Shown: in pieces, positions 1 to 63,889 of the stretch
How positions within the stretch are numbered: position 1 is the stretch's first letter
Layout of the letters: each line of letters opens with the position of its first letter
NCBI GenBank assembly: GCA_031374255.1
Contig: JANMFT010000102.1
Location: forward strand, 1-63,889
Direction: 5' to 3'
DNA: 63,889 bases
Source: Limoniibacter sp.
Lineage (GTDB): Bacteria > Pseudomonadota > Alphaproteobacteria > Rhizobiales > Rhizobiaceae
Position numbers and translations under genes: made by a program
The notes under the pieces: generated by a model
What the model saw: only the letters and a program-made list of their open reading frames with translations
Databases searched by the model: none
Told to the model about the DNA's origin: nothing

Positions 1-28
1 TTCAAAGCACGGCCAAGCAAGCCGGTTC

Positions 29-262
29 TCAACCAGCCTTTTGCGGCGTTTTGGCTAAGGTATCTTGGTCGCTCACGTCGTAAAGCCGTTTCAACTCGGC
101 AATCTCAGCGTCGGTGAATTTCAGGCGGGTTGCCTCCACGAGTAAGTCGACCGGCCCGCGATTGGGGGCCGGTTCGCCAAGGGCTTTATCTGAAATGCGC
201 TGTGTCTGGTTTTGTGCCATAAGCAATAAATGGGCCAGTGCCGCATGACTTTCCATCCACAT
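29..262 (-). CDS. small hypothetical protein (63-77 aa; start ATG 262 or ATG 220)
   Basis: ORF track only. Same strand as putA and 72 nt downstream of it. No recognisable motif and no clear Shine-Dalgarno. Confidence 0.25.
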   Translation of the reverse strand: MWMESHAALAHLLLMAQNQTQRISDKALGEPAPNRGPVDLLVEATRLKFTDAEIAELKRLYDVSDQDTLAKTPQKAG

Positions 263-334
263 TTCTGTGATCAGTCAAAATGCCGCCGCTCGCTTATCCC
301 TACCCTAACGCCGCCAGCAAAGACTGTCTTTTCT

Positions 335-3300
335 CTACGCTACAGCTGCAAGCAGCGACGCATTGCCACCCGAAGCTGTGGTGTCTTCGCTGACCGATTT
401 TTCTGTATAGAGCCGCTCTTTAAGTGCATCGCCATGTTCCAGCGTAAAGCGCGCTCCAGGCAGATCGGACAAAGCCATGCGAACGGCGCGGCGATCTTTG
501 CCATCATATAAGGCCAAAGTTGCACCGGATTGGGCAGCTTTGGCGGCAAAGTCGGGCTCAGTCACATCGAGCACAATTGCCTTTATGCCCAAAGCCGAAA
601 CGCGTGCGACTTGCTGGGCCGTATCGGGACCAAGACATAAAACCGTTTTGCGGGGGGATAGGATATAGCTGTTACTTTCGCCGGTCGGCCCCGCAAGCTC
701 GCTTTGACCAATTGGAAAAGCCGCTTCAACGGCCGGAATTTTCGCAAACCGGCGCACATAAAGCGGGCCGCCTGCCTTTGGCCCGGTTCCGGAAAGGCCA
801 TCACCGCCAAACGGCTGCACGCCAACCACAGCGCCAATCTGGTTGCGGTTGACGTAGACATTGCCAGCATGAATGCGTTCGCAAATCTGGTCAACACGGC
901 CATCAATGCGGCTATGAATACCGAAGGTCAGGCCATAACCGGTGGCGTTAATTTCATCGACAACTTTCATGATATCGCGGGCCTTGAATGTAACGACATG
1001 CAGAACCGGCCCGAAAATCTCACGCTTCAGGTCTGAGATTTGATCAAGCTTGATCAAATGCGGTGCAACAAATGTGCCGCCTGCTGCGGCAGATGGCAAT
1101 TTGAGTTTATGGATAACGCGGCCCTTACGCTCCATCTCGGCACAATGCGTCAGTATAATTTGGCGGGCGTCTTCATCAATGACGGGCCCGATATCATTGG
1201 CAGGGTTGGCCGGATCACCAATACGAAGCTCGTCCATTGCGCCTTTCAGCATTTCCATCAATTGTTCGGCCACGTCCACTTGCACGCAGAGCACGCGCAA
1301 CGCTGAACAACGCTGCCCCGCACTCTGGAAGGCTGATGCCAGAATATCGCGCGTTGCCTGCTCCAGCAGCGCAGTGGAGTCGACGATCATTGCGTTAAGG
1401 CCGCCGGTTTCCGCAACCAGAATAGCGTCGGCATTGCCACGTTCCGCCATGGACTTATCGATCAGGCGGGCGGTCTCGTTTGACCCGGTAAACACAACCC
1501 CGGCAATGCGCGTATCTGCCACCAAAGCCGCTCCGATTGAAGCGCCTTCGCCCTCCAGCAATTGAAACACGGCCATGGGCACACCGGCCTCAAGCATCAA
1601 GGAATGGGCTTTGCGCGCGATCAAAGGCGTTTGCTCGGCTGGTTTTGCAACGACTGCGTTACCTGCTGCAAGCGCACCTGCAATCTGGCCGGTGAAAATC
1701 GCCAGCGGGAAATTCCATGGCGAAATCGCAACAATAACCCCACGCGGTTTTGCGCCAGCTGGCAAAGCCTTGGCTTCACCTGCGTAATAGCGCAGAAAAT
1801 CCACTGCCTCGCGGAGTTCAGCGACTGCATCGCTCCAGCATTTACCGGCTTCGCGAATGGCGAGCGCGACCAATTCACCGGTGTGTTTTTCAAACAGGTT
1901 TGCTGCCTTTACCAGAATTTTGGCGCGTTCGGATGGCAATTTTGCCGACCAGAATTCCACACCTTCTTTGGCGCGGCCAATTGCGGTGACGGCATCTTCA
2001 GCGGAAGCGTCACGGCGAAAACCAACCACGTCAGCTCGGCTGGCAGGATTGGTGACGGGCGAACCTTCACCCTTAATTTTCGCATTGAGGAACGGCTTGG
2101 CCAAACCTATAAGCTCGGCGCGCATGGCTTCATCAGCCATGTTCCATCCGCGCGCATTATCGCGCGCATTATAAATATCTTGCGGCAGGTTGATCGACGG
2201 ATGGCTGGAAAAACCTTGAGCCCGCGCTTTGGCAACGGGGTCGGCGGCGATCAATTCTGGCGCAACACTCTCATCTACAATTTGGTGGACGAACGATGAA
2301 TTTGCGCCATTTTCAAGCAAACGCCTCACCAAATAAGCCAGCAAATCGCGGTGCACGCCTACTGGCGCATAAATCCGGCGGAGGCGCTTATCGTCGTCTT
2401 GTAGCACTTCGTGGAGCGGCCCGCCCATACCGTGCAGCCGCTGAAATTCAAAGGGGGCATCTTTGGGTGCAACATCTTTTGCCATCTCTTCAATGGCCAC
2501 TGCCGTATGCGCGTTGTGTGTGGCAAATTGCGGGTAGATGCGGTCTGTCATTGTCAGCAGTTTGCGCGCGCAGGCCAAATACGCAATGTCGGTATGCTCT
2601 TTACGGGTGTAGACCGGATAGGACGGCGCGCCTGAAACTTGCGCCAGTTTCACTTCTGAATCCCAATACGCGCCCTTGACGAGCCGCACCGAAAATTTGC
2701 GGTCATGTTCACACGCGGCAGCATAGAGCCAGTCAATCAAAACCGGTGTACGCTTGGCATAGGCCTGAACCACGATGCCAAGGCCAGACCAACCGGCAAG
2801 CTGCGGCTCCGACAACAGCGCCTCAATAACATCCATTGAAATTTCAAGCCGGTCTGCTTCTTCAGCATCCAGCGCCAAACCGATCTTTGCGTCCTTAGCC
2901 ATTTTTGCCAGCGCCACAATACGCGGCACCAGTTCCGTCATCACGCGGTCGCGCTGCAATATTTCATAGCGCGGGTGGAGGGCGGAGAGTTTGACCGAAA
3001 TGCCGGAATTGGACTGCGGATCATCTGACAGAGCGTGGCCCGCGATTGCGTTGATCGCGTTTGAATAGGAGCGGAAATAACGCTGCGCGTCATCTTCAGT
3101 GCGGGCAGCTTCACCCAGCATATCGAATGAGTGTAGAATGTTGCCGCGCTGACGGTCGGCCTTGGCGTTTTCCAATGCGTCTTCAATTGATGATCCGAGC
3201 ACAAATTGAGACCCGAGCATTTTCATCGCTTGGGCCACTGCCGTGCGCACAACAGGTTCACCCAAACGCTGGATGACCGAGCGCATCATGGAACCCAAAT

Positions 3301-3730
3301 CAGAACCCTTTTCAGGAGATTGGCCATAAACGCGGCCTGTCAGCATGAGCGCCCATGTTGACGCATTGACAAGCGACGACTGCGCATTGCCCAAATGGCG
3401 CGACCAGTCACCATCGCCGATTTTATCGGTGATCAATGCATCCAGAGTGGCCGCATCCGGTGTGCGCAAAAAAGCCTCGGCCAAACACATGAGGGCAACA
3501 CCTTCATCTGTGTTGAGGCCATATTCTGACAGCAGGCTTTCCATAAGGCCGGGTGTGTGGCCGGTGCGTATCGACGTTACCACATCGGCTGCGCGGCGGG
3601 TCACAGTTGCGGCAAAGGCATCATTCCATTCAAGATTATCGGCCAGCGCCGCAATCCACGGCGTTTCATCTGTATACGCCAAAGCGGCCAATGAATTGCG
3701 GATCTGTTTTGCGGTTAAGTGGTGTGCCAT
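335..3730 (-). CDS. putA: bifunctional proline dehydrogenase / L-glutamate gamma-semialdehyde dehydrogenase PutA
   Basis: 1131-aa ORF. The aldehyde dehydrogenase half has ETGGLNAMIVDST and the catalytic-Cys motif SAGQRCSALR. The C-terminus ...ASGGNASLL is typical of PutA. No N-terminal RHH DNA-binding extension is evident. Confidence 0.95.
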   Translation of the reverse strand: MAHHLTAKQIRNSLAALAYTDETPWIAALADNLEWNDAFAATVTRRAADVVTSIRTGHTPGLMESLLSEYGLNTDEGVALMCLAEAFLRTPDAATLDALITDKIGDGDWSRHLGNAQSSLVNASTWALMLTGRVYGQSPEKGSDLGSMMRSVIQRLGEPVVRTAVAQAMKMLGSQFVLGSSIEDALENAKADRQRGNILHSFDMLGEAARTEDDAQRYFRSYSNAINAIAGHALSDDPQSNSGISVKLSALHPRYEILQRDRVMTELVPRIVALAKMAKDAKIGLALDAEEADRLEISMDVIEALLSEPQLAGWSGLGIVVQAYAKRTPVLIDWLYAAACEHDRKFSVRLVKGAYWDSEVKLAQVSGAPSYPVYTRKEHTDIAYLACARKLLTMTDRIYPQFATHNAHTAVAIEEMAKDVAPKDAPFEFQRLHGMGGPLHEVLQDDDKRLRRIYAPVGVHRDLLAYLVRRLLENGANSSFVHQIVDESVAPELIAADPVAKARAQGFSSHPSINLPQDIYNARDNARGWNMADEAMRAELIGLAKPFLNAKIKGEGSPVTNPASRADVVGFRRDASAEDAVTAIGRAKEGVEFWSAKLPSERAKILVKAANLFEKHTGELVALAIREAGKCWSDAVAELREAVDFLRYYAGEAKALPAGAKPRGVIVAISPWNFPLAIFTGQIAGALAAGNAVVAKPAEQTPLIARKAHSLMLEAGVPMAVFQLLEGEGASIGAALVADTRIAGVVFTGSNETARLIDKSMAERGNADAILVAETGGLNAMIVDSTALLEQATRDILASAFQSAGQRCSALRVLCVQVDVAEQLMEMLKGAMDELRIGDPANPANDIGPVIDEDARQIILTHCAEMERKGRVIHKLKLPSAAAGGTFVAPHLIKLDQISDLKREIFGPVLHVVTFKARDIMKVVDEINATGYGLTFGIHSRIDGRVDQICERIHAGNVYVNRNQIGAVVGVQPFGGDGLSGTGPKAGGPLYVRRFAKIPAVEAAFPIGQSELAGPTGESNSYILSPRKTVLCLGPDTAQQVARVSALGIKAIVLDVTEPDFAAKAAQSGATLALYDGKDRRAVRMALSDLPGARFTLEHGDALKERLYTEKSVSEDTTASGGNASLLAAVA

Positions 3731-3881
3731 GATGACGCCTTTGCAATCAGAATTAGATCTTAGAATAGGTCTAAGCTAACCTGCAAACGAGGCATTGATT
3801 GACTAAAAAATAATGGAAACTTAGCCGTATCGTCTGAATTAAAGATAAAACCTCGACCGCATAGACTAAACGCCTGAACCG

Positions 3882-5318
3882 TCAGGCGGCATGTTTTCTG
3901 GGTTTGATGCTTGAGGCTTTTGCAGCTTCGTAGATAAGGAAGCTATTGCCGCCTTTATCCTTGGCGGCATACATGGCTTTATCTGCATTCTTGATCAAGG
4001 TATCGGGCGTTTCGGCGCTACCTTTGAACACAGTTATACCGACAGAGCACCCGACCGGTTGAACAATACCATTAAGTTCCACGCCACGGCGCAGGTTCGC
4101 CATAATCTTAGTTGCGACCATGGAGGCATCATATTTTGCGCCCTCGCAATCAGCGTCCAAATCATGAAGCAAAATTACAAACTCATCGCCACCAAGCCGG
4201 GCGATAGTATCAGACTCACGTAAGCTGCTTTCGAGACAGCGCGCGATTTTGGTGATATAAACATCGCCGGCGTCGTGACCATAAGTATCATTGATCCTTT
4301 TAAAACCGTCCAGATCAAGGAACAACAAACCCCCATGGCGGCGGCGGCGTCCGGAAATTTTGGCGGCTTCACCAAGACGATTCATCAGCAACCGGCGGTT
4401 CGGCAGATCAGTCAAAGGGTCATAATAGGCAAGGCGCTCAATGCGCTGCACGAGCTCTTTATGCTCTGTGATATCAGCCATACAACCATACCACTCGATA
4501 GCCCCATTATCGGCTTTTTCGGGCAGGGCCTTTATCTCCAGCCATTGCAACAAAGAAGCCGGTGTGCGGCGATAGCGGAATACACAATGCCATGGTTTTA
4601 ACTTCGCATAAGATTCATTCAGAGCCTTCAAATAGTCGGGCAAATCAATATCTTCCACACCGCGCAATAAAGGGCGGCCTTCAATGCAGGGCTCAGATGA
4701 GTCCACACCTGTTATGGCTTTGAATGGCTGAGACAAAAATATAATTGAGTAAGTACCGTCGAGGTCACGGCGAAGCTGAAACAAACCTCCCGGTGCCATA
4801 TCAGCAAGTTTATTAAGGCGCATCTCAACTTGCCGCTTACGGATGCTTTCGGAAATATCGCGCACTGAGCCTTCGCAATAGTTGGCGATGCCTGTCTTTG
4901 GATCAACAACCAAACGGGCGTTTTCGCTTATCCAAATACGCTCGCCGGTTTTGTGACGGTAAACTTCCGAGACGAAATCCTGCACAAATCCGTCACGGCG
5001 AAGCATCGTCAGAAATTCATCACGGCGGCCGGGTTCAACATAAAGCTGCATATCGCTGGAATTGATTCCGGCGATCATTTCACGTTCGCTGGAATAACCA
5101 TGCAGCCTGACGAGGGCGCGGTTGGCCGAAATCAGTTCGCCGTTCATGGCTTCGGAATAGACACCTTCCGAAAGATTATTGATCAGACGAAGTGTATTTT
5201 CGGCCCGAACATTTGATTTGTGAAAGCGCTGATGAAACAACGCCGCTGCTAGACCCAATAAGCCGGTGCCAACAAAATAAACCGCACCAAGTGCCAGCCA
5301 GTCTAACATAGAGTTCAC
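3882..5318 (-). CDS. membrane-anchored PAS-PAS-GGDEF diguanylate cyclase
   Basis: N-terminal hydrophobic segment (LALGAVYFVGTGLLGLAAALF), two PAS-like regions, intact RLGGDEF active site, and an RESD (RxxD) I-site five residues upstream of it. Confidence 0.9.
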   Translation of the reverse strand: MNSMLDWLALGAVYFVGTGLLGLAAALFHQRFHKSNVRAENTLRLINNLSEGVYSEAMNGELISANRALVRLHGYSSEREMIAGINSSDMQLYVEPGRRDEFLTMLRRDGFVQDFVSEVYRHKTGERIWISENARLVVDPKTGIANYCEGSVRDISESIRKRQVEMRLNKLADMAPGGLFQLRRDLDGTYSIIFLSQPFKAITGVDSSEPCIEGRPLLRGVEDIDLPDYLKALNESYAKLKPWHCVFRYRRTPASLLQWLEIKALPEKADNGAIEWYGCMADITEHKELVQRIERLAYYDPLTDLPNRRLLMNRLGEAAKISGRRRRHGGLLFLDLDGFKRINDTYGHDAGDVYITKIARCLESSLRESDTIARLGGDEFVILLHDLDADCEGAKYDASMVATKIMANLRRGVELNGIVQPVGCSVGITVFKGSAETPDTLIKNADKAMYAAKDKGGNSFLIYEAAKASSIKPRKHAA

Positions 5319-5446
5319 GCCTTGCGTCTTTTGCTTCCCTTAAGATAGGCATGCAGGCGTTTCTTTGATCTTAAATTTGCTGTTGGCAGGCCGGAAGTTC
5401 GAAAGTAGGTGAACCAAAGCTTACCAGAATTGATCCTGGTGCGACC

Positions 5447-7000
5447 TTACTGGTTTTGGGCGTCATCTTCACATTTTTGGTTGCGCAGCAATTCGCATGG
5501 ACGGCCAAGTGGCATACCGTCCCTGTCACTGCGGGCCACATCATTCAGCCAAAGATTGCGCAGTGTTTTCTTGCCCTTCTTTTGGGTTTGGCGCTGTAGT
5601 TCCTCAACCTTTAAGCCGCGATATCCTTCGCGTTCCGGGGCCAAAAACAAGTTACTGTCTTCTGTTGCACCGCTTCCATAACCAGCATTTTTAGTACCGT
5701 TACGGTCTAATTTGGAACTGCTCAACGATTGGGTGCCAAGTGGAATTTGCCGGATTTGTTCCTTACGCTTTTCGCGTGCCAGCTCAGATTGAGTACCACC
5801 CTTGGCAGAAGGCATCAAAATATCTTTCTTACCGGGGGGCGAATAGACAGAAGGCTTTGTGTTTGCCGCAGGCTGCTCAGCAATCGTGCCTTCCAGCATG
5901 ATATCCTCACTTGGCGCGGGAACGGTGGCATACTCACGCGGATCGACATAAATGGTGGTATGGTTGCGATCTTTATCCAATAGCGGAATTTTGGTAGGGT
6001 CATCATTATCGACCATCACATCACCATTATCGGTGTTGCGGCGGCCTTTTGGTTTTTTATTTGCCGGGTTTTGAGGCTCAACATTACGGACAACTGGTTT
6101 GCGCTTGGGCGCAGCCTGGTTGACAGGCTCGCTTGCAACCGGTTGCGGATCAATCGTCGCCACATCAGGCACAGCCACACTGCCTTCGGGCAGTGCAACG
6201 CCTTCACTCACATAGCCAGGCGCAGTGCCATTGCCCGATTGCGCACCGGAAATATTATAGCCGTCATTGCGCCAGATCATTTTGGGTTCCTGCATCAGGG
6301 CGGCGGGATCGACAGTGATACGCATCCCTCGGATGATTGAAACCAATTGATCAGCGTTCAAATCTGTCCGGCAGATCCGCAGACGCACTGACATTTCAGT
6401 ATAGCTGGTCGTGGTAAAGCCAAGCAAACGGCGCTCTTTCATAACGCCTTTCACACTTTGCCAGCCGAGCAGACAATTATATCCCAATTTTGAGCGGCCA
6501 AGCGCGTAGCCGTAGGTGCCATAGGCATTTGCCTCAACGGCAGACACAATCTGCATCGGGATGCCCCAAACAAACTCTTTCATGTCTGAACGGATTTGTT
6601 CCTGCCGGGTGTTTCTAACCTGCAAATATTCATTCTTGATACGATCATCAGATTTGCCCGGTTGCAACACGCGCACTTCGACGCGGTTTTCGCCGTCGGC
6701 GGCAGCCTCACTCTCAAGTACCATGGTTTGCTCAATACCGTTTGCATAGCGCTTTTCACGCACTGCAATCATCGGGCCGGCCATCATCGGCAATTCAACA
6801 AACGCATGTGATACCGGTACTTCCTTGGCGAGTTCATATTGGTAGCCATCCAAAGGGGAAGGCTCCAGAACCGTTGCCGATGTGAGCTGCCGGTCAAGCG
6901 GATTGTTAAAGACACAAGCCGACAGTGGCGCAATCAACGCCAGAACAGCAGCAGTTTTCAAACCGCTGCATTTCAGCCCTGAAAGAAATTCGGCAGCCAT
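5447..7000 (-). CDS. bcs-linked lipoprotein (BcsN-like candidate N-terminal half plus long basic low-complexity tail)
   Basis: Signal peptide with lipobox LIAPLSAC. Co-directional with and immediately downstream of the bcs genes. The BcsN assignment rests on position and size only and is not verified. Confidence 0.6.
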   Translation of the reverse strand: MAAEFLSGLKCSGLKTAAVLALIAPLSACVFNNPLDRQLTSATVLEPSPLDGYQYELAKEVPVSHAFVELPMMAGPMIAVREKRYANGIEQTMVLESEAAADGENRVEVRVLQPGKSDDRIKNEYLQVRNTRQEQIRSDMKEFVWGIPMQIVSAVEANAYGTYGYALGRSKLGYNCLLGWQSVKGVMKERRLLGFTTTSYTEMSVRLRICRTDLNADQLVSIIRGMRITVDPAALMQEPKMIWRNDGYNISGAQSGNGTAPGYVSEGVALPEGSVAVPDVATIDPQPVASEPVNQAAPKRKPVVRNVEPQNPANKKPKGRRNTDNGDVMVDNDDPTKIPLLDKDRNHTTIYVDPREYATVPAPSEDIMLEGTIAEQPAANTKPSVYSPPGKKDILMPSAKGGTQSELAREKRKEQIRQIPLGTQSLSSSKLDRNGTKNAGYGSGATEDSNLFLAPEREGYRGLKVEELQRQTQKKGKKTLRNLWLNDVARSDRDGMPLGRPCELLRNQKCEDDAQNQ

Positions 7001-7054
7001 AATGTGTCTTCCTTACTCAGTTTACGCGTTACTCAAATCATACGTCTGTTTGGT

Positions 7055-9532
7055 TCAATTCAGTCTTCCAGTGGCGGAAACGCCGCGGCGGCTGTCTGCG
7101 GTGGATAGTTGACGGTCAATTGCGATCATCAAAGCATTCGCCTCGCGCTTGAAGCCGATATGATAGAGCGACCAAGCCCGCATCATCATAATATCGCGCG
7201 GTTCGGGTGTGCGTTTTTTGCGTTCATCAAGCGCATACAGTGTTGATTGATAGTCTTTCGCCGAAAATGCGGCGCGCGCACGCTGGGTTAACAATTCAAT
7301 GTCGAGCTCACGGCGTTTTTCTGCCGACATATTGGTGTTCATCGCGGCGTTCATAGCGTCATTGGTTTTACCGTTGCGCAAGCTCGCCAGTGACTCGCCA
7401 TAACCTGCCGCTGAACTACCGCCCATTTTGCGGGCACGTGCGAAGGCCTGCTCAGCCTCGGTAGGCCGGTTGGCGCCCATCAGACACCAGCCGCGGGTTT
7501 CATAATCTTTGGCTTTTGCTTTACCTGCACTGATGAGGCGGCTCGATAAAGTGAGACAGCCAATATAATCCTTTTTGGATTGCATACGTGACAGTTCAGC
7601 CGATCCGCCACCACCGGAAGGAGCCTGTGGTTTTGAAACAGCATTTGTCTCGCGCGGCATTGATGCAACCTGACCTGCATCGGGTTGCACGGCCTGACGG
7701 CGCGGGTTGCTGCGACGCGGTTTGCGGGGTTGGGCCGCATCGTCCTCAAACGAAGCAGTCGCATTACTGTCGATACGGCTCACATTTCTGCGGTCATCGC
7801 TGCGCTCGACATCCCAAGGCGCAATCGGTTTTTCAGTGCCTTCAAGTCGCTCCACCAGACGCTGCTCGTTGAGCCGGCGGTCTTCGATTGAATCAAGACA
7901 GTCCCGATCTTCGATCCGGCCTTCTTCCTTCAATCGCGTTTCCAGCCTTTCGCGCCAATCGCGATAGTCGTCGGTTTCATAATAAATCGTTTCAATAGGC
8001 GTATCATTTCCGCATGGCAGAAACTCTGTTTCGGCAATCAAGGGATAAACCGGGCCATAAATGCGCTTATATTCATTAAACAGATCAAGATCACGCGCGG
8101 CGCGGGCAACCAGCACCAAGCCATAAGCGCCAGTGTCGGTCTCATCCCATTGAACGGCCTGCAAAAACCACTCATGGGCGGTTTTCAACTGGCGGATATT
8201 ATAGGCATACCAGCCAAGCGCTTCGGCACCTTCTCCGCGTGTCAGTTCGACCGTTTTTCCGGCATATTCGGCCAAAAACTCGGGTTCAAATTTTTCCGGG
8301 CGCTGCGGCAGCAAATATGGTGCGCCCAAATTGATATAGATGCGGCCCAAATCCTCAGATAAATTACGCCATTCCTGTGATTTCCGGAAAGCTGTCAGCC
8401 ACTCACCTTTATGTTTGAATGACAGGACTTTGCCTTCCAACACTTCAGGGTCTTGGTTCTCTTCCGGCATCATTTCGAACCAACGGTGGGATTGTTCCCA
8501 ATCCTCAACCTGAAATGCGCTCCATGCTAGAAGCTCAATATCAACCTGATTATTATTGGCAACGGCGCGCTCCATGAACATACGCAGCCGCTCATCAAAA
8601 CGTTCCGGCAATTGCTCTCCGGTTCTAAGCGATGCTTCAAGCAGACCGCGAATAAGCCCGTCTTCGATGACACTGATATCTTCAGTGGCCGTGACATAGG
8701 CCATCATCTCATTGATATAGGCCTCAAGGTCTTCGGCCGTTAAATAGACGGCGGCTTTTTGCAATGTCGCTGCTTTAAGCGACGCGTTTTCTGATACGGT
8801 TAAAGCAGCGCGATAGGCATCAATAGCTGCGGTTTTATTTGCCGTCTCCGAAAAGGCCTGACCGGCAAACCACAAAAGCTCCACATCCTGGCCATTGACC
8901 AAGCCGGGCTGGGCATCAATTTTGGCCAGAACACCAGCCCAATTTTTGGCCTCCACCAGCGCTTTGACTTCCACGCGCGTTTCGCGTTGCGCAATCGAGG
9001 CAAGCAGCACAGATGAAGGCTGCCAACCCGGATCAGCGGTACGGATTTCATCAATGCGGCGTTTCAAAAGTGCCAAGTCACCTTTGCTGAAAAGATCCCA
9101 CAACTCCTGCTCAGCGGCAGAATTGTCAGCAAACAAATCTCGCGGGGCGATCCAGCCCGGATAGAGCGATTCTATGCGCTGATATTCCCGGCGATACCGG
9201 TCATGCTCACCATTTTTTGCATAGTAGCGCAAAGCCTCAAGATCAGGGCCGCGTGTTGGCAACACAAGGCTCGCCGCCAGTGCTTCGCCCCTGCCAGTAT
9301 CAACCGAATTGGTTTGATTGACATTTGCGGCGCCTTCTTTGGCCATAACAGCTGACGGATCGATAGCCGGTGTTACGCCTTTACCCTTACCTGATTGCAA
9401 TACTGGCACGACGATCTGATCAGCGGGCGTCACCGCTGGCGCCGCGGCTTCTTGAGCAAAAGCTATACCGATTAGCGCGGCATGAATCAGCGCAGTCAAA
9501 ACCAAAGACCGGGGCGAAAACATCAAACGCAT
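7055..9532 (-). CDS. TPR-repeat cellulose synthase operon protein (BcsK-like / BcsC N-terminal-like, no beta-barrel domain)
   Basis: Signal peptide (LIGIAFAQ) and helical TPR-like repeats throughout. Overlaps the bcsZ stop (9523-9532). The C-terminus lacks an OM barrel signature. Confidence 0.7.
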   Translation of the reverse strand: MRLMFSPRSLVLTALIHAALIGIAFAQEAAAPAVTPADQIVVPVLQSGKGKGVTPAIDPSAVMAKEGAANVNQTNSVDTGRGEALAASLVLPTRGPDLEALRYYAKNGEHDRYRREYQRIESLYPGWIAPRDLFADNSAAEQELWDLFSKGDLALLKRRIDEIRTADPGWQPSSVLLASIAQRETRVEVKALVEAKNWAGVLAKIDAQPGLVNGQDVELLWFAGQAFSETANKTAAIDAYRAALTVSENASLKAATLQKAAVYLTAEDLEAYINEMMAYVTATEDISVIEDGLIRGLLEASLRTGEQLPERFDERLRMFMERAVANNNQVDIELLAWSAFQVEDWEQSHRWFEMMPEENQDPEVLEGKVLSFKHKGEWLTAFRKSQEWRNLSEDLGRIYINLGAPYLLPQRPEKFEPEFLAEYAGKTVELTRGEGAEALGWYAYNIRQLKTAHEWFLQAVQWDETDTGAYGLVLVARAARDLDLFNEYKRIYGPVYPLIAETEFLPCGNDTPIETIYYETDDYRDWRERLETRLKEEGRIEDRDCLDSIEDRRLNEQRLVERLEGTEKPIAPWDVERSDDRRNVSRIDSNATASFEDDAAQPRKPRRSNPRRQAVQPDAGQVASMPRETNAVSKPQAPSGGGGSAELSRMQSKKDYIGCLTLSSRLISAGKAKAKDYETRGWCLMGANRPTEAEQAFARARKMGGSSAAGYGESLASLRNGKTNDAMNAAMNTNMSAEKRRELDIELLTQRARAAFSAKDYQSTLYALDERKKRTPEPRDIMMMRAWSLYHIGFKREANALMIAIDRQLSTADSRRGVSATGRLN

Positions 9533-10647
9533 TTAGGGTAACTCTGTCGGGCAGCTATAATGGCAAGCATCTGCAATGTTGCAGGATAGTAGTTAACATC
9601 AAGCGAAGTTAACGTACTGGAGGGGAACGGTGTTGATGATGTCGCGCATTGGTAGAGAGACCGGATTGATTCATAACCGGGGTCAGATAACGTGTCACGG
9701 AGGCTGCGGTCATTCGTACCAATTGTTTTGAGCGGGCCTTCCAATTGAAACCAGTTTTCAAATGAAGCCCGCAACGCGCGCCGTGATTTCGGGCCGGTCA
9801 TTGCCAGATAAAGCGGGATGCGGATGGCGTTATAGCCAAAGGCATCATCAAATCCGGGTGCGGTCACGCGCTTGCCATTTTGAATATCGAGCGCAAACCA
9901 GTCTGACGGCAAGGTAGAGGCAAAATTTTGTGATGCCTCAATGTGGGCCATACCACTTTTGGTGAGTTCAGCCCATATCGGTTGTGGCGCTAAAACAGCC
10001 AGACGGTCAAAGGCCGGAAACACCCAATAGGACAGGTTGATGACGGGCTGCCCGCCGCGCTCTTCAGCTGAAAAACCAACTTTACCCGGCATCATTTGCA
10101 AACCCAGGCTTCCTGCATCATAAACGGTTGAACGCAGCGCCAGCGCAATCTCTTTGGCCCGCACAGAATATTGTGTCCCAAAGCCTGCCGCAGCCGCCTC
10201 AGCCAGTGCCCACGCGATCAACAGATCTCCATCCGTTGCATTGTTGGTATCAGTGATTTGCCCAATTTCCGGGCCTGTGACAGGGGCGCTATTGTTTGCT
10301 GCAACGACAACGGCTTTTGGCTCAAACTTCCACGCACCAAGCCCGTCCTCACGGATATACATGGTGGTTTCTGTAAATCCCCAAATGCGTTCAAATGCTG
10401 GTCTATCATTGGCCGCAACGGCGAGCAGCATGCCGTAACCTTGGCTTTCAGTGTGCGAAATTCCGCCATTGACGTTGTCGATGACGCGCCCGTCGGGCGT
10501 GACAAACTGCGCCGCATAAGTCTGCCAAAGACTGGAATCTTTTGACAATGCGCCGCCCAACGGCTTGCCGCCAGCAAGTGCAGGCGAAGCTGCAATGAGC
10601 CCTGCAAGCAAGGCAAATTTGGTGAAAAGACCGTTACCCATGCTCAC
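9523..10647 (-). CDS. bcsZ: GH8 endo-1,4-beta-glucanase BcsZ
   Basis: Signal peptide. GH8 motifs ISHTESQGYGMLLA and ATDGDLLIAWAL. Positioned after bcsB. Confidence 0.9.
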   Translation of the reverse strand: MSMGNGLFTKFALLAGLIAASPALAGGKPLGGALSKDSSLWQTYAAQFVTPDGRVIDNVNGGISHTESQGYGMLLAVAANDRPAFERIWGFTETTMYIREDGLGAWKFEPKAVVVAANNSAPVTGPEIGQITDTNNATDGDLLIAWALAEAAAAGFGTQYSVRAKEIALALRSTVYDAGSLGLQMMPGKVGFSAEERGGQPVINLSYWVFPAFDRLAVLAPQPIWAELTKSGMAHIEASQNFASTLPSDWFALDIQNGKRVTAPGFDDAFGYNAIRIPLYLAMTGPKSRRALRASFENWFQLEGPLKTIGTNDRSLRDTLSDPGYESIRSLYQCATSSTPFPSSTLTSLDVNYYPATLQMLAIIAARQSYPKCV

Positions 10648-13171
10648 CTGTCCCCGTCACATGGCCATCCTGACGGCCGTGGCGCATTAAAAAACGGTGT
10701 GCGGTAAAGCCGCCGAGCAAAACTATGGACAAAAGGCCGAACACATAAACAAACGGGTTGTTTGACAACCAGCCGGCAATGACCAAGCGCATATTGGTGA
10801 ATGTTTTTGCGCCCAAAATACCCGACCGTTGGTCAGGATTGCCCGCATTGATCACTGCCGCTGTTTTGGCGTTAAATCCAATTGCGAGGCCAGTGGCCTC
10901 CGAAATCGGCTCTGGACGTAAAAAGCGTTCGAGTTCAACGGTCAACGTAACGGCATCCTTGGCAGTCACCAAAGTCCACACACCGCGCCCCGACGGCGAA
11001 AGGCTTTGAGCCACAATCAGATTGCTGTCGCCAATATCCAAAGTGTTTGGCAGGCGGTCTGCATCTTGGCGCAAACCGGCATCAACCAAAATTGCTGCAA
11101 TTCGTTCTTGCACAACAGTGAAAAAGTTGAAGTAGGAGTTTTTATCCTCAGTGGCAGTCCAGCGGTCACGGAATTTGCGCAATTCTTCTTCCGGATTGAC
11201 AACCGGGCCTGCAGCCTCAGCTGAATTGCCGTCTTCACCTAAAGACGTAATTGAGCCGGTTGGCAGTTTATCAATGGTTTCCGGCGCTTGACCATCAGTT
11301 TGCGGAAGAATTGCATCACCAACCCGTTGCCAGCGCATTCTAAGCTTGCCGCCGTCAATATTCCGCATCGTGTCGGTTACGACCGCCGGAATGGCGTCAA
11401 GTTCGCCCACAATAATCGCATTGTTTTCATCACCGCGCGGGAAGCCGGTTTGCAATTTGAAATCAACAGGTTGACCGGCAACACCGGCCAAATGCGCTAT
11501 CAAAGAAGCAGCAGCTGCCAAAGTCTGCTCCTGACGGTCAGCCATAAAAATTGTGGTCTGCCCAAGGGTGCCGGCGTTTACATAAGGAAACCCGGAACGT
11601 AGCGTGTTGCCCAGATCAGGCAGCATGCCGAAATGCCCTATCGGCGGCATAATAATGGTTGATTCAGGGGACAGCAAAAACCGCGACGCCTCGGCATTTC
11701 CGGTTAAGGGAATGCATTCGGCAATATCGGTATCTTTGTTGAGACGCGCTTCGATTTCAATCGTATTGCGGCCTGCTTTGAACGATGAAAGTGCTAGTTC
11801 AATAGACTTGTTTTTCAAAACCGCGCCATTGGTATTACCCATCGCAATCGAGGTTTTGGTAACGCCGTTGACGCGCACAGTCATGGCAGAACGCGATGAC
11901 AGGCCGGGTGCATAGGCAGCGGTCAAGTCCAGCTTCACCACATCATAATCAGCGGGGTAAAAATCCGGCGATAAATTCACCTGAAACGAGCGGCGATATA
12001 ATCGCCCGGAAAAATCCTCGTCCTGGAAACCAAGGCCGCGAAGCGATGTGCGGCGGCCTTCAAAAATACGGGCAGGTGAGAACATTGCCAATGTTTGCAG
12101 GCCCAATGGTGTGCCTTGAACATCTCCGACAGGCACTGCTTTACGCATCGTATCGCGTGTAATGTCGCCATCCATCACCAGTGCAACAAAAATTGCGCCT
12201 GTTTCCGGCTCGGCGCTGACATAAAACGGGCCTTCGCCTTTGAGGCTCTCTGCCAAATCCGGCGCACGGGCCATAAGGTCTGTTTTAGAACCAACAAAAA
12301 CGTCAATGCCGGGGCCAAAGCCCTCACCAATTTCGATAACAGGCGAAGCAAAATCACCGGCCAAGGCCACCATTTGCGCCAGATCAAAAGTGTTTTGAAT
12401 TTGCGCGTCGCTTGGCCTGTCCGGCAAAAGAGCACGCAAGCGAATTTTACCATCGGCAGAAGGCGTTACCGACGGCAAGTCGGCCAATGTCGACAGCAGT
12501 GATTCAGTTCCATCAGTGATAAAACCGGTGCCGCTCTCAATGATATCTGTCCAGAGTTCGTAAGTTGCATCGGGCGTGCAATCAACGCGGTGGCGCTGAT
12601 TGGCCTTGACTGTAATGGCATTATAACCGAGTGCCAAAAGCTGCGGCGGTATTTCAATATCGATAGAACCAGCTTCGGTTGAAGCGTGGATCGGGCCTTT
12701 AAAAACCGGTTCTCCGTTAATGGAGACTTCAAGAAACGAGCCTTCGGGCATTACAGAAACAGCGTTCAAGTAAGCCAAACGGAATGTTGCCGGTCGGCCC
12801 AAACGTGCAGCGCCAGCATAAAACGGCCAGGTGCGGCTATCACTTTCGCCAGCCAATCTTGTCCCAAGCGGGTGCGGTGGCAAATGGTGCAACGGCATGC
12901 CAGTCAAGCCGTCACCCACCATTGCGCCGGTGGGGCCGGTTGCGCCAACCGGTTTTAACTTGGCCAGCGCTTTCATCAGATTGGAATATGACCCTGCTGA
13001 AACGGGTGGGTTTGCCGGCAAAACTTCGGCGCCACTGTCCGCTGGAGCGCTCTGCTGGGCAGATTGCTCTTGGGCAAAAGACGCAGTTGTCCCAAATGCA
13101 AGCGCAATAAAAGCTATTGCCGTCGAACGTTTCAATCGTCCTGCGATTGATTTTTCATTGTTGATTTTCAC
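10634..13171 (-). CDS. bcsB: cellulose synthase periplasmic/regulatory subunit BcsB
   Basis: 845 aa with an N-terminal signal peptide and a single C-terminal TM anchor (VFGLLSIVLLGGFTA). ATGA overlap with bcsA. The size and position are canonical. Confidence 0.85.
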   Translation of the reverse strand: MKINNEKSIAGRLKRSTAIAFIALAFGTTASFAQEQSAQQSAPADSGAEVLPANPPVSAGSYSNLMKALAKLKPVGATGPTGAMVGDGLTGMPLHHLPPHPLGTRLAGESDSRTWPFYAGAARLGRPATFRLAYLNAVSVMPEGSFLEVSINGEPVFKGPIHASTEAGSIDIEIPPQLLALGYNAITVKANQRHRVDCTPDATYELWTDIIESGTGFITDGTESLLSTLADLPSVTPSADGKIRLRALLPDRPSDAQIQNTFDLAQMVALAGDFASPVIEIGEGFGPGIDVFVGSKTDLMARAPDLAESLKGEGPFYVSAEPETGAIFVALVMDGDITRDTMRKAVPVGDVQGTPLGLQTLAMFSPARIFEGRRTSLRGLGFQDEDFSGRLYRRSFQVNLSPDFYPADYDVVKLDLTAAYAPGLSSRSAMTVRVNGVTKTSIAMGNTNGAVLKNKSIELALSSFKAGRNTIEIEARLNKDTDIAECIPLTGNAEASRFLLSPESTIIMPPIGHFGMLPDLGNTLRSGFPYVNAGTLGQTTIFMADRQEQTLAAAASLIAHLAGVAGQPVDFKLQTGFPRGDENNAIIVGELDAIPAVVTDTMRNIDGGKLRMRWQRVGDAILPQTDGQAPETIDKLPTGSITSLGEDGNSAEAAGPVVNPEEELRKFRDRWTATEDKNSYFNFFTVVQERIAAILVDAGLRQDADRLPNTLDIGDSNLIVAQSLSPSGRGVWTLVTAKDAVTLTVELERFLRPEPISEATGLAIGFNAKTAAVINAGNPDQRSGILGAKTFTNMRLVIAGWLSNNPFVYVFGLLSIVLLGGFTAHRFLMRHGRQDGHVTGTGEHG

Positions 13172-15798
13172 AGGGGCACCTCACGTGATGGTGCCGCAAT
13201 GGAGGTCTGTCCGCCGCTGCGCCGAGGTGTTGCAGGCCCTGAAACCGGAACCTGTTTTGGTGATGGCAAAGAAGATGCAACTTTGCGCGCGGGATTGATG
13301 GCCGCAGAAATTTCATGCGCATAAGGGGCTAAAGATGGCGCCGGAATAGTCTGCCGCATTTGGCCGGAGCTGTGAACCATTGGCGTTGCTTCAACCATTG
13401 TCGCCTCAAGGCCGGTTGAAAACGGGCTGACTGGAATCTGCGGCATGGCAAGAGAGGGCATTGCCGGAATGGCCCGCTGCTCAATAGCGTGAGAAGGTTG
13501 AGCGGCAGGCGCCGCGCTGATCATTTGCTGTGTTTGAACCGCAATAGCAGGTGCGGCTGCCACGTTTGCAACCTTAACCTTCGGTGCTTCAACCTTGGGC
13601 GCAAAGCGCGCATCAAGTTTAGATTTAATTTCGGCAATTGCCATTTTCAGGCCGCGCATTGTTTGTGTTGCAGACCATTTTACAAACATCAAAGTGCCTT
13701 GAGATACTTTAATATCTGTCAGGCGGTTGGCACGGTAGCGCGCCAAGGCCTCTGAATTCGGGAACATCAGCAATGCCTGCGCACGGCGGTCGAGCGCATT
13801 TGGCTCATGGAATTCAAGGCCAAGACTGGTGTTTTCGCCGGCGGTTTTGCTCCAGCGCACGTCCACGTTGAACGTATGTAAGACGCGGTCTTCGCGGCGG
13901 CGGCCTTTAACAAGACTGAGCTTTACGGTTTGTCCCTCCAAAGTTTCTGCGGCCAGATTTTCAGAAACTGGCATTTCAACACAAAGACCACCAATTGCGA
14001 TATCTTTGATGGTGCCAAAATAGCGGCCATTTTCTGTTTCAACGACTGCCTGCACCGGCCCGCCGGCATAAGGCATCCTGTAATGGCGGCGGCGTTGTTT
14101 TTTCTCGGCAACCGCTCCAAGACCAAGTCCGGCGATAACGAGATTGAACAGTGCCCAAAAGCCAACAACATAAAGCAATTCATTGGTGCCATTTTCCTGC
14201 ATTAGGCGCCAAGCGCCAACAACCACAGTGAGCGCCAGGACTAAAAAGGTGATCAAATGAAACCAGCCGGAATCCGAGAAGAAATCCTCATCCAGCGTTT
14301 CTGCCTTGTTCGTTACGTTAAACGACGGCGAATGCGGCTTTAGAATAACCGACACAATGGCGCGCGACAGGTGATAGCTCTGCACATATTCATAGAGTTC
14401 AGAGATCCAAGGCCAGCGCACCGTGCCAAAAATATAGTTCTGCATCATGGTCGAGGCGATCAGCGAGAACACTGTAAACGCCAAAAACTCGTCGAACGAC
14501 GCATTATAAATGTGCAAATCAAACAGAATAAAGAAAGCAGGCGCAATCATGAACATGAAGCGCGACAATGGAAACAGCCAGTTCAGCATGATCGACAAAT
14601 AGGCAAGGCGTTGCGGCATCGACAGCCCGCGCTTGAAGGCAGGCCGCTTCAGCAGCAATATTTGCAGCATGCCCTGACACCAGCGCGAGCGCTGGCCAAT
14701 GAATGAGGTGAAGGTCTCCGGCTGGAAGCCCGCAATCATCGGGTCTTGCACATAGGCTGAATTCCAACCGCGTGAGTGGAGTTCAACGGCAGTTTCGCAA
14801 TCTTCCGTAATCGTGATACCCGCAAAGCCACCGACCTCATTGAGGGCCTCGCGGCGCAATACGGCTGCAGATCCGCAAAAGAACGAACCATTCCATTTAT
14901 CGAGCCCGCGCTGAATGATAGAATAAAACATTTCGTTTTCAGATGGCATGATTTCAAATGAGCCGATGTTTTTCTCAATCGGATCAGGGTTCAAAAACTG
15001 GTGCGGGGTTTGGACAAGAAATAATTTTGGATCAACTTGGAAGTAACCGATTGTTTTCTTGAGGAAATCACGGCTCGGGGCATGGTCGGCATCAAACACC
15101 ACGACAATGTCGCCTTTGGCGGTTTTCAATGCCTCATTCATATTACCGGCTTTTGCGTGCTCATTGCGCGCACGCGTCAAATAGGTGACGCCAAGCTCTG
15201 CAGCGAAAGCTGAAAATTCGGCACGGCGTGCTTTTGCGCCTTCCCGCACTTTCTCCGATGCGTGATGGAAACAGCGAAAATCAGTTCCACCATCGTCTAA
15301 AAGAAAAACCTTCACTTTGTCTGTCGGGTAATCAATATTGCGTGCCGCAGCGAGCGTCACACCTAAAACCATCAAGTCTTCATTATAAGTAGGCACAAAA
15401 ATATCGACCGTTGGCCAATCTTTTTGATCACCGGTAATCGGAATTTTCTGGCGGTGAATAGGATCAGCGACCACAACCATATTAATTGCCAGCATCGAGA
15501 TTGAATAAACCTCCGCCATAAACAACAATATGCCGGGAACGAAGTTCCAAGGTTCTGAAAAGGGCGGCAATGTCGATGTCACGCGCCAATAAAGATAACG
15601 CAGCACCACCACAGTACCGATGACCAAAAACATTTGACGCCAAATGCCTTTGAGGCGCAGCATTTTAATCACGCCCATAATGGCAACGCCGCCCAATGCG
15701 GAAAAGAACTGTGCTTGGAGGCCGACCGGCTGGACAATAGCGATGAGAATCATCACCGCGACAATGCTCCATGTCACCGACGTCATTTTCTTGTTCAT
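13168..15798 (-). CDS. bcsA: cellulose synthase catalytic subunit BcsA (GT2 + PilZ) with a C-terminal Ala/Pro-rich extension
   Basis: GT2 motifs FDADHAP, TEDCETA and QRSRWCQG. PilZ motifs QRRRHYR and DIAIGG. Multiple TM segments. Start taken at ATG 15798 (MNKKMTS); the ORF opens at 15825. Confidence 0.95.
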   Translation of the reverse strand: MNKKMTSVTWSIVAVMILIAIVQPVGLQAQFFSALGGVAIMGVIKMLRLKGIWRQMFLVIGTVVVLRYLYWRVTSTLPPFSEPWNFVPGILLFMAEVYSISMLAINMVVVADPIHRQKIPITGDQKDWPTVDIFVPTYNEDLMVLGVTLAAARNIDYPTDKVKVFLLDDGGTDFRCFHHASEKVREGAKARRAEFSAFAAELGVTYLTRARNEHAKAGNMNEALKTAKGDIVVVFDADHAPSRDFLKKTIGYFQVDPKLFLVQTPHQFLNPDPIEKNIGSFEIMPSENEMFYSIIQRGLDKWNGSFFCGSAAVLRREALNEVGGFAGITITEDCETAVELHSRGWNSAYVQDPMIAGFQPETFTSFIGQRSRWCQGMLQILLLKRPAFKRGLSMPQRLAYLSIMLNWLFPLSRFMFMIAPAFFILFDLHIYNASFDEFLAFTVFSLIASTMMQNYIFGTVRWPWISELYEYVQSYHLSRAIVSVILKPHSPSFNVTNKAETLDEDFFSDSGWFHLITFLVLALTVVVGAWRLMQENGTNELLYVVGFWALFNLVIAGLGLGAVAEKKQRRRHYRMPYAGGPVQAVVETENGRYFGTIKDIAIGGLCVEMPVSENLAAETLEGQTVKLSLVKGRRREDRVLHTFNVDVRWSKTAGENTSLGLEFHEPNALDRRAQALLMFPNSEALARYRANRLTDIKVSQGTLMFVKWSATQTMRGLKMAIAEIKSKLDARFAPKVEAPKVKVANVAAAPAIAVQTQQMISAAPAAQPSHAIEQRAIPAMPSLAMPQIPVSPFSTGLEATMVEATPMVHSSGQMRQTIPAPSLAPYAHEISAAINPARKVASSLPSPKQVPVSGPATPRRSGGQTSIAAPSREVPL

Positions 15799-15936
15799 AA
15801 AGGCCCCTGCACAAACACGGGACACAGTTATGGCTTTGCCCCGGGGCCGTTTATCGCCTCTTAATCTTAATTTGGCGCGAAGCTTTATGGTTAACGCGTG
15901 ATGTATAGCCCAATTGTTCAGGTTGACTGAACAATT

Positions 15937-15961
15937 AAAAGCGCAAAAATCGGCCGCTTTT
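15937..15961 (-). terminator. putative intrinsic terminator after fpr
   Basis: On the minus strand: AAAAGCG-11 nt-CGCTTTT followed by AATTG, 15 nt after the fpr stop. The stem is AU-rich, so it is weak. Confidence 0.4.
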
Positions 15962-15975
15962 GCAGTTTTTATAAC

Positions 15976-16755
15976 TTATTTCTCGACAAATGCCCTTTCA
16001 ATGACAAATTCTGCCGGATGGGACGCACTGCCTTCTTTAAACCCGAGATCTTCTAAAAGTTTTTTGCAATCAGTGAGCATGGCAGGCGAGCCGCACAGCA
16101 TAATGCGGTCAAATTCAGGATTGATTTGAGGCAGGCCTGTCACCTCAGCCAGTTTACCGGATGTGATCAAATCGGGGATCCGGCCCATCAGCGCGTAATT
16201 TTCGCGCGTGACAACCGGCACATGGATGAGTTTCTCGCTCACCATTTCGCCAATCCACTCATCTTTACGGTAACGCTCGAAGGTTTCAAAACCGTATTGC
16301 AATTCGGCAATATGGCGGCAGCCATGAACAACAATAATCTTTTCAAACCGATCATAGGCTTCAGGATCTGCCGCAACCGATATAAACGGCGCAAGGCCGG
16401 TACCGGTGGAGAAGAGATACAGGTTTTTGCCCGGCGTTAAATTATCTTGCACCAATGTGCCAACCGGTTTCTTGCCAACCAGCAAAATGTCGCCGGTTTT
16501 GATATGTTGCAGCTTTGACGTCAGCGGGCCATTTTGAACTTTAATGGAATAAAAGCCCAGTTTCTCATCATGATTGGGGCTGGCGATCGAATAAGCACGG
16601 GTCAGCGGTTTGCCGCCTTCTGTTTCAAGGCCAACCATCACAAACTCACCATTACGGAACCTGAGTTCAGTTGGCCGTGTGGTGTCAAATGAAAAGAGCT
16701 GGTCAGTCCAATGCTGAACTGCGGTGACCGTTACTTCATGAAATGCACTTGCCAT
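15976..16755 (-). CDS. fpr: ferredoxin--NADP(+) reductase (bacterial Fpr type)
   Basis: 259 aa. RAYSIAS FAD motif, STGTGLAPF NADP motif, and the C-terminal ...FVIERAFVEK typical of Azotobacter-type FPR. Confidence 0.92.
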   Translation of the reverse strand: MASAFHEVTVTAVQHWTDQLFSFDTTRPTELRFRNGEFVMVGLETEGGKPLTRAYSIASPNHDEKLGFYSIKVQNGPLTSKLQHIKTGDILLVGKKPVGTLVQDNLTPGKNLYLFSTGTGLAPFISVAADPEAYDRFEKIIVVHGCRHIAELQYGFETFERYRKDEWIGEMVSEKLIHVPVVTRENYALMGRIPDLITSGKLAEVTGLPQINPEFDRIMLCGSPAMLTDCKKLLEDLGFKEGSASHPAEFVIERAFVEK

Positions 16756-17014
16756 AAGGCGTCCTCAAATCGAATTTAACGCCGATGCCGGTTTCAAACG
16801 CAAGCGTCAAGACGGGCTTTGTCGCAGGGGCTATTAAGGTGCGTCACGGGCGGTTGACGAGGAACTCAATTTCAAGCCTGAGCTAGAAAAGGAAAAGGAG
16901 TTGCGCTGTGTGCCGGTAAGGCAGCCTTGGCTGCTGTAACCTCATATTTAAAATTATGCGGATTTAATTAAAATTGTTGTTAATCTTTTGGTAACCATGT
17001 TGGCGGGCTAATGA

Positions 17015-17029
17015 TTAACAAAGCCTTAA
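17015..17029 (+). promoter_or_regulatory. CtrA-box-like element TTAA-N7-TTAA(C)
   Basis: TTAACAAAGCCTTAAC, a perfect match to TTAA-N7-TTAAC, about 70 nt upstream of the ATG at 17099. Confidence 0.3.
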
Positions 17030-17098
17030 CATGATTGACTCTCGGCCCGAAAAACCGTTCTTTACGTTTTGTTAAGGATTGGGACGGGCGTTCAATTT

Positions 17099-17716
17099 AT
17101 GTGTGCGAAAAGTGTAAAATCCGGTGCTAAAGCACTGTCTATAGCGCTTGCCTTGTTAGCGCCCGTACTTTTTGCGACTATTGCACATGCAGGCAACACG
17201 ATGGAAACCGGTGATTTTACATCACAACCCATTGGCCATTATGAGTTTTGCAAAGCAAACCCTGATGAATGCTCAATCCGTGTCGTGCTGACCGAGCCTG
17301 TGGTTTTAAATGAGCAAGCGTGGGGCGTGATTAACCGGATCAACTCTTATGTGAACGACATCATCAAGCCGGTAAATGATTTTGACATTTATGGCCGCGA
17401 TGAGATGTGGGCTTACCCTGTGAATTCAGGTGATTGTGAAGATTATGTCTTGTTGAAGCGCCGCTTCCTGATCGAAAAGGGCGTATCGCCGTCAAATGCT
17501 TTGATAACAGTTGTGCGCAAACCTGACGGTGAAGGCCATGCCGTGCTGACCATCCGCACGGACAAAGGCGATTACATTCTCGACAACTTAACTGACCGTG
17601 TGCGCAATTGGAACCGCACCGGCTATACCTTCTTGAAACGCCAGGCCGAAACATTGCCGGGCCGTTGGGTGACGATAACCGGCTCGCGCAATATTCTGGT
17701 CAGTTCACTCCGTTAA
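17099..17716 (+). CDS. transglutaminase-like periplasmic cysteine peptidase (BTLCP / LapG family)
   Basis: Signal peptide (LAPVLFATIAHA). Cys motif SGDCEDYVLLKRR, His motif GEGHAVL and a following LDN, as in the BTLCP family. The ORF opens at TTG 17069. Confidence 0.85.
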   Translation: MCAKSVKSGAKALSIALALLAPVLFATIAHAGNTMETGDFTSQPIGHYEFCKANPDECSIRVVLTEPVVLNEQAWGVINRINSYVNDIIKPVNDFDIYGRDEMWAYPVNSGDCEDYVLLKRRFLIEKGVSPSNALITVVRKPDGEGHAVLTIRTDKGDYILDNLTDRVRNWNRTGYTFLKRQAETLPGRWVTITGSRNILVSSLR

Positions 17717-17729
17717 TTTTCGCTTCCCT

Positions 17730-19262
17730 TCATGCAGCCTTTGACAGCGGCTTAAGCGCTGTACGCATCGACAACGCTTCAGCAACATGAATACGGGCGA
17801 CAGCATCGCGCCCGTCTAAATCAGCCAAAGTTCGCGCCACTTTCAAAACACGGTGAAAGCCTCGCGCCGACAGCCCCAGTTTTTCGGATGCTTGCCCGAT
17901 GAGCGCCATTGCCGAACCATCAGCTTTAGCAACCGCCTCAATTTGTGCTGCAGGGCACTGCGCATTTGTGAGAATGCCGCCAGATCCAAAGCCTATGAAG
18001 CGTTCCCGCTGCATATCACGTGCCTTGGCAACACGGGCGGCAACGGTGGCACTTTTCTCGCCGTCGGCTGGCCGCATGAGATCTGCGGTGGTAACGGCCG
18101 GTGCCTCGATCTTCAGATCAATCCTGTCCATCAGCGGGCCTGAAATGCGCCCTTGATAATCTGCCGCACATCTAAACCCGCGTACGCAAGAATGGCCTGC
18201 TTCACCCGCCATCCCGCAGCGGCACGGGTTCATGGCAGCTATCAACTGGAAGCGCGCGGGATAAGACACGCGGTGGTTGACGCGGGCAATCACACACTCA
18301 CCGGTTTCTAAGGGTTGGCGCAAACTGTCGAGCACCTGCGGCGAAAATTCTGGAAACTCATCGAGAAATAACACACCGCGATGCGCTAGCGACATTTCAC
18401 CGGGTTTGGCTTTCAGCCCGCCGCCAACCATCGCCGCCATGGATGCTGAATGATGCGGCGCGCGCAGCGGCCGGCGGTCAGACAGTTTACCGCCCGCTAA
18501 TTGACCGGCAATTGAGGCAATCATTGAAACTTCAAGCAATTCAGAGGGTTGTAGCGGCGGCAAGATTGTAGCGAGGCGCTCCGCGAGCATGGATTTACCG
18601 GAACCAGGCGGACCGACAAGCAGCATATTATGCCCGCCCGCAGCGGCGATTTCGAGTGCGCGTTTGGCGGTTTCCTGGCCGCGAATATCCGATAGATCAA
18701 CAAATGGCCCTGTCGGTTTCTGGATGGCCGGAACCGGGCGCGACAGAACTTGGGTGCCACGAAAATGATTGGCAAGCGCAATCAGGCTGGAAGGCGCAAG
18801 TATATCTATGTCCTCTCCGGCCCAAGCCGCCTCAGGCCCGCATGATGCCGGGCAAATCAGGCTTTTATTTTGTGCATGCGCAGCAATGGCGGCAGGCAGA
18901 ACACCGGCGACTGCAGCAATCGTGCCGTCCAAACCAAGTTCACCCAAAACCACAAATCCATCCAGTGCATCAGCAGGTATCGCGCCAATGGCCGCCATCA
19001 TCCCAAGCGCTATGGGCAAATCAAAATGGCTGCCTTCTTTTGGCAAATCGGCTGGCGCAAGATTGACGGTCACTTTTTTGGCTGGAAGCGACAGGCCTGT
19101 GGCATGGAGCGCCGCCTGCACACGCTCACGGCTTTCGGCAACCGCCTTATCGGGCAGGCCGACGATTGAAACACCAACTTTGCCCGGTGCAATCATCACT
19201 TGAACATCTACGGGAAAGGCTTCAACGCCCTGAAACGAAACTGTGCTGACACGCGTAACCAT
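17730..19262 (-). CDS. comM: YifB/ComM family Mg-chelatase-like AAA+ ATPase
   Basis: 510 aa. Walker A GPPGSGKSML, Walker B VLFLDEFPEF, and a Lon-like N-terminal domain. SD GGAGG lies 7 nt upstream. Confidence 0.93.
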   Translation of the reverse strand: MVTRVSTVSFQGVEAFPVDVQVMIAPGKVGVSIVGLPDKAVAESRERVQAALHATGLSLPAKKVTVNLAPADLPKEGSHFDLPIALGMMAAIGAIPADALDGFVVLGELGLDGTIAAVAGVLPAAIAAHAQNKSLICPASCGPEAAWAGEDIDILAPSSLIALANHFRGTQVLSRPVPAIQKPTGPFVDLSDIRGQETAKRALEIAAAGGHNMLLVGPPGSGKSMLAERLATILPPLQPSELLEVSMIASIAGQLAGGKLSDRRPLRAPHHSASMAAMVGGGLKAKPGEMSLAHRGVLFLDEFPEFSPQVLDSLRQPLETGECVIARVNHRVSYPARFQLIAAMNPCRCGMAGEAGHSCVRGFRCAADYQGRISGPLMDRIDLKIEAPAVTTADLMRPADGEKSATVAARVAKARDMQRERFIGFGSGGILTNAQCPAAQIEAVAKADGSAMALIGQASEKLGLSARGFHRVLKVARTLADLDGRDAVARIHVAEALSMRTALKPLSKAA

Positions 19263-19349
19263 AGCCTACCTCCCATGAAAACATCATGGTATGAGTTCAA
19301 AACATGCGCGCAGTGACCACAATCAAGCACAGCTAAGTGATGAGCGCAA

Positions 19350-19364
19350 GAACATTATAAGAAC
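19350..19364 (-). promoter_or_regulatory. alphaproteobacterial LexA (SOS) box GTTC-N7-GTTC upstream of comM
   Basis: The plus strand reads GAACATTATAAGAAC, which is GTTCTTATAATGTTC on the comM strand, 88 nt upstream of the comM start. Confidence 0.5.
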
Positions 19365-19458
19365 AAATCAGTTTTTATGTGCGGCTGGCTTTTCGAAATC
19401 ATCCGGAAGGCGTTAGAACCTGTCTTATGATTCTGCGCCGCATTGTTTTTGCTCCCGC

Positions 19459-20439
19459 ATGAAAGGCCTGACGCGAATGTTCAGTTTCAAACACGCTTTA
19501 CGACTGTGCTTCGTAGCACTGGCGATTGCTTTCACCGGCACTGCAAACGCCGCTGAACCTCTTGCTAAGGACTTGTTTGGCGCGCAAAAAACCGGCGCGG
19601 CGGGGCCAGCGGCATCCTACGGGTTTTATTCGAAAGGCTGCTATAGCGGGGGCGTTGCCATCGCAACCGACGGGCCAACATGGCAGGTGATGCGGTTGTC
19701 GCGCAACCGTATGTGGGGCCACCCGCAAATGATCGCGCTTCTCGAAGACCTGTCGCAAAAAGCGGTTGCCGGTGGTTGGCCGGGGCTGCTGCTCGGCGAC
19801 ATTTCGCAGCCGCGCGGCGGACCAATGCTCACCGGCCACGCGTCGCACCAGATCGGACTTGATGCTGATATTTGGCTCACAAAAATGCCCGACAAGCGCC
19901 TGTCGGCAACGCAGCGCGAAAACATGGCTGCCACCTCAATGCTCAAAAAAGGTTCGCTCTATGTCAATGATTCAATCTGGACAGAAGCGCATGGCAATCT
20001 AATTAAACAGGCGGCGTCCTATCCCAATGTCGAGCGGGTTCTGGTTCACCCCGGCATTAAAAAGAAACTTTGTGATACCATGGCAGGCGACCGATCTTGG
20101 ATGAGCAAAGTGCGCCCGTTTTGGGGGCATGAATATCATATGCATGTGCGTCTGGGCTGCCCGAAAGGTTCGCCCGGCTGTAAGGGGCAAGAGAAAACAC
20201 AGGCCGGTGATGGTTGTGGCAAGGATTTGGCGTGGTGGTTCACTGATGAGCCTTGGAAGAAAGCACCGCCCGGCACTAAACCTAAACCGCCCGCGCGCGA
20301 TACTATGACAATGGCCAGCTTGCCTGCCGCCTGCCGTGCTGTACTCGAAGGCGGCGATGCCCCACGTACAGCCAAACAACCACAGCAAGCCGCTAATCAA
20401 GCTGCGCCAGCAGTTCCTGAAGCAAGACCGGAAAATTAG
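19459..20439 (+). CDS. mepA: penicillin-insensitive murein endopeptidase MepA (peptidase M74)
   Basis: Signal peptide plus the motifs HASHQIGLDADIW and HEYHMHVRL. Confidence 0.9.
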   Translation: MKGLTRMFSFKHALRLCFVALAIAFTGTANAAEPLAKDLFGAQKTGAAGPAASYGFYSKGCYSGGVAIATDGPTWQVMRLSRNRMWGHPQMIALLEDLSQKAVAGGWPGLLLGDISQPRGGPMLTGHASHQIGLDADIWLTKMPDKRLSATQRENMAATSMLKKGSLYVNDSIWTEAHGNLIKQAASYPNVERVLVHPGIKKKLCDTMAGDRSWMSKVRPFWGHEYHMHVRLGCPKGSPGCKGQEKTQAGDGCGKDLAWWFTDEPWKKAPPGTKPKPPARDTMTMASLPAACRAVLEGGDAPRTAKQPQQAANQAAPAVPEARPEN

Positions 20440-20543
20440 AGGCTGCGCATCAATAATTTGCATGATTGATCATTTTGCAGAATACAAAAATGCGGTAAGG
20501 CGTTCTGGCTTGTATTGCCCAAAGCCCTTTGGAACTACCCCTG

Positions 20544-21566
20544 ATGTCTATGACAGACGCTGACGATATACTGAAATTCCCAATTCTCGTCGGTGATATT
20601 GGCGGTACCAATGCGCGTTTTGCGTTGCTGGTTGATCCACATGCTGAGCCGAAAATGTTCGAGATTGTGCAAACCAGCGATTTTGCCACCATTGATGATG
20701 CCATACAGGCCGCGGTTCTTGATAAAACCTCGCTGCAACCGCGAACCGCTGTTTTGGCGATTGCCGGGCCGGTCGATGGCGATGAAATCGCGCTCACCAA
20801 TTGCCCATGGGTGGTGAAGCCCCGCGCCATGATCGCCGGTTTGGGCTTGGAAGACGTTATTGTGATCAATGATTTTGAGGCGCAGGCTTTGGCGGTCGTT
20901 GCGCTTGACGAAAATAACCTCACATCCATCGGCAATGGCACTCCGGAACTTTACGGCAGCCGCGTTGTGCTAGGCCCCGGCACAGGCCTTGGCGTTGCTG
21001 GCCTTGTGCATGCCCGCCATGCGTGGATACCGGTTCCAGGTGAGGGCGGGCATATTGACGTTGGCCCGAGAACCGACCGTGAGCGAGAAATTTTCCCGCA
21101 TATTGAAGCCATTGATGGCCGTATCTCCGCCGAGCAAGTGCTATGCGGGCGCGGACTCGTCAATATTTACCGCGCTATTGTCGCGGTGCGCGGTGGCATC
21201 GATATGTTTACCCAGCCTGCTGAAATCTCAATTGCCGGGCTTGATGGTTCTAATGCCGATGCAGTCGAAGCGGTGGATTTATTTGCAGTCCTGCTGGGTC
21301 GTGTGGCCGGTGATATGGCCTTGGTGTTTATGGCGCGCGGCGGTGTCTTTTTGGCAGGCGGTATTTCGCAGCATATTTTACCGGCTTTACAGCGTCCGGG
21401 TTTTCGTGCCGCGTTTAATGATAAAGCCCCCCATTCTGAACTTATGGCATCAATGCCGATTTATGTTGTCACCCACCCAACTGCGGCTTTGGTCGGGCTT
21501 GCTGCTTTTGCGCGGACACCTGCGCGATTTGGGGTCGGGATAGAAAACCGGCGCTGGCGCAAGTGA
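20544..21566 (+). CDS. glk: glucokinase
   Basis: N-terminal [18 protein letters not shown]-binding motif; about 340 aa. The ORF opens at TTG 20529 and the first ATG is at 20544. Confidence 0.93.
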
Positions 21567-23386
21567 ATACGAAAAAGCCGGCAATAAGAGAAGCTAAAAC
21601 CTCCGCCCTGGTGACAACTACGGCTCCTGCCGGCACGCGGGCGATGCTGAGGCGTATCTTTAGTGAAAATATTGGAAGCTTCAAAAAAGAATATACGCTC
21701 ATCGTCATCTGCCTGCTGATCGTCGCGGTCACGACCGCCTTTGCCGCATGGATAATGCGCGATGTCATTGACCAGATCTTTTACAGCAAGCGCGCTGACC
21801 TGATCGGAATTATCAGCCTTTCAATTATGGCCGCTTTTTTCATTCGCGGTATCGCAAGTTACATTCAGGCTGTTGCGATGGCGCGGGTCGGTAATGCCAT
21901 GGTTGCGCGTTATCAAAGGCGGCTGTTTTCGCATTTGATGACCCTTGGGTTTGACTTTTACAGCTCAACCCGCTCGGCGCAATTGGCAGCGCGGATCGCC
22001 GAAAATATTGGCGGTATTCGTGATGTCATGAGCACCACAATCAGCGCTTTTGCCCGTGATTTGGTAACGCTGATCGGGCTGGTGGGGGTGATGATTTTTC
22101 AAGATCCCGTATTATCCCTGTCTGCGCTTATCATCGGCCCGCCGCTGCTGATTACGGTCGCTTACGTGATGCGGCGGGTTCGGGCAATTGCACGCCAAGC
22201 CGTTGAAATCAATTCACGTTTATTGGGCGCGATGCAGGAAACCGTGCAAGGCATGACCATTGTCAAAGCATTCACAATGGAGCAGCAGCTTGAACAAAAG
22301 CTTGATCAACTGGTGGCCTATGCTGAAAACCGCGCCAATAAAATTGCCGCTGTCTCAGAGCGAACCGGCCCGGTTGCCGAAATGCTGGCTGGCTTTGCTG
22401 TGGCCGGTGTTGTTGCCTATGGTGGTTATCGCGCGCTGCATTATGGCCAATCACCCGGCGCAACATTCTCATTTATCACTGCCTTGCTGCTTGCCTATGA
22501 TCCTGCACGGCGTTTGGCAAAATTGCAGGTCAATCTTGAGCGGGCGCTGGTCAATGCGCATATGGTGTATGAGATTTTGGATATGCCTGCCGGTCAGGCC
22601 GAACAGGACGGCCAAACTGTCTTCAAACCTGCCAAAGGTGAAATCCAATTTGAAAACGTCACGTTCGGGTATCAGCCGGAATTGCCGGTGCTGCGCGATT
22701 TAAGTCTTATCGCAAAGGGTGGAAAAACACTTGCTTTGGTTGGGCCGTCAGGCGCGGGCAAAAGCACAATCGTGTCCATGGTGCTTGGATTTCATAAACC
22801 GCAAACCGGTCAAATTCTGATAGATGGTCAGGACGTCGCTCACCTCAACCGCAAGTCATTGCGCGGTTCTATCGCCTATGTTTCGCAGCAGGCCTATATG
22901 TTTGAAGGAACCGTACGCGACAACATCCGCTATGGACGCCCTGATGCGAGTGATGCTGAAGTCGAAGAGGCTGCCCGTCTGGCGGAAGCTGATGAGTTTA
23001 TCCGTTTGATGCCTCAGGGCTATGATACGCCGCTGGGCGAGAATGGCTCAACAGTCTCTGGTGGCCAGCGTCAGCGCCTGTCTATTGCGCGGGCGATTGT
23101 GCGCAATGCACCAATATTATTGCTCGACGAGGCGACATCGGCGCTTGACACTGAATCTGAGCGCAAGGTGCAAACCGCACTTGAGGGCCTGATGAAAAAC
23201 CGCACGACAATCGTGATTGCGCACCGGCTTTCCACCATTAAAAATGCGGACGTGATTTTGGTAATGGAAGAGGGCAGGATTGTTGAAAGCGGCACACATA
23301 CAGCTTTGCTGAAACGCAAGAATGGTGCTTATGCACGGCTCAATGCGACAGGCACTTTGGTTGCCGAAGAAGGAATTTCAACATGA
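21563..23386 (+). CDS. ABC exporter, fused permease/ATPase (MsbA-like family)
   Basis: Six-TM N-terminal half. Walker [10 protein letters not shown], signature [14 protein letters not shown], Walker [13 protein letters not shown]. The GTG start overlaps the glk stop (GTGA). Confidence 0.9.
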
Positions 23387-24183
23387 ATATTGTTGTCACC
23401 GGCGCTGCGGGCCGCATGGGCCGGACACTGATTGCAACAATTGCCATGACACCCGGCGCAACATTGAGTGCTGCATTGGAGCGCGAAGGTTCATCCCATA
23501 TTGGCGCTGATTGCGGCGTTATGGCTGGCCTTGAGGCCAATGGCATAAAGATAATATCCGATGCTGTTACTGCCATTGCCACCGCAGACGCGATCTTGGA
23601 TTTTACATCGCCTGACGCCACCGTTGCGTTTAGTGTTTTAGCTGCGCAAGCGCGCGCAAGCCATATCGTCGGCACAACGGGTTTACAAACGCATCACATC
23701 GAAGCACTTCGCGCCGCCGCGCGCCATACTGTGGTGATGCAATCGGGCAATATGAGCCTTGGGGTTAATCTGTTGTCGGTGCTGGTCGAGCAAGCGGCAA
23801 AGTCGCTTAGCTCATCCGGCTGGGATATTGAAATTGCCGAGATGCATCACAAGCATAAAGTCGATGCCCCATCCGGCACGGCAATCATGCTGGGCGAAGC
23901 TGCATCCCGCGGACGCGGGATCAATCTAAGTGAAAAAAGCGTCCGCACCCGCGATGGCCATACGGGCGCACGGCCAGAAGGCGCAATTGGGTTTGCAACT
24001 TTGCGCGGCGGATCAGTAGTAGGCGAACATTCGGTCTTGTTTGCAGGAGAAGGCGAAACCATTGAGCTTTCCCACCGCGCTATTGACCGCAGCATTTTTG
24101 CGCGTGGCGCTGTCCATGCGGCTCTATGGGGCCAAGGCAAAAAGCCGGGGTTTTATTCCATGCGCGATGTTTTGGGTTTGTGA
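23383..24183 (+). CDS. dapB: 4-hydroxy-tetrahydrodipicolinate reductase
   Basis: [12 protein letters not shown] Rossmann motif and [15 protein letters not shown] motif. ATGA overlap with the upstream gene. Confidence 0.95.
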
Positions 24184-24205
24184 TTTTTGAAGAAGGATTG
24201 AGTTG

Positions 24206-24823
24206 ATGAGCGGAACATTGGTGCTGGTCAGGCACGGCCAAAGCGACTGGAACTTGAAAAACCTGTTCACCGGCTGGCGTGACCCTGATCTGACACCTAA
24301 AGGCATTGAAGAGGCCAAGGCCGCGGGCGCCAAGCTTAAAGCCAAAGGGTTGCATTTTGATGTGGCCTATACATCTGAACTCGTCCGTGCGCAGCATACG
24401 CTTGCCCTCATTCTTGGCGAACTTGGCCAAAGCAATCTCCCGGTAATCAAAAATATTGCGCTCAATGAGCGCGACTATGGCGAACTTTCAGGCCTTAACA
24501 AAGACGATGCGCGCGCCAAATGGGGTGAAGACCAGGTGCATATCTGGCGGCGATCTTATGACGTGCCGCCACCGGGCGGTGAAAGCCTCAAAGATACGCT
24601 GGCCCGTGCCCTGCCATATTTTGTCACCGATATTTTGCCGGATGTTTTATCGGGCAAAACCGTGATTGTTGCCGCCCATGGCAATTCACTCCGCGCTATC
24701 GCTAAAGTCTTGAAAAGGCTTAACAATGAAGAAATATTAGGGTTTGAAATTGCGACCGGCGTGCCTGCAATTTATAAACTTGGGCCTGATAGCCGTGTGA
24801 AACATTACGAAGTTTTGGATTAA
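24206..24823 (+). CDS. gpmA: 2,3-bisphosphoglycerate-dependent phosphoglycerate mutase
   Basis: [12 protein letters not shown] (RHG motif) and AAHGNSLRA. This is the short (about 206 aa) alphaproteobacterial form. Confidence 0.93.
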
Positions 24824-24825
24824 AG

Positions 24826-26028
24826 ATGGCCCGCAAAGCTCGCATCATCGCCTTTGGTCTGGCGCTACTCACCGGAGTTGTTGGCGTGACCGCTTATGCT
24901 AACCGCGATAAACTTGAGCGCCTTTCCAACGTTAATTCACTGTTCAATGAAAACCGGATTGTCAGCAACTTTTCATCGATCAAGGACCTGTTTTATTGGG
25001 CGCTGGTTGCGCGGTCTGGTGCGATCTATGAGTGGCCGGTTGAAAAAAAGATGCTGCCTGCAGATTATATCTGGAAAAGCAAAACCAAAAATACCAAAGA
25101 CTGGCTGAAGGCCACCAGCACAACGTCGCTCGTCATCATCAAAAACGGCAATTTGGTTTTTGAAGATTATTACCTCGGCACCAGGCCCGAAGACCGGCGC
25201 ATATCGTGGTCGGTCGCCAAATCGTTTTTGTCGGCTATGTTTGGTATTGCGGTTGCAGACGGGCGTATCAAAAGTCTTGATGACGCGGTGGACATTTACG
25301 CGCCCAATCTTAAAGGATCGGTCTATCAGGGTGTTTCGATCCGCAATGTGCTCAATATGGCTTCCGGCATCGCTTTTAATGAAGACTATCTGAGCTTCTG
25401 GTCCGATATTAATAAAATGGGCCGTGTGCTGGCGCTAGGTGGCTCAATGGATGGTTATGCTGCCAGTCTCACTAAACGTTCGCTTCCAGCCGGTCAGGCC
25501 CGCCAATATACCTCTATTGATACCCATGTATTGTCGATGGTTTTGCGCGGCGCGACGGGCGTACCGTTGCAGCAATTCATGGAACAGAATTTGTGGAACA
25601 AACTCGGCGTGGAGCAGGATGCCTATTATGTGACTGACAGCCAAAGCGCGGCCTTTGCGCTTGGCGGCCTGAATGTCACCAGCCGCGATTACGCACGCTT
25701 TGGACAGATGATGCTGGGGTTTGGTGCGTTTAATGGTCATCAAATCATCCCCGCAGATTGGGCGATGAAATCGGTTGAGAATACCGCGCCAAAAACATCT
25801 GGCACCGACCGTTTTGGCTATGGTTATCAATGGTGGCTGCCCGAAAATGCCAATGGAGAATTTTTTGCTGTTGGAATTTATGGCCAGTATATTTACGTCA
25901 ACCGGCCGCTTGGCACCATTGTGGTGAAAACCTCTGCCGATCGCGCCTTTATGAGCGACGGCGAAGGTGGCGCTGTGATTGCGGAAGAAACACTTGAAAT
26001 GTTCAGGGCGTTTGCCAACACAATGTAA
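24826..26028 (+). CDS. serine hydrolase, beta-lactamase (class C-like) family
   Basis: N-terminal TM/signal segment and an SxxK motif (SVAKSF); 400 aa. Confidence 0.8.
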   Translation: MARKARIIAFGLALLTGVVGVTAYANRDKLERLSNVNSLFNENRIVSNFSSIKDLFYWALVARSGAIYEWPVEKKMLPADYIWKSKTKNTKDWLKATSTTSLVIIKNGNLVFEDYYLGTRPEDRRISWSVAKSFLSAMFGIAVADGRIKSLDDAVDIYAPNLKGSVYQGVSIRNVLNMASGIAFNEDYLSFWSDINKMGRVLALGGSMDGYAASLTKRSLPAGQARQYTSIDTHVLSMVLRGATGVPLQQFMEQNLWNKLGVEQDAYYVTDSQSAAFALGGLNVTSRDYARFGQMMLGFGAFNGHQIIPADWAMKSVENTAPKTSGTDRFGYGYQWWLPENANGEFFAVGIYGQYIYVNRPLGTIVVKTSADRAFMSDGEGGAVIAEETLEMFRAFANTM

Positions 26029-26078
26029 GCTCTTACATCCGTTGATCATGACTGCCGGTCAACCCCCCTGATTTTGCG

Positions 26079-26107
26079 TTGACAGCCAAGGCTCGCCCGC
26101 TTAGACG
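26079..26107 (+). promoter_or_regulatory. possible sigma70-type promoter for tRNA-Leu
   Basis: TTGACA (26079-26084), a 17-nt spacer, then TAGACG (26102-26107), 13 nt before the tRNA 5' end. The -10 element is weak. Confidence 0.3.
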
Positions 26108-26120
26108 AACCCTGCGTAGG

Positions 26121-26207
26121 GCCCAGATGGCGGAATTGGTAGACGCGCCAGCTTCAGGTGCTGGTACTGGTAACGGTGTGGAGGTTCGAGTCCTCTTCTG
26201 GGCACCA
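26121..26207 (+). tRNA. tRNA-Leu (anticodon CAG), encoded CCA
   Basis: Folded by hand. Acceptor GCCCAGA/TCTGGGC. Anticodon stem CCAGC/GCTGG with loop TTCAGGT. Long variable arm. T-arm GGAGG-TTCGAGT-CCTCT. Discriminator A followed by CCA. Confidence 0.95.
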
Positions 26208-26254
26208 AACGCAAGAACAACGGTTGTTTTATGCAATCCGAGACTGTCCAAAGA

Positions 26255-26275
26255 GCCCGCGAAAGCGGGTTTTTT
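26255..26275 (+). terminator. intrinsic terminator after tRNA-Leu
   Basis: GCCCGC-GAAA-GCGGGT followed by TTTTT. Confidence 0.6.
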
Positions 26276-26360
26276 GCGGGTTTTTGCAGGAAATCAAGCA
26301 TTTTGTGCTAAAATTGGTTCCAGCGCTGTCCAATGCCGTTTGCTGGCATCCAAACAATTT

Positions 26361-26420
26361 GTTGGTATTTTTGTTGGTATTTTGCAAAATACCAACACAT
26401 GATCCAACAAAAATACCAAC
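26361..26420. repeat. five in-phase 12-nt units (2 direct, 3 inverted, one of them degenerate), including a perfect 24-bp palindrome, abutting the integrase ATG
   Basis: GTTGGTATTTTT (26361-72), GTTGGTATTTTG (26373-84), CAAAATACCAAC (26385-96), ACATGATCCAAC (26397-408, degenerate), AAAAATACCAAC (26409-20). The ATG is at 26423. Confidence 0.85.
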
Positions 26421-26422
26421 AA

Positions 26423-27721
26423 ATGCCCTTAAACGATAGACAAATCAATAACTTAAGGCCTTCCGAAAAGCCCCAAAAACACAGTGATGGCGGCGGCTTG
26501 CATCTTTTTGTGTCGCCAAGCGGTGGAAAACTATGGCGGATGGCTTACCGACTGAATGCCCAGCAAAAGCTGATCTCGTTTGGCGCTTACCCAGCAATTG
26601 GTTTGGCTGAAGCCCGATTAAAACGCGATGACGTAAAAAAGTTGTTGGCAACCGGTATTGATCCGGCATTCCAAGCCAAACAAGACAAAGCAACCAAACA
26701 AGCGGCTGATGCCAACACGTTTGGCGCAATCGCTGAAGAGTTTTTGGCTAAAAACCAAAAAGAAGGCAAAGCCGATACAACGCTATCCAAAAAGCGATGG
26801 CTGATCAGCCTAGCAGCCAATGATATTGGAAACCGTGCAATTGGGGACATTACAGCCAGAGAAATTCTGATTCCGCTTCGCAAGGTGGAAGCCCAAGGCA
26901 ATTACGAAACCGCACGGCGGTTGCGCGCAATTATCAGCCAAGTGTTTCGCTATGCCATTGCAACGTCAAAGGCTGAGAATGATCCAACGTTTGGTCTTAA
27001 AGGGGCACTCATAACACCTAAAGTTGCGCACCGCGCGGCGGCAACCAATTGGGATGATTTTGAACGCTTGATCCAAGCGGTTTGGAAATATCAAGGATCA
27101 ACAGAAACAAACGCGGCGTTAAAGCTGATGGCTTTGCTTTATCCGAGGCCAGGCGAATTGCGCCAAGCAGAATGGATCGAGTTTGATCTTGAGAACGCCG
27201 TTTGGATTATACCGGCGACAGGAGCCAAAATGCGCCGCGCTCACAAGAAGCCATTGCCTGCAATCGCGGTGGACGTGCTTCGCGACCTTCAGCGTTACAC
27301 TGGCAACCGGCGCTTGGTATTTCCTTCGACGCAATCAGCCGAACGCCCGATGAGCGAAAACACGATGAACCTTGCTTTGCGCCGGATGGGCTTTGGTAAA
27401 GCTGAAGCCACTTCACATGGATTTCGTGCAAGCGCTTCAACCTTGCTCAATGAAAGCGGCCTTTGGGCAGCTGATGCGATTGAAGCAGAGTTGGCGCACC
27501 AAGGAAGCAACGAAGTGCGCCGTGCATATCACCGCGCAACCTATTGGGATGAACGGGCAAGGATGGCAGATTGGTGGGCAGGTGAAATCTCAAAGCTTTT
27601 AGGATCAATAAATGACAGATTGGTTCGGAAACTATACGTGGCGGCTGCTGGCAGGAGTCGATGCGCCAGATTTTGCGTATCGGTGCCGGATGCCAGAATG
27701 GCATTTGGAGGAAGGCGTTAG
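26423..27721 (+). CDS. int: P4-type tyrosine integrase (DUF4102 N-terminal domain)
   Basis: N-terminus MPLNDRQINNLRPSEKPQKHSDGGGLHLFVSPSGGKLWRMAYR is typical of tRNA-associated island integrases. Catalytic HGFRASAST (HxxR) and RRAYHRATY (Tyr) are present. The ORF opens at 26333, but that part only translates the DNA repeats. Confidence 0.9.
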   Translation: MPLNDRQINNLRPSEKPQKHSDGGGLHLFVSPSGGKLWRMAYRLNAQQKLISFGAYPAIGLAEARLKRDDVKKLLATGIDPAFQAKQDKATKQAADANTFGAIAEEFLAKNQKEGKADTTLSKKRWLISLAANDIGNRAIGDITAREILIPLRKVEAQGNYETARRLRAIISQVFRYAIATSKAENDPTFGLKGALITPKVAHRAAATNWDDFERLIQAVWKYQGSTETNAALKLMALLYPRPGELRQAEWIEFDLENAVWIIPATGAKMRRAHKKPLPAIAVDVLRDLQRYTGNRRLVFPSTQSAERPMSENTMNLALRRMGFGKAEATSHGFRASASTLLNESGLWAADAIEAELAHQGSNEVRRAYHRATYWDERARMADWWAGEISKLLGSINDRLVRKLYVAAAGRSRCARFCVSVPDARMAFGGRR

Positions 27722-28209
27722 TCTCGCGTTGGGTGCGGAACCTGAGAGTGTAAAGAAATATGTTGGAACCGGGTTGCGCAGGTAGCGTGGTGGCAAGCCG
27801 GTGGGATTTGCAGACATGATCGGGCCTCCGTGGGTTCAGTGAGGCCGCTGGCGAAGAGCGGCGGATCACGGCCACGATGGCGAAGCAATTCCGCGAAGGG
27901 GGATGGGGAAGATGGGGAGGCCAAAATCGCACCCCCCCAAAAGAAGGCCTAGATGCCCGTTGAGCTTTGCCTACTATGGGGCCCCGCCGTTGAGAACGCG
28001 GGACTGGCCAGACCCTGAAAGCAGCCATGGTTCCAGATTGGACAACGACCGCATCGAGCCCAAATGAGGCTTCCTGCTAGAGACCGGGCAGGCCAAAATG
28101 CTAATCAAAGGAAAGCGTCCCATTCTTCCGCCGCACTGCGAGATTCTGACAATAAAATTCAGGCGCTATACAGACTCAAAAGATCAGAAACGCAGAGTCT
28201 CAGCGAAAT

Positions 28210-28932
28210 CTAAGCCAAAAACGGATCGCCGTCCCAGTCGCCATGGCTTTTGAGAACGCGCAGGCGGGTAAAGGACGTGCGGTCGGTCATGAGCCCTGCG
28301 CGGTCATCGTCAATGCGGGCGCGGTGATGGCCGGGGTGATAGGCGGCCTGTTGCATCGCCTCATCCGATTTCCAGAGCGTGAAGGTGATCCCGTCGCGCC
28401 CTTCATATCGTCCCTGGAAGCCGGTGGCGCGCAGGTTCGTCGGCATCGTGCGAAACCAGTCAATAACATCGATGACGCTCGCCAGAAACTTCAAGATCCT
28501 CGGCATGGTTTCGGTGTTGACGACATCAAATCCCGCAGACGTGATGATGGCCAAAGGCCCGCCCGGATCAGTGGCCGCCGGGCGAATGGCGCTGCCGCTT
28601 TCCACTGTGCCGTGCAAGTTGACCTCTCCACGATGCGCGAAGGGCACGGCGAGACAATGCCAGGCTGCGGTTGTTTCGCTGAGCCATGGCATGGCCGTGA
28701 CGGGGTCGGCAAGCACTGCTTCAGCCTCGGCGCGACTGGCCCAGATGCTGAAACCACCCCAGAACTCCGACGTAGGCCATGGGCGCCCGTCCGCTCCAAT
28801 CGCGGCTTGCGGGCCCAAGCGCGAGAGTTTAGCACCCGGAACCGGCGGAAAGCTTCGTTCCGTGGCGGTAACCGCTTGCGCAAACTGCACGCGGTGAAAG
28901 GTGATCCAGTCGTGATGATCAGCAGTGGTCAT
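28210..28932 (-). CDS. hypothetical protein, spheroidene-monooxygenase (CrtA)-like family candidate
   Basis: 241 aa from ATG 28932, with GAGGGGG about 10 nt upstream. Segments ITFTLWKSDEAMQQAAYHPGHH and LAIITSAGF resemble CrtA-like proteins as I recall them. The antisense ORF is Arg-rich junk. About 65% GC. Confidence 0.5.
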   Translation of the reverse strand: MTTADHHDWITFHRVQFAQAVTATERSFPPVPGAKLSRLGPQAAIGADGRPWPTSEFWGGFSIWASRAEAEAVLADPVTAMPWLSETTAAWHCLAVPFAHRGEVNLHGTVESGSAIRPAATDPGGPLAIITSAGFDVVNTETMPRILKFLASVIDVIDWFRTMPTNLRATGFQGRYEGRDGITFTLWKSDEAMQQAAYHPGHHRARIDDDRAGLMTDRTSFTRLRVLKSHGDWDGDPFLA

Positions 28933-29323
28933 TTTGCAGCGCCCCCTCGTTGGTTCTTCCCAAACGTCGGCCAACCGAAGCTCCTCCGAAATAGAGGACG
29001 ACCAACCATCAAGACCATCGTTCTCTTTCTTCCTGCGTGCAAGCTTTTTCATTGCGCAGCCAGCGCGCGATGTTGGGGAACTTCTCAAGATCGCAGCCGA
29101 TGACTTCTCCCAGTGTCCGGGCACTTGATGCGAAGTTAAGGTTTGATCGTTCCGCTAAAGCTCCCTCTCTTGCGCACCGCATCCTGCGGAACGGGGGGCT
29201 CTCTCTGCTGATCGATTACCTGCCGCTTTCGGTCATGACGAGCCATTCATTGCATGGCTGGTGAGGTTCCCTCCGTCCGCACAGCAAACGTCTCGACCCG
29301 CACTGACTGCACTAACCTCCCGG

Positions 29324-29977
29324 TCATCGCCGTCTCCGCTGACGCAAGAGCGAGCGATATCCGGCGTCGACTAGCGCCCGCCCGTCCCTGACCAACGCGA
29401 TCGTGCTGTCGCGCAGGCGTTGTTCAAGTGACGGACTTTCCACTGTGCCCGGACAAACCGCATTGGCGCGGATGCCGCGCGTTATGAAATCGGCGGCAAT
29501 GGATTTTGTCAGCCCGATCACCCCGGCCTTGGTTGCACCATAAACAAAGCGGTTGGGCGCGGCGATCACCGATGACGCAACCGAGGCCATATTGATGATC
29601 GACCCGGAGCCCTGAACCAGCATCCCCGGCAAAAACGCGCGGCACATCCGGTACATAGCCGTCATATTCAGATCGAGACAGAACGCCCATTGATTTTCGT
29701 CGCAGTCCAAAATGCTGCCAGAGGCCACGAACCCGGCGCAGTTGAACAGCACATCAACGGGGCCCGCTGCCTCAACCGCCGCCGCAATAGAGGCCGGGTC
29801 GCGCACATCCAGCACAAGGGTTTTCAAACCAAGTGCGGCCAGTTCGGCCAAAGGTGCCGCGTTGACGTCGGTGGCAATCACCGCTGCCCCCTCGCGCGCC
29901 ATCGCAATGGCCGATGCCCGCCCGATGCCTTGTCCCGCCGCCGTGATCAGCGCCGTTTTTCCGCTCAGTCTTCCCAT
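29324..29977 (-). CDS. SDR-family oxidoreductase with aberrant, short C-terminus (possible frameshifted pseudogene)
   Basis: TAAGQGIG cofactor motif and YGATK catalytic motif, but only 217 aa. After ...SPSLEQRLRD the frame gives an Arg-rich tail. The +1 frame encodes ...LALASAETAMTG, resembling the usual SDR C-terminal LASDE..TG segment. Confidence 0.7.
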   Translation of the reverse strand: MGRLSGKTALITAAGQGIGRASAIAMAREGAAVIATDVNAAPLAELAALGLKTLVLDVRDPASIAAAVEAAGPVDVLFNCAGFVASGSILDCDENQWAFCLDLNMTAMYRMCRAFLPGMLVQGSGSIINMASVASSVIAAPNRFVYGATKAGVIGLTKSIAADFITRGIRANAVCPGTVESPSLEQRLRDSTIALVRDGRALVDAGYRSLLRQRRRR

Positions 29978-30069
29978 GCTATTTCCATTTCTTAGAGGTT
30001 TTCAGGTGCGGAGAGGCCAGCAGATAGATTGGCCCGGCTTTCGCGATCCTTTTTTCAGCGCTAACTGCG

Positions 30070-31179
30070 TCACGTTACAGTGAATTTTGAGCCGGAAACC
30101 GCGGCCTTGTTGATGGCGCCAAAATCCCAGGCTATGCCAAGGCCGGGGGCGCCTGACGGGATGGCATGGCCATTGTCGATCTGCATCGGCTCGGTGGTCA
30201 GGCTGTCAATCTGGGGAATATACTCAACCCAGCGCGCATTGGGCACGGCGGCACAAAGGGAGACATGCAACTCCATCAGAAAATGCGGGCAAACAGGAAC
30301 GTTGAAGGTTTCGGCCATATGCGCGACCTTAAGCCATGGCGTGATGCCGCCAATCCGGGCAACATCGACTTGCACGACGGAACAGGCGCCGCGCTGCAGA
30401 TATTCGCGGAACTGCTGGGCCGAATACAGGCTTTCGCCGACCGCCACCGGCAGGGTCGTGCTCTCAGATAAGCGCTGATGGCCGGATAAATCGTCAGCGG
30501 GCAGGGGTTCTTCCAGCCATGCGATATCCAGCGGCGTCAAACAGCGGGCCCGCCTTATCGCTTCATCCACTGTAAAGCGTTGGTTGGCATCAGTCATAAT
30601 CTCGTAACCGGCGCCGACAGCATCGCGCACTGCGGAAAGACGCGCCACGTCTTCGGAGACATGCGGGCGGCCGATTTTGATCTTCGATCCGCCAAAACCC
30701 AATGCTTTGGCGCGGAGGGCATCTTCGACCAGTTCGGCGGTGTCAATGTGCAGCCAGCCGCCTTCGGTGGTGTAAAGCGGGATGCGCTGCTGCGCGCCGC
30801 CTGCCATCCGGTGCAGCGGTTCGTTTGCGCGAAGGCATTTCAAATCCCATAGGGCCGTGTCAATCGCTGCCAGCGCCAGCGAGGTGATGGCTCCCACCGA
30901 TGTCGCATGGGTCATGAACATGAGATCGCGCCATATTTGCTCAATCTGAGAGGCTTCGCGCCCGATCAGGGCCGGGGCAAGCGTGTGTTGCAACAGTGAC
31001 ATTATCGCCGGGCCACCAGTGCCAATCGTATAGCTGTAGCCTGTGCCCACCACGCCATCGGCATCGGTGATGCGCAGGATCGGAGTTTCCTGACAGACAA
31101 ACGACTGGATGGCATCGGTGCGCTTCACCGCTGGCATAAGATTGACCATCAAGGCCTCGACTCGGGTGATCTTTGCCAT
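30070..31179 (-). CDS. enolase-superfamily acid-sugar dehydratase (mandelate racemase subgroup)
   Basis: KxK motif SKIKIG. Metal ligands in MTDANQ, WLEEP and AVGES. His in VCPHF. 369 aa. Confidence 0.85.
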   Translation of the reverse strand: MAKITRVEALMVNLMPAVKRTDAIQSFVCQETPILRITDADGVVGTGYSYTIGTGGPAIMSLLQHTLAPALIGREASQIEQIWRDLMFMTHATSVGAITSLALAAIDTALWDLKCLRANEPLHRMAGGAQQRIPLYTTEGGWLHIDTAELVEDALRAKALGFGGSKIKIGRPHVSEDVARLSAVRDAVGAGYEIMTDANQRFTVDEAIRRARCLTPLDIAWLEEPLPADDLSGHQRLSESTTLPVAVGESLYSAQQFREYLQRGACSVVQVDVARIGGITPWLKVAHMAETFNVPVCPHFLMELHVSLCAAVPNARWVEYIPQIDSLTTEPMQIDNGHAIPSGAPGLGIAWDFGAINKAAVSGSKFTVT

Positions 31180-31188
31180 ATTGCCTCC

Positions 31189-32700
31189 TCAGGCCGCAGC
31201 TTTGCCGTGAATGAAGCCCATGATCGCTTTGGATACGGCGTCATAATTGCGGTCGTTTTCAACGCAGCCCTTGATGCGGTAGCCGTCCATCACCAAAATC
31301 CGGTCCGCTACGTCAACCATTTCAGGCATGTCAGAGGTGATCAGCAGCACTGCCGTGCCTTGTTCTGCCAATTCATGGACGAGATCATGTAGATAGGCCT
31401 TGGTTTTGATATCAATGCCGACCGATGGCTCGTCAATGATCAACAGTTTCACCCCTGCTGCGATCCATTTTGCGACCGAGACCTTTTGTTGATTGCCGCC
31501 CGACAGATTACCGATGGTTTGGTAAACTGAGGGGGTCTTCAATTCCAGCCGCTGCAAAACCGGCCCGACTTTGGCGTTGATTGTGCTATCGGTTAAAAAA
31601 CCCATGCGGCTGGCAAGCTTGCGCCAGAGGGTGATGCCACTGTTTGCGAGCACCGAGTGCTGCAAAATCAAGCCCTCTTGCTTGCGGTCTTCGGAGACAT
31701 AACCAATACTATGCTGGTGCAAGGCCTCGGCAACCGAGGTAATGTCGACTGGCTTGCCCGCAACCCTCACCTCGCCACTGAGTTGCTTTGATAGGCCAAG
31801 AATGGCCCGGGCGAGTTCGCTGCGGCCGGCACCGACAAGGCCGTAAAGGCCAACGATTTCGCCAGCTCGCACTGACAGGTTGATGTCGCGGTGGCCTGCC
31901 CCCGAGGCGTAGCCGGTCAATTCCAGATAGGGGGGCACGTCCGGCTGCAGGCGCGGCGCGCGTTTGGTAATCCGTTCCGCGCGGCCGATCATCATCTGCA
32001 CCACATCCCCGCGATTGAGTTTGGTCAAATCGGCAGAGTCGCAGGCATTGACGCCGTCGCGCAGCACCGTCACGCGGTCGCAGATATCAAACACCTCTTC
32101 CAGCTTATGGCTGACAAAGCCAATTGCCACGCCGTCATCGCGCAACCGGCGCAGGATACGGAACAGCACCGTGGATTCATTTGGGGTCAACGAGGCCGTC
32201 GGCTCATCCAATAGCAAGACGCGTGATTGCAGCGATAACGCCTTGCCGATTTCAACCAATTGCATTTGCGCCACCGACAACCGCGACACGATCGTGCGGG
32301 GGTCAACCTCCAGATCAAGCAATTTAAGCCAGGTTTCAGCCTCGCGGTGGATCGCGGTGTAATCGACGGTGGACAAGGCCTTGGCACCCAACCGGTCGAG
32401 CATGATGTTTTCGCCGACCGAAAACCGTGTCACCAGATTGCGTTCCTGATGCACAACGCCAAGTCCGCCTGCCGCAGCCTGCCGCAAATTGGCAAAGCGC
32501 ACAGGCCTGCCATTCATTGAGACGCTGCCAGTATCGGGTGGGTATATTCCGGTAATAATTTTGATCAGAGTTGATTTGCCCGCACCGTTTTCGCCCAGAA
32601 GCGCGTGCACTGACCCTGCCCCGATCGTCATCGACACATTGTTCAGCGCTTTTACACCGGGAAACGACTTGCTCACATTTGCAACTTGCAAGGCAGTCAT
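31189..32700 (-). CDS. sugar ABC transporter ATP-binding protein (duplicated NBD, RbsA/MglA type)
   Basis: GENGAGKST and GLVGAGRSEL Walker A motifs; LSGGNQQKVSVAKW signature. The start MTALQVANV at 32700 makes an ATGA overlap with the upstream permease stop. Confidence 0.92.
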   Translation of the reverse strand: MTALQVANVSKSFPGVKALNNVSMTIGAGSVHALLGENGAGKSTLIKIITGIYPPDTGSVSMNGRPVRFANLRQAAAGGLGVVHQERNLVTRFSVGENIMLDRLGAKALSTVDYTAIHREAETWLKLLDLEVDPRTIVSRLSVAQMQLVEIGKALSLQSRVLLLDEPTASLTPNESTVLFRILRRLRDDGVAIGFVSHKLEEVFDICDRVTVLRDGVNACDSADLTKLNRGDVVQMMIGRAERITKRAPRLQPDVPPYLELTGYASGAGHRDINLSVRAGEIVGLYGLVGAGRSELARAILGLSKQLSGEVRVAGKPVDITSVAEALHQHSIGYVSEDRKQEGLILQHSVLANSGITLWRKLASRMGFLTDSTINAKVGPVLQRLELKTPSVYQTIGNLSGGNQQKVSVAKWIAAGVKLLIIDEPSVGIDIKTKAYLHDLVHELAEQGTAVLLITSDMPEMVDVADRILVMDGYRIKGCVENDRNYDAVSKAIMGFIHGKAAA

Positions 32701-33695
32701 GCACCGGTTCCCCGTGCTTGAAGCGTTGCGATGCGCATCTCGCGGATGCGATTGATGGCAACCGCCCAAAGGATCAGCGCGCCCAGCACAATTTGCACCA
32801 CGAACGGATCAATGTTGAACATCACCAGCCCTTGGGTGATGATGGCGATGATGATAACGCCGAAGAAGGTGCCGCCGACCGACACCCGCCCGCCGCTCAG
32901 GACGGCCCCTCCAATGACGGGGGCCGCAAAGGATGAAATCAGCCAGTCATCGCCAATAGACGGGTGGCCGATTTGCAGCTTGGCCACCAGCATCACCCCG
33001 GCCACCGCCGCCAGAAGGCCGGACAAAGCATGCGCCCAGATGATCGTCGTTTTAGGATCGATGCCCGACATCTCGGCGGCATGGGGGTTGGAACCCATGG
33101 CTAGAATATGCCGCCCGATCAGCATCCGGTTGAACAAATACCACATGCCAACGCTGCAGATCAGCATCGGCAGCACCAGCCACGGCAGCGGCCCCAGCAT
33201 TGATCCGGTGCCAAACGATTTGACGCTTTCCGGCACGCCATAAAACGGCTGCGCCTCGGTTATGCCAAGGTTGATACCCTTGTAGATCTGCAACCCGGCC
33301 AAGGTGATGATGAAGGCCGAAATGGCGGTTCGCGCAATGATGTAACCGCCTGCCATGCCTGCCAGCACGCCGATGCCAAGTGCCATGCCCAAGGCTAACG
33401 GCACAGGCACGCCGAACCGTTCCATCAGGCCGACAAAACTGATCGCCACAAGCCCGCCAATTGAGCCCAGCGCCAGGTTCATTTGGCCGATACCGATGAT
33501 GACCAATTGCCCAAGCGCGATAACCATGTTCACCGAAATCGCCGACAGCAGCACAAAGATGTTGAACGGCGACAAGAACGCGGGCTGCAACAGGCTGATG
33601 CCGATTATTGCGGCAAGGCTCACAACGCCCGGGCCAATCCAGTCATTGTCAAAAGCACGCGTCAGGCGGCTGTCTGAATTGCCATGAACCGCCAT
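32697..33695 (-). CDS. sugar ABC transporter permease (RbsC-type)
   Basis: Polytopic membrane protein. Start taken at ATG 33695 (MAVHGNS), which overlaps the upstream stop (TGATG). The longer ORF-track version overlaps the neighbouring permease. Confidence 0.88.
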   Translation of the reverse strand: MAVHGNSDSRLTRAFDNDWIGPGVVSLAAIIGISLLQPAFLSPFNIFVLLSAISVNMVIALGQLVIIGIGQMNLALGSIGGLVAISFVGLMERFGVPVPLALGMALGIGVLAGMAGGYIIARTAISAFIITLAGLQIYKGINLGITEAQPFYGVPESVKSFGTGSMLGPLPWLVLPMLICSVGMWYLFNRMLIGRHILAMGSNPHAAEMSGIDPKTTIIWAHALSGLLAAVAGVMLVAKLQIGHPSIGDDWLISSFAAPVIGGAVLSGGRVSVGGTFFGVIIIAIITQGLVMFNIDPFVVQIVLGALILWAVAINRIREMRIATLQARGTGA

Positions 33696-34732
33696 CAGAT
33701 CATTCCTTTGGTTATAAGAAACTGCTGCCGGGCGCGGTCGGCCAGCACAGCAACCAGTAGCATTGCACCAAGGCTGGCCAAAATCCAAAATTCCCCCACC
33801 CGCATCAACAGCAGGCCCGATGTCATCACATTGACAAAACCCGCCCCCAAAAGAGTACCGATCACCGACACCCGCCCTCCGGATAAAAGTGTGCCGCCAA
33901 GCACTGGCGCAAGAAACGCCGGAAGCAACCAGTCTTGCCCAAGGTGGCCGGCCATTGACGGCACCGATGCCCCGGTGCGCGCTGTCACCAACAACCCGGC
34001 TATGGCGGCCAAAGCGCCTGTAAGAATGTGGCAAGCCATGATAACGCGCCCGGTGCGGATGCCTGAAAGCTCTGCCGCGCGCGGGTTTGCACCGGCTGCC
34101 AGCATCTGGCGGCCCAAGGTTGTCACCTTGTAAAATGCTGCCAAAAACAGGCACATCGCTATGGAAATCAGTAAAAGTGGCGAAATGGTTTTGAAGAATT
34201 TCATCTTGCCAAACGCCTGCACCTCGAGCGGCAGGCCGTTATAGGCGTTGGCCTTGGTCAAAAAAATCATGACGCCGAAAAAGATGCTCATGCTGGCAAG
34301 CGTGATGATGAAACTATGGACGCCTGATTTCACCACGGTGAAGCCATTGATAAAGCCAAGACTTGCGCCGAACAGCACTGCAAACGGTATTGCAAGCAAG
34401 ATCGGCAGCCCCAGAATTTGCACCAGCCAGCCAAAGGCCATGGCACAGCAAACCCCAATTGCGCCGACCGAAAGGTCAAGACCGCCGGTGACAATCACCG
34501 CCATCATCGCAAGCCCGATCATGGTGTCGATGCCAATCTGACGGCCAATTGTGAACAGGCTAAAGGGCGATGTGAAGCCTTCCAGCGTGACCGAAAACAC
34601 CAAAACTGTCAGCGCGATAAGAACTGCCAAACCGAACTCGTTGCTCAGTAGCAATCGCAGACCGCTAGAGGCCCGCTCATGAGAAGCCATACGTTTTTTT
34701 GCCGGGTCGACGTCGCTCAAAGCTTGGCTCAT
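33695..34732 (-). CDS. sugar ABC transporter permease (RbsC-type)
   Basis: 345 aa polytopic membrane protein, paralogous to the next permease. Confidence 0.88.
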   Translation of the reverse strand: MSQALSDVDPAKKRMASHERASSGLRLLLSNEFGLAVLIALTVLVFSVTLEGFTSPFSLFTIGRQIGIDTMIGLAMMAVIVTGGLDLSVGAIGVCCAMAFGWLVQILGLPILLAIPFAVLFGASLGFINGFTVVKSGVHSFIITLASMSIFFGVMIFLTKANAYNGLPLEVQAFGKMKFFKTISPLLLISIAMCLFLAAFYKVTTLGRQMLAAGANPRAAELSGIRTGRVIMACHILTGALAAIAGLLVTARTGASVPSMAGHLGQDWLLPAFLAPVLGGTLLSGGRVSVIGTLLGAGFVNVMTSGLLLMRVGEFWILASLGAMLLVAVLADRARQQFLITKGMI

Positions 34733-34766
34733 GGGTTACTTCGATCTGGAAAAAGCGTGCGAAAAT

Positions 34767-34798
34767 GTGGCGGCCGCTACTGAGAGAGCAGCCGCCAC
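34767..34798 (-). other. intercistronic stem-loop between the binding-protein and permease genes
   Basis: GTGGCGGC-16 nt-GCCGCCAC, a perfect 8-bp GC-rich stem, followed on the minus strand by ATTTTC. Confidence 0.45.
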
Positions 34799-34824
34799 AA
34801 TGCCAATCAGACAGGGAGCGTGTC

Positions 34825-35850
34825 TTATGGGCAAGCCAGAAAGTTGGTGTCCATGTTGGCCTTCAGGTCAGCCGAGATACCGACCATAGCGTTCACATAG
34901 GTAGGTGCGCTGGCCATATCGACAAACACCGTGCCGCTATCCACAAACTTGGCTGTCAGTGCGTTGGATTTATACGGTGCATCGGCCTTCAATGTGCATC
35001 CAGACCGTAGTTTGTCCAAAACGTAAGAGCCGATATAGCCTTGGCCATAGGGGTTCTGCAGCATGGTGCCGTCGACGAAGCCGTCGGCAATTGCCTTGAT
35101 CACCACTTCGTCATGATCGATGCCAACCATTTTGATGCGTTTGTCGCCAATCTTGCGCAGCGAATTTGACGCGACCACTGCTGGAACCCAAGCTGTCGTC
35201 ACGATGCCGTCAACTCCGGCAGCATTTGCAGCAAGGTAGGCGTTGATCTTCTCTTCGGCTGGCTGTGGCGCATCAATATCGGCGATGACCTGAACCACGC
35301 TCACGGCACCATTGGTTTCATCGGCGGCCTTTTGCACGGCGTCGATGCGCAACTGCGTATTTGGATCCACCAAGAAGCCGGTGAAGTGAGCGATCTTACC
35401 CTTGCCGCCCATGACACGGATTAGCTCTTTCGTGCCGAGATAGGCCGAATTTCCAGTGTCGGTGCCAAGGCAGAACAATGCTGGCGAAGGGTCTTTCAGG
35501 CAGCCGGCAGTTGCAATGACCTGACCACCATTATCGACCAATTCCTGCGCAACTGAGCTGGTACCAACCGCATCGCCCGGAAAAATCAGAAACGAGTTAT
35601 AGCCTTGCGTCAGCAGGCTTTCGAGCAGCTGGCTTTGCAGGTTTAGTTCCCACTTGGCCGGAACGCGGTAGTCCCCTGCGCCAAGTTTGAACTCTTTCAT
35701 GGCGTCCATGCCAGCCTGTTCCCAAGCTGCAAAATAAGGGTGCGGGCCGCCAGGAACGAGCGCAACCTTCGTGCCTGAATCAGCGAAAGCCGGGGCGCAG
35801 ACAATAGTGCTCATCAGCAGCGCAGCTGCTACTTTTGATATCAACTTCAT
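34825..35850 (-). CDS. periplasmic monosaccharide-binding protein (RbsB-like)
   Basis: Signal peptide MKLISKVAAALLMSTIVCAPAFA; about 340 aa; first gene of the ABC operon. Confidence 0.88.
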   Translation of the reverse strand: MKLISKVAAALLMSTIVCAPAFADSGTKVALVPGGPHPYFAAWEQAGMDAMKEFKLGAGDYRVPAKWELNLQSQLLESLLTQGYNSFLIFPGDAVGTSSVAQELVDNGGQVIATAGCLKDPSPALFCLGTDTGNSAYLGTKELIRVMGGKGKIAHFTGFLVDPNTQLRIDAVQKAADETNGAVSVVQVIADIDAPQPAEEKINAYLAANAAGVDGIVTTAWVPAVVASNSLRKIGDKRIKMVGIDHDEVVIKAIADGFVDGTMLQNPYGQGYIGSYVLDKLRSGCTLKADAPYKSNALTAKFVDSGTVFVDMASAPTYVNAMVGISADLKANMDTNFLACP

Positions 35851-35892
35851 AATGATTTCTCCCAAGGAAATGCCGTTATCGGCGTGGTTTTC

Positions 35893-35915
35893 AATACTAA
35901 TATATTGGTTATTTA
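35893..35915. promoter_or_regulatory. GntR-type operator candidate (site 1), upstream of the ABC operon
   Basis: AATACTAATATATTGGTTATTTA, with core ACTAATATATTGGT one mismatch from the palindrome. A TTGCTA -35-like hexamer sits adjacent on the operon strand. Confidence 0.45.
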
Positions 35916-35961
35916 TAGCAAGTGTTTTCTTTGGTCGATAAAGCAGTGTGGCAATCCAAGT

Positions 35962-36933
35962 TCAGGTGACAGACAAGGCGTTGAATGCGGTCCAATCCAA
36001 TATTTTGGCATCGCGCAAAAGTGCCGCGTTACGGACAAGACTGCTGGCTTTGGCAGACCCGATCAGCACCGACGCCACCGCCGGATGTTCCAGTACGAAT
36101 CGCATGGCAGCCTCAGGCAGAGTTGAGCCCTGCCGCTTTGCCTCTGCCTCCATTGCGTTTACACGGGCAATGATGTCTGCACTGGCAGGCCCATAGTCGT
36201 GATGCGCCCCCGGCACAGCGCCGGTTGCCAATATACCAGAGTTGAACACCCCGCCGATCACAACCGCTGTGCCAGCCGCAAGGCATTTCGGCATAATTTC
36301 GGCCGCACCAGTGCGGTCCAGCAAGGTGTAGCGACCTGCAAGCAGCAGACAATCCAACTTGACACGGTCCATCACCGCAACAATCGCCGACACTTCGTTC
36401 ATGCCCAACCCATAGCCAGAAATCGCTCCTGCGGATTTGAGCGCATCGAGCGCTTTCAGCCCGCTATCCATGAAGCTTGCAAAATGGACGTCGTAAGCCG
36501 CACCCAAACTGCGCTTTTCCAGATCATGCACAAAAAGGATGTCGATCTTGTTCAGCCCCAGCCGTGCAAGGCTGTCTTCATAAGACCGCATGATCGCGTC
36601 ATAAGAGTAGTCAAAATCCACAGTAAACGGCAGCGGATCGACAAAACCGTGGTCGGGCACCTGATCCTGTGGCACAGCGCGCAGCAGCTTGCCCACCTTG
36701 GTGGACAGCACATAGCCGGACTTGTCGCGCAGAAAATCACCGATCCTGCGCTCTGACAGGCCAAAGCCGTAAAACGGCGCGGTATCAAAATAGCGCATGC
36801 CTTCGTCCCAAGCGGCCTGCATAGCGATCATTGCAGCCTCGCGCCCGACAGGCGCATAAAGCCCGCCAATCGCAGCGCCGCCAAAGCCCAATTCCGTTAC
36901 TTGCAATCCAGTTGTTCCAAGTGCTCGCATCAT
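35962..36933 (-). CDS. aldo/keto reductase (aldose 1-dehydrogenase candidate)
   Basis: N-terminus MMRALGTTGLQVTELGFGGAAIGGLY is typical of AKRs; 323 aa from ATG 36933. Confidence 0.85.
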   Translation of the reverse strand: MMRALGTTGLQVTELGFGGAAIGGLYAPVGREAAMIAMQAAWDEGMRYFDTAPFYGFGLSERRIGDFLRDKSGYVLSTKVGKLLRAVPQDQVPDHGFVDPLPFTVDFDYSYDAIMRSYEDSLARLGLNKIDILFVHDLEKRSLGAAYDVHFASFMDSGLKALDALKSAGAISGYGLGMNEVSAIVAVMDRVKLDCLLLAGRYTLLDRTGAAEIMPKCLAAGTAVVIGGVFNSGILATGAVPGAHHDYGPASADIIARVNAMEAEAKRQGSTLPEAAMRFVLEHPAVASVLIGSAKASSLVRNAALLRDAKILDWTAFNALSVT

Positions 36934-36943
36934 GTTTTTTCTT

Positions 36944-38410
36944 TCAAGGCCTTGCAGCCAAGCGCATGTGTGCCGCGGGCAAGACGCCAAAATCGCGGAT
37001 ATCAGCCAATGCGGTTTCCAGCGCCGGGGCAAGATAATTGTTCAAGTCCAATCCAAATACCGAAGAAAGGCCGAGGTAAGCCCGCACCGTCTCTGCCACC
37101 GGCAGCCCGGCGGTCGGCAAATTCGGCCACCCCTGCAATTGCGGGTCCGACAGTGGCAATGCACGCCCGGCCTCATCCGTGCCCTGACAAGACCTGATCC
37201 ACGCGGCCAAGGCAAAGCACAGCATCGGGGTTGGACGGCCCATCGCAATGAGATCGCGCAAAGGGGCGACAATACGCTGTGGCACCTTAAGGCTGCCATC
37301 CGTTGCGATCTGCGCGGTTCTGTGATGCAGCGCCGTGTTGTCAAACCGCGTCATCAGGCGCGCGGTATATCCGGCAACGTCTGTGCCCGGTGCAATCGTC
37401 GGCGCGACCTCGGCCCAATAGGCGGCGATGAACGCCCGGATCACAGGATTTCCGTAGGCATCGGCAACCGTGGCGTGGCCAGAAACGCGACCCATCGCGG
37501 CAATCGTAGAATGCGCACCATTCAAGAGGCGCAGCTTCATCGCCTCATAGGGGCCGATCCCATTGGCAAACACAACGCCTGCGCGCTCCCATTGAGGGCG
37601 GCCGGTGGGAAAGTGATCCTCGATCACCCACTGAAAATACGGCTCGGCCATAACCGGGCAAGCGTCCCGCATACCCAAACGGGCTGCAACTATATCACGG
37701 TCGGCATCGGTTGTGGCCGGTACAATGCGGTCTACCGTGCAGGAGGGGCAAGCGACTTCATCCATAACATAGCGGCCAAAGTCAGCGTCGCGGGATACCG
37801 CAAACTGGCCAAGAACTCTATGCAGGAAATGGCCGTTATCGGGAAGATTATCGCATGATAACAGCGTGAAGGGCTTCACCCCGACCGCGCGCCGCATCGC
37901 GAGTGATTGCGCAACAAAACCCAGCACTGTCCGTGGGCTATCAGGGTGCGCCAGATCATGCTGTACCCCGGGGTCGCCGAGCTGCAGGCCTCCATCCGCA
38001 ATGTCGGCGGTGTAGCCTTTTTCGGTCACTGTCAGCGATACGATCTTAACAGCTGGGTCCGCCATCATTGCAAGCAATGCCCCGGGATCCTCTTGCGCCA
38101 CAAATGTCTGGTTGATTGCACCGATAACGCGCAGGGCCTGATCTGCATTCTCACGCAGCGCCAACGTGTAAAGACCGTCCTGAGGTGCCAGTGCATCGCG
38201 TGTGTCAGGGTTTCGCAAAGAGGCAGCGGCGATGCCCCAATTGGTTTCGCCAGCGTTGAGGCAGTCGTCGGTAAACGCAGCCTGATGCGCACGGTGAAAT
38301 GCCCCCAGACCCAGATGCACAATTCCCGTCTGCACGCCTGAGCGGTTATATAAGGGCCGCGCGATATCCGCGGGAAGGTGTCTGAGGTTGGCGTTATTAA
38401 GACGGATCAC
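36944..38410 (-). CDS. mannitol dehydrogenase family oxidoreductase (fructuronate/tagaturonate reductase-like)
   Basis: 488 aa; GIVHLGLGAFHRAHQA N-terminal motif of the long-chain mannitol dehydrogenase family. Confidence 0.85.
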   Translation of the reverse strand: MIRLNNANLRHLPADIARPLYNRSGVQTGIVHLGLGAFHRAHQAAFTDDCLNAGETNWGIAAASLRNPDTRDALAPQDGLYTLALRENADQALRVIGAINQTFVAQEDPGALLAMMADPAVKIVSLTVTEKGYTADIADGGLQLGDPGVQHDLAHPDSPRTVLGFVAQSLAMRRAVGVKPFTLLSCDNLPDNGHFLHRVLGQFAVSRDADFGRYVMDEVACPSCTVDRIVPATTDADRDIVAARLGMRDACPVMAEPYFQWVIEDHFPTGRPQWERAGVVFANGIGPYEAMKLRLLNGAHSTIAAMGRVSGHATVADAYGNPVIRAFIAAYWAEVAPTIAPGTDVAGYTARLMTRFDNTALHHRTAQIATDGSLKVPQRIVAPLRDLIAMGRPTPMLCFALAAWIRSCQGTDEAGRALPLSDPQLQGWPNLPTAGLPVAETVRAYLGLSSVFGLDLNNYLAPALETALADIRDFGVLPAAHMRLAARP

Positions 38411-39294
38411 AACCGCCCCTCATCGAGCCGGTAAGCCTCTGCCGCAGACGTCCATAATACCGCGTGCTGATCTTCTTGATCCAGCTCTGCAATAGCATTC
38501 CGCACCAGATCAACGGTTCTCCCGTAGTCAGATGCCAGCAAACTGACCGGCCAATCCGTACCCATCATACAGCGCCGTGGGCCAAAAATGCGCAACACTT
38601 CGGCGATGTACGGTGTGATTTGTTCCGGTGTCCAATTTGCCCAATCAGCCTCGGTCACCATACCAGACAACTTGCACCAGACATTCGCCTCATACCCGAA
38701 CGGTTCCATCAGCTTGGACCATTGCGAAAAGCCATTTTTGGCAATCTCTGGCTTTGCGATGTGGTCGATGACGAAACGCAGGTCCGGCAAAGCCCGAACG
38801 GTTTCCAGCGCTGCAGGCATCTCTCGCGGGCGGATCAGCAGATCGTAAACCAATCCCCGTGCCTCAACAGCCCGCAGCCCGCGCCATACATCCGGACGGC
38901 ACAGCCAGCGCGGGTCGGCTTCGTCATGCACTTGGTGGCGGATCCCGACCAGCCATTTACCGCCCGGACCAGCCAGCAAATCATCCAGCCTTTCGCCCAC
39001 ATCCGGGGCGGCAAGATCGACCCAAGCCACCACACCGGCGATGAAATCGGTCGCCTCTGCCAGCACCAGAAATGCTTTCGATTCCGCATAGCTTGACCAA
39101 GTTTGCACCAAAATGGTTTTCCGCACCCCCGCCGGAGCGAGCAGCGGGCGCATGTCATCCGGGGTAAAGACCTGGCGGATCGGCAAAACCGAACCAACCA
39201 TCCACGGATAGTCGCCCTTGTCGGGGTCCCAGAAATGGTGATGCGCATCGATAGCAGGCAGTTTTGTGGCTGGAAGTTTGGGGGCAGATGTCAT
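38407..39294 (-). CDS. amidohydrolase-superfamily sugar lactonase candidate (COG3618-like)
   Basis: IDAHHHFWDP metal-binding motif; 295 aa; ATGA overlap with the downstream gene. Confidence 0.85.
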   Translation of the reverse strand: MTSAPKLPATKLPAIDAHHHFWDPDKGDYPWMVGSVLPIRQVFTPDDMRPLLAPAGVRKTILVQTWSSYAESKAFLVLAEATDFIAGVVAWVDLAAPDVGERLDDLLAGPGGKWLVGIRHQVHDEADPRWLCRPDVWRGLRAVEARGLVYDLLIRPREMPAALETVRALPDLRFVIDHIAKPEIAKNGFSQWSKLMEPFGYEANVWCKLSGMVTEADWANWTPEQITPYIAEVLRIFGPRRCMMGTDWPVSLLASDYGRTVDLVRNAIAELDQEDQHAVLWTSAAEAYRLDEGRL

Positions 39295-39297
39295 GAC

Positions 39298-39630
39298 TTA
39301 ATCCATGTGAAAGATGTTTTCCATGTAGGCCCACCACTCGCCGGGCTGGCGCGTCGTCAAGGGGTCCTGACAGGGATCGGTTTCGCGAAGCCACGCTTGC
39401 GTTTCTGGTTCTGCAGCAATGGCGCGGCCGGATGCAGCAAAATCCTCGCCGACATACTCGAAGGTTCCGAACAACAGATTTTCCGGCTCTTTCAGGTAAA
39501 TATCGAAATTACGCCAACCGTTGCGACGCATCGCATCAAGCACACCGGGCCAAACATCCGCATGCAGCCGCTTATAATCTGCAACCCGCTCCGCCTTTAA
39601 CCCGATGACCATACCGAACCGCTTAGTCAA
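39298..39630 (-). CDS. L-rhamnose mutarotase family protein (6-deoxy-sugar/aldose mutarotase)
   Basis: 110 aa; KRFGMVIGLKAERVADYKRLHADVWPGV is typical of the RhaM family. Confidence 0.88.
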   Translation of the reverse strand: MTKRFGMVIGLKAERVADYKRLHADVWPGVLDAMRRNGWRNFDIYLKEPENLLFGTFEYVGEDFAASGRAIAAEPETQAWLRETDPCQDPLTTRQPGEWWAYMENIFHMD

Positions 39631-40357
39631 AGTGCAGCCCTCCGTTCACATCAATTACTTCACCGGTAATGAACCCTGCCAAAGGTGAAGCGAGGAACAT
39701 GACGGCATGTGCCACCTCTTCGGGCTCACAAAACCGCCCTACCGGAATGAGCGCAAGCTGTGTCTGTCGCTGCGCTTCGCTTAACTGTTCGGAAATCATC
39801 GCTGACATCACATATGCAGGGGCCACTGCATTAGACGTCACCCCCTCGCCCGCGACTTCCCGGGCAATTGCATAGGTTAAACCGATCATCGCTGTTTTCG
39901 ACACTGAGTAGGCCGTGCCGGCAGTAAGCCCGCCGCATTTGGCGGCATAAGACGACATGTTGATCACTCTGCCCCAGCGCGCAGCGCGCATTCCCGGCAG
40001 GAAGGCCTGCGCCAGAAGAAACGCAGCATCGACGTTGACGCCGTGCACCCGGTGCCATTCTTGCAATGAGGTCACCGCAATCTTTTCAAAGTTCAATATG
40101 CCGGCATTGTTGACCAAAATGTCGATACGCCCAAAACGCGCCAACACATCTGCGGCCATCGTGGAAACCGCCGCAGCATCCGACAAATCAACAATCACCG
40201 CGTGTCCGCCAAGGGCCTCCGCCATGGTCTTGATTGGTCCTACCGCAACATCAACTAATACGACCAGAGCACCTTGATCCGCCAAAGCCGTTGAGATGGC
40301 TACGCCGATGGCACCTGCAGCGCCTGTGACCAAGGCTACTTTTCCGCGCAGTGTCAT
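39623..40357 (-). CDS. SDR-family oxidoreductase
   Basis: TGAAGAIG cofactor motif and YSVSK catalytic motif; full-length at 244 aa with C-terminal ...VIDVNGG. Confidence 0.88.
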   Translation of the reverse strand: MTLRGKVALVTGAAGAIGVAISTALADQGALVVLVDVAVGPIKTMAEALGGHAVIVDLSDAAAVSTMAADVLARFGRIDILVNNAGILNFEKIAVTSLQEWHRVHGVNVDAAFLLAQAFLPGMRAARWGRVINMSSYAAKCGGLTAGTAYSVSKTAMIGLTYAIAREVAGEGVTSNAVAPAYVMSAMISEQLSEAQRQTQLALIPVGRFCEPEEVAHAVMFLASPLAGFITGEVIDVNGGLHFD

Positions 40358-40515
40358 ATCCGGATTCGTCTTTCGCTCATTTTGCTGCCTTACCGTACTT
40401 CGACCAAACCGCGCGTCATCCTATCTGAGATCCGGCGTTGCAAAAAAAGATGCTGGTTGTTTAGCGGTTCAAACAAACGGGATGTGTCAGAAGCGTCGGT
40501 GTTCAACTTGCTATT

Positions 40516-40535
40516 AAACCAATATATTGGTATTT
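40516..40535. promoter_or_regulatory. GntR-type operator candidate (site 2), in the divergent promoter region
   Basis: AAACCAATATATTGGTATTT contains the perfect 14-bp palindrome ACCAATATATTGGT (40518-40531). It sits in the spacer between TTGCTA (40508-13) and TATTTA (40531-36). Confidence 0.5.
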
Positions 40536-40655
40536 ATTGCCTGTCAACACGGATATTCGTTGCCGAAGGCTTATAGCTTCTGTGCCATAAAAGGTGACCA
40601 GTTGCAAAGCAAATGGGCCGGAGCTATTTGCGGAGTTAATGTAAAGGCGGATAAA

Positions 40656-41447
40656 ATGGCGCGACCCAAGAAAAACGACCCTGATGCACATAGCTCAACC
40701 GACACCAGTATATTGGGGCTGCCAGGTCATCTGATATATCTGATTGATCCGGCGCTGCCAAAGACATCCCAAGTCTACACGATCATGCGTCGTGCGATTG
40801 TTAACCTGCACCTTGCACCCGGCAGCAATGTCAACGAAAAACTGATTTGTGACCAACTGGGCATCTCCCGTACGCCATTGCGCGAAGCGATACTGCAATT
40901 GCAGTCAGAGAACCTAGTTTCAGTGATCCCAAACTCCGGAACCTATGTGTCTAAGATCGACTTGCAGTCCGTGTTTGACGGCCAACTTGTGCGTGACGCG
41001 TTGGAGCTGAAGGTAGTGCGCCTTGCCGCCAACCGCATGACCCCACAGTTTGAACGCGCACTGGATTTCAACCTTCACCAACAAAAACGGCTGGCGGCAG
41101 ATCTCGATTATGACGAATTCTACCGCTTGGACGAGGCTTTTCATGCGATGATCTGCGAGTTCGGTGCTTCTGCCCACATTTGGAAGGTCATCAATAACGC
41201 GAAGGCCCAGTTAGACCGTGTGCGCCGCATGTCTTATCCGCTAGTTACCCATCTTGATTTGGTGCTGAACGAACATATTGCTGTTGTTGACGGTCTGAAA
41301 CAACGGGCGCCCGAGCTGGCAGCCGCTGCCATGAAAATTCACATTGACCGGGTGTTTACTGTGATCCGCCGTCTGATCGCTGAGCGGCGCGATTATTTTG
41401 CTACCGATGCGAGTGAACTGCTTGACGGCTTTATGAACGATCGTTGA
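40656..41447 (+). CDS. GntR-family (FadR/FCD-type) transcriptional regulator
   Basis: Winged HTH ...ICDQLGISRTPLREAILQLQSENLV and a helical C-terminal domain. Start ATG 40656 with AAGGCGG upstream. Confidence 0.88.
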   Translation: MARPKKNDPDAHSSTDTSILGLPGHLIYLIDPALPKTSQVYTIMRRAIVNLHLAPGSNVNEKLICDQLGISRTPLREAILQLQSENLVSVIPNSGTYVSKIDLQSVFDGQLVRDALELKVVRLAANRMTPQFERALDFNLHQQKRLAADLDYDEFYRLDEAFHAMICEFGASAHIWKVINNAKAQLDRVRRMSYPLVTHLDLVLNEHIAVVDGLKQRAPELAAAAMKIHIDRVFTVIRRLIAERRDYFATDASELLDGFMNDR

Positions 41448-41451
41448 TCCA

Positions 41452-42369
41452 ATGACCCGTTTGAAGTTTGCCTCCATAGGCGAATGCATGATTGAGCTTA
41501 ATAATATTGACCTGGTTCAGGGCGGAGCAAGCCTTGGCTTTGCTGGCGACACTCTGAATACTTCAGTTTACTTGTCACGGCTTGGTTGCGATGTCAGCTA
41601 CATCACGAACCTTGGAAGGGACCCGTTTTCGATCCAGATGCTGCGCCGGTTCGAATCCGAGGGGATAAACTGCGACTTGATCGGGCAGCATGAAACCTGC
41701 CTTCCCGGTGTCTATGCGATCGAAACTGATCATAGAGGTGAACGGTCTTTTCACTATTGGCGCGAGGCTTCTGCGGCACGGACGTTGTTTTCCGGCATTG
41801 GGGCCAGCCTTGTCGATCTGGCAGGTTTTGATGTGATCTATCTGTCGGGCATCACCCTTGCGATTTTGCCGCCTTCAGTGCGCGCAACATTAATTGCCAC
41901 TGCAACCGTGTTGAAGAATGAAGGCAAACAAGTGGTTTTCGACACCAACTATCGCCCCCGCCTGTGGCTTGACGATGCGACCGCCCGGGAATGTTTTGAT
42001 GCGATGTGGGCCGCAACAAGTGTGGCACTGCCGTCATATGATGATGAAGAACGGCTTTATCCCGGCTTGTCGCCTTTGCAAATCGTTGACCGGATCGCCG
42101 GATTGGGACCATCCGAAGTAGTATTGAAGAATGGCGCGCGCGGCCCGATGATACGGTATCGCGGTAAGACGGTTCAAACCGCAATGGCCGCTGCCGTGCA
42201 GGTCGTGGACACTTCGGGTGCGGGCGACAGTTTCAACGCGGGCTACCTGGCGGCGCGGTTGCGGGGCAAGACACCCATAAAAGCGGCTGCGGCGGGCCAC
42301 GCGCTTGCCAGCTTGGTTATTTGTCACCACGGCGCGGTGATTGTGCGAGAATCGATGCCTGTGCTTTAA
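41452..42369 (+). CDS. kdgK: 2-dehydro-3-deoxygluconokinase (PfkB family)
   Basis: PfkB signature DTSGAGDSFNAGYL near the C-terminus; 305 aa; genomic context with uxuA. Confidence 0.8.
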   Translation: MTRLKFASIGECMIELNNIDLVQGGASLGFAGDTLNTSVYLSRLGCDVSYITNLGRDPFSIQMLRRFESEGINCDLIGQHETCLPGVYAIETDHRGERSFHYWREASAARTLFSGIGASLVDLAGFDVIYLSGITLAILPPSVRATLIATATVLKNEGKQVVFDTNYRPRLWLDDATARECFDAMWAATSVALPSYDDEERLYPGLSPLQIVDRIAGLGPSEVVLKNGARGPMIRYRGKTVQTAMAAAVQVVDTSGAGDSFNAGYLAARLRGKTPIKAAAAGHALASLVICHHGAVIVRESMPVL

Positions 42370-42372
42370 CGG

Positions 42373-43596
42373 TTAGCAATTAATTCCCGTCACCAGCGGA
42401 TGATCCAGCGCCGTTATGATGCCGCGCAGCTCTGCCAACCCTTTCAGCCGCCCAATGGTGGGATAGCCGGGCTGGCCCTTGCGCCCGAGATCGTCCAAAA
42501 TGTCTTGCCCGTGATCGGGACGGAACGGAATGTTCCAGTCTTGGCGACCCTCTTTTCGGCGGCGGCGTTCTTCCGCCAGAATAGCCGCGATAACAGCGAC
42601 CATATCGGTGTCGCCGCCAAGGTGCTCGGCTTCATAAAAACTGTCGCGCAGGTTGCTGCCTTGACGGCGGACATTGCGCAAATGCAAGAAGTGCACGCGC
42701 GGCCCAAGGCGCTGCATCATCGCGGGTAAATCATTGTCAGCCCGGGCGCCCAAAGAGCCGGTGCAAAGTGTCACGCCATTGGCCGAAAGGTCGACGGCAT
42801 CCAACACCAACCGGTAGTCCGCTTCGGTTGACATGATCCTTGGCAAGCCCAGCAGCGGAAATGGCGGATCATCTGGATGACAGCAAAGCCGCATCCCCAA
42901 TTCCTGCGCCAGCGGCGTGACTTCGGCCAGAAAATCAATGAGATGTCCGCGCAGGGTATCTGCCGAGATTGCGCCATATTCCGCAAGATGCGCACGCACA
43001 TCGGCCAGCGTCATCGTTTCTGCCGCCCCCGGCAAACCAAATACGACATTGCTTGCCAAGGCTTTACAGGCATCATTGCTCATTTCCGCAAACCGGCAGG
43101 TCGCCGCCTCAATGATATGCCCTGGAAATTCGGCAGCCGCTCCGGGGCGTTTCAGAATGTGAATGTCAAATGCGGCAAAATCGACGATATCGAACCGCAT
43201 ACAGGTGCCGCCATTTGGTAGCCGCCACGCCAGATCGGTGCGGGTCCAGTCCAGCACCGGCATAAAGTTATAGCAGATCACCTCGATCCCCGCCTTGGAG
43301 ACGTTGGTCATACTGGTTTTCCAGTTGGCAATATGGTCGCGCCAAGCGCCCTTTTGCTTCCTTATGTCCTCTGACACCGGCAGGCTTTCAACCACGTCCC
43401 ACCGCAGTGTTGACGGCGCACCGTCCTTCATCCGGCCGATCATTGCATGTCTTGCGGCAATTTCCTCCGGCGACCAAATCGCTCCGGTTGGCACATGATG
43501 CAAAGCCGAGACGACGCCCTCGACGCCTGCCTGCATCATGTCGTTGACCGAAGCCAAATCTTTCGGCCCGAACCAGCGCCAAGTTTGGTGCATCAA
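42373..43596 (-). CDS. uxuA: mannonate dehydratase
   Basis: N-terminus MHQTWRWFGPKD is characteristic of UxuA; 407 aa. Confidence 0.9.
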   Translation of the reverse strand: MMHQTWRWFGPKDLASVNDMMQAGVEGVVSALHHVPTGAIWSPEEIAARHAMIGRMKDGAPSTLRWDVVESLPVSEDIRKQKGAWRDHIANWKTSMTNVSKAGIEVICYNFMPVLDWTRTDLAWRLPNGGTCMRFDIVDFAAFDIHILKRPGAAAEFPGHIIEAATCRFAEMSNDACKALASNVVFGLPGAAETMTLADVRAHLAEYGAISADTLRGHLIDFLAEVTPLAQELGMRLCCHPDDPPFPLLGLPRIMSTEADYRLVLDAVDLSANGVTLCTGSLGARADNDLPAMMQRLGPRVHFLHLRNVRRQGSNLRDSFYEAEHLGGDTDMVAVIAAILAEERRRRKEGRQDWNIPFRPDHGQDILDDLGRKGQPGYPTIGRLKGLAELRGIITALDHPLVTGINC

Positions 43597-43640
43597 TGAA
43601 ACCTTTCAAGGTGAAAATTGCCATGCTATCCCGTATCTCA

Positions 43641-43665
43641 TAACCAATATATCAGTATTTTATTT
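43641..43665. promoter_or_regulatory. GntR-type operator candidate (site 3), upstream of uxuA
   Basis: TAACCAATATATCAGTATTTTATTT, with core ACCAATATATCAGT two mismatches from the palindrome, 45-70 nt upstream of the uxuA start. Confidence 0.4.
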
Positions 43666-43727
43666 CAGGCAAGCCGCTTGTTTTTTTCTCAGCTTTGCGT
43701 GAAAAACTCTGCACGCCTATCTTAAAT

Positions 43728-44084
43728 TCACACACCAGCCGCGCTGGAGGTTCCCAACTTTTCGGGCACTTTGGTGTTTAGTCCCCGTATTTGATCGGTT
43801 GGATTTAGTGTGGTTTCTCTGGCTTGGTTTGAATAGACTTTGAAGACGGCGTGCACCCTAAACTGTGCCGTTTGATGCTTAAGCGCAGAGTTACCGAACA
43901 ACAGCTGAATGCCGCCAACGTCATCAAATTTTCTACACGGGCTTAAATAAGCGGGCGAGGCTCGGCAAAGGCAAAATGTTGGGTCTGGTTCAAATGCCTG
44001 TAATGTTGCGTTATCAGATTTTGGCCAAGCGTCTGCATCAAAACCTACAAAACAGTTTACACCAAAATGAGCGGTTGCCAGCAT
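43728..44084 (-). CDS. hypothetical protein (119 aa), third gene of the low-GC cassette
   Basis: ATG 44084 is preceded by AAGAGG. The ORF-track version (to 44330) overlaps the upstream gene. No recognisable motif. Confidence 0.3.
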   Translation of the reverse strand: MLATAHFGVNCFVGFDADAWPKSDNATLQAFEPDPTFCLCRASPAYLSPCRKFDDVGGIQLLFGNSALKHQTAQFRVHAVFKVYSNQARETTLNPTDQIRGLNTKVPEKLGTSSAAGV

Positions 44085-44139
44085 AACCTCTTGGAAAATC
44101 GCAACTTGGTTGCAAACACAGTTTTTGGCCTGACCCAGT

Positions 44140-44769
44140 TCAGTCTTTACGCGCCGGTGACCCGCTTTGCGGTTCGATGTTTGAAATCTCTTTATTGAGG
44201 CGCGCGCGGAACACATCTGGCATGCTCCAATCTGGCTGATGACCGAGGAGCAATTGCAAAAAACCAATTGAAAATCTGTTGTCTTCGCGAATATTCTCAC
44301 GGAATGACCACCAATGACGAAGATCGTCAAAGGCTGACGCTAAGTCGGGCCGATCCTTGAATTCCTGTTCGGTCGCAGCTGCGTGAACGGTCAGACAAAA
44401 CAAAGTGCAAACGTAGCCTTCGGGCCAAAATGCGGCAGCGGAATCTGGGGCGGCTATAGTGGGAACGGAAAGGGCTTGCAGCGGCAAGTTACCCGTAAAT
44501 TCGCGCAGCATTAAACCGGCTGCAAATTCAAAATAGTCCTTGCGGGCAGATTTATCGGATGGCTTTTGCCGCTCAACCGCGCGCAACCAAGACACAAAAG
44601 TTGCGGCCAGCTTTTCGTCGTCGATGCAAAAATTGCAGCCGATTTCAGCGCCAATTTCAGCGGCAAATTTCTCAAACGCAGCTCGAAACCAACGCAGACG
44701 ACGAACTGAAATCCGCAATGGTTCGTTCGTCGGCAGCAGTTTATGGTCGGTCGGCTGTCTATCAGACAT
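44140..44769 (-). CDS. hypothetical protein (209 aa), second gene of the low-GC cassette
   Basis: The start ATG 44769 overlaps the upstream stop (ATGTCTGA). A long ORF in AT-rich DNA is unlikely by chance. No recognisable motif. Confidence 0.5.
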   Translation of the reverse strand: MSDRQPTDHKLLPTNEPLRISVRRLRWFRAAFEKFAAEIGAEIGCNFCIDDEKLAATFVSWLRAVERQKPSDKSARKDYFEFAAGLMLREFTGNLPLQALSVPTIAAPDSAAAFWPEGYVCTLFCLTVHAAATEQEFKDRPDLASAFDDLRHWWSFRENIREDNRFSIGFLQLLLGHQPDWSMPDVFRARLNKEISNIEPQSGSPARKD

Positions 44770-45499
44770 GGCGAATAAATTCAGAAAAAAGCGCCGCCAA
44801 AGCTGTTTGATCGCGCGACAAAAACGCTTTGCCAATATCCACTGAGATTGCGATTGAAATATCAATTGCCGCACTTAAGGCAGCTTCATCTTCGGTTTCT
44901 GAGCGATTGGATTGGAGCCATAGCACCACTGCAAACAATGTGACGGGCTCAATAAGAGACTGAGGAATTCGGGCTGGCCCGTATGCGAGACCAGTCAATA
45001 CATTGGCTTCGTGCAAATCAATGATCAATTTGGCCGCTGCTGCGGCATCCGCATCCTCTGGCATATCGGCTTGTTTAAAGGCTTTGCAGGCGTTTAATTC
45101 GCTAACAAACATTCCTTCAGCGTTGAGCTGTTTTAATACAGTTTGAGTTCCGGCATAAAAGGAGACCGAAAACGCTAGACCACCATCTTTTTGGCCGGCG
45201 AACGATTGCAGTGACGGGATCGTTTGGTTGGTAACTCCGAGCGCTTTTTTCCCTAATCTTGAGGCAGCACTGTCGACGCGCTTAGCCAACCGGTTTGATT
45301 TTCGCAACGCGATGCTGGCAAGGTCAGCTGCAGGGGACGGCAAAACATCTGATGAAAGCGTATCGTTAATCGAGTTCCCGCTAATGCGCAGCACGTGGCG
45401 CATTCCGCGCAGAGCTTCGCGCAATTTCAATATGCCGTGCGACTGCGAGGCGGGGGTAAGCAACTGAACACTCCATGTTTGTGCATACCAAACTAACAC
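44762..45499 (-). CDS. hypothetical protein (up to 245 aa, start uncertain), first gene of the low-GC cassette
   Basis: Candidate starts are GTG 45499, TTG 45463 (GGAG 8 nt upstream) and ATG 45403. Predicted soluble, Ala/Leu-rich helical protein with no recognisable motif. Confidence 0.5.
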   Translation of the reverse strand: MLVWYAQTWSVQLLTPASQSHGILKLREALRGMRHVLRISGNSINDTLSSDVLPSPAADLASIALRKSNRLAKRVDSAASRLGKKALGVTNQTIPSLQSFAGQKDGGLAFSVSFYAGTQTVLKQLNAEGMFVSELNACKAFKQADMPEDADAAAAAKLIIDLHEANVLTGLAYGPARIPQSLIEPVTLFAVVLWLQSNRSETEDEAALSAAIDISIAISVDIGKAFLSRDQTALAALFSEFIRHV

Positions 45500-45521
45500 A
45501 GGATTTGCCCGACAGGAAGCG

Positions 45522-46481
45522 TCACACGCTGTGGCGCAACGGCGTATTGCGAATAAATGCCTGCGTCGTTGAGTAGTCTATCAAACCAGCCTGACTGCCC
45601 AGCCCGGTTGCGTTTTGCGCCGATGATGCTTGCGCCAATTGAACCGTTTCTTGCGGCGTTAGCCCTTTGGTCAACCCCGTTGCAAACCCGCCATTGAAAC
45701 AATCGCCACAGCCACATGTGCACTTCACATCCACAACAAAGGCAGGCGATTGGAAAGTCGTGCCGTCTTTTGAGAAATAAAACGCCCCATCCGCCCCAAG
45801 GGTCAGGATGACGCAACCTGCCCCGCGGTCCAGCAAAAACTGCGCTAGATCATGATTTTCATGCATGCCTGAAAGAGCGCGGGCTTCTTCCTCTGAAGGC
45901 ATAAAGTAATCAGTGTATGGCAATAGCCGTTCCACTTTTGGCAGATCGGCTGCAGTGGATGCAAAAACATCCAGTGTGGTAATGACGCCGCGGCGCTTTG
46001 CTTCAACCATGACCTCCTTTGTGCGACCGGAATCGTCCATCCGGTTCATCAAGCCCACCCCGCCTATATGCAAAATTCGGGTGTCGAGCAGCCGGTCAAC
46101 TTGCGCGTCGCTGACGAAAAACCCATCCGTCGCACCGCGCTTATGGAGTGCCGGTCTTGCGCCATCAGGCCGCGTGGTGACGATTGAGCTGGATGTCGAA
46201 TAACCCTCGCAGCGCTGCATCATGTCGATATTGATGCCGTAATGGGCGAGTTTCATGAGCACCCAGTCGCCCATGTCATCATAACCGACGCCACCGATAG
46301 CTTGCACCTTCAACCCATGTTTGGCTGCAACAATGCTGGCCGACCCTGCAGCGCCTGAGACAGCAAGGGCAAACTCTTCCACAAAATATGTCCCGCCGCC
46401 CGGTGCAATGTGCGTGACCGGTCGGCAAAGGGCGTCAAACGTGTAAAAGCCCATACAAGACAGGTCGAACCGTGGGCTCAT
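45522..46481 (-). CDS. PfkB-family carbohydrate kinase
   Basis: 319 aa with the C-terminal PfkB signature ...TCGCGDCFNGGF. Last recognisable gene of the ABC operon. Confidence 0.88.
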   Translation of the reverse strand: MSPRFDLSCMGFYTFDALCRPVTHIAPGGGTYFVEEFALAVSGAAGSASIVAAKHGLKVQAIGGVGYDDMGDWVLMKLAHYGINIDMMQRCEGYSTSSSIVTTRPDGARPALHKRGATDGFFVSDAQVDRLLDTRILHIGGVGLMNRMDDSGRTKEVMVEAKRRGVITTLDVFASTAADLPKVERLLPYTDYFMPSEEEARALSGMHENHDLAQFLLDRGAGCVILTLGADGAFYFSKDGTTFQSPAFVVDVKCTCGCGDCFNGGFATGLTKGLTPQETVQLAQASSAQNATGLGSQAGLIDYSTTQAFIRNTPLRHSV

Positions 46482-47524
46482 ATCGCCCCCCGGATCCGTT
46501 CGCCATTTTCGCCAAAAAAGTAAAGCCGGGCCGGATCAAACCCGATACCAATAGGCTCGTCGATATCTGATCGGTAGTCCCGGGCAGCTTTAATTTCGAT
46601 TTGTTTGCTGCCAACCATCACTGTCAAATAGGTCATATCGCCGGTGGGTTCGACGCCGTAAACCAAGCCTTGGACATGATCACCGCCAACGCGGCAATCT
46701 TCCGGGCGTATTCCGAGTGTCACTTTGCCTTGCAGATGCGTCGGGCAAGGGGCTGTGATTCCGGGGGCCGTAAACCGGCCGTTTTTGACAACGCCCTCAA
46801 TCAAATTCATCGGCGGACTGCCGATAAAGCCCGCAACAAACGTATTGGCCGGATCAGAATAAATCTGATCCGGCGTGCCTACCTGTTGGATGACGCCATG
46901 GTTCATGATCACAATACGGTCAGCCAGTGTCATGGCTTCAATCTGGTCATGGGTGACATAGACCGTGGTGATTTTAAGTTGCCGTTGCAGGTGCTTGATT
47001 TGAACGCGCATGGACGCGCGCAATTTAGCGTCTAAGTTAGAAAGCGGCTCGTCCATGAGAAATACTTGCGGCTCGCGAACGACGGCCCGAGCAAGTGCTG
47101 CACGTTGGCGTTGGCCACCGGACAAGGCGCCAGGTTTTCGCTCAAGATAACTGCCCAGCTCAACCATATCGGCAGCGCGCCGGATGAGCTTGTCATGGTC
47201 TGCTTTCGGCACCCCGCGCATTCTCAGCGGAAAGCGGATGTTTTCGTAAATCGACATGTTGGGGTAGAGGGCATAACCCTGAAACACCATTGCAACATCG
47301 CGGTCTCGGGCATCGACATCATTCATCACTTCGGTGCCGATGATGACCTCGCCGTCACTCGGGTGTTCAAGCCCCGCGATCATGCGCATAGTGGTGGTTT
47401 TGCCGCAACCAGACGGGCCAAGCAGAACAAGAAACTCTTCGTCGTGGATGTCCAACGAAATATTTTGCACACCAACAAATGAACCATAACGTTTGGCAAT
47501 ATTTTTAAGGTGGATCGAAGCCAT
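46478..47524 (-). CDS. sugar ABC transporter ATP-binding protein (MalK/UgpC type)
   Basis: GPSGCGKTT, LSGGQRQRAALARA and FLMDEPLSNLD, plus a C-terminal regulatory (TOBE-like) domain. Confidence 0.93.
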   Translation of the reverse strand: MASIHLKNIAKRYGSFVGVQNISLDIHDEEFLVLLGPSGCGKTTTMRMIAGLEHPSDGEVIIGTEVMNDVDARDRDVAMVFQGYALYPNMSIYENIRFPLRMRGVPKADHDKLIRRAADMVELGSYLERKPGALSGGQRQRAALARAVVREPQVFLMDEPLSNLDAKLRASMRVQIKHLQRQLKITTVYVTHDQIEAMTLADRIVIMNHGVIQQVGTPDQIYSDPANTFVAGFIGSPPMNLIEGVVKNGRFTAPGITAPCPTHLQGKVTLGIRPEDCRVGGDHVQGLVYGVEPTGDMTYLTVMVGSKQIEIKAARDYRSDIDEPIGIGFDPARLYFFGENGERIRGAI

Positions 47525-47527
47525 CGT

Positions 47528-48388
47528 TTATCCTTTTACTGCGCCCATGGTCAGACCGCGCGATAAGTGTTTTTGTATGAGGATCACGAGGATCAAAATC
47601 GGCGCAAAAGCGAGGAAAGACACCAGCGCAATCGCATTATAAATCACGCCGTCGGAGCCACCGGTAAAATTGGCCAGCGCCACAGACATTGTATAGGCCT
47701 TTGATGTGGACGCTATCAGCAGCGTGAAGAGAAACTCATTGATTGCAAAGATAGTCGCGATGACAGCGGCCGTGATTATGCCCGGCAGGCAGGCAGGCAC
47801 GATGATTTCCCACAGGATCCGCAGGTCGCCGGCGCCATCTGTGCGCGCCGCATCTTCCAGCTCTTTGGGTATATCCAACATGTAGCTTCTGATAATCCAT
47901 GTCACCAAAGACAAGTTAATCGCAGCGTAAATCAGCATAAGTGCCCAGACTGTATCGAGAAGACCCATGTTGCGGAACAGAAAAAAGATAGGCACCGCTA
48001 CTATGGCCGGTGCCATCATTCGCGTGGACAAAATGTAAAAACCAATATCCTCGCGCCCTTTAAATTCGTAGCGCGCCAACGCATAGGCAGCCGGAATGGC
48101 CAACGCTAAGTCGATAATCACAGAACCCGACACCGCCAGAAATGAGTTGCGCAAGTACTGCCCGATAGGCCAATCGCTCATGAGTAGGTGCCATGCGTCC
48201 AGACTGAAAGTCGGCCAATAAATTGGCGATGGGGTTATGATTTCGGTGCGCGGACGGAACGCAATTGTGAAAAACCACAAAATTGGCAGCACGCAACACG
48301 CGGCCCAAGAGCCTAACACCAGATAGCGAAGCACCATGCTTTCGCCGCGGGATTTGCGCTTAACCAGCCTTGCCGTGCTTTTGGACAT
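47528..48388 (-). CDS. carbohydrate ABC transporter permease (CUT1 type)
   Basis: Six-TM permease with EAA-like loop ...ELEDAARTDGAG. Confidence 0.9.
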   Translation of the reverse strand: MSKSTARLVKRKSRGESMVLRYLVLGSWAACCVLPILWFFTIAFRPRTEIITPSPIYWPTFSLDAWHLLMSDWPIGQYLRNSFLAVSGSVIIDLALAIPAAYALARYEFKGREDIGFYILSTRMMAPAIVAVPIFFLFRNMGLLDTVWALMLIYAAINLSLVTWIIRSYMLDIPKELEDAARTDGAGDLRILWEIIVPACLPGIITAAVIATIFAINEFLFTLLIASTSKAYTMSVALANFTGGSDGVIYNAIALVSFLAFAPILILVILIQKHLSRGLTMGAVKG

Positions 48389-49326
48389 TATTTTTTCCCT
48401 GAGTGAAAAGCACGCCGCACTACAGTTTGCGCGATGATAATGGTCAAGACCAGCATCAACACCGACGCAGCGGAAGCATAACCGAAGTTAAACATGCGGA
48501 AGCCTTGGCGGTAAATGAAAAAGCTCATCGTTTCAGTCGCGCCGCCCGGGCTGCCTTGGGTCATAATATAAACATTGGTGAACATCGTGGTAATGTCGAT
48601 GCCACGCAAAGTGATGGCGACAACAATAATCGGGCGCATCATTGGCAATGAAATATTCCAAAAGATCGCAGGCCAACTAGCGCCATCAAGGCGCGCCGCC
48701 TCCTCAATCTCTTGATCTTGGCCCTGTAGTGCGGCCACAAATATGATAAATAAAAATGGCGTCCACTGCCAGACATCGGCCACGATCAAGGTCAAACGGG
48801 CGAGCGGAATCGAAGCGATCCAATCCACATTTTTGGAAACAATTCCAAGGCCCATTAAAATGTCTGAGATCACACGGCCGTCGTTAAAACCAAGCTTCCA
48901 AATGAACGCTACCGCCGACGGCATGAAAAGCATGGGCATGAGATAGACGATGCGCCAGCCTTTTATGAACGGGTCGCGGTAACAGAAATAGGCGACCGTC
49001 ATGGCAATTACGGTCTGCAGCACCAAAGAAATGCCACCGATAATTGCCGTGTTACCCAATGCTGCCCAAAATTCGCGGTCGGACATCAGACGGGTGTAGT
49101 TATCAACCCCGGCCCAATTCCAGGCCTTGAAGGTAACGACAAACAGACTTTGATAAATTGCAAAAACGCCGGGATAAAGCGTGATTGCCATCAAATACAG
49201 CAGTGCCGGCGCAACCAATAAATAGGGGAACGCTTTGCGCAGAGCGGGTGATCGGCGACGCGGAGCTCGCATGGGGGCGACTTGCGCCGCCCCCTTGATC
49301 CGACTTGGGTGGATGATTGTGTCCAA
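48388..49326 (-). CDS. carbohydrate ABC transporter permease (CUT1 type)
   Basis: Six-TM permease with EAA-like loop ...EIEEAARLDGAS. Confidence 0.9.
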   Translation of the reverse strand: MDTIIHPSRIKGAAQVAPMRAPRRRSPALRKAFPYLLVAPALLYLMAITLYPGVFAIYQSLFVVTFKAWNWAGVDNYTRLMSDREFWAALGNTAIIGGISLVLQTVIAMTVAYFCYRDPFIKGWRIVYLMPMLFMPSAVAFIWKLGFNDGRVISDILMGLGIVSKNVDWIASIPLARLTLIVADVWQWTPFLFIIFVAALQGQDQEIEEAARLDGASWPAIFWNISLPMMRPIIVVAITLRGIDITTMFTNVYIMTQGSPGGATETMSFFIYRQGFRMFNFGYASAASVLMLVLTIIIAQTVVRRAFHSGKK

Positions 49327-49329
49327 GGC

Positions 49330-50883
49330 TCAGAACGGCAATGCTTTGCCGGCGCCAACATAAGTGCCAGCTTTGACATCTGCATATTTGACGGGCGCTT
49401 TGTCTGTGCCAAAACCGTTCTTTGCCATGATGGCCTTCCACGCTGTCTGGCCGTTTTCCAGAGCCTCTTTGCCCGTGATCTGGCCGGTAATTGCCCGGTT
49501 GATCTCATTGCCCAAGGCTTGCTCCATTTCGAACATGCCGGGCAGGCGTGGACTACACCAAGCATGCGGCAGGCTATCTGACCAGACTTTCATAGGCTGA
49601 GAAACCATACGCAGCTTTTCGTTGGTCAGGACTGATTTATAGCCTGGAGCCACACCGTTAGCATTAACCTCGTTCATTGCCATAATTGAACTTGTGGTCA
49701 GGAAGGCCAGCATCAGGAAGGCACCTTCTGGGTTTTTGCTCGATGCTGTCACAACCGATGTAGAGCCCGCAATGTTTGGTGGTGCAAAAACGCCACCGGC
49801 GATGCGCGGCTCGTATATCGTGACGAAATCATCAACGATTTGGCTTTGATCGGGGCGCATGGCCTGCGTCCCGCTGTCCTGCCAGCTGATGTTGGCGGCA
49901 ACCTGTCCGCCCAGCCAAGCTGCGCGGTTTTCACCCCAACCAGCACCGGCTACACCTTCGATTGCGTTTTTGGAAAGTGCAAGCAGCGTATCCAAACCCT
50001 TCATCGAAGCATCAGACGTCAGCAATGGCTCAAAGTTGTCATCAAACAATTGCATGCCTGCCTGCGCAGCGATGTGCTCCCAAGAATAGGTCGACCAGAA
50101 GCCGCGTGCACCCAGCAAACCAACGCCGGCAACACCGCCGCCCAATTTGTTGGCTTCCGCAGTGACACGGATCAATTCATCGTAGGTTGGAACCGAGTTG
50201 GCGAGATCGATTTTTCCGCCAAGAATTTTTTCCATGGATGATTTCCGCAAGTGAACCATCTGGATGTCGCAGTCGAATGGAATGCCAACCAGTTTGCCAC
50301 CAAAGTAACCATAGTTGAGGCGGTAGGTATCGTGGAAATCATCCAGCGGCAGTGCCCATTTCGCAGCATAGTCGTCCAATGGTGCCAAGAAGCCCGGACC
50401 CGCAAAATCGCCCAGCCAAGCCGAGAAAAACTGCAAGGCGTCAAACGAAGCATTGCCGGAAATAAATTCAGAGATGGCTTTGTCGTAGATGCTGTCGTCT
50501 GGAATTGGGACCAGTTCGACTTTGATGCCTGACAGCGCTTCAAACGGTGCAATAGCCGTCGCTGCTGATTCTTGATCCGCCGCGCCAATGGCAAAACGCA
50601 CAGTTGTGCCTGACAGCTCGGTGCGGACTTTCTCCCAATCGACGGTGCGAATCCAGTCTTTTGCAGGATCCCAAAGTGGAGTGTTGTCGAGACTATAGAG
50701 TTTGCGGTAATCCTCGCGGACATAACCCTCAACAGAAATGCCATCGAGAATTTTTTGAACGTCGCCGAGCCCGGCTTGGGCAAAAGCGGGAATTTTAAGG
50801 CTGGACATGCCAGCGGCAAGTCCGAGCGCCGTGCCGGTTCTCAAGAACGAGCGACGGGAAACCTTGTTTAACTTCAGTGCCAT
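49330..50883 (-). CDS. extracellular solute-binding protein (large CUT1-type, Tat signal)
   Basis: Twin-arginine signal SRRSFLRTGTALGLAAG...AFA; 517 aa. SD GGAGG lies 8 nt upstream. Confidence 0.88.
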   Translation of the reverse strand: MALKLNKVSRRSFLRTGTALGLAAGMSSLKIPAFAQAGLGDVQKILDGISVEGYVREDYRKLYSLDNTPLWDPAKDWIRTVDWEKVRTELSGTTVRFAIGAADQESAATAIAPFEALSGIKVELVPIPDDSIYDKAISEFISGNASFDALQFFSAWLGDFAGPGFLAPLDDYAAKWALPLDDFHDTYRLNYGYFGGKLVGIPFDCDIQMVHLRKSSMEKILGGKIDLANSVPTYDELIRVTAEANKLGGGVAGVGLLGARGFWSTYSWEHIAAQAGMQLFDDNFEPLLTSDASMKGLDTLLALSKNAIEGVAGAGWGENRAAWLGGQVAANISWQDSGTQAMRPDQSQIVDDFVTIYEPRIAGGVFAPPNIAGSTSVVTASSKNPEGAFLMLAFLTTSSIMAMNEVNANGVAPGYKSVLTNEKLRMVSQPMKVWSDSLPHAWCSPRLPGMFEMEQALGNEINRAITGQITGKEALENGQTAWKAIMAKNGFGTDKAPVKYADVKAGTYVGAGKALPF

Positions 50884-51051
50884 TATTTATCCTCCCATTG
50901 CGATAGATAGAATGCTCCGCAGCCACCCATGATGCGTGGCGACAAACGCAATTCCGAATATGCGTTGGCCAGCGGCATGTGAACTTTCGTTACACTGTAT
51001 GATAGTGTGTGCAGAATTTTAACGATGTCAATCAGAATCTTTCGCAATAAA

Positions 51052-51066
51052 TGCTGCATTGCAGCA
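51052..51066. promoter_or_regulatory. perfect 7-1-7 palindrome in the divergent promoter region (operator candidate)
   Basis: TGCTGCA-T-TGCAGCA, between the binding-protein operon and the dehydrogenase/E1 operon. Confidence 0.3.
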
Positions 51067-51135
51067 AGCACTAACAGTTGACAAAATAACAAAAGTTCAA
51101 ATAGCTATGATGATAGTTTGATGAGGAGTTTGGAA

Positions 51136-52455
51136 ATGCCGACCAATGTCGCCCTAACCGGCCTGGCCAAAGACTTGGCCGTACGCGCCGATATTGGCCG
51201 CCCGATCCGTATCGGCCTTGTGGGCGCAGGTGAGATGGGCACAGACATTGTCAGCCGCGTTTCGCATATGCAGGGGATCGAGATCGGTGCCATCAGCGAA
51301 TTGAAAGCAGGCGCTGCACGCAAATCGGTGGAGATCGCTTACGGAACCGATGCTTTGGCGCGCGAAGTTTCAATAGCCGATGCTGCAAATGCCGCCATGG
51401 AAGATCGCCAGATAGCCATTACCGATAACGTCGATGCCCTGCTCGACGCGGGTCTGATCGATGTTGTGATTGATGCAACCGGTATTCCATCCGTTGGCGC
51501 CGAAATTGGTTTGCGGGCTATGGAGCGCGGTAAGCATCTTGTGATGATGAATGTCGAGGCGGACGTCACAATTGGCGCATATCTTCGCTCGGAAGCAGAC
51601 CGTTTGGGAGTTGTTTATTCGTTGGGCGCGGGAGATGAGCCCTCATCGTGTATGGAACTGATCGAGTTTGTAAGCGCGATGGGCCACCGCATTATTTCTG
51701 CGGGCAAGGGCAAAAACAATCCGCTGAACATTGATGCGACGCCGGATGTTTACAATGAAGAAGCTGTGCGCCGCCATATGAACCCGCGCATGTTGGTCGA
51801 GTTCGTCGATGGCTCAAAAACCATGGTTGAAATGGCAGCTATCGCCAATGCAACCGGCTTGACCCCCGACAAGCCGGGGATGCACGGGCCAGCTGCCGGC
51901 CGCGATGAATTGAACAAAATGCTGGTTCCGCAAAGTGCCGGTGGTTTACTATCATCCTCCGAAGGGCGTGTGGATTATACAATTGGTAAGGGTGTCGCTC
52001 CGGGCGTCTTTGTGGTTGCAGAAATGGATCACCCGCGTATCCGCGAGCGCATGGAAGACCTCAAAATGGGTGAAGGTCCCTATTTCACATTTTTTAGGCC
52101 TTATCATCTGACCTCACTTGAGGTGCCGCTTACCTGTGCCCGCGCCGTGCTTTACGGAAAAGCAGATATGGTGCCGATGCCAGTGCCCGTTGCAGAAGTC
52201 TGTGCGGTAGCCAAAAAAGCCATGGCCGTTGGCGAAACACTCGATCAAATCGGTGAGTATTGCTATCGCGCTTGGATCATGACGGCGCCTGAAGCGCGCC
52301 AAGCCAATGCCATTCCTTGCGGCTTGCTGGCGGGCGCTAAAGTAACCGCCCCAATCAAAAAGGGCGAATTGATCACCAACGCAAACACTGCCGTGCCGGA
52401 GGGCAGCTTCATCGCTGTGCTCCGCGCGCGGCAAGACAAAATGTTGGGTCTTTGA
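51136..52455 (+). CDS. NAD(P)-dependent oxidoreductase with C-terminal SAF domain (COG4091-like, homoserine-dehydrogenase-like fold)
   Basis: Rossmann motif IRIGLVGAGEMG and a SAF-like C-terminal region. Start ATG 51136 has GAGGAG 7 nt upstream. The ORF opens at 51118. Confidence 0.75.
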   Translation: MPTNVALTGLAKDLAVRADIGRPIRIGLVGAGEMGTDIVSRVSHMQGIEIGAISELKAGAARKSVEIAYGTDALAREVSIADAANAAMEDRQIAITDNVDALLDAGLIDVVIDATGIPSVGAEIGLRAMERGKHLVMMNVEADVTIGAYLRSEADRLGVVYSLGAGDEPSSCMELIEFVSAMGHRIISAGKGKNNPLNIDATPDVYNEEAVRRHMNPRMLVEFVDGSKTMVEMAAIANATGLTPDKPGMHGPAAGRDELNKMLVPQSAGGLLSSSEGRVDYTIGKGVAPGVFVVAEMDHPRIRERMEDLKMGEGPYFTFFRPYHLTSLEVPLTCARAVLYGKADMVPMPVPVAEVCAVAKKAMAVGETLDQIGEYCYRAWIMTAPEARQANAIPCGLLAGAKVTAPIKKGELITNANTAVPEGSFIAVLRARQDKMLGL

Positions 52456-52457
52456 AG

Positions 52458-53456
52458 ATGTTAGCGCCCGATAACCGTCCGTTTGCCATACGCCATTTTG
52501 CGCCCGAAGCTTTGCGCGAAGCATTAAAGAAGATGTATCTCATCCGCCGGTTCGAAGAAGGCGCGGAAGACAGCTACACACGCGGCTTGATCCACGGGAC
52601 AATGCACTTGTCGATTGGGCAAGAAGCAAGCGCGATGGCAACCTGCATGGAGTTGACCGATGCAGACAAAATCACATCAACCCATCGCGGCCACGGCCAT
52701 TGTATTGCCAAAGGTGCCGATGTCGGCCGAATGTTCGCAGAGTTTTTCGGCAAAGAAACTGGCTACTGCCACGGGCGCGGCGGCTCAATGCATATTGCCG
52801 ACGTTAAAACCGGTAACCTTGGCGCAAACGGCATCGTTGGCGGCGGCCTGCCGATCGCTGTTGGGGCTGCATTGTCGGCAAAACGGCTTGGCAAATCCGA
52901 TGTGACGGTGTGCTTTTTTGGCGACGGTGCGAATAATGAAGGCGCTTTCCACGAAGCGCTGAACATGGCCTCGGTCTGGAAACTGCCCGTTATTTTTGTA
53001 TGTGAAAACAACGGATACGGCATGTCGACTTCGACGGCACGGTCAACCGCGGTCAAGTTTATATCCGAACGGGCGGCCGCCTATTCCATGCCGGGTGTTA
53101 CCGTGGATGGAAACGATTTTTCTGCAGTGGCAGAAGCGCTTCACATTGCAATTGCGCGGGCGCGAGCTGGCAATGGGCCGTCTCTGGTAGAGAACTTAAC
53201 GTACCGTTGGCGCGGTCATTCGAAATCAGACCGCAACCGCTATCGCACAAAAGAAGAAATTGAAGACTGGATCAAACGAGATCCAATCGCGCGCTTTCAA
53301 GCCGAACTGATTGCGCATGGTGTTTTGGATGAAGTTGAAGCCGAAGCCGCCGCTGCCGAGGCGATTGCTGACGTGGAGGCTGCTATAGTGTTCGCAAAAT
53401 CCAGCACAGCGCCCAACATTTCTGAAGTCACCCGCTACGTTTATGCGGAGCATTAA
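52458..53456 (+). CDS. TPP-dependent dehydrogenase E1 alpha subunit (acetoin/pyruvate dehydrogenase E1 family)
   Basis: TPP-binding motif [37 protein letters not shown]. The ORF opens at TTG 52452. Confidence 0.92.
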
Positions 53457-53457
53457 A

Positions 53458-54471
53458 ATGAACGTGATCATCCAAGACCAGACCACACGCACTTTGTCTT
53501 ATGCCGAGGCCATCCGCGAAGCTATGGCAATGGCCATGGAAGCTGATCCAACTGTTATTTTGATGGGCGAGGACATCGGTGTTTATGGAGGTGCGTTTCA
53601 GGTAACGCTGGATTTATTGGAGCGCTTCGGCCCTGACCGGGTTATGGATACCCCGATTTCTGAACTCGGTGGCGCTGGCGTTGCAGTGGGTGCGGCGCTG
53701 ACCGGGCTAAAGCCTGTTTTCGAATTCCAATTTTCCGATTTTGCGATGCTGGCAATGGAACAGATCGTCAATCAAGCAGCAAAATTGCGTTATATGCTTG
53801 GCGGTGAAGCGTCAGTTCCAGTGGTATTCCGTATGCCATCAGGCTCTGGCACCGGTGCTGCCGCACAGCACAGCCAAAGCATTGAGGCTTGGTTTGGCCA
53901 TGTTCCCGGTCTGAAGGTGCTGCAACCTTCAACACCGGAAGATGCAAAAGGCATGCTGCTGGCCGCACTGGCTGACCCTGATCCGGTGATGATTTTTGAG
54001 CACAAGCTTTTATACAAAATGAAAGGCTATGTGCCCGCCGGCCATTATTTAACGCCGATTGGCAAAGCGGCTGTGCGCCGCGAAGGAAGCGATGCCACCA
54101 TTGTTGCGGGTTCAATCATGGTGCATCGCGCATTGGAGGCCGCAGAAAAACTGGCCGCAGATAATATCAGCGCGGAAGTGATTGACCTGCGTTCAATCCG
54201 GCCAATAGACCATGAAACCATTTTGGCGTCAGTTCGCAAAACCGGACGGCTCATGGTGGTGTATGAGGGCGTCAAAGCATTTGGCGTCGGGGCAGAAATC
54301 AGCGCGATGGTGGCTGAAAGTGATGCATTTGATTTTCTCGATGCTCCTATCCTGCGCCTTGGCGCGGCTGACGCGCCAGTGCCTTATAATCCCGACCTTG
54401 AACGGGCCTCCGTGCCACAGGTTGCCACAATTGAGGCTGCTGCCCGCCGCCTGACCAGCCGCGAGATTTGA
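53458..54471 (+). CDS. TPP-dependent dehydrogenase E1 beta subunit
   Basis: Typical E1 beta N-terminus ...[29 protein letters not shown]; about 337 aa. ATG 53458 follows GCGGAG. Confidence 0.92.
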
Positions 54472-54472
54472 G

Positions 54473-55031
54473 ATGCCAGTCGAAGTGATTCTGCCCAAGG
54501 TCGATATGGATATGACCCATGGTACGATTGCCGTTTGGCATGTGGCCGAAGGCGACACGGTTCAAAAAGGGGCCGCTTTGTTTGACATTGAAACAGACAA
54601 GGCAGCCATGGAAGTTGAAGCGCCTGCAACTGGAACCTTGCGCCAGATTTCAGCCAAAGCAGGCGACAAAATTGAGGTCGGCACTGTGGTGGCTTGGCTT
54701 TACAGTGCGGACGAGATTTTAGGTCCAGCCATAGAGCCTGCAAATTCTGTGCAGGTTGACAACACGGGGGCGGCTCCACCAGTTCTGATACAGCCCGTCG
54801 AAGTGATCATGCCCAAGGTCGACATGGATATGACACATGGCACATTGGCAGCCTGGCATGTTTCTGAAGGGGCAAGTGTCAAACAAGGAACCACCCTGTT
54901 TGATATCGAAACCGACAAAGCCGCGATGGAGGTGGAAGCGCCTGCGACAGGCACTTTGCATCACATCAATGCAAAGCCCGGCGATAAAATCGCAGTCGGT
55001 TCTGTGGTGGCTTGGATTTATCCTGCAGGTG
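54473..55031 (+). repeat. tandem duplication of the lipoyl-domain coding segment
   Basis: Residues 2-79 and 108-185 align without gaps, with 60 of 78 residues identical by hand count. DNA similarity is visible over about 230 nt. Confidence 0.85.
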
Positions 55032-56083
55032 CGATTGTCGGTGCTATAACACTGTTTGAAGCTGAGATTGAGCCTGCTGCTGTTGAACAAATAGCGGGAC
55101 CTGTGTTGCGTGCCACCCTGCCAAACACAGTTGAAATGACTGCCATTCGCGCCACTCCAGCGGCGCGCAAGGCCGCGCGTATAGCAGGCTTAGCGCTTGA
55201 AACAGTGCGCGGGTCAGGGCCTTTAGGCCGGCGACAGCGCGATGATATTACTCCGGTCACGCGGCCACTACCGGTTGTGGAAGCGCCCCAAACTTGGGTT
55301 CCTGAACGCGGGCCACTATACATCAGCCGGCGGCCCGGTGACGGCATTCCGATCATGCTGATCCACGGTTTTGCAGCCGACAGCCAGTCTTGGGCCCCTT
55401 TTGAAAAAGCGCTTGGCCAGGAACACCCGCTTATACGCGTTGATTTACCCGGTCACGGCAAATCCCCCAAACAAGGCATAAGTAGCTTTCCTGAACTCGT
55501 TAGCATCGTCTCGAAGGCATTCGACCAAGCGACACATGATGTTGGACCTGTGCATTTGCTTGGCCATTCGCTTGGCGGCGCTCTAGCGATTGCTCTTGCA
55601 GATATTCGCGGTCGCAAAATAGCAAGCCTATCGGCTATCGCACCGGCAGGTCTTGGACCGGAGATTGATGCTGATGCGTTGGGCGGTATTGTGCGCGCGA
55701 CCAGAGTTGAAAGCCTTGCCCCATGGCTTCGACGTTTAACGGCCACGCCCGAAGGCATTAGTGATGACTATGCACGCGCGGCAATGTCCTCTCGGTCTGA
55801 CCCCGCATTGCGGGCCGTACAGTCTGAGATGACGGCGGCTTTATTTCCCGACGGCGTGCAATCGTTCGATCTGCGCGCAGCGTTATCGCGATTAAAGTGC
55901 GCCACTCAGATATTGTGGGGGCGGCAAGATCATATTTTACCAAGTCGCCACGCACTTGCAACGAACGGCGATTTTGCTATTCATCTTCTAAATGCGGCAG
56001 GCCATGTGCCGCAAATCGAATGTCCGGAGCGGGTCGCGCGTATCTTCAAGCATTTTGTTGCAGGATATCGGGTACTCGTTTGA
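54473..56083 (+). CDS. AcoC-like E2 component: two lipoyl domains + E3/peripheral-subunit-binding domain + alpha/beta-hydrolase fold
   Basis: Two copies of ...LFDIETDKAAMEVEAPATGTL... (lipoyl-Lys motif). PSBD-like segment IRATPAARKAARIAGLALETVRGSGPLGR. Hydrolase nucleophile elbow GHSLGG. Confidence 0.88.
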   Translation: MPVEVILPKVDMDMTHGTIAVWHVAEGDTVQKGAALFDIETDKAAMEVEAPATGTLRQISAKAGDKIEVGTVVAWLYSADEILGPAIEPANSVQVDNTGAAPPVLIQPVEVIMPKVDMDMTHGTLAAWHVSEGASVKQGTTLFDIETDKAAMEVEAPATGTLHHINAKPGDKIAVGSVVAWIYPAGAIVGAITLFEAEIEPAAVEQIAGPVLRATLPNTVEMTAIRATPAARKAARIAGLALETVRGSGPLGRRQRDDITPVTRPLPVVEAPQTWVPERGPLYISRRPGDGIPIMLIHGFAADSQSWAPFEKALGQEHPLIRVDLPGHGKSPKQGISSFPELVSIVSKAFDQATHDVGPVHLLGHSLGGALAIALADIRGRKIASLSAIAPAGLGPEIDADALGGIVRATRVESLAPWLRRLTATPEGISDDYARAAMSSRSDPALRAVQSEMTAALFPDGVQSFDLRAALSRLKCATQILWGRQDHILPSRHALATNGDFAIHLLNAAGHVPQIECPERVARIFKHFVAGYRVLV

Positions 56084-56102
56084 ATGACGGAAAGTCATAT
56101 TG

Positions 56103-57080
56103 ATGCTATCCATCACACCGTCACTCGTTTCCCAAAGTGATGCTGATCGGCTAAGAGCCCGCGCAGTGTGGTTGTACCATGTTGAGGGATTAACCCAGAA
56201 TGACATCGCCAAGCAATTGGGCATCAACAGGATTATGGTTGTAAGGCTTTTGGCTGATGCGCGGCGGCGCAATGAAGTTCGGGTCACAATTTCAGCACCT
56301 CTGACCGAATTGATGCAAATCGAGCGCGAGGTCGAGTTAAAGTATGGCATCGGACGCGTTATTGTCGCGCCATTTTCCGACCCAGAAGGCGACCCTGTCA
56401 AAGTCATTGCCGCTGCTGCCGGCGCTTTCATATCCGCTGAAATGAAAGCTGGAATGACTGTCGGCGTTGGTTGGGGACGCACACTTTACAACACTTTGCC
56501 GTTTATTTCGGGCGAAACTCTTGAGGATTTCCGTGTTGTCTCACTGCTTGGTGGCATTGCGGCGGCGCGGCGTTTTAACCCTGCTGAGTTTGCGTGGCAA
56601 TTTGCCGAACTGTTTCAAGGCGAAGGTTTTCTCATACCCGCCCCCGCTGTGGTTGACAGTCCCGATACAAAATATGCGCTGTTGGAGCGATGCGGCCTGT
56701 CTGCGATTTTTGAAATGGCAGACAAGCTCGACATCGCGCTTTTATCTGTCGGTGGCATTACTACGCTGACAACGAGCTATCGAACAGGTTATCTGTCGGA
56801 AGCTGATCGCAGATCATTGATTGATGCAGGGGCAATTGGCGACGTGCTCTACAACTTCATTGATGCGGAAGGAAATTTGGTTGACCACGAAGTCAACGGC
56901 AGAGTCATTTCCGCCAATTTAACCCGCTTGCGCCGCACCCCCGAACGGGTGCTGATCTCTGGCGGAAAAGATAAGTTTGTTGCACTGAAGGCAGCAATTC
57001 GCACATTAGAACCAACGGTTTTGGTCACTGATGAATATTCCGCCAAGTTTTTATTAGCTAAAGACCTCAGAACAAAATAA
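56103..57080 (+). CDS. SorC/DeoR-type sugar-binding transcriptional regulator
   Basis: N-terminal HTH ...AVWLYHVEGLTQNDIAKQLGINRIMVVRLLADARRRNEVRV and a C-terminal sugar-phosphate-binding domain. Confidence 0.88.
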   Translation: MLSITPSLVSQSDADRLRARAVWLYHVEGLTQNDIAKQLGINRIMVVRLLADARRRNEVRVTISAPLTELMQIEREVELKYGIGRVIVAPFSDPEGDPVKVIAAAAGAFISAEMKAGMTVGVGWGRTLYNTLPFISGETLEDFRVVSLLGGIAAARRFNPAEFAWQFAELFQGEGFLIPAPAVVDSPDTKYALLERCGLSAIFEMADKLDIALLSVGGITTLTTSYRTGYLSEADRRSLIDAGAIGDVLYNFIDAEGNLVDHEVNGRVISANLTRLRRTPERVLISGGKDKFVALKAAIRTLEPTVLVTDEYSAKFLLAKDLRTK

Positions 57081-57230
57081 AACAAATCGCAGTTTCAATT
57101 GCTGTTTTAGTGTCACTTAACGGCACCTTGTTACGGCAGACTACCATCAACGCGTAACACGAGCAGCCATTTTTCTTTCACTCTGTCCGCCCCATCTTTT
57201 TTCAGCAATCAGAATTGAACGCAAAAAAGG

Positions 57231-58031
57231 TCAGCCATCTGCCAGCAATTTATGAAACTGCGCTAATTCTAAATCGTTCATTTTCACTAGATTTTCCGGT
57301 TTTGGATAAGCACCATCGCCAACATCAGAGACAAATTCACGAAACGCGGCGATGCGCTCCAATTGCAACCGGTCAAATTCAACTGCAAAATTCCTGTAAA
57401 CCTTGGAGTGCCTTGGCATATGCCCGCGGTTTTGTCCGAGGATGTCTTCGGCAAACAAATATTGCGCGTCGCAACCGGCGCCAGCCCCCATTGACCATAA
57501 CAATAAACCGGTTCGTGTGCTGATTTCACTGGCAACGTCGTCTGGCACTACTTCGATCTCAAGTGCAAAAGCACCGGCAGCTTCGTAGGCTTTGACTTCT
57601 TTCAACAATGCAATTGCTGCCTCAGCTGTTTTAGCCACAGCGCGGAAACCACCGGTCCAGGTTGCACGTGACGGCACAAGGCCAACATGGCCAACGACCG
57701 GAATATGTTCGCGCGCTAAAGCCTCAACTGTTCCAAGCCCACCGCTGCAATAGATTGCGTCCGCTTCCGCCAGCATCATCATGCAGGCAAAGCGGTGAAA
57801 ATCATCGCGGGTACCTGCTTCCAGATGCGTTTTGCCTGTCATTGAAAACAGTGTTGGCGCAAGTTCGCGGTAACGCGGATGGGTCACCAGTTCCGGCGGA
57901 ACAGAAACAATGTCGATACCTGCGGCTTCAGCTGCCGCCGCTTCGTCCAGCGTCATTACCCGCAGCATGGTCAACTGCCGCAGGCCCTTTAGCGTCCGCA
58001 AATCAGCTATAGTCGGTTTTGTGCGGGTCAT
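57231..58031 (-). CDS. ketopantoate hydroxymethyltransferase (PanB)-family paralogue, divergent
   Basis: 266 aa from ATG 58031. VVGHVGLVPS and ALEIEVVP resemble PanB motifs, but the N-terminal GDS-type metal motif as I recall it from E. coli PanB is not evident. Confidence 0.7.
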   Translation of the reverse strand: MTRTKPTIADLRTLKGLRQLTMLRVMTLDEAAAAEAAGIDIVSVPPELVTHPRYRELAPTLFSMTGKTHLEAGTRDDFHRFACMMMLAEADAIYCSGGLGTVEALAREHIPVVGHVGLVPSRATWTGGFRAVAKTAEAAIALLKEVKAYEAAGAFALEIEVVPDDVASEISTRTGLLLWSMGAGAGCDAQYLFAEDILGQNRGHMPRHSKVYRNFAVEFDRLQLERIAAFREFVSDVGDGAYPKPENLVKMNDLELAQFHKLLADG

Positions 58032-58062
58032 TTTGTTGCGCTCACAATCAACTGAAAAACCA

Positions 58063-58401
58063 TCACTCAACCGCCAACTGGACGCGCCCGTCACTAACCC
58101 GAACGGCATGGCAGCGCAGGTTAACGCAAGCCGGGATCCGGATGGCAGCGCCTGTGCGAAAGTTGAAACGCCCATTATGTCTGAGGCATTCAATAGTATC
58201 ATCCATTACCAAACCATCGGCCAGATGCACGCCTTCATGAGTGCACATGCCGTCAGTGGCATGAAAGCTGTCATCTGTGGCGCGGTAAATCGCATAGGTT
58301 TGAGCACCCGCATCAAAGCGCATCACGTCTTCACGGTCGATATCTTCGATACTGCAAACATCAATCCAAATGGTCATATTTGTGGTCATAGTTATCCTCA
58401 A
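58063..58401 (-). CDS. Rieske [2Fe-2S] ferredoxin (MocE-like oxygenase ferredoxin subunit)
   Basis: Rieske ligands CTHEG ... CLRHNG; 112 aa. Confidence 0.88.
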   Translation of the reverse strand: MRITMTTNMTIWIDVCSIEDIDREDVMRFDAGAQTYAIYRATDDSFHATDGMCTHEGVHLADGLVMDDTIECLRHNGRFNFRTGAAIRIPACVNLRCHAVRVSDGRVQLAVE

Positions 58402-58417
58402 GTGTCGCGGGATCTGG

Positions 58418-59563
58418 TCATTCTGCGGCTATGGCCATTTCTAAATTGTGAAATCCGTCTTGGTAGGGGCGTGCGGTTGGCGGCAATGTTTTACGGAAAT
58501 AATGCGCAGGATTGCTGCGTTGCTCGCGCAATGAACGATAGACTTCGAGATAAGCATCGAAAATTGAGCTGTTAGGCGGCGGCAGATCATCCTTGATCAG
58601 CGCGTGTAGCCGCGGCAAAGCGTGATAGGGCACCATCGGGAACATGTGATGTTCAATATGGTAGTTCATGTTCCAGTAAATATACCGGCTGATCGGGTTC
58701 ATATAGACCGTGCGGCTGTTCAGCCGATGGTCGAGAACATTGTCGGCCAGCCCGGCATGCTGCAAATGCCCGCACATCACCATATGCCAGCTGCCATAAA
58801 TGCGCGGCAATCCAATTAGCATCAGCGGTAGCCAAGACCAGAGTGCCAATGCCGCAATGATCGCAATCGCATAGATCGCCATATGAACGCGCGCGGCTAA
58901 CACTGCCTTTGGCCACTCACTGGCGGGAATGTAGTTTTGCTCGTCGGGCGACACGATGCCCACCGAATTGCGGCCTAGGATTTTCAGAGATTGTATCGTG
59001 CCCAAGACATCAAAAAACGCCAATGTCAGCTTCACCAGTTTGGCCGGCCGCATCCATGCAATTTCGGCGTCGCGGCCAACAATATATGTGTCGGTGTGGT
59101 GGCGCGCATGGCTCCAGCGCCAAGTAACGGGGTTGCGCATCACCATAAAGCTGGCAATCTGATAGACCGCATCGTTCATCCATTGGGTACGAAACGCAGT
59201 GCCGTGGCCACATTCGTGCCAGCGGCTGTCGCAGGACGATCCATATAAAACGCTATAAACAAAAAAGAACGGAACACACGCCCAGCTGCCCCAAAACCAT
59301 ATACCTCCAGCTGCCGTGCCAAACAACAAGGCAAACCACAAAGCCGTATCACGCAAAGCAGGGCCATCGCTGCGTTGCATGAGTTCTTTCATGACTTTGC
59401 GCGGTATGTCTGAATGATACCATTCTGCCGATGCCAAACCGATTTCCACAGCGTACCGCCCGTCGCGGCCCAAAAGGCTGTAATCGCGTTTATCCACCGG
59501 GATCGGGGTCAAATCCATTGTCGCACCTTTTTGATTTTCAAAAACTGAATGAGCTGCCGCCAT
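58418..59563 (-). CDS. membrane fatty-acid-desaturase-fold di-iron oxygenase (MocD-like)
   Basis: Three His boxes: HECGH, HARHH and HIEHH. TM segments are present. The ATG immediately follows the upstream stop (TAGATG). Confidence 0.88.
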   Translation of the reverse strand: MAAAHSVFENQKGATMDLTPIPVDKRDYSLLGRDGRYAVEIGLASAEWYHSDIPRKVMKELMQRSDGPALRDTALWFALLFGTAAGGIWFWGSWACVPFFFVYSVLYGSSCDSRWHECGHGTAFRTQWMNDAVYQIASFMVMRNPVTWRWSHARHHTDTYIVGRDAEIAWMRPAKLVKLTLAFFDVLGTIQSLKILGRNSVGIVSPDEQNYIPASEWPKAVLAARVHMAIYAIAIIAALALWSWLPLMLIGLPRIYGSWHMVMCGHLQHAGLADNVLDHRLNSRTVYMNPISRYIYWNMNYHIEHHMFPMVPYHALPRLHALIKDDLPPPNSSIFDAYLEVYRSLREQRSNPAHYFRKTLPPTARPYQDGFHNLEMAIAAE

Positions 59564-60280
59564 CTACCAACCTCCATCTAGGCCAATATTTTGCCCTGAG
59601 ATCATCCGCGCCGAGTCTGAAGCCAGAAACACTGCAAGTTTGGCGACATCGGTTGGTTGAATGCGGGATTTGATCGATTGCCGCTCGATAATCCAGGCAG
59701 CATAGTTCTCAAGGCGTTCAGCAAACACACGGTTTTCGGCTTCAGAAACTACAGCGCCCGGCGCGATTGCATTGACAGTGATGCCATACAATCCAAGTTC
59801 GCGCGCCAGCGCTTTCGTCAGCCCCAAAACTGCACCTTTCGACGCAAGATAGGGTGCATAACCCTCCCACTGTCCATTCAACGCCAGTGAAGTCAGGTTG
59901 ATGATCCGACCCCAGCCTTTTGCCTTCATGGCTGGCGCACAGGCCCGCACCAGCGCGAATACTGCCGATGAATTGACGCGCAGCTGGGTTTCATAATCTT
60001 CTAAACTGAACGCTTCAAACGGCCGATTTATAATCAGAGCGGCGTTGTTGACCAGAATATCAAACGGGCCAGCCGCAACCACTTGGGCTTGTGCAGCCGC
60101 CAAATTATTAAGGTCAACACCGAGCCAGCCCGTACCTTCGGGCAGGGTTGCGGCATCAAGATCTGGGCGGTCAAGAACTGTTACACCTGCACCCGCCGCT
60201 AAAAACGCTTGCACCATCGCTTGCCCAATACAGCCAAGTCCTCCGGTGATGAGCGCATGTTTTCCGGTCAGCTCAATCAT
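59564..60280 (-). CDS. SDR-family oxidoreductase
   Basis: TGGLGCIG cofactor motif and YLASK catalytic motif; 238 aa. Confidence 0.88.
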   Translation of the reverse strand: MIELTGKHALITGGLGCIGQAMVQAFLAAGAGVTVLDRPDLDAATLPEGTGWLGVDLNNLAAAQAQVVAAGPFDILVNNAALIINRPFEAFSLEDYETQLRVNSSAVFALVRACAPAMKAKGWGRIINLTSLALNGQWEGYAPYLASKGAVLGLTKALARELGLYGITVNAIAPGAVVSEAENRVFAERLENYAAWIIERQSIKSRIQPTDVAKLAVFLASDSARMISGQNIGLDGGW

Positions 60281-61018
60281 TTAAAGAACCGTATGGACTT
60301 CATCAATTGAAGTCTCACCAATCGGCTTATCGAGCACCACTTTGCCCAAAGCCATCGCCACAACCCGGTCACAGCAGGCAAACACGTGATGCATATTGTG
60401 GCTGATAAAGATCGACGTTACGCCTTGCGCTTTTAGCCCTTGGACAAAGCCGATTACTTTGGCAGTTTCTTTAACCGACAAATGGTTTGTCGGCTCATCC
60501 AAAATCATCACCTTGGATTTAAAATGCATGGCGCGGGCAATCGCCACTCCTTGGCGCTGGCCGCCGGACAACTCGCCCACGAGCGCGTCAGGCGATCTTA
60601 AATGCAAATCTACATTGGCAATCGCCGCCATAGATTCGGTGCGCATTTTGCGTTCATCGAGAATACCAAATCCGCCCACCGACCATTTGAGCGGCTCGCG
60701 CCCGATGAACATATTGCGCGAAATCGACATGATCGGAACCATCGAATTATATTGGTAGATTGTTTCGATTCCCAGCCGCATCGAATCTTTGGGGTTACGG
60801 ATATCGGTCGCTTTGCCTTCAACCAAAATCTCGCCTTCGTCTTGGTGGTGGAGACCCGACAGAATGTTAATCAGCGTCGATTTACCTGCGCCATTATCGC
60901 CTACCAAACCTAAGGCCTGACCGGGCATCACATCCAGAGAGACGCCTTTCAGCGCATGCACGCCAGAATACCATTTGTGCAAATTACGAACAGAAATAAT
61001 CGGTGTTTCAGTTGTCAT
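60281..61018 (-). CDS. sugar ABC transporter ATP-binding protein (single NBD, FrcA-like)
   Basis: GDNGAGKST, LSGGQRQGVAIARA and MILDEPT; 245 aa. Confidence 0.92.
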   Translation of the reverse strand: MTTETPIISVRNLHKWYSGVHALKGVSLDVMPGQALGLVGDNGAGKSTLINILSGLHHQDEGEILVEGKATDIRNPKDSMRLGIETIYQYNSMVPIMSISRNMFIGREPLKWSVGGFGILDERKMRTESMAAIANVDLHLRSPDALVGELSGGQRQGVAIARAMHFKSKVMILDEPTNHLSVKETAKVIGFVQGLKAQGVTSIFISHNMHHVFACCDRVVAMALGKVVLDKPIGETSIDEVHTVL

Positions 61019-62001
61019 TTCTCAACCTCCACCTTCATGGCGCGGCCACGCTTGCGCAGCCACGAATTGCCGACAACGGCCAAGATTGTGAGTGCACCCA
61101 CGGCAAATTTAAACCAGTTACTATCGACCTGGCTCATCACCATTCCATTATCAATAACGCGGATCAGCACTGCGCCAATAATACCGCCAAGAATCGAGCC
61201 AATGCCCCCGGCCAGCGCCGCGCCGCCAATCACAGCAGCTGCGACGGCTTGCAATTCCAAACCTTCACCGATGGAGGGTAGTGGCGAACCCAATCGCAGC
61301 ACCTGAATTAGACCTGCCAGTCCAGCAAGAACTGAACAAATCATAAAGCAAACGATCTTCACTTTATTTGCAGGTATCCCCAGCGCCTCTGCCGCAGGCA
61401 AATAGCCGCCTGTGGCGCGCACCCAATTTCCGAAATTGGTTTTTGACAGCAGCAGGCTGATGATAATTGAGATGCCCAAAAACCAAAGAAAAGAAGCGCG
61501 GAACAAATCACCGGGGCCGACATAGCTGATGAACAAATGTTCAGGGATATTTGCCATATTCAGCCTTGGCGGAAATCCACCCGAGATGACCACGGTCATC
61601 GACCGCGCCATAAACAGCATGCCCAACGTAGTGATGAAAGAAGGTATTGCAAATTTGATCGTGATCCATCCATTCAGAAACCCGACAAATGCGCTGACCA
61701 ATAAGCCCAGCCCCGTCGCGGGCCAAAACCCCCAACCCGCAACCATCATGACCGCCATCGTCATCGGCATCAGGGCAAATACAGATCCGACCGATAGGTC
61801 AAACTCGCCACAGATCATAAGCAGCGTGACGCCTACCGCCACCAGCCCAACCTCAGGCAAATAGCCAAGCATGCCGCGCATATTGTCATAGCTGAGGAAA
61901 ACCATGTCCGAACGTAACTGAAAGAAAACAACCAATAGCAGCAGCAAAAGGCTTGCCGCCATTTCGGGTTTTTGCAGTGATAACTTCAGGAAACGTCTCA
62001 T
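61015..62001 (-). CDS. sugar ABC transporter permease (RbsC-type)
   Basis: 328-aa polytopic membrane protein; overlaps the ATPase start. Confidence 0.9.
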   Translation of the reverse strand: MRRFLKLSLQKPEMAASLLLLLLVVFFQLRSDMVFLSYDNMRGMLGYLPEVGLVAVGVTLLMICGEFDLSVGSVFALMPMTMAVMMVAGWGFWPATGLGLLVSAFVGFLNGWITIKFAIPSFITTLGMLFMARSMTVVISGGFPPRLNMANIPEHLFISYVGPGDLFRASFLWFLGISIIISLLLSKTNFGNWVRATGGYLPAAEALGIPANKVKIVCFMICSVLAGLAGLIQVLRLGSPLPSIGEGLELQAVAAAVIGGAALAGGIGSILGGIIGAVLIRVIDNGMVMSQVDSNWFKFAVGALTILAVVGNSWLRKRGRAMKVEVEK

Positions 62002-62011
62002 CAGGGCACCT

Positions 62012-62049
62012 TTTCAAAAAAGTCTACGGCGCAAATTGCTGCGCCGTAG
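62012..62049 (-). terminator. intercistronic intrinsic terminator/attenuator after the binding-protein gene
   Basis: Minus strand reads CTACGGCGCA-GCAATT-TGCGCCGTAG (perfect 10-bp stem) followed by ACTTTTTTG. It lies between the binding-protein stop (62070) and the permease start (62001). Confidence 0.6.
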
Positions 62050-62069
62050 GCGTATCCAGTAACGAAAGA

Positions 62070-63047
62070 TCAACGCATACCCTTGGCCGACATTTCCATG
62101 ATGGCATCCACCATAGTTGGCGTTACGATGCCTTGGCCGGTATCAATGTCTGATGGTGCAAGGCCGATTGTTTTGGCCAGATATACCTGCATCACAGGCA
62201 TGAAGCCCTGCATATAAGGCTGCTGATCAACCTGCACTTGCACATAACCTGCTTTCATCTGATCGAGAACTTCCGGCACCAAATCAAAGCCGCCGAGCAG
62301 AACCTTGCCCGGCGCAATACCGCGGTCGGCCAAGACACGGGCAACACCTGCATGCCAAAAACCGGTGTCGAAATATGCGGTGGTTGCAGGGTTTGCCAAG
62401 AGATAGGCACCAACACGGTCACTCACGACCGCAAGGTCGGTGCCAGAGTCAATACGCTCATATTTAATGTCGCGGCTTGGATTGGCTTTGATATATTCAT
62501 CCATGAAGTTCATAACGCCGAGCGCACGTTGCTCTGACCAGTTTTGGCCCGGTGCAGATACGCCCACCAAAACGCGGATCGGGCCCTCGGCCGGGAAATT
62601 TGCCGACTGGGCTTTGCCAAGTGATTTGCCGGCAGCGACAAATCCTTGCCCGATAAACGCTTGACGTGCATTGCCTGCGGCACCCTCTAAATCATCAACG
62701 TTTGAGGCAATCACAACCACACCGGCATCGCGAGCCCGTTTAATGACATCATCAAAAGCAGCATTATCGACAATAGATGTGATCAGCGCATCAGGATTAC
62801 GGGCCAAAGCAGCTTCCATATTAGCCACTTGTTCCTGCACGGAGCCATCGGTTTGCACGTAAACCATCTGACATTTGGCTGAGACCTTGGCGCAGGCGTC
62901 TTCATAGCCTTTTTGCACTGCCTGCCAGAATGTGTTGGACGCGTTAGAATGCACGGTGAAGGCGACATCCAGTGGATCTTGCGCCATAGCGGCGCCTGAA
63001 ACCGTGGACAATAGTGCAACCAAGGCCAATCTTTTTAGGGTTCTCAT
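62070..63047 (-). CDS. periplasmic sugar-binding protein (RbsB/MocB-like)
   Basis: Signal peptide MRTLKRLALVALLSTVSGAAMA; 325 aa. Confidence 0.9.
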   Translation of the reverse strand: MRTLKRLALVALLSTVSGAAMAQDPLDVAFTVHSNASNTFWQAVQKGYEDACAKVSAKCQMVYVQTDGSVQEQVANMEAALARNPDALITSIVDNAAFDDVIKRARDAGVVVIASNVDDLEGAAGNARQAFIGQGFVAAGKSLGKAQSANFPAEGPIRVLVGVSAPGQNWSEQRALGVMNFMDEYIKANPSRDIKYERIDSGTDLAVVSDRVGAYLLANPATTAYFDTGFWHAGVARVLADRGIAPGKVLLGGFDLVPEVLDQMKAGYVQVQVDQQPYMQGFMPVMQVYLAKTIGLAPSDIDTGQGIVTPTMVDAIMEMSAKGMR

Positions 63048-63082
63048 CGTTTGCTCCTCCCATGAAGCGGTTAGCGGCCTTG

Positions 63083-63889
63083 TCAGACCGTAGTTGCGTC
63101 GGACATTCTGCGCGACGTCGTAAAAGCCCGATCCAGATCAGGATGAAGTTCCATCCCCAATCCAGGTCCGGGCGGAACCTTGATCATGCCGTTTTTAACA
63201 GTCGGCAAAGCTGTAACCAGATCGCGGTACCAGCCGCGATAAAACGCCCGCACACCTTCCTGCACCAGCGCATTGGGTGCGTTGAGCGACAGATGCGTGC
63301 TGGCACATAACACCACCGGCCCAGTGCAATCATGCGGGGCTACCGGCAGGTGCCAAGCCTCGGCCATTGACGCTATTTTGCGAGCTTCCGAAATACCGCC
63401 GCACCAGCTTAAATCCATCATGACAACACCGGCGACACCGGTTTCCAAAAGATCACGAAAGCCCCAGCGTGAGCCTAAAGTTTCGGACGCTGAAATTGGT
63501 GCAATTGACGCATTGGCATAGCGCTTTAGGCTCGACAGACTGTCCATTTTAATCGGGTCTTCGTGCCAAAATGTTTGGAAGGGTGCGAGCGCACGGGCGA
63601 TTTGCATCGCTGGCAATAATTGCCATAACCCGTGAAACTCGACCATGATATCCATTTTATCGCCAACGGCCCGGCGGATTTTTTCGAGCGGCTCAAGCGC
63701 TTTTTTGATATCGGGTGCGGAGATATATTGCCCACGCGTTTGCTCTGCGGCGCTGTCAAACGGCCAGATCTTCATCGCCGTGATGCCGTCTTCGAGCAAT
63801 GAGTGCGCCAGCTCGTCTGCACGATGAAGGAAGCCGTTCAAATCGTCAAAATCAGTGTTTTGCCCCAAACCATAATTGGCGGTCACTTG
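63083..63889 (-). CDS. enolase-superfamily (mandelate racemase/muconate lactonizing enzyme family) protein, 5' end outside the window
   Basis: C-terminal barrel domain with metal-ligand-like segments IMVEFHG, FWHEDP and SASETL, plus PVAPHDC. The ORF runs off the right edge. Confidence 0.8.
   Translation of the reverse strand, partial: QVTANYGLGQNTDFDDLNGFLHRADELAHSLLEDGITAMKIWPFDSAAEQTRGQYISAPDIKKALEPLEKIRRAVGDKMDIMVEFHGLWQLLPAMQIARALAPFQTFWHEDPIKMDSLSSLKRYANASIAPISASETLGSRWGFRDLLETGVAGVVMMDLSWCGGISEARKIASMAEAWHLPVAPHDCTGPVVLCASTHLSLNAPNALVQEGVRAFYRGWYRDLVTALPTVKNGMIKVPPGPGLGMELHPDLDRAFTTSRRMSDATTV

Follow-up and report, generated by a model that had tools for sequence, protein, structure and literature searches.

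What does an acetoin-dehydrogenase-like complex cleave when its genes lie next to those of an ABC importer and a sugar kinase? This question is raised by a locus of Limoniibacter sp. (Rhizobiaceae; GCA_031374255.1, contig JANMFT010000102.1). The window analysed here is the whole stretch of 63,889 nt, positions 1–63,889 of the forward strand. An earlier note on this DNA had listed ten genes in two divergent operons with a common promoter region. An ORF check located all ten where they had been placed, Pfam and NCBIfam confirmed every assignment, and the common region could be delimited (Table 1). Two more conserved genes, h245 and h244, are translationally coupled and prolong the leftward operon. 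The same gene arrangement was found again in dozens of genomes, and is therefore not due to chance. The lack of genes for E3, butanediol dehydrogenase and a sigma-54 activator, also pointed out before, was borne out: a tblastn search of the whole window found no gene for E3, and neither of the other two was seen among its annotated ORFs.

Table 1. Features of the locus, with positions in the window
Positions	Strand	Feature	Basis or remark
44140–44769	-	h244, conserved 209-aa protein	final gene of leftward operon
44762–45499	-	h245, conserved protein, about 245 aa	directly downstream of PfkB
45522–46481	-	PfkB-family sugar/polyol kinase, proposed methylerythritol kinase	PF00294, E 3e-39
46478–47524	-	CUT1 ABC ATPase, UgpC/MalK type	ABC_tran, OB_MalK, TOBE_2 domains
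47528–48388	-	ABC permease, MalG/UgpE-like	PF00528 (BPD_transp_1)
48388–49326	-	ABC permease, MalF/UgpA-like	PF00528 (BPD_transp_1)
49330–50883	-	Periplasmic solute-binding protein, 517 aa, predicted Tat-exported	SBP_bac_1, SBP_bac_8
50884–51135	.	Divergent promoter/operator region	between the two operons
50980–50987	+	TGAACTTT element	divergent promoter region
51052–51066		Palindrome TGCTGCATTGCAGCA	divergent promoter region
51078–51083		-35-like TTGACA	divergent promoter region
51092–51099		AAAGTTCA, inverted copy of TGAACTTT	divergent promoter region
51123–51128		RBS GAGGAG	divergent promoter region
51136–52455	+	DXR-II (DRL), DXP reductoisomerase-like enzyme	PF21135 DRL_cat, E 2.6e-66
52452–53456	+	TPP-dependent E1 alpha, proposed DXP-cleaving enzyme	PF00676, E 8e-91
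53443–54471	+	E1 beta	Transket_pyr, Transketolase_C domains
54473–56083	+	AcoC-type E2, 536 aa	two lipoyl, E3-binding, alpha/beta-hydrolase acyltransferase domains
56100–57080	+	Predicted SorC/DeoR-type sugar-phosphate-sensing regulator	PF04198 Sugar-bind, E 5.6e-51; N-terminal HTH

Identity of the oxidoreductase

The first gene of the rightward operon had been read as a COG4091-like SAF oxidoreductase. The gene itself stands, but its identity as DXR-II, seen from the DRL_cat domain and the match to PDB 3UPY/3UPL (about 72% identity over the full length, E 1e-196), had been missed. The ORF spans 51118–52455 (445 aa), but translation actually starts at the ATG at 51136, so that the protein has 439 aa. 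All five residues that set DXR-II apart from its DLO relatives (PMC3847144), i.e. G121, T229, H250, R320 and V351, are kept in the alignment. Its sequence clearly marks the protein as orthologous to the Brucella enzyme DXR-II (DRL). The intermediate pair would therefore be MEP/DXP, and the oxidoreductase, not the ABC/kinase operon, is the most conserved partner of E1.

To our knowledge, the interconversion of DXP and MEP is the sole known reaction of the DXR-II family, and the enzyme has so far been known from isoprenoid synthesis only. The DXR equilibrium lies on the MEP side; reverse flux would need the pull of an irreversible cleavage step. DXR-I has been lost in 31 of 53 genomes encoding DXR-II (PMC3847144), which by subtraction leaves 22 of 53 in which both are kept.

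Conservation and mobility of the module

In 67 of 77 related loci, fewer than 200 nt separate DXR-II from the start of the E1 alpha and beta genes, which follow it on the same strand. The sampled loci are mostly from related Alphaproteobacteria, and such counts are therefore not phylogenetically independent. The pairing persists where DXR-II identity falls to 55% (on a Pseudoroseomonas plasmid), 45% and 42%, and the E1 alphas of these divergent loci are 55–69% identical to that of the window. Among the 87 plasmids that carry DXR-II, 14 were typed as conjugative. The conjugative plasmid pRM41A of Sinorhizobium meliloti carries the complete module plus E3 and lipoyl synthase (lipA). The module is thus accessory and mobile.

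An uptake and phosphorylation module accompanies 34 of 43 E1-containing full-flank loci, compared to 1 of 10 loci devoid of E1. In this general form the linkage supposed in the earlier note is conserved. The specific CUT1 ABC/PfkB association is limited to a subset, 15 of 53 full-flank loci, with PTS or CUT2 systems taking its place elsewhere. In all, four non-homologous uptake systems alternate around one core (CUT1 ABC, CUT2 ABC, glucitol-family PTS and galactitol-family PTS). The glucitol-family components comprise GutM, IIC, IIBC and IIA. Both PTS families carry polyols, and Testa et al. reportedly found in 2004 that 2-C-methyl-D-erythritol (ME) is transported by the Salmonella sorbitol PTS. 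PfkB orthologues are present in 27/28 ABC-only loci and in 0/14 PTS-only loci; this complementarity implies that the transported compound must end up phosphorylated. In Listeria, an operon for a glucitol-type PTS contains DXR-II but lacks E1 genes. Some loci thus use DXR-II without cleavage, and the direction of the reaction is ambiguous there. Many loci also contain a Zn-dependent alcohol dehydrogenase and a GlpD-like FAD dehydrogenase, to which the scheme proposed below gives no role.

Products of the leftward operon

The PfkB kinase reached the cut-off of no NCBIfam equivalog model, and the ABC ATPase scored 425.7 bits against NF008653, under its cut-off of 432. The binding protein has a twin-arginine motif (SRRSFL) at its N-terminus. 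Its closest PDB sequences are weakly similar (E 8e-15 to 2e-8; 5CI5, 5IAI, 9XF5, 6DTQ, 1EU8 and 4RYA), and among them 6DTQ is a maltose-binding protein and 4RYA is titled as a sorbitol binder. The protein is large (517 aa) and resembles PDB entries for binders of sugars and polyols only weakly; methylerythritol is a candidate ligand.

The start of h245 lies 23 nt past the PfkB stop, and the start codon of h244 overlaps the stop of h245 by 8 nt. Neither protein matched any Pfam or NCBIfam model. Homologues of h245 were found in 13 loci, and it is remotely related to family c28 from PTS-type loci (hhalign probability 95%). Of 53 full-flank DXR-II loci, 28 encode a homologue of h244, and PTS-type loci are among them. 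A search of 5.8 billion proteins yielded only 283 homologues of h244 (E<=1e-5), every one of them named hypothetical. Its AlphaFold2 model is all-alpha (pLDDT 83.5) and had no Foldseek match in the PDB at E<=0.001. Both proteins are conserved, yet have no place in the methylerythritol scheme.

The E1/E2 complex

The first 4 nt of the E1 alpha gene are shared with the end of the DXR-II gene. E1 beta scored 402 bits against NF006667 (cut-off 321), and E2 421.7 bits against the NCBIfam AcoC model NF011457 (cut-off 307). E2 has two ETDKA lipoylation motifs, a GHSLGG nucleophile elbow and an E3-binding domain (PF02817) at residues 225–259. As comparators we used AcoA proteins validated by gene context, from Paracoccus denitrificans (acoX-ABC-bdh-sigma54), Acinetobacter (aco-bdh) and Enterococcus (sigma54-aco). 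In the E1 alpha phylogeny, a check proposed in the earlier note, the DXR-II-linked sequences do not nest inside these sampled acetoin dehydrogenases but form a clade of their own with 100% bootstrap. The window E1 alpha is 46–52% identical to the context-validated AcoA; the figure is 46% for P. denitrificans, a member of the family to which the nearest DXR-II matches point.

The active-site loop of E1 alpha carries four clade-specific basic residues (R254, K258, R261 and R263), which are at least 95% conserved among 54 DXR-II-linked sequences and missing from three true AcoA. This unusually basic loop fits an anionic substrate. The loop is homologous to the phosphorylation loop of human PDH E1 alpha. 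The catalytic domain of E2 varies among loci, being of the alpha/beta-hydrolase type in some and of the canonical DHRxxDG type in others, and E3 follows E2 in 8 loci. This domain displacement, these E3 genes and lipA on pRM41A together indicate a genuine oxidative complex with acyl-CoA as its product.

Proposed pathway and its regulation

We propose, with a probability of roughly one half, that the locus is an inducible catabolic module for ME, a plant and microbial polyol, or for a very close C5 branched polyol. With about the same odds, methylerythritol would be converted via MEP and DXP to acetyl-CoA and GAP. The CUT1 ABC transporter with its Tat-exported binding protein would bring the polyol into the cell, where the PfkB kinase would phosphorylate it to MEP. 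DXR-II, running opposite to its biosynthetic direction, would oxidise and rearrange MEP to DXP with NADP+. The TPP-bearing E1 alpha/beta may then attack the C2 carbonyl of DXP, which would free glyceraldehyde-3-phosphate and leave hydroxyethyl-TPP. From here the two-carbon unit would be passed by oxidative transfer to a lipoyl arm of the AcoC-type E2, whose alpha/beta-hydrolase domain would hand it to CoA to form acetyl-CoA. The E3-binding domain of E2 would presumably recruit a lipoamide dehydrogenase whose gene is located at another site of the genome.

The promoter region, aligned with 13 orthologous loci, contains the conserved blocks GAAC...TTGACA...AC..A.GTTCA. Four matches to TGAACTTT occur in the 64-kb window, two of them in the divergent promoter region and inverted relative to each other. 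We infer that these TGAACTTT/AAAGTTCA sites are candidate operators of the SorC regulator, which is under the cut-off for the Bacillus DeoR and LsrR models alike and has a homologue in 29 of 53 full-flank loci. Bound to the inverted repeats over both promoters, it would act as a repressor that a phosphorylated intermediate releases.

The more general scheme of the earlier note, in which an imported sugar or polyol is turned by phosphorylation and/or oxidation into CH3-CO-CHOH-R, e.g. a 1-deoxy-ketose, and then split into acyl-CoA and an aldose phosphate, is supported by sequence and gene context. It had called the pathway undescribed, and we likewise found no description of methylerythritol breakdown via DXR-II in the searchable literature. 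If true, such catabolism would explain the coexistence of DXR-II with DXR-I. The locus itself brings together four parts: an importer and a kinase, probably for a polyol, DXR-II, and an acetoin-dehydrogenase-like complex.

Alternative explanations and comparison with acetoin dehydrogenase systems

The linkage of DXR-II and E1 would also fit if 1-deoxy-D-xylulose, or another 1-deoxy sugar, were imported, phosphorylated directly to DXP and cleaved by E1/E2, with DXR-II working forward and diverting part of the DXP to MEP for isoprenoids. Reverse DXR flux would not be needed, and the Listeria PTS and DXR-II operon without E1 fits such salvage. We nevertheless find this explanation unlikely: catabolism could then do without DXR-II, although no gene of the operon is more constant and it stands first there; the PTS that can take over uptake are of polyol families (glucitol, galactitol), whereas deoxyxylulose is a ketose; and DXR-I is already there for the forward reaction in the 22 genomes keeping both enzymes. 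It is similarly improbable that the substrate is some other polyol or sugar, with the DXR-II orthologue acting on a related phosphorylated branched or linear compound and E1 cleaving another methyl-ketose phosphate. Distant DLO-type relatives do occur in other sugar contexts (FGGY-SIS-ZnADH; split transketolase), the extra Zn-ADH and GlpD-like genes are found in many loci, and the weak PDB similarities do not fix the ligand of the binding protein. However, the window protein and its Brucella counterpart are about 72% identical, all residues that distinguish DXR-II from DLO are present in it, and dxr mutants were complemented by eleven members of the DXR-II clade (PMC3847144).

A biosynthetic role, in which E1 alpha/beta would act like a DXP synthase on hydroxyethyl-TPP (from pyruvate or acetoin) and GAP and DXR-II would make MEP and so open a second way into the MEP pathway, appears very unlikely. 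In its favour, E. coli without DXS can be rescued by a mutated PDH E1 (aceE) (PMC3424233), and E1 and DXR-II are translationally coupled. Lipoyl-E2, E3 and lipA would however be superfluous for biosynthesis, as would the polyol importers, the kinase and the sugar-phosphate repressor, and the module is plasmid-borne and differs between strains. We give hardly any credence to an ordinary acetoin/2,3-butanediol dehydrogenase system lying by chance beside sugar genes, even though E2 passes the AcoC equivalog model and E1 alpha shares up to about half of its residues with AcoA. The E1 alpha of a C. difficile operon that is reported to be regulated by acetoin groups in the DXR-II-linked clade, a point that also speaks against the methylerythritol scheme, but acetoin supports no growth in this organism (bioRxiv 10.1101/2023.07.28.551048). 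The separate, fully supported E1 alpha clade and the conserved linkage to DXR-II and polyol uptake also argue against it. Across the comparators, acetoin clusters include an AcoR/sigma-54 activator, AcoX and a butanediol/acetoin reductase, all of which are absent from the window locus. DXP (CH3-CO-CHOH-CHOH-CH2OP) has the form CH3-CO-CHOH-R and is structurally a phosphorylated analogue of acetoin; in methylerythritol catabolism as proposed here, the attack of E1 on DXP would be the same chemistry as that of acetoin dehydrogenase on acetoin.

Gene content of the locus

A search of the predicted ORFs with Pfam and NCBIfam models recovered in place all ten genes described in the earlier note, with the domains it had assigned to them. 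They lie close together, neighbouring genes overlapping by 4 or 14 nt or being separated by 1 or 16 nt, and the start of the oxidoreductase gene was corrected to an ATG that matches its homologues. The SBP_bac_1 protein, the two BPD_transp_1 permeases and the MalK/UgpC-type ATPase with its TOBE domain constitute a CUT1 ABC importer. The PfkB kinase matches PF00294 (E 3e-39), but every NCBIfam equivalog is far below its cut-off (best 111 bits vs 300). The regulator combines an N-terminal HTH with a PF04198 sugar-binding domain (E 5.6e-51) and stays under the cut-offs of the Bacillus DeoR (192 vs 420) and LsrR (117 vs 486) models. No ligand could be assigned from PDB sequences, as those nearest to the binding protein and to the kinase are too distant.

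The leftward operon is longer than previously noted. Beyond PfkB it continues with the translationally coupled genes h245 and h244, whose reading frames overlap by 8 nt and whose products belong to no Pfam or NCBIfam family. A copy of h244 is present in 28/53 full-flank loci (DXR-II-bearing loci of other genomes) irrespective of the uptake system, and 283 homologues were found at E<=1e-5 among 5.8 billion proteins. The predicted model of h244 is confident and all-alpha, yet a Foldseek search gave no PDB fold match. The h245 protein is remotely related to c28, a protein family of PTS-type loci.

Features of the window and of compared loci (L-numbers denote individual loci of other genomes)
Sequence	Feature	Position	Strand	Remarks
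Window	putA	335-3730		near cellulose synthase cluster
Window	GGDEF/PAS diguanylate cyclase	3882-5318		near cellulose synthase cluster
Window	Cellulose synthase cluster	5447-15825	-	BcsA-like glycosyltransferase with PilZ domain, BcsB, BcsN
Window	825-aa ORF	7055-9532		in cellulose synthase cluster; no Pfam match
Window	Hexuronate-type catabolic set	36944-43596		just upstream of locus; includes mannitol-dehydrogenase-family enzyme, GntR/FCD regulator
Window	Second PfkB	41452-42369		in hexuronate-type set
Window	UxuA mannonate dehydratase	42373-43596		in hexuronate-type set
Window	h244	44140-44769	-	leftward operon
Window	h245	44762-45499	-	leftward operon
Window	PfkB kinase			leftward operon
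Window	UgpC/MalK-type ATPase			leftward operon; TOBE domain
Window	Two BPD_transp_1 permeases			leftward operon
Window	SBP_bac_1 binding protein			leftward operon; 517 aa, twin-arginine motif SRRSFL
Window	Inverted repeat, TGAACTTT	50980-50987		divergent intergenic region
Window	Palindrome	51052-51066		partly conserved
Window	-35-like TTGACA	51078-51083		conserved
Window	Inverted repeat, AAAGTTCA	51092-51099		divergent intergenic region
Window	NAD(P) oxidoreductase (DXR-II)	51136-52455	+	rightward operon; 439 aa, ATG start
Window	E1 alpha			rightward operon
Window	E1 alpha loop, residues 251-270	53202-53261		aligns with human PDH E1 alpha loop
Window	E1 beta			rightward operon
Window	E2			rightward operon; 536 aa, two lipoyl domains, E3-binding domain, alpha/beta-hydrolase domain with GHSLGG elbow
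Window	SorC-type regulator			rightward operon
Window	323-aa ORF	57231-58202	-	Pantoate_transf (PanB) match only at residues 138-301, profile positions 99-259
L001/L002 (Fuscovulum)	IS240-family transposase fragment	16315-16758		just 3' of SorC gene
L019-L078 (many loci); L094 (pRM41A)	E2 catalytic domain, two unrelated types	13365-14654 (L094)		
L035, L052 (Phyllobacterium); L065, L074 (Paenochrobactrum)	Syntenic DXR-II flanks	about 7500-19000		
L086	Distant DXR-II-family context	150-4769		
L089	Distant DXR-II-family context	7208-10305		
L090	Distant DXR-II-family context	936-4033		
L095 (Listeria monocytogenes)	DXR-II homologue with SorC and GutM/PTS genes	5790-10602		
L101 (Clostridioides difficile)	acoABCL	4004-9924		SorC/DeoR-type regulator

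The absence of the usual companions of an acetoin dehydrogenase, as remarked in the earlier note, held. The whole window encodes no E3 gene detectable by tblastn with the lipoamide dehydrogenase of a sister locus, and its annotated ORFs include no sigma-54 AcoR, AcoX or butanediol dehydrogenase/acetoin reductase.

The remainder of the window includes a cellulose synthase cluster and a hexuronate-type catabolic set, the latter not kept beside DXR-II in other genomes. The 323-aa ORF could encode a PanB-like protein that is truncated or divergent and has an unrelated N-terminus; alternatively, its start may be over-extended.

Identity of the oxidoreductase

The gene that the earlier note called a COG4091-like SAF-domain oxidoreductase is real, but this generic label is replaced by that of DXR-II, the DXP reductoisomerase-like protein (DRL). 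The protein matches PF21135, "Oxidoreductase DRL, catalytic domain", over profile positions 1-164 of 164 (E 2.6e-66), following an N-terminal NAD(P)-binding domain (PF03447, E 5e-7). A phmmer search aligned residues 7-445 of the query with 1-438 of the chain of PDB 3UPY/3UPL (E 1e-196, ~72% identity). Functional DXR-II can be told apart from its inactive relatives DLO1 and DLO2 by Gly121, Thr229, His250, Arg320 and Val351 in Brucella numbering (PMC3847144). Residues 121, 229, 250, 320 and 351 of the 3UPY chain match this numbering, which ties the PDB entry to the protein of that study, and all five are kept in the window protein (motifs PSVGAE, DGSKTM, GMHGP, FRPYH and PVAEV). Together, the PF21135 match, the full-length match to 3UPY/3UPL and the five residues identify the gene, on sequence grounds, as a DXR-II (DRL) orthologue.

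Brucella and certain other bacteria rely on DXR-II in place of the classical DXP reductoisomerase (PMC3847144). Its substrate DXP (1-deoxy-D-xylulose phosphate), CH3-CO-CHOH-CHOH-CH2OP, is an alpha-hydroxy methyl ketone of the kind cleaved by acetoin dehydrogenases, with a phosphorylated tail.

Conservation of the gene neighbourhood

One genome per species was scanned with a six-sequence DXR-II alignment. The scan confirmed at least 577 relatives, and the best 80 of these loci were analysed; all 80 are from Alphaproteobacteria, with DXR-II identities of 70-87%. ORFs were picked by GC3 and clustered, and recurrent clusters were annotated. In 67 of the 77 loci with enough downstream sequence, E1 alpha and E1 beta follow DXR-II on the same strand at a distance of less than 200 nt. 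The lipoyl E2 comes next, followed in eight loci by lipoamide dehydrogenase (E3). The catalytic domain of E2 is of two unrelated types across lineages: an alpha/beta-hydrolase (AcoC) E2 in Rhodobacterales and Ochrobactrum, and a canonical DHRxxDG 2-oxoacid acyltransferase E2 in Mesorhizobium, Sinorhizobium and Shinella. At this position the otherwise conserved operon shows non-orthologous displacement.

The linkage to uptake genes, on which the earlier proposal depended, is likewise conserved: an uptake module is present in 34/43 loci with E1 vs 1/10 without it (Fisher p ~9e-5; counts not phylogenetically independent). The CUT1 ABC module of the window type was found in 15/53 full-flank loci, a glucitol-family PTS with GutM in 14/53, a CUT2 ABC module in 9/53 and a galactitol-family PTS in 5/53; these counts sum to more than 35 because some loci have two modules. 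PfkB is encoded in 27 of the 28 loci with only ABC modules and in none of the 14 with only PTS modules (p ~3e-10; counts not phylogenetically independent). This complementarity is what one would expect if phosphorylation of the imported compound were required, either by the kinase or by the PTS.

Deeper DXR-II relatives were sampled one by one, most of their contigs being short; the pairing of DXR-II with E1 extends well outside the set of 80. A Pseudoroseomonas plasmid (DXR-II 55% identical) carries a glucitol PTS, h244, DXR-II, E1 alpha/beta, AcoC and a galactitol PTS. DXR-II is 45% and 42% identical on two metagenomic contigs, whose gene orders are PTS-IIA(gut)-DXR-II-E1 alpha-E1 beta and DXR-II-SorC-E1 alpha-E1 beta, respectively; their E1 alpha are 55-57% and their E1 beta 61% identical to those of the window. 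In Listeria monocytogenes, a homologue 39% identical and annotated "SAF domain-containing protein" has a SorC-type regulator on one side and a GutM/glucitol-PTS IIC-IIB-IIA operon on the other, with no E1 nearby.

Zn-ADH and GlpD-like enzymes are additionally present in many sister loci, and we speculate that they might feed other methyltetrol stereoisomers into the pathway. More distant family members (40-50% identity; L086, L089, L090) adjoin other sugar enzymes: one context has a transketolase split into separate genes for its N- and C-terminal halves directly upstream, another an FGGY kinase-SIS-Zn-ADH arrangement. The DXR-II family seems to be generally embedded in sugar/polyol catabolic clusters.

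The DXR-II flanks of Phyllobacterium and Paenochrobactrum are syntenic, sharing an unknown 436-aa protein upstream and a pntB-like gene and others downstream. A 3.5-kb E1 alpha/beta-E2 segment is present in Phyllobacterium and missing without remnants in Paenochrobactrum, where DXR-II is left alone.

Relation of E1 to acetoin dehydrogenases

E1 is a heterotetramer-type TPP-dependent alpha/beta enzyme (PF00676, PF02779 and PF02780), and E2 passes the AcoC model NF011457 (421.7 bits vs a cut-off of 307). It could thus be supposed that the locus serves plain acetoin catabolism. Acetoin systems validated by gene context served as comparators: Paracoccus denitrificans (acoX-like, E1 alpha/beta, AcoC, butanediol dehydrogenase, sigma-54 regulator, rpoN), Acinetobacter variabilis (lipA, E1 alpha/beta, E2, lpdA, acetoin reductase, butanediol dehydrogenase) and Enterococcus faecalis (sigma-54 regulator, lpdA, E1 alpha/beta, E2). 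In a neighbour-joining tree (322 columns, 100 bootstraps), the window E1 alpha does not nest in acetoin dehydrogenases, the outcome that would have undermined the earlier note. All ten DXR-II-linked sequences, including both distant metagenomic ones, form one clade with 100% support, and the three acetoin E1 alpha group apart from them in a clade of their own (91% support). The acetoin comparators are 46-52% identical to the window E1 alpha, and the DXR-II-linked Alphaproteobacteria in the tree 69-78%. The E2 passes its model, but the E1 clade and the companion genes do not agree with it, so the locus should not be filed as an acetoin dehydrogenase; genuine acetoin catabolism is rejected on the E1 alpha tree and the comparator gene clusters.

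The E1 alpha of the Clostridioides difficile acoABCL operon falls inside the DXR-II-linked clade, apart from the genuine acetoin enzymes. According to a preprint, regulation of this operon is unlike that of other aco systems, and C. difficile does not grow on acetoin (bioRxiv 10.1101/2023.07.28.551048).

Residues 251-270 of the window E1 alpha form a loop with the basic residues R254, K258, R261 and R263. All four are conserved at 95% or more among 54 DXR-II-linked sequences, whereas the three genuine AcoA lack them. The aligned loop of human PDH E1 alpha is the phosphorylation loop lining the active site. The basic loop would suit an anionic substrate, without proving one, and may be a phosphate-binding feature.

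Regulatory region

Aligned with its counterparts in 13 orthologous loci, the 252-bp divergent intergenic region shows a conserved -35-like TTGACA bracketed by an inverted repeat, together with a partly conserved palindrome. Two of the four matches to TGAACTTT in the whole window fall in this region. We propose the inverted repeats as candidate SorC operator sites. A generic promoter/terminator consensus scan gave sites no more numerous than in shuffled sequence.

Plasmids and mobility

When the whole locus was compared with plasmids by megablast, only two short matches appeared, one in an unannotated record. At the protein level, 87 plasmids were found to carry DXR-II homologues, and 14 of these plasmids are typed as conjugative. 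The whole module is present on pRM41A, a conjugative accessory plasmid of Sinorhizobium meliloti Rm41. On one side are two hypothetical proteins, a sugar kinase, an ABC transporter and a binding protein; on the other a sugar-binding regulator, an "NAD(P)H-dependent oxidoreductase", E1 alpha, E1 beta, E2, lpdA and lipA, with a GlpD-like and a zinc-dependent dehydrogenase farther out. The presence of the module on this plasmid and an IS240-family transposase fragment beside the SorC gene in Fuscovulum point to horizontal mobility of the module.

Proposed pathway and alternatives

The simplest scheme, to which we assign a probability of about 0.5, is that 2-C-methyl-D-erythritol (ME) is converted through its phosphate (MEP) and DXP to acetyl-CoA and glyceraldehyde-3-phosphate (GAP). 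ME would be imported and converted to MEP, either by PfkB or, in other genomes, by a PTS, and DXR-II would then operate in reverse to give DXP. TPP-dependent cleavage by E1 would split DXP into GAP and a hydroxyethyl group, which would be moved oxidatively to lipoyl-E2 and then to CoA, yielding acetyl-CoA. The lipoyl arm would be reoxidised by an E3 recruited via the E3-binding domain. Both PTS families of the sister loci, glucitol and galactitol, are polyol carriers, and the Salmonella sorbitol PTS transports ME, according to the title of Testa, Cornish and Poulter (2004, J Bacteriol 186:473).

Besides plain acetoin catabolism, three other explanations compete with this scheme. The locus could serve deoxyxylulose catabolism with DXR-II only as a salvage branch, a promiscuous DXR-II could act on a different substrate, or the genes could form a biosynthetic DXS/DXR bypass. 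The broader statement, that DXR-II and E1/E2 work one after the other on intermediates of the MEP/DXP type derived from an imported compound, we regard as likely.

More tentatively, and at somewhat less than even odds, DXR-II may be catabolic at root. It would have evolved and spread at the head of a mobile module for ME, and perhaps for 2-methyltetrols in general, in which a dedicated DXP dehydrogenase complex of the acetoin-dehydrogenase type completes the conversion of MEP via DXP to acetyl-CoA and GAP. Its essential biosynthetic role in Brucella and relatives would then be a later co-option, once DXR-I and the cleavage genes had been lost. On this catabolic-origin reading, the Paenochrobactrum loci lacking E1/E2 would be an example of such cleavage-gene loss.

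Significance

The earlier note knew of no characterised pathway of this kind, and in open-access PMC and bioRxiv we likewise found no paper on ME catabolism, utilisation or degradation. The same sources held no link of DXR-II or deoxyxylulose to acetoin-type complexes and none of 2-methyltetrols with bacteria. Known enzyme families appear to be assembled in an apparently undescribed pathway. To our knowledge, DXR-II has so far been treated solely as a redundant isoprenoid-biosynthesis enzyme.

DXR-I is absent from 31 of 53 DXR-II genomes, so that 22 of the 53 keep both, and why a redundant DXR-II would evolve in strains with DXR-I was raised as an open question in 2013 (PMC3847144). A 2026 review still described its distribution as without a defining pattern (PMC13001223). 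A catabolic origin in a mobile polyol-utilisation module would answer both points, explaining the patchy, plasmid-associated distribution as well as the coexistence with DXR-I. The question also becomes directly testable. Compounds that are in use in MEP-pathway research suffice for testing every step.

If correct, the scheme would provide the first route for microbial use of ME, and the catabolic-origin reading would reveal a microbial sink for ME and isoprene-derived methyltetrols. Plants and stressed bacteria release ME, which is the same compound as one of the isoprene-derived 2-methyltetrols. Furthermore, a sugar phosphate would be a new substrate class for acetoin-dehydrogenase-type complexes, and the annotation of hundreds of genomes would be corrected. 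DXR-II is a drug target in Brucella, and a DXP-degrading complex is something that MEP-pathway engineers might exploit or need to avoid.

Comparison with known systems

The Lsr system for the phosphorylated signal AI-2 (phospho-DPD) comprises LsrACDB, LsrK, LsrR, LsrG and LsrF. It combines ABC import, phosphorylation and a SorC-family repressor sensing a phosphorylated C5 1-deoxy compound, and ends in acetyl-CoA and a triose phosphate. The likeness to the window locus is one of logic, extending to import, phosphorylation, repressor family and types of end product; homologues of LsrK (FGGY), LsrG and LsrF are lacking in the window, and Lsr cleavage depends on a thiolase-like aldolase-family enzyme whereas TPP/lipoyl chemistry is proposed here. 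Erythritol catabolism in Brucella and rhizobia involves EryA, EryB, EryC and EryD with an ABC transporter. There too, a SorC-family regulator governs the import, phosphorylation and further processing of a tetritol. Some sister loci encode a GlpD-like dehydrogenase similar to EryB, but the window has no EryB- or EryC-type genes, and the erythritol route isomerises to erythrose-4-phosphate instead of the proposed DXR-II rearrangement and TPP-complex cleavage. None of the specific enzymes of the Lsr and erythritol pathways is encoded in the window locus.

Closest by chemistry is the acetoin dehydrogenase system of Cupriavidus, Pseudomonas, Paracoccus, Acinetobacter and Bacillus. Shared features are the heterotetramer-type TPP E1 alpha/beta, the lipoyl E2 with an alpha/beta-hydrolase acyltransferase domain and, as proposed, the conversion of CH3-CO-CHOH-R to an aldehyde and an acetyl group on lipoamide. 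Unlike that system, the window has a SorC-type regulator, an E1 alpha of a separate clade with extra basic loop residues, DXR-II ahead of E1 and flanking polyol uptake and kinase genes. It lacks sigma-54 AcoR, AcoX, butanediol/acetoin reductase and E3, and the proposed substrate is the phosphorylated DXP.

The start of the MEP pathway (DXS, then DXR-I or DXR-II) involves the same intermediates GAP, DXP and MEP, and its DXR-II family is the one characterised in Brucella abortus. The direction proposed here is reversed, from MEP via DXP to GAP and a C2 unit, and the C-C step would be oxidative, lipoyl-dependent and acetyl-CoA-yielding, unlike the decarboxylative condensation of DXS. In contrast to the MEP pathway, genes of the window type are repressor-controlled, transporter-linked and often plasmid-borne.

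In Salmonella, ME uptake is reportedly a secondary function of the sorbitol system and supplies isoprenoid synthesis. The glucitol PTS family that carries ME there, to judge by the title of the 2004 report, adjoins DXR-II-E1 in 14/53 full-flank loci and DXR-II in Listeria. Unlike that of Salmonella, the system proposed here is a dedicated one, linked to a cleavage complex.

Follow-up and report, generated by a model that had tools for sequence, protein, structure and literature searches.

We have analyzed a nine-gene operon that reaches the end of a 63,889-nucleotide contig of Limoniibacter sp. (this whole stretch is called the window below). In this operon a MocD-like membrane di-iron oxygenase, a MocE-family Rieske ferredoxin and a PanB-like protein are grafted onto a sugar importer and a putative aldose-to-aldonate pathway. 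The module of MocD-like and PanB-like proteins is widespread; what is new here is the graft. We read the operon as serving the import of an O-methylated aldose and its oxidative catabolism, with demethylation by the oxygenase and one-carbon handling by the PanB-like protein, a reading to which we attach roughly even confidence.

The operon lies on the minus strand and is truncated by the end of the window contig. A 141-nt identical overlap joins this contig to contig C277 of the same genome, where the head of the operon is completed. The gene order is regulator, dehydratase, periplasmic sugar-binding protein (SBP), permease, ATPase, SDR, oxygenase, Rieske ferredoxin and PanB-like protein. C277 carries the GntR/FCD regulator, with both domains found, and the N-terminal 179 amino acids of the dehydratase, with an MR_MLE_N domain (L120:15918-16631 and 16635-17171, respectively). 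The window itself holds, all on the minus strand, the C-terminal 268 amino acids of this enolase-superfamily (MR/MLE) acid-sugar dehydratase (63083..63889; MR_MLE_C, 199.9 bits), a CUT2-type SBP (62070..63047; Peripla_BP_4, 137 bits), an ABC permease (61015..62001; BPD_transp_2, 142 bits) whose 3' end overlaps the start of the ATPase gene by 4 nt, an ABC ATPase of 245 amino acids with a single nucleotide-binding domain, or NBD (60281..61018; one ABC_tran stretch), an SDR that is a putative aldose 1-dehydrogenase (59564..60280; adh_short_C2, 154 bits), the oxygenase (58418..59563; FA_desaturase PF00487, 119.9 bits, E 2e-34), the Rieske ferredoxin (58063..58389) and the PanB-like protein (57231..58031), whose gene starts 31 nt downstream of the Rieske gene. 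Pfam bears out the gene set claimed in an earlier note on this DNA (membrane His-box protein, Rieske protein, single-NBD ATPase, BPD_transp_2, Peripla_BP_4 and SDR); as a description of the operon the note listed these genes correctly but overlooked the PanB-like gene and the head on C277. Two gene starts also need revision. The claimed TAGATG coupling of oxygenase and SDR is doubtful, since homologues of the oxygenase begin at Met16 (59518), which is probably the true start. The ferredoxin had been described as 112 amino acids long after a 16-nt gap, and its ORF does extend up to a TTG at 58401; the ATG at 58389, behind GAGGA, is the likelier start and gives 108 amino acids and a 28-nt gap. 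A SorC/DeoR gene (56100-57080, plus strand) was considered as a regulator of the operon and rejected: it terminates a convergent plus-strand operon. A scan of the 3' part of the operon for promoters and terminators gave counts at or below chance, and no lactonase, kinase or aldolase gene lies within the operon.

The oxygenase contains all three His boxes of the desaturase/alkane-hydroxylase fold that had been claimed for it (H116ECGH, H152ARHH and H302IEHH), other conserved histidines at positions 260, 269 and 279, and two long hydrophobic stretches that are predicted membrane helices. Among 35 diverse aligned members H116, H269 and H305 are invariant, while H120, H152, H155, H156, H302 and H306 are each conserved in at least 90%. 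With its AlphaFold model (pLDDT 85, pTM 0.81) as query, Foldseek matched, at a probability of 1.0, a desaturase-like chain in each of 8xqw and 8xks as well as AlkB 8sbb; the last (TMq 0.49) is among the closest solved structures. In the tree the oxygenase clade is set apart from other desaturase-fold proteins by a very long branch and does not group with lipid desaturases; the window oxygenase falls in a starred clade with those of loci L016-L018. The Rieske protein scores 152.8 bits against TIGR02377, 'MocE family 2Fe-2S ferredoxin' (cut-off 136.15), and 68.9 bits against Pfam Rieske (58063-58401), with the motifs CTH...CLRH; among solved structures it comes closest to CarAc, NDO-Fd and BphF, which are ferredoxins of dioxygenases. 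The assignment of the pair to the MocD/MocE kind thus stands, the ferredoxin passing its family model and the oxygenase clade lying far from lipid-type desaturases. Thousands of MocD-like genes are found in public data under the label 'fatty acid desaturase'; clustered at 50% identity they form 352 groups. Metagenomes contain homologues that are 79-87% identical. Of 83 related loci, 73 have a Rieske gene close to the oxygenase gene, and the two proteins also occur naturally fused, as oxygenase-Rieske or oxygenase-Rieske-FNR; we therefore take the Rieske protein to be the electron partner of the oxygenase.

Profile searches of the window contig found neither a Pyr_redox_2 (PF07992) reductase nor a match to GFO/IDH/MocA, in keeping with the claimed absence of a mocF-like reductase and of mocA. 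The pair is indeed without a reductase in cis, but this is not unusual, since a reductase is missing in cis from 41 of the 83 related loci. A search of the whole genome for the cognate reductase returned one member of the candidate class. This sole Pyr_redox_2+Reductase_C gene stands alone on contig C283 and encodes 402 amino acids of the putidaredoxin-reductase class, with E 4e-90 to the ferredoxin reductase 3LXD and 40.6% identity to a rhizobial MocF-like gene. A single reductase homologue likewise lies off-locus, on another contig, in all four (4/4) sister genomes. Because of this sole copy and its off-locus counterparts the reductase is predicted to act in trans, and the C283 protein is the best candidate for the electron source of the operon oxygenase. 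A second MocDE pair of the genome lies on contig C409, in a locus of cyclitol type. A Rieske gene on contig C295 was considered as a second partner and rejected, as it is nirD, adjoining nirB and nasA.

The PanB-like protein is a conserved partner of MocD-like oxygenases. Its gene is present in 56 of the 83 related oxygenase loci, and in 250 genomes 19 of 21 close homologues lie at most 1.8 kb from a MocD-like gene. Distant paralogues adjoin FA_hydroxylase-family proteins and the alpha subunit of a Rieske oxygenase, which are two other oxygenase folds; the link to three folds in all is drawn from 11 loci. The C-terminal two thirds of the protein align with PanB at E about 1e-20 and retain GHxGL and E-x-VP. 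However, its scores are far below the cut-offs of both PanB models (TIGR00222, 85 bits against 207.55; NF001452, 113 against 272), and only profile positions 99-260 of TIGR00222, the C-terminal part, are matched. When the window protein, along with 55 homologues, is aligned to three true PanBs, other residues stand in place of the GDS motif, ~19 amino acids after it are deleted, D84 and the equivalents of K112 and E114 are lost, and KLEGG has become YC(S/A)(G/A)(G/S). We take the Mg/keto-acid residues of PanB to be D45, S46, D84, K112 and E114, in the E. coli numbering of the 1M3U literature; we know of no folate site in PanB. The PanB-like family has invariant motifs of its own, DAxYC, TWTGG and PRHxKxYRxF. 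Neither panB nor panC was found in this genus, where the PanB-like gene is kept; in other genomes it coexists with a true PanB.

The importer, judged from its domains, is of CUT2 kind but with a single NBD, as in the pSymA operon discussed below and in systems with SBPs of the rhizopine type (NF052284). The SBP and permease fit CUT2, whereas the ATPase has one NBD, not two fused; it is 41-47% identical to the ATPases of NF052284-type loci. The binding protein, which the earlier note called MocB-like, is of Peripla_BP_4 type, but its likeness to MocB is loose: among NCBIfam profiles it scores highest with the rhizopine SBP model, and even there reaches 117 bits, short of the cut-off (420). The search for solved relatives of the SBP gave no close one, and none that indicates a methyl-sugar ligand. 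For the SDR the best named matches are D-xylose 1-dehydrogenase and glucose 1-dehydrogenase, all below cut-offs, and a search of solved structures at a strict E of 1e-35 gave no match. The two parts of the dehydratase join to 400 amino acids, with E 6e-157 to PDB 4DX3/4DXK, entries in which the function is not named; every named NCBIfam model scores under its cut-off. Literature searches on 4DX3, 4DXK and 2POD and on presumed locus tags of Sinorhizobium meliloti yielded nothing of use. The operon does not fix the substrate of the dehydratase, because its nearest homologues (84% identical) sit in other contexts, without the ABC system found here.

An operon on pSymA of S. meliloti (CP140953.1, 1274758-1282022) encodes a FadR/GntR regulator, an MR/MLE dehydratase, a GntR regulator, an SBP, a permease, an ATPase, an SDR and an aldose 1-epimerase, in that order. 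The window proteins are 76% (dehydratase), 65% (SBP), 64% (permease), 76% (ATPase) and 56% (SDR) identical to their counterparts, and by these values the backbone of the operon is orthologous to that of pSymA. The order of the window genes recurs in four other genomes at 63-90% identity, with or without the Rieske gene, so that the association of the oxygenase with the ABC system is conserved. The oxygenases of three of these sister loci fall with that of the window in a clade marked 99*, and the fourth in the next starred clade. Two sister loci, L016 and L038, carry an epimerase (PF01263) between SDR and oxygenase, 43% identical in L016 to the pSymA epimerase; an aldose 1-epimerase is absent from the window. 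Since the backbone is orthologous to an operon that ends in an epimerase, and two sister loci carry both epimerase and oxygenase, the substrate suggested by the context is an O-methylated aldose, not a cyclitol or opine. The modified sugar, cyclitol or opine-like compound proposed in the earlier note is thereby narrowed: an imported modified sugar is kept, while the epimerase-type backbone and the lack of inositol genes speak against the other two.

In the pathway that we infer from the observed gene content, families, gene order, partner statistics and reductase in trans, the single-NBD CUT2 system would import an O-methylated aldose. Electrons would pass from NAD(P)H to the reductase encoded elsewhere (C283), to the Rieske ferredoxin of the operon and on to the MocD-like enzyme. 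This enzyme would hydroxylate the O-methyl group, and the hemiacetal would break down, setting free formaldehyde and the unmethylated aldose. The PanB-like protein, in which the barrel is otherwise kept, may handle the one-carbon product, most plausibly by transfer to tetrahydrofolate; the folate transfer is offered as conjecture. The SDR would oxidise the aldose to a lactone or aldonate, and from the aldonate the enolase-superfamily enzyme would remove water, giving a 2-keto-3-deoxy acid that can enter central metabolism.

Other readings of the pair were weighed against this pathway. It could be a hydroxylase that introduces OH into an unactivated C-H bond of the imported compound (a sugar or sugar acid), the methyl carbon of a 6-deoxyhexose being one conceivable site, after which the product would enter the dehydrogenase/dehydratase route. 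AlkB is among the nearest solved folds, hydroxylation of C-H and of O-CH3 is not separable by sequence, and the backbone enzymes fit both. Such a reaction, however, leaves the PanB-like protein without a role, although it is found with these oxygenases in three contexts and with other oxygenase folds; moreover, the sole genetic precedent in the family is O-methyl removal. We consider a plain hydroxylase unlikely, though not strikingly so. Membrane di-iron enzymes catalyse many types of reaction, and it might be imagined that this one desaturates its substrate or oxidises a hydroxymethyl or N-methyl group there, with the PanB-like protein serving as a subunit, structural or catalytic, that has nothing to do with one-carbon transfer and whose own invariants (such as DAxYC) could form a new active site. 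We found no positive evidence for any of these, the sugar-type SBP and aldose backbone speak against amines, and this group of reactions seems improbable to us.

If demethylation is accepted, the substrate might still be a methylated cyclitol or opine-like compound (pinitol, ononitol or a rhizopine analogue), as in moc loci. The ferredoxin belongs to the MocE family, the best curated match of the SBP is the rhizopine model, the ATPase has a single NBD like those of rhizopine-type loci, and most of the related oxygenase loci carry inositol-type genes (MocA-family dehydrogenase, IolE-like TIM barrel, LacI). Yet no such genes are present in the operon, its backbone is orthologous to one with an aldose 1-epimerase, sister loci contain the epimerase, and the cyclitol-type locus of this genome is that of its other pair on C409, the only contig matched by an IolE-like TIM query. 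We also know of no place for an acid-sugar dehydratase in inositol catabolism. A cyclitol thus appears rather improbable, if slightly less so than the other oxidations above. Public annotations ('fatty acid desaturase family protein' and '3-methyl-2-oxobutanoate hydroxymethyltransferase') would make the oxygenase an ordinary lipid desaturase lying in the operon by chance and the PanB-like protein the ketopantoate hydroxymethyltransferase of the cell. We give this very little credence: gene order is conserved, Rieske fusions exist, the branch is very long and the genome has three other FA_desaturase genes, while the PanB-like protein fails both PanB models, has lost GDS, D84 and K112/E114, and coexists with true PanB elsewhere, and no panC was found in this genome.

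Polymers of plants and algae contain methylated sugars that withstand the usual sugar enzymes, and a cytochrome P450 system (PMC6292453) is the sole carbohydrate O-demethylase that our literature search found described. The present locus offers a clean test case of the O-methyl aldose reading: the operon is short and has defined ends, its oxygenase-free sister on pSymA points to the demethylated product, and the role of the PanB-like protein is not confused with pantothenate synthesis in an organism apparently lacking that pathway. More tentatively, MocD-type oxygenase, Rieske ferredoxin and PanB-like protein may form a portable demethylate-and-capture cassette for sugar and cyclitol pathways. 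The PanB-like proteins would then be a new enzyme class channelling formaldehyde from three oxygenase-type demethylations (by the di-iron desaturase fold, the FA_hydroxylase fold and Rieske oxygenases) into the folate pool, and the window operon the first methylated-aldose example. If the O-methyl aldose reading of the operon is right, two widespread mis-annotations would be corrected, and a route for carbohydrate methyl groups into one-carbon metabolism would be recognised.

Several known systems invite comparison. AlkB alkane 1-monooxygenase (8SBB, 8F6T) shares the membrane di-iron His-box fold and hydroxylates a terminal methyl group, but there is no sequence-level match, its partner is AlkG (8F6T) rather than a Rieske protein and its substrate is hydrophobic. 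PanB (EC 2.1.2.11; 1M3U, 3VAV, 3EZ4, 1O66, 1OY0) shares the aligned C-terminal two thirds with GHxGL and E-x-VP; the window protein differs in failing TIGR00222 and NF001452, in lacking the Mg/keto-acid site, in having DAxYC and PRHxKxYRxF and in adjoining oxygenases. The pSymA operon has the same backbone genes in the same order at 56-76% identity, but it is without oxygenase, Rieske and PanB-like genes, ends in the epimerase and includes a second GntR gene. In marine bacteria 6-O-methyl-D-galactose is demethylated by a cytochrome P450, a ferredoxin and a ferredoxin reductase (Robb et al. 2018, PMC6292453). That system resembles the one proposed here in oxidative O-demethylation of a monosaccharide, feeding sugar catabolism through a three-component electron chain; its enzyme is soluble and contains haem and its ferredoxin is of another type, in contrast to the membrane di-iron enzyme here, so that the likeness is one of proposed function and not of family.

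For the 'ferredoxin oxygenase' MocDEF of S. meliloti L5-30 and Rhizobium leguminosarum, which belongs to catabolism of the rhizopine 3-O-methyl-scyllo-inosamine, demethylation is likewise a model, built on genetics. A search of 300 Rhizobiaceae genomes gave 12 with an SBP above the cut-off of the rhizopine model (NF052284), and the six such loci that were read have no oxygenase within up to about 10 kb on each side of the SBP gene. R. pisi DSM 30132, a named moc carrier (PMC10107442), has a single oxygenase copy of LacI type and no moc-box above chance. Compared with the rhizobial mocDEF-like clusters beside fixV-type LacI genes, the window oxygenase is only 57-64% identical and lies in another starred clade, identities and tree referring to these LacI-type copies and not to the authentic MocD of L5-30 or R. 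leguminosarum. Unlike MocDEF, the window is without MocF in cis, mocA and mocC, and has a GntR/FCD regulator, an aldose dehydrogenase with an acid-sugar dehydratase, and the PanB-like protein. What it has in common with MocDEF is the desaturase-fold oxygenase with a MocE-family Rieske protein, a loosely MocB-like SBP, a single-NBD ABC system and the proposed removal of an O-methyl group.

The last 6.7 kb of the window contain eight closely packed genes on the minus strand. These encode the C-terminal part of an MR/MLE (enolase-superfamily) dehydratase, truncated at the contig end (63083-63889), a Peripla_BP_4 sugar-binding protein (SBP; 62070-63047), a BPD_transp_2 permease (61015-62001), a 245-aa ATPase (60281-61018), an SDR (59564-60280), an FA_desaturase-fold protein, here called the oxygenase (58418-59563), a Rieske ferredoxin (58063-58389) and a PanB-like protein (57231-58031). 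The ATPase has a single NBD, and the ABC importer is as described in the earlier note. The genome assembly comprises 474 contigs (3.12 Mb, 89.5% complete), and the window is the whole of one of them, C192. Its terminal 141 nt (63749-63889) are identical, in reverse complement, to an end of contig C277 (L120:17031-17171), which looks like an assembler k-mer overlap. C277 encodes the N-terminal 179 aa of the dehydratase (MR_MLE_N), and joining the two contigs restores a dehydratase gene for 400 aa, with a GntR/FCD regulator 4 bases upstream and, farther out, kdp genes on the opposite strand. The 3' side of the PanB-like gene is bounded by a convergent SorC/DeoR gene, the last of a separate plus strand operon with a DRL-type oxidoreductase and acetoin-dehydrogenase-like E1/E2. 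Counting the part on C277, the operon thus comprises a regulator and the dehydratase, the SBP, permease and ATPase of the importer, the SDR, the oxygenase with its ferredoxin, and the PanB-like protein, nine genes in all, with no reductase, lactonase, kinase or aldolase among them.

Several other clusters occur in the window. The convergent operon (51118-57080) encodes a DRL-family (DXR-like) oxidoreductase, E1 alpha and beta of a 2-oxo-acid/acetoin dehydrogenase, a lipoyl-E2 fused to an alpha/beta-hydrolase domain and the SorC/DeoR regulator. A second sugar-acid cluster (30070-41447) contains another MR/MLE dehydratase, a two-NBD CUT2 ABC system (two permeases, SBP), an aldo-keto reductase, a mannitol-dehydrogenase-family enzyme, an Amidohydro_2 (lactonase-like) protein, an SDR and a GntR/FCD regulator. 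The putA gene (proline dehydrogenase/P5C dehydrogenase) lies at 335-3730, and the cellulose synthase genes bcsA (with PilZ) and bcsB at 10634-15825.

The pairing of a desaturase-fold oxygenase with a Rieske ferredoxin, proposed from the sequence alone, is real. H116ECGH, H152ARHH and H302IEHH are all present in the oxygenase, along with two extended hydrophobic segments, and the ferredoxin (CTH...CLRH) scores 152.8 bits on the NCBI MocE-family model, above its cut-off of 136.15. Both start sites implied in the earlier note need revision: the ferredoxin most likely begins at the ATG at 58389, behind GAGGA, and, since homologues of the oxygenase begin at its Met16, translation of that gene probably does not start at the TAGATG shared with the SDR. 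Homologues of the oxygenase number in the thousands (best identity 87%; 352 clusters at 50% clustering and E <= 1e-30). No solved protein matched it in sequence; its AlphaFold model (pLDDT 85) most resembles AlkB and a desaturase-like chain from the Ycf2-FtsHi complex. Among ten long family members, seven are oxygenase-Rieske fusions and one is an oxygenase-Rieske-FNR fusion, and such natural fusions support an electron path from reductase through Rieske protein to oxygenase. MocD-like proteins with a C-terminal Rieske domain include P0123 (760 aa), which continues beyond that domain into an FNR-type NAD-binding reductase domain, and P0124, P0129, P0132, P0133, P0153, P0170 and P0216.

As noted earlier, no mocF-like reductase accompanies the pair, and there is no Pyr_redox_2 gene on the contig. 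A search of the genome for the cognate enzyme gave, as the best candidate, a single reductase of the putidaredoxin/BphA4 class (402 aa, Pyr_redox_2 and Reductase_C), adjoining lon on contig C283; it matches the solved ferredoxin reductase 3LXD (E 4e-90), and its identity to the MocF-like gene on pSymB of S. meliloti is 40.6%. Each of four genomes with the same operon has one homologue of this reductase, on another contig (42-49% identity), and a congener has one at 83-92%. Since 41 of 83 related loci also have no reductase in cis, its absence is common in the family and not a peculiarity of this operon, and the reductase is supplied in trans. A 259-aa Fpr-type ferredoxin-NADP reductase (FNR) at 15976-16755 is a second, weaker candidate.

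Neighbouring genes were mapped in 80 fetched related loci, and three contexts recur. Context A, the gene order of the window, is found in four MAGs (L016, L017, L018 and L038), so that the association with the ABC system is conserved in these nearest relatives; a GntR/FCD gene lies immediately upstream in L016-L018, and the upstream ORF of L038 has no Pfam hit. Context B, mostly in Mesorhizobium, consists of a MocA-type dehydrogenase, SBP, permease, ATPase, oxygenase, Rieske and PanB-like genes, with no reductase. In context C, a LacI gene, at some loci accompanied by an IolE-like TIM barrel, ABC system and MocA, is divergent from oxygenase, Rieske, reductase and, at many loci, PanB-like genes; pSymB of S. 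meliloti and plasmids of R. leguminosarum provide examples. The window oxygenase, in a tree built from 90 sequences, groups with those of L016-L018 (99*) inside a starred clade of 19 rows, and type C oxygenases form a distinct clade (97*). The operon is accessory, because it is missing from both congeners searched: the sole related locus in one is of type B, and none exists in the other. The oxygenase fragment of one congener, G001 (L007), is identical to that of L044. Six Rhizobiaceae loci (L105-L110; G295, G139, G322, G216, G301 and G149) all pass the NCBI 'rhizopine SBP' equivalog model and all have SBP, permease and single-NBD ATPase genes, with a MocA-like dehydrogenase in five; no MocD-like gene was found in the fetched DNA, up to about 10 kb each side of the SBP. 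This model may name more than rhizopine systems.

Within context A, the PanB-like gene is a more constant partner of the oxygenase than the ferredoxin is: no Rieske gene occurs in the fetched DNA of L017 and L018, and the order in L016 and L038 is oxygenase, PanB-like, Rieske. Across 250 genomes of the order, 19 of 21 PanB-like genes at least 52% identical to that of the window have a MocD-like gene less than 1.8 kb away. The public record names it 3-methyl-2-oxobutanoate hydroxymethyltransferase, and homologues of the oxygenase, where named, are labelled 'fatty acid desaturase'. A lipid desaturase beside a real PanB is nevertheless very improbable. The PanB-like protein fails both PanB models, with its match confined to profile positions 99-260. 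Alignment of it and 55 homologues with three true PanBs showed that the VGDSLGM motif is missing and about 19 residues after it are deleted, that the DxPF aspartate is lost and that KLEGG is replaced by YC(S/A)(G/A)(G/S). We take the lost positions to be the Mg and keto-acid ligands of PanB (1M3U literature). The GHxGLxP motif, the E-x-VP glutamate and the GAG..CD.Q block are kept, and DAxYC, TWTGG and PRHxKxYRxF are gained and invariant. Three other family members have a true PanB (>300 bits) besides the PanB-like gene adjoining the oxygenase. Neither true panB (TIGR00222) nor panC (TIGR00018) was found in the 89.5% complete assembly, nor panB in two congeners, including one whose genome is 100% complete; pantothenate may have to reach this genus from outside.

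We read eleven further neighbourhoods of PanB-like genes, namely ten distant paralogues (36-51% identity) and the close copy L130 (52%, no oxygenase nearby). FA_hydroxylase-family membrane di-iron proteins adjoin three copies, a Rieske oxygenase alpha subunit one, distant MocD-like genes two, and a Rieske ferredoxin with TIM/MocA genes three, including L130; of the remaining two, one lies by an RbsD/FucU-domain protein and the other lacks neighbours of these kinds. The four loci with FA_hydroxylase-family (PF04116) proteins or the alpha subunit (L123, L124, L127 and L128, in G467, G524, G462 and G375; 36-47% identity), often also with a sugar ABC system, Rieske ferredoxin and reductase, look like parallel 'oxygenase + PanB-like' modules on other folds. 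Accompanying three oxygenase folds, the PanB-like protein fits a role with a by-product that these oxygenases share. Our best guess from this small sample of eleven loci is that it captures a hydroxymethyl group or formaldehyde, with tetrahydrofolate, the cosubstrate of PanB itself, as a plausible acceptor.

The analysis shows which genes are present, their families, the conservation of their order, how often the partners occur together and a reductase in trans; the chemistry of the operon is inferred from these. For the superfamily of membrane di-iron His-box enzymes it is established that O2, activated with two electrons, is used to hydroxylate C-H bonds. The oxygenase would hydroxylate the O-methyl group of a sugar, the hemiacetal would collapse to an aldose and formaldehyde, the PanB-like protein would handle the one-carbon unit, and the SDR and then the dehydratase would act on the aldose. 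Plain C-H hydroxylation in place of O-demethylation, within the chemistry of the superfamily, is unlikely, and would leave the recurrent PanB-like partner without a role. Other oxidations, open to the same fold, are less likely again.

The earlier note had suggested a methylated inositol as one possible substrate. In this genome a second MocD/MocE-like pair, type C-like and with an oxygenase 58-60% identical to that of the window, lies on contig C409 (L001:3-7266), divergent from genes for LacI, an IolE-like TIM barrel, SBP, permease, single-NBD ATPase and a MocA-family dehydrogenase. This is a cyclitol-type context, with neither a reductase nor a PanB-like gene in cis; the pair is followed by a dinB-type polymerase gene. 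The window, in contrast, has no MocA-family gene, as the earlier note had observed, and no IolE-like gene, and its backbone is orthologous to that of an operon with aldose 1-epimerase; we therefore read the substrate as an O-methylated aldose, and a methyl-cyclitol is rather unlikely, if marginally less so than the other oxidations. Mutarotase, SDR and acid-sugar dehydratase together are the signature of an oxidative route from aldose through lactone/aldonate to 2-keto-3-deoxy acid. The aldose reading carries two caveats: the closest homologues of the dehydratase (those 84% identical to it, and the A. tumefaciens-like protein of PDB 4DX3) are in other contexts, without an assigned substrate, and no informative solved relative of the SBP was found. 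A cluster at 41452-50883 (two PfkB kinases, UxuA mannonate dehydratase and a CUT1 ABC system with MalK-type ATPase, two permeases and SBP_bac_1) is of the hexuronate/KDG catabolic type, and the 2-keto-3-deoxy compound made by the operon could feed into it.

Oxygenases of the MocDE kind have been known genetically since the 1990s, and context C corresponds to the 'mocDEF' clusters adjoining fixV homologues in the literature. New here are a host genus whose searched genomes yielded no pantothenate genes, PanB-like paralogues associated with other oxygenase folds, and an oxygenase module grafted onto an aldose-to-aldonate backbone, for which an orthologous operon without oxygenase genes is available for comparison. 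This operon, on S. meliloti pSymA, has the order FadR/GntR, dehydratase, GntR, SBP, permease, single-NBD ATPase, SDR and aldose 1-epimerase, with identities to the window of 76% (dehydratase), 65% (SBP), 64% (permease), 76% (ATPase) and 56% (SDR). In L016 and L038 an aldose 1-epimerase (PF01263; the L016 copy is 43% identical to that of pSymA) lies between SDR and oxygenase, and both loci combine the pSymA backbone with an oxygenase module appended at its 3' end. Read most simply, the appended module would turn a modified aldose into one that the backbone already handles.
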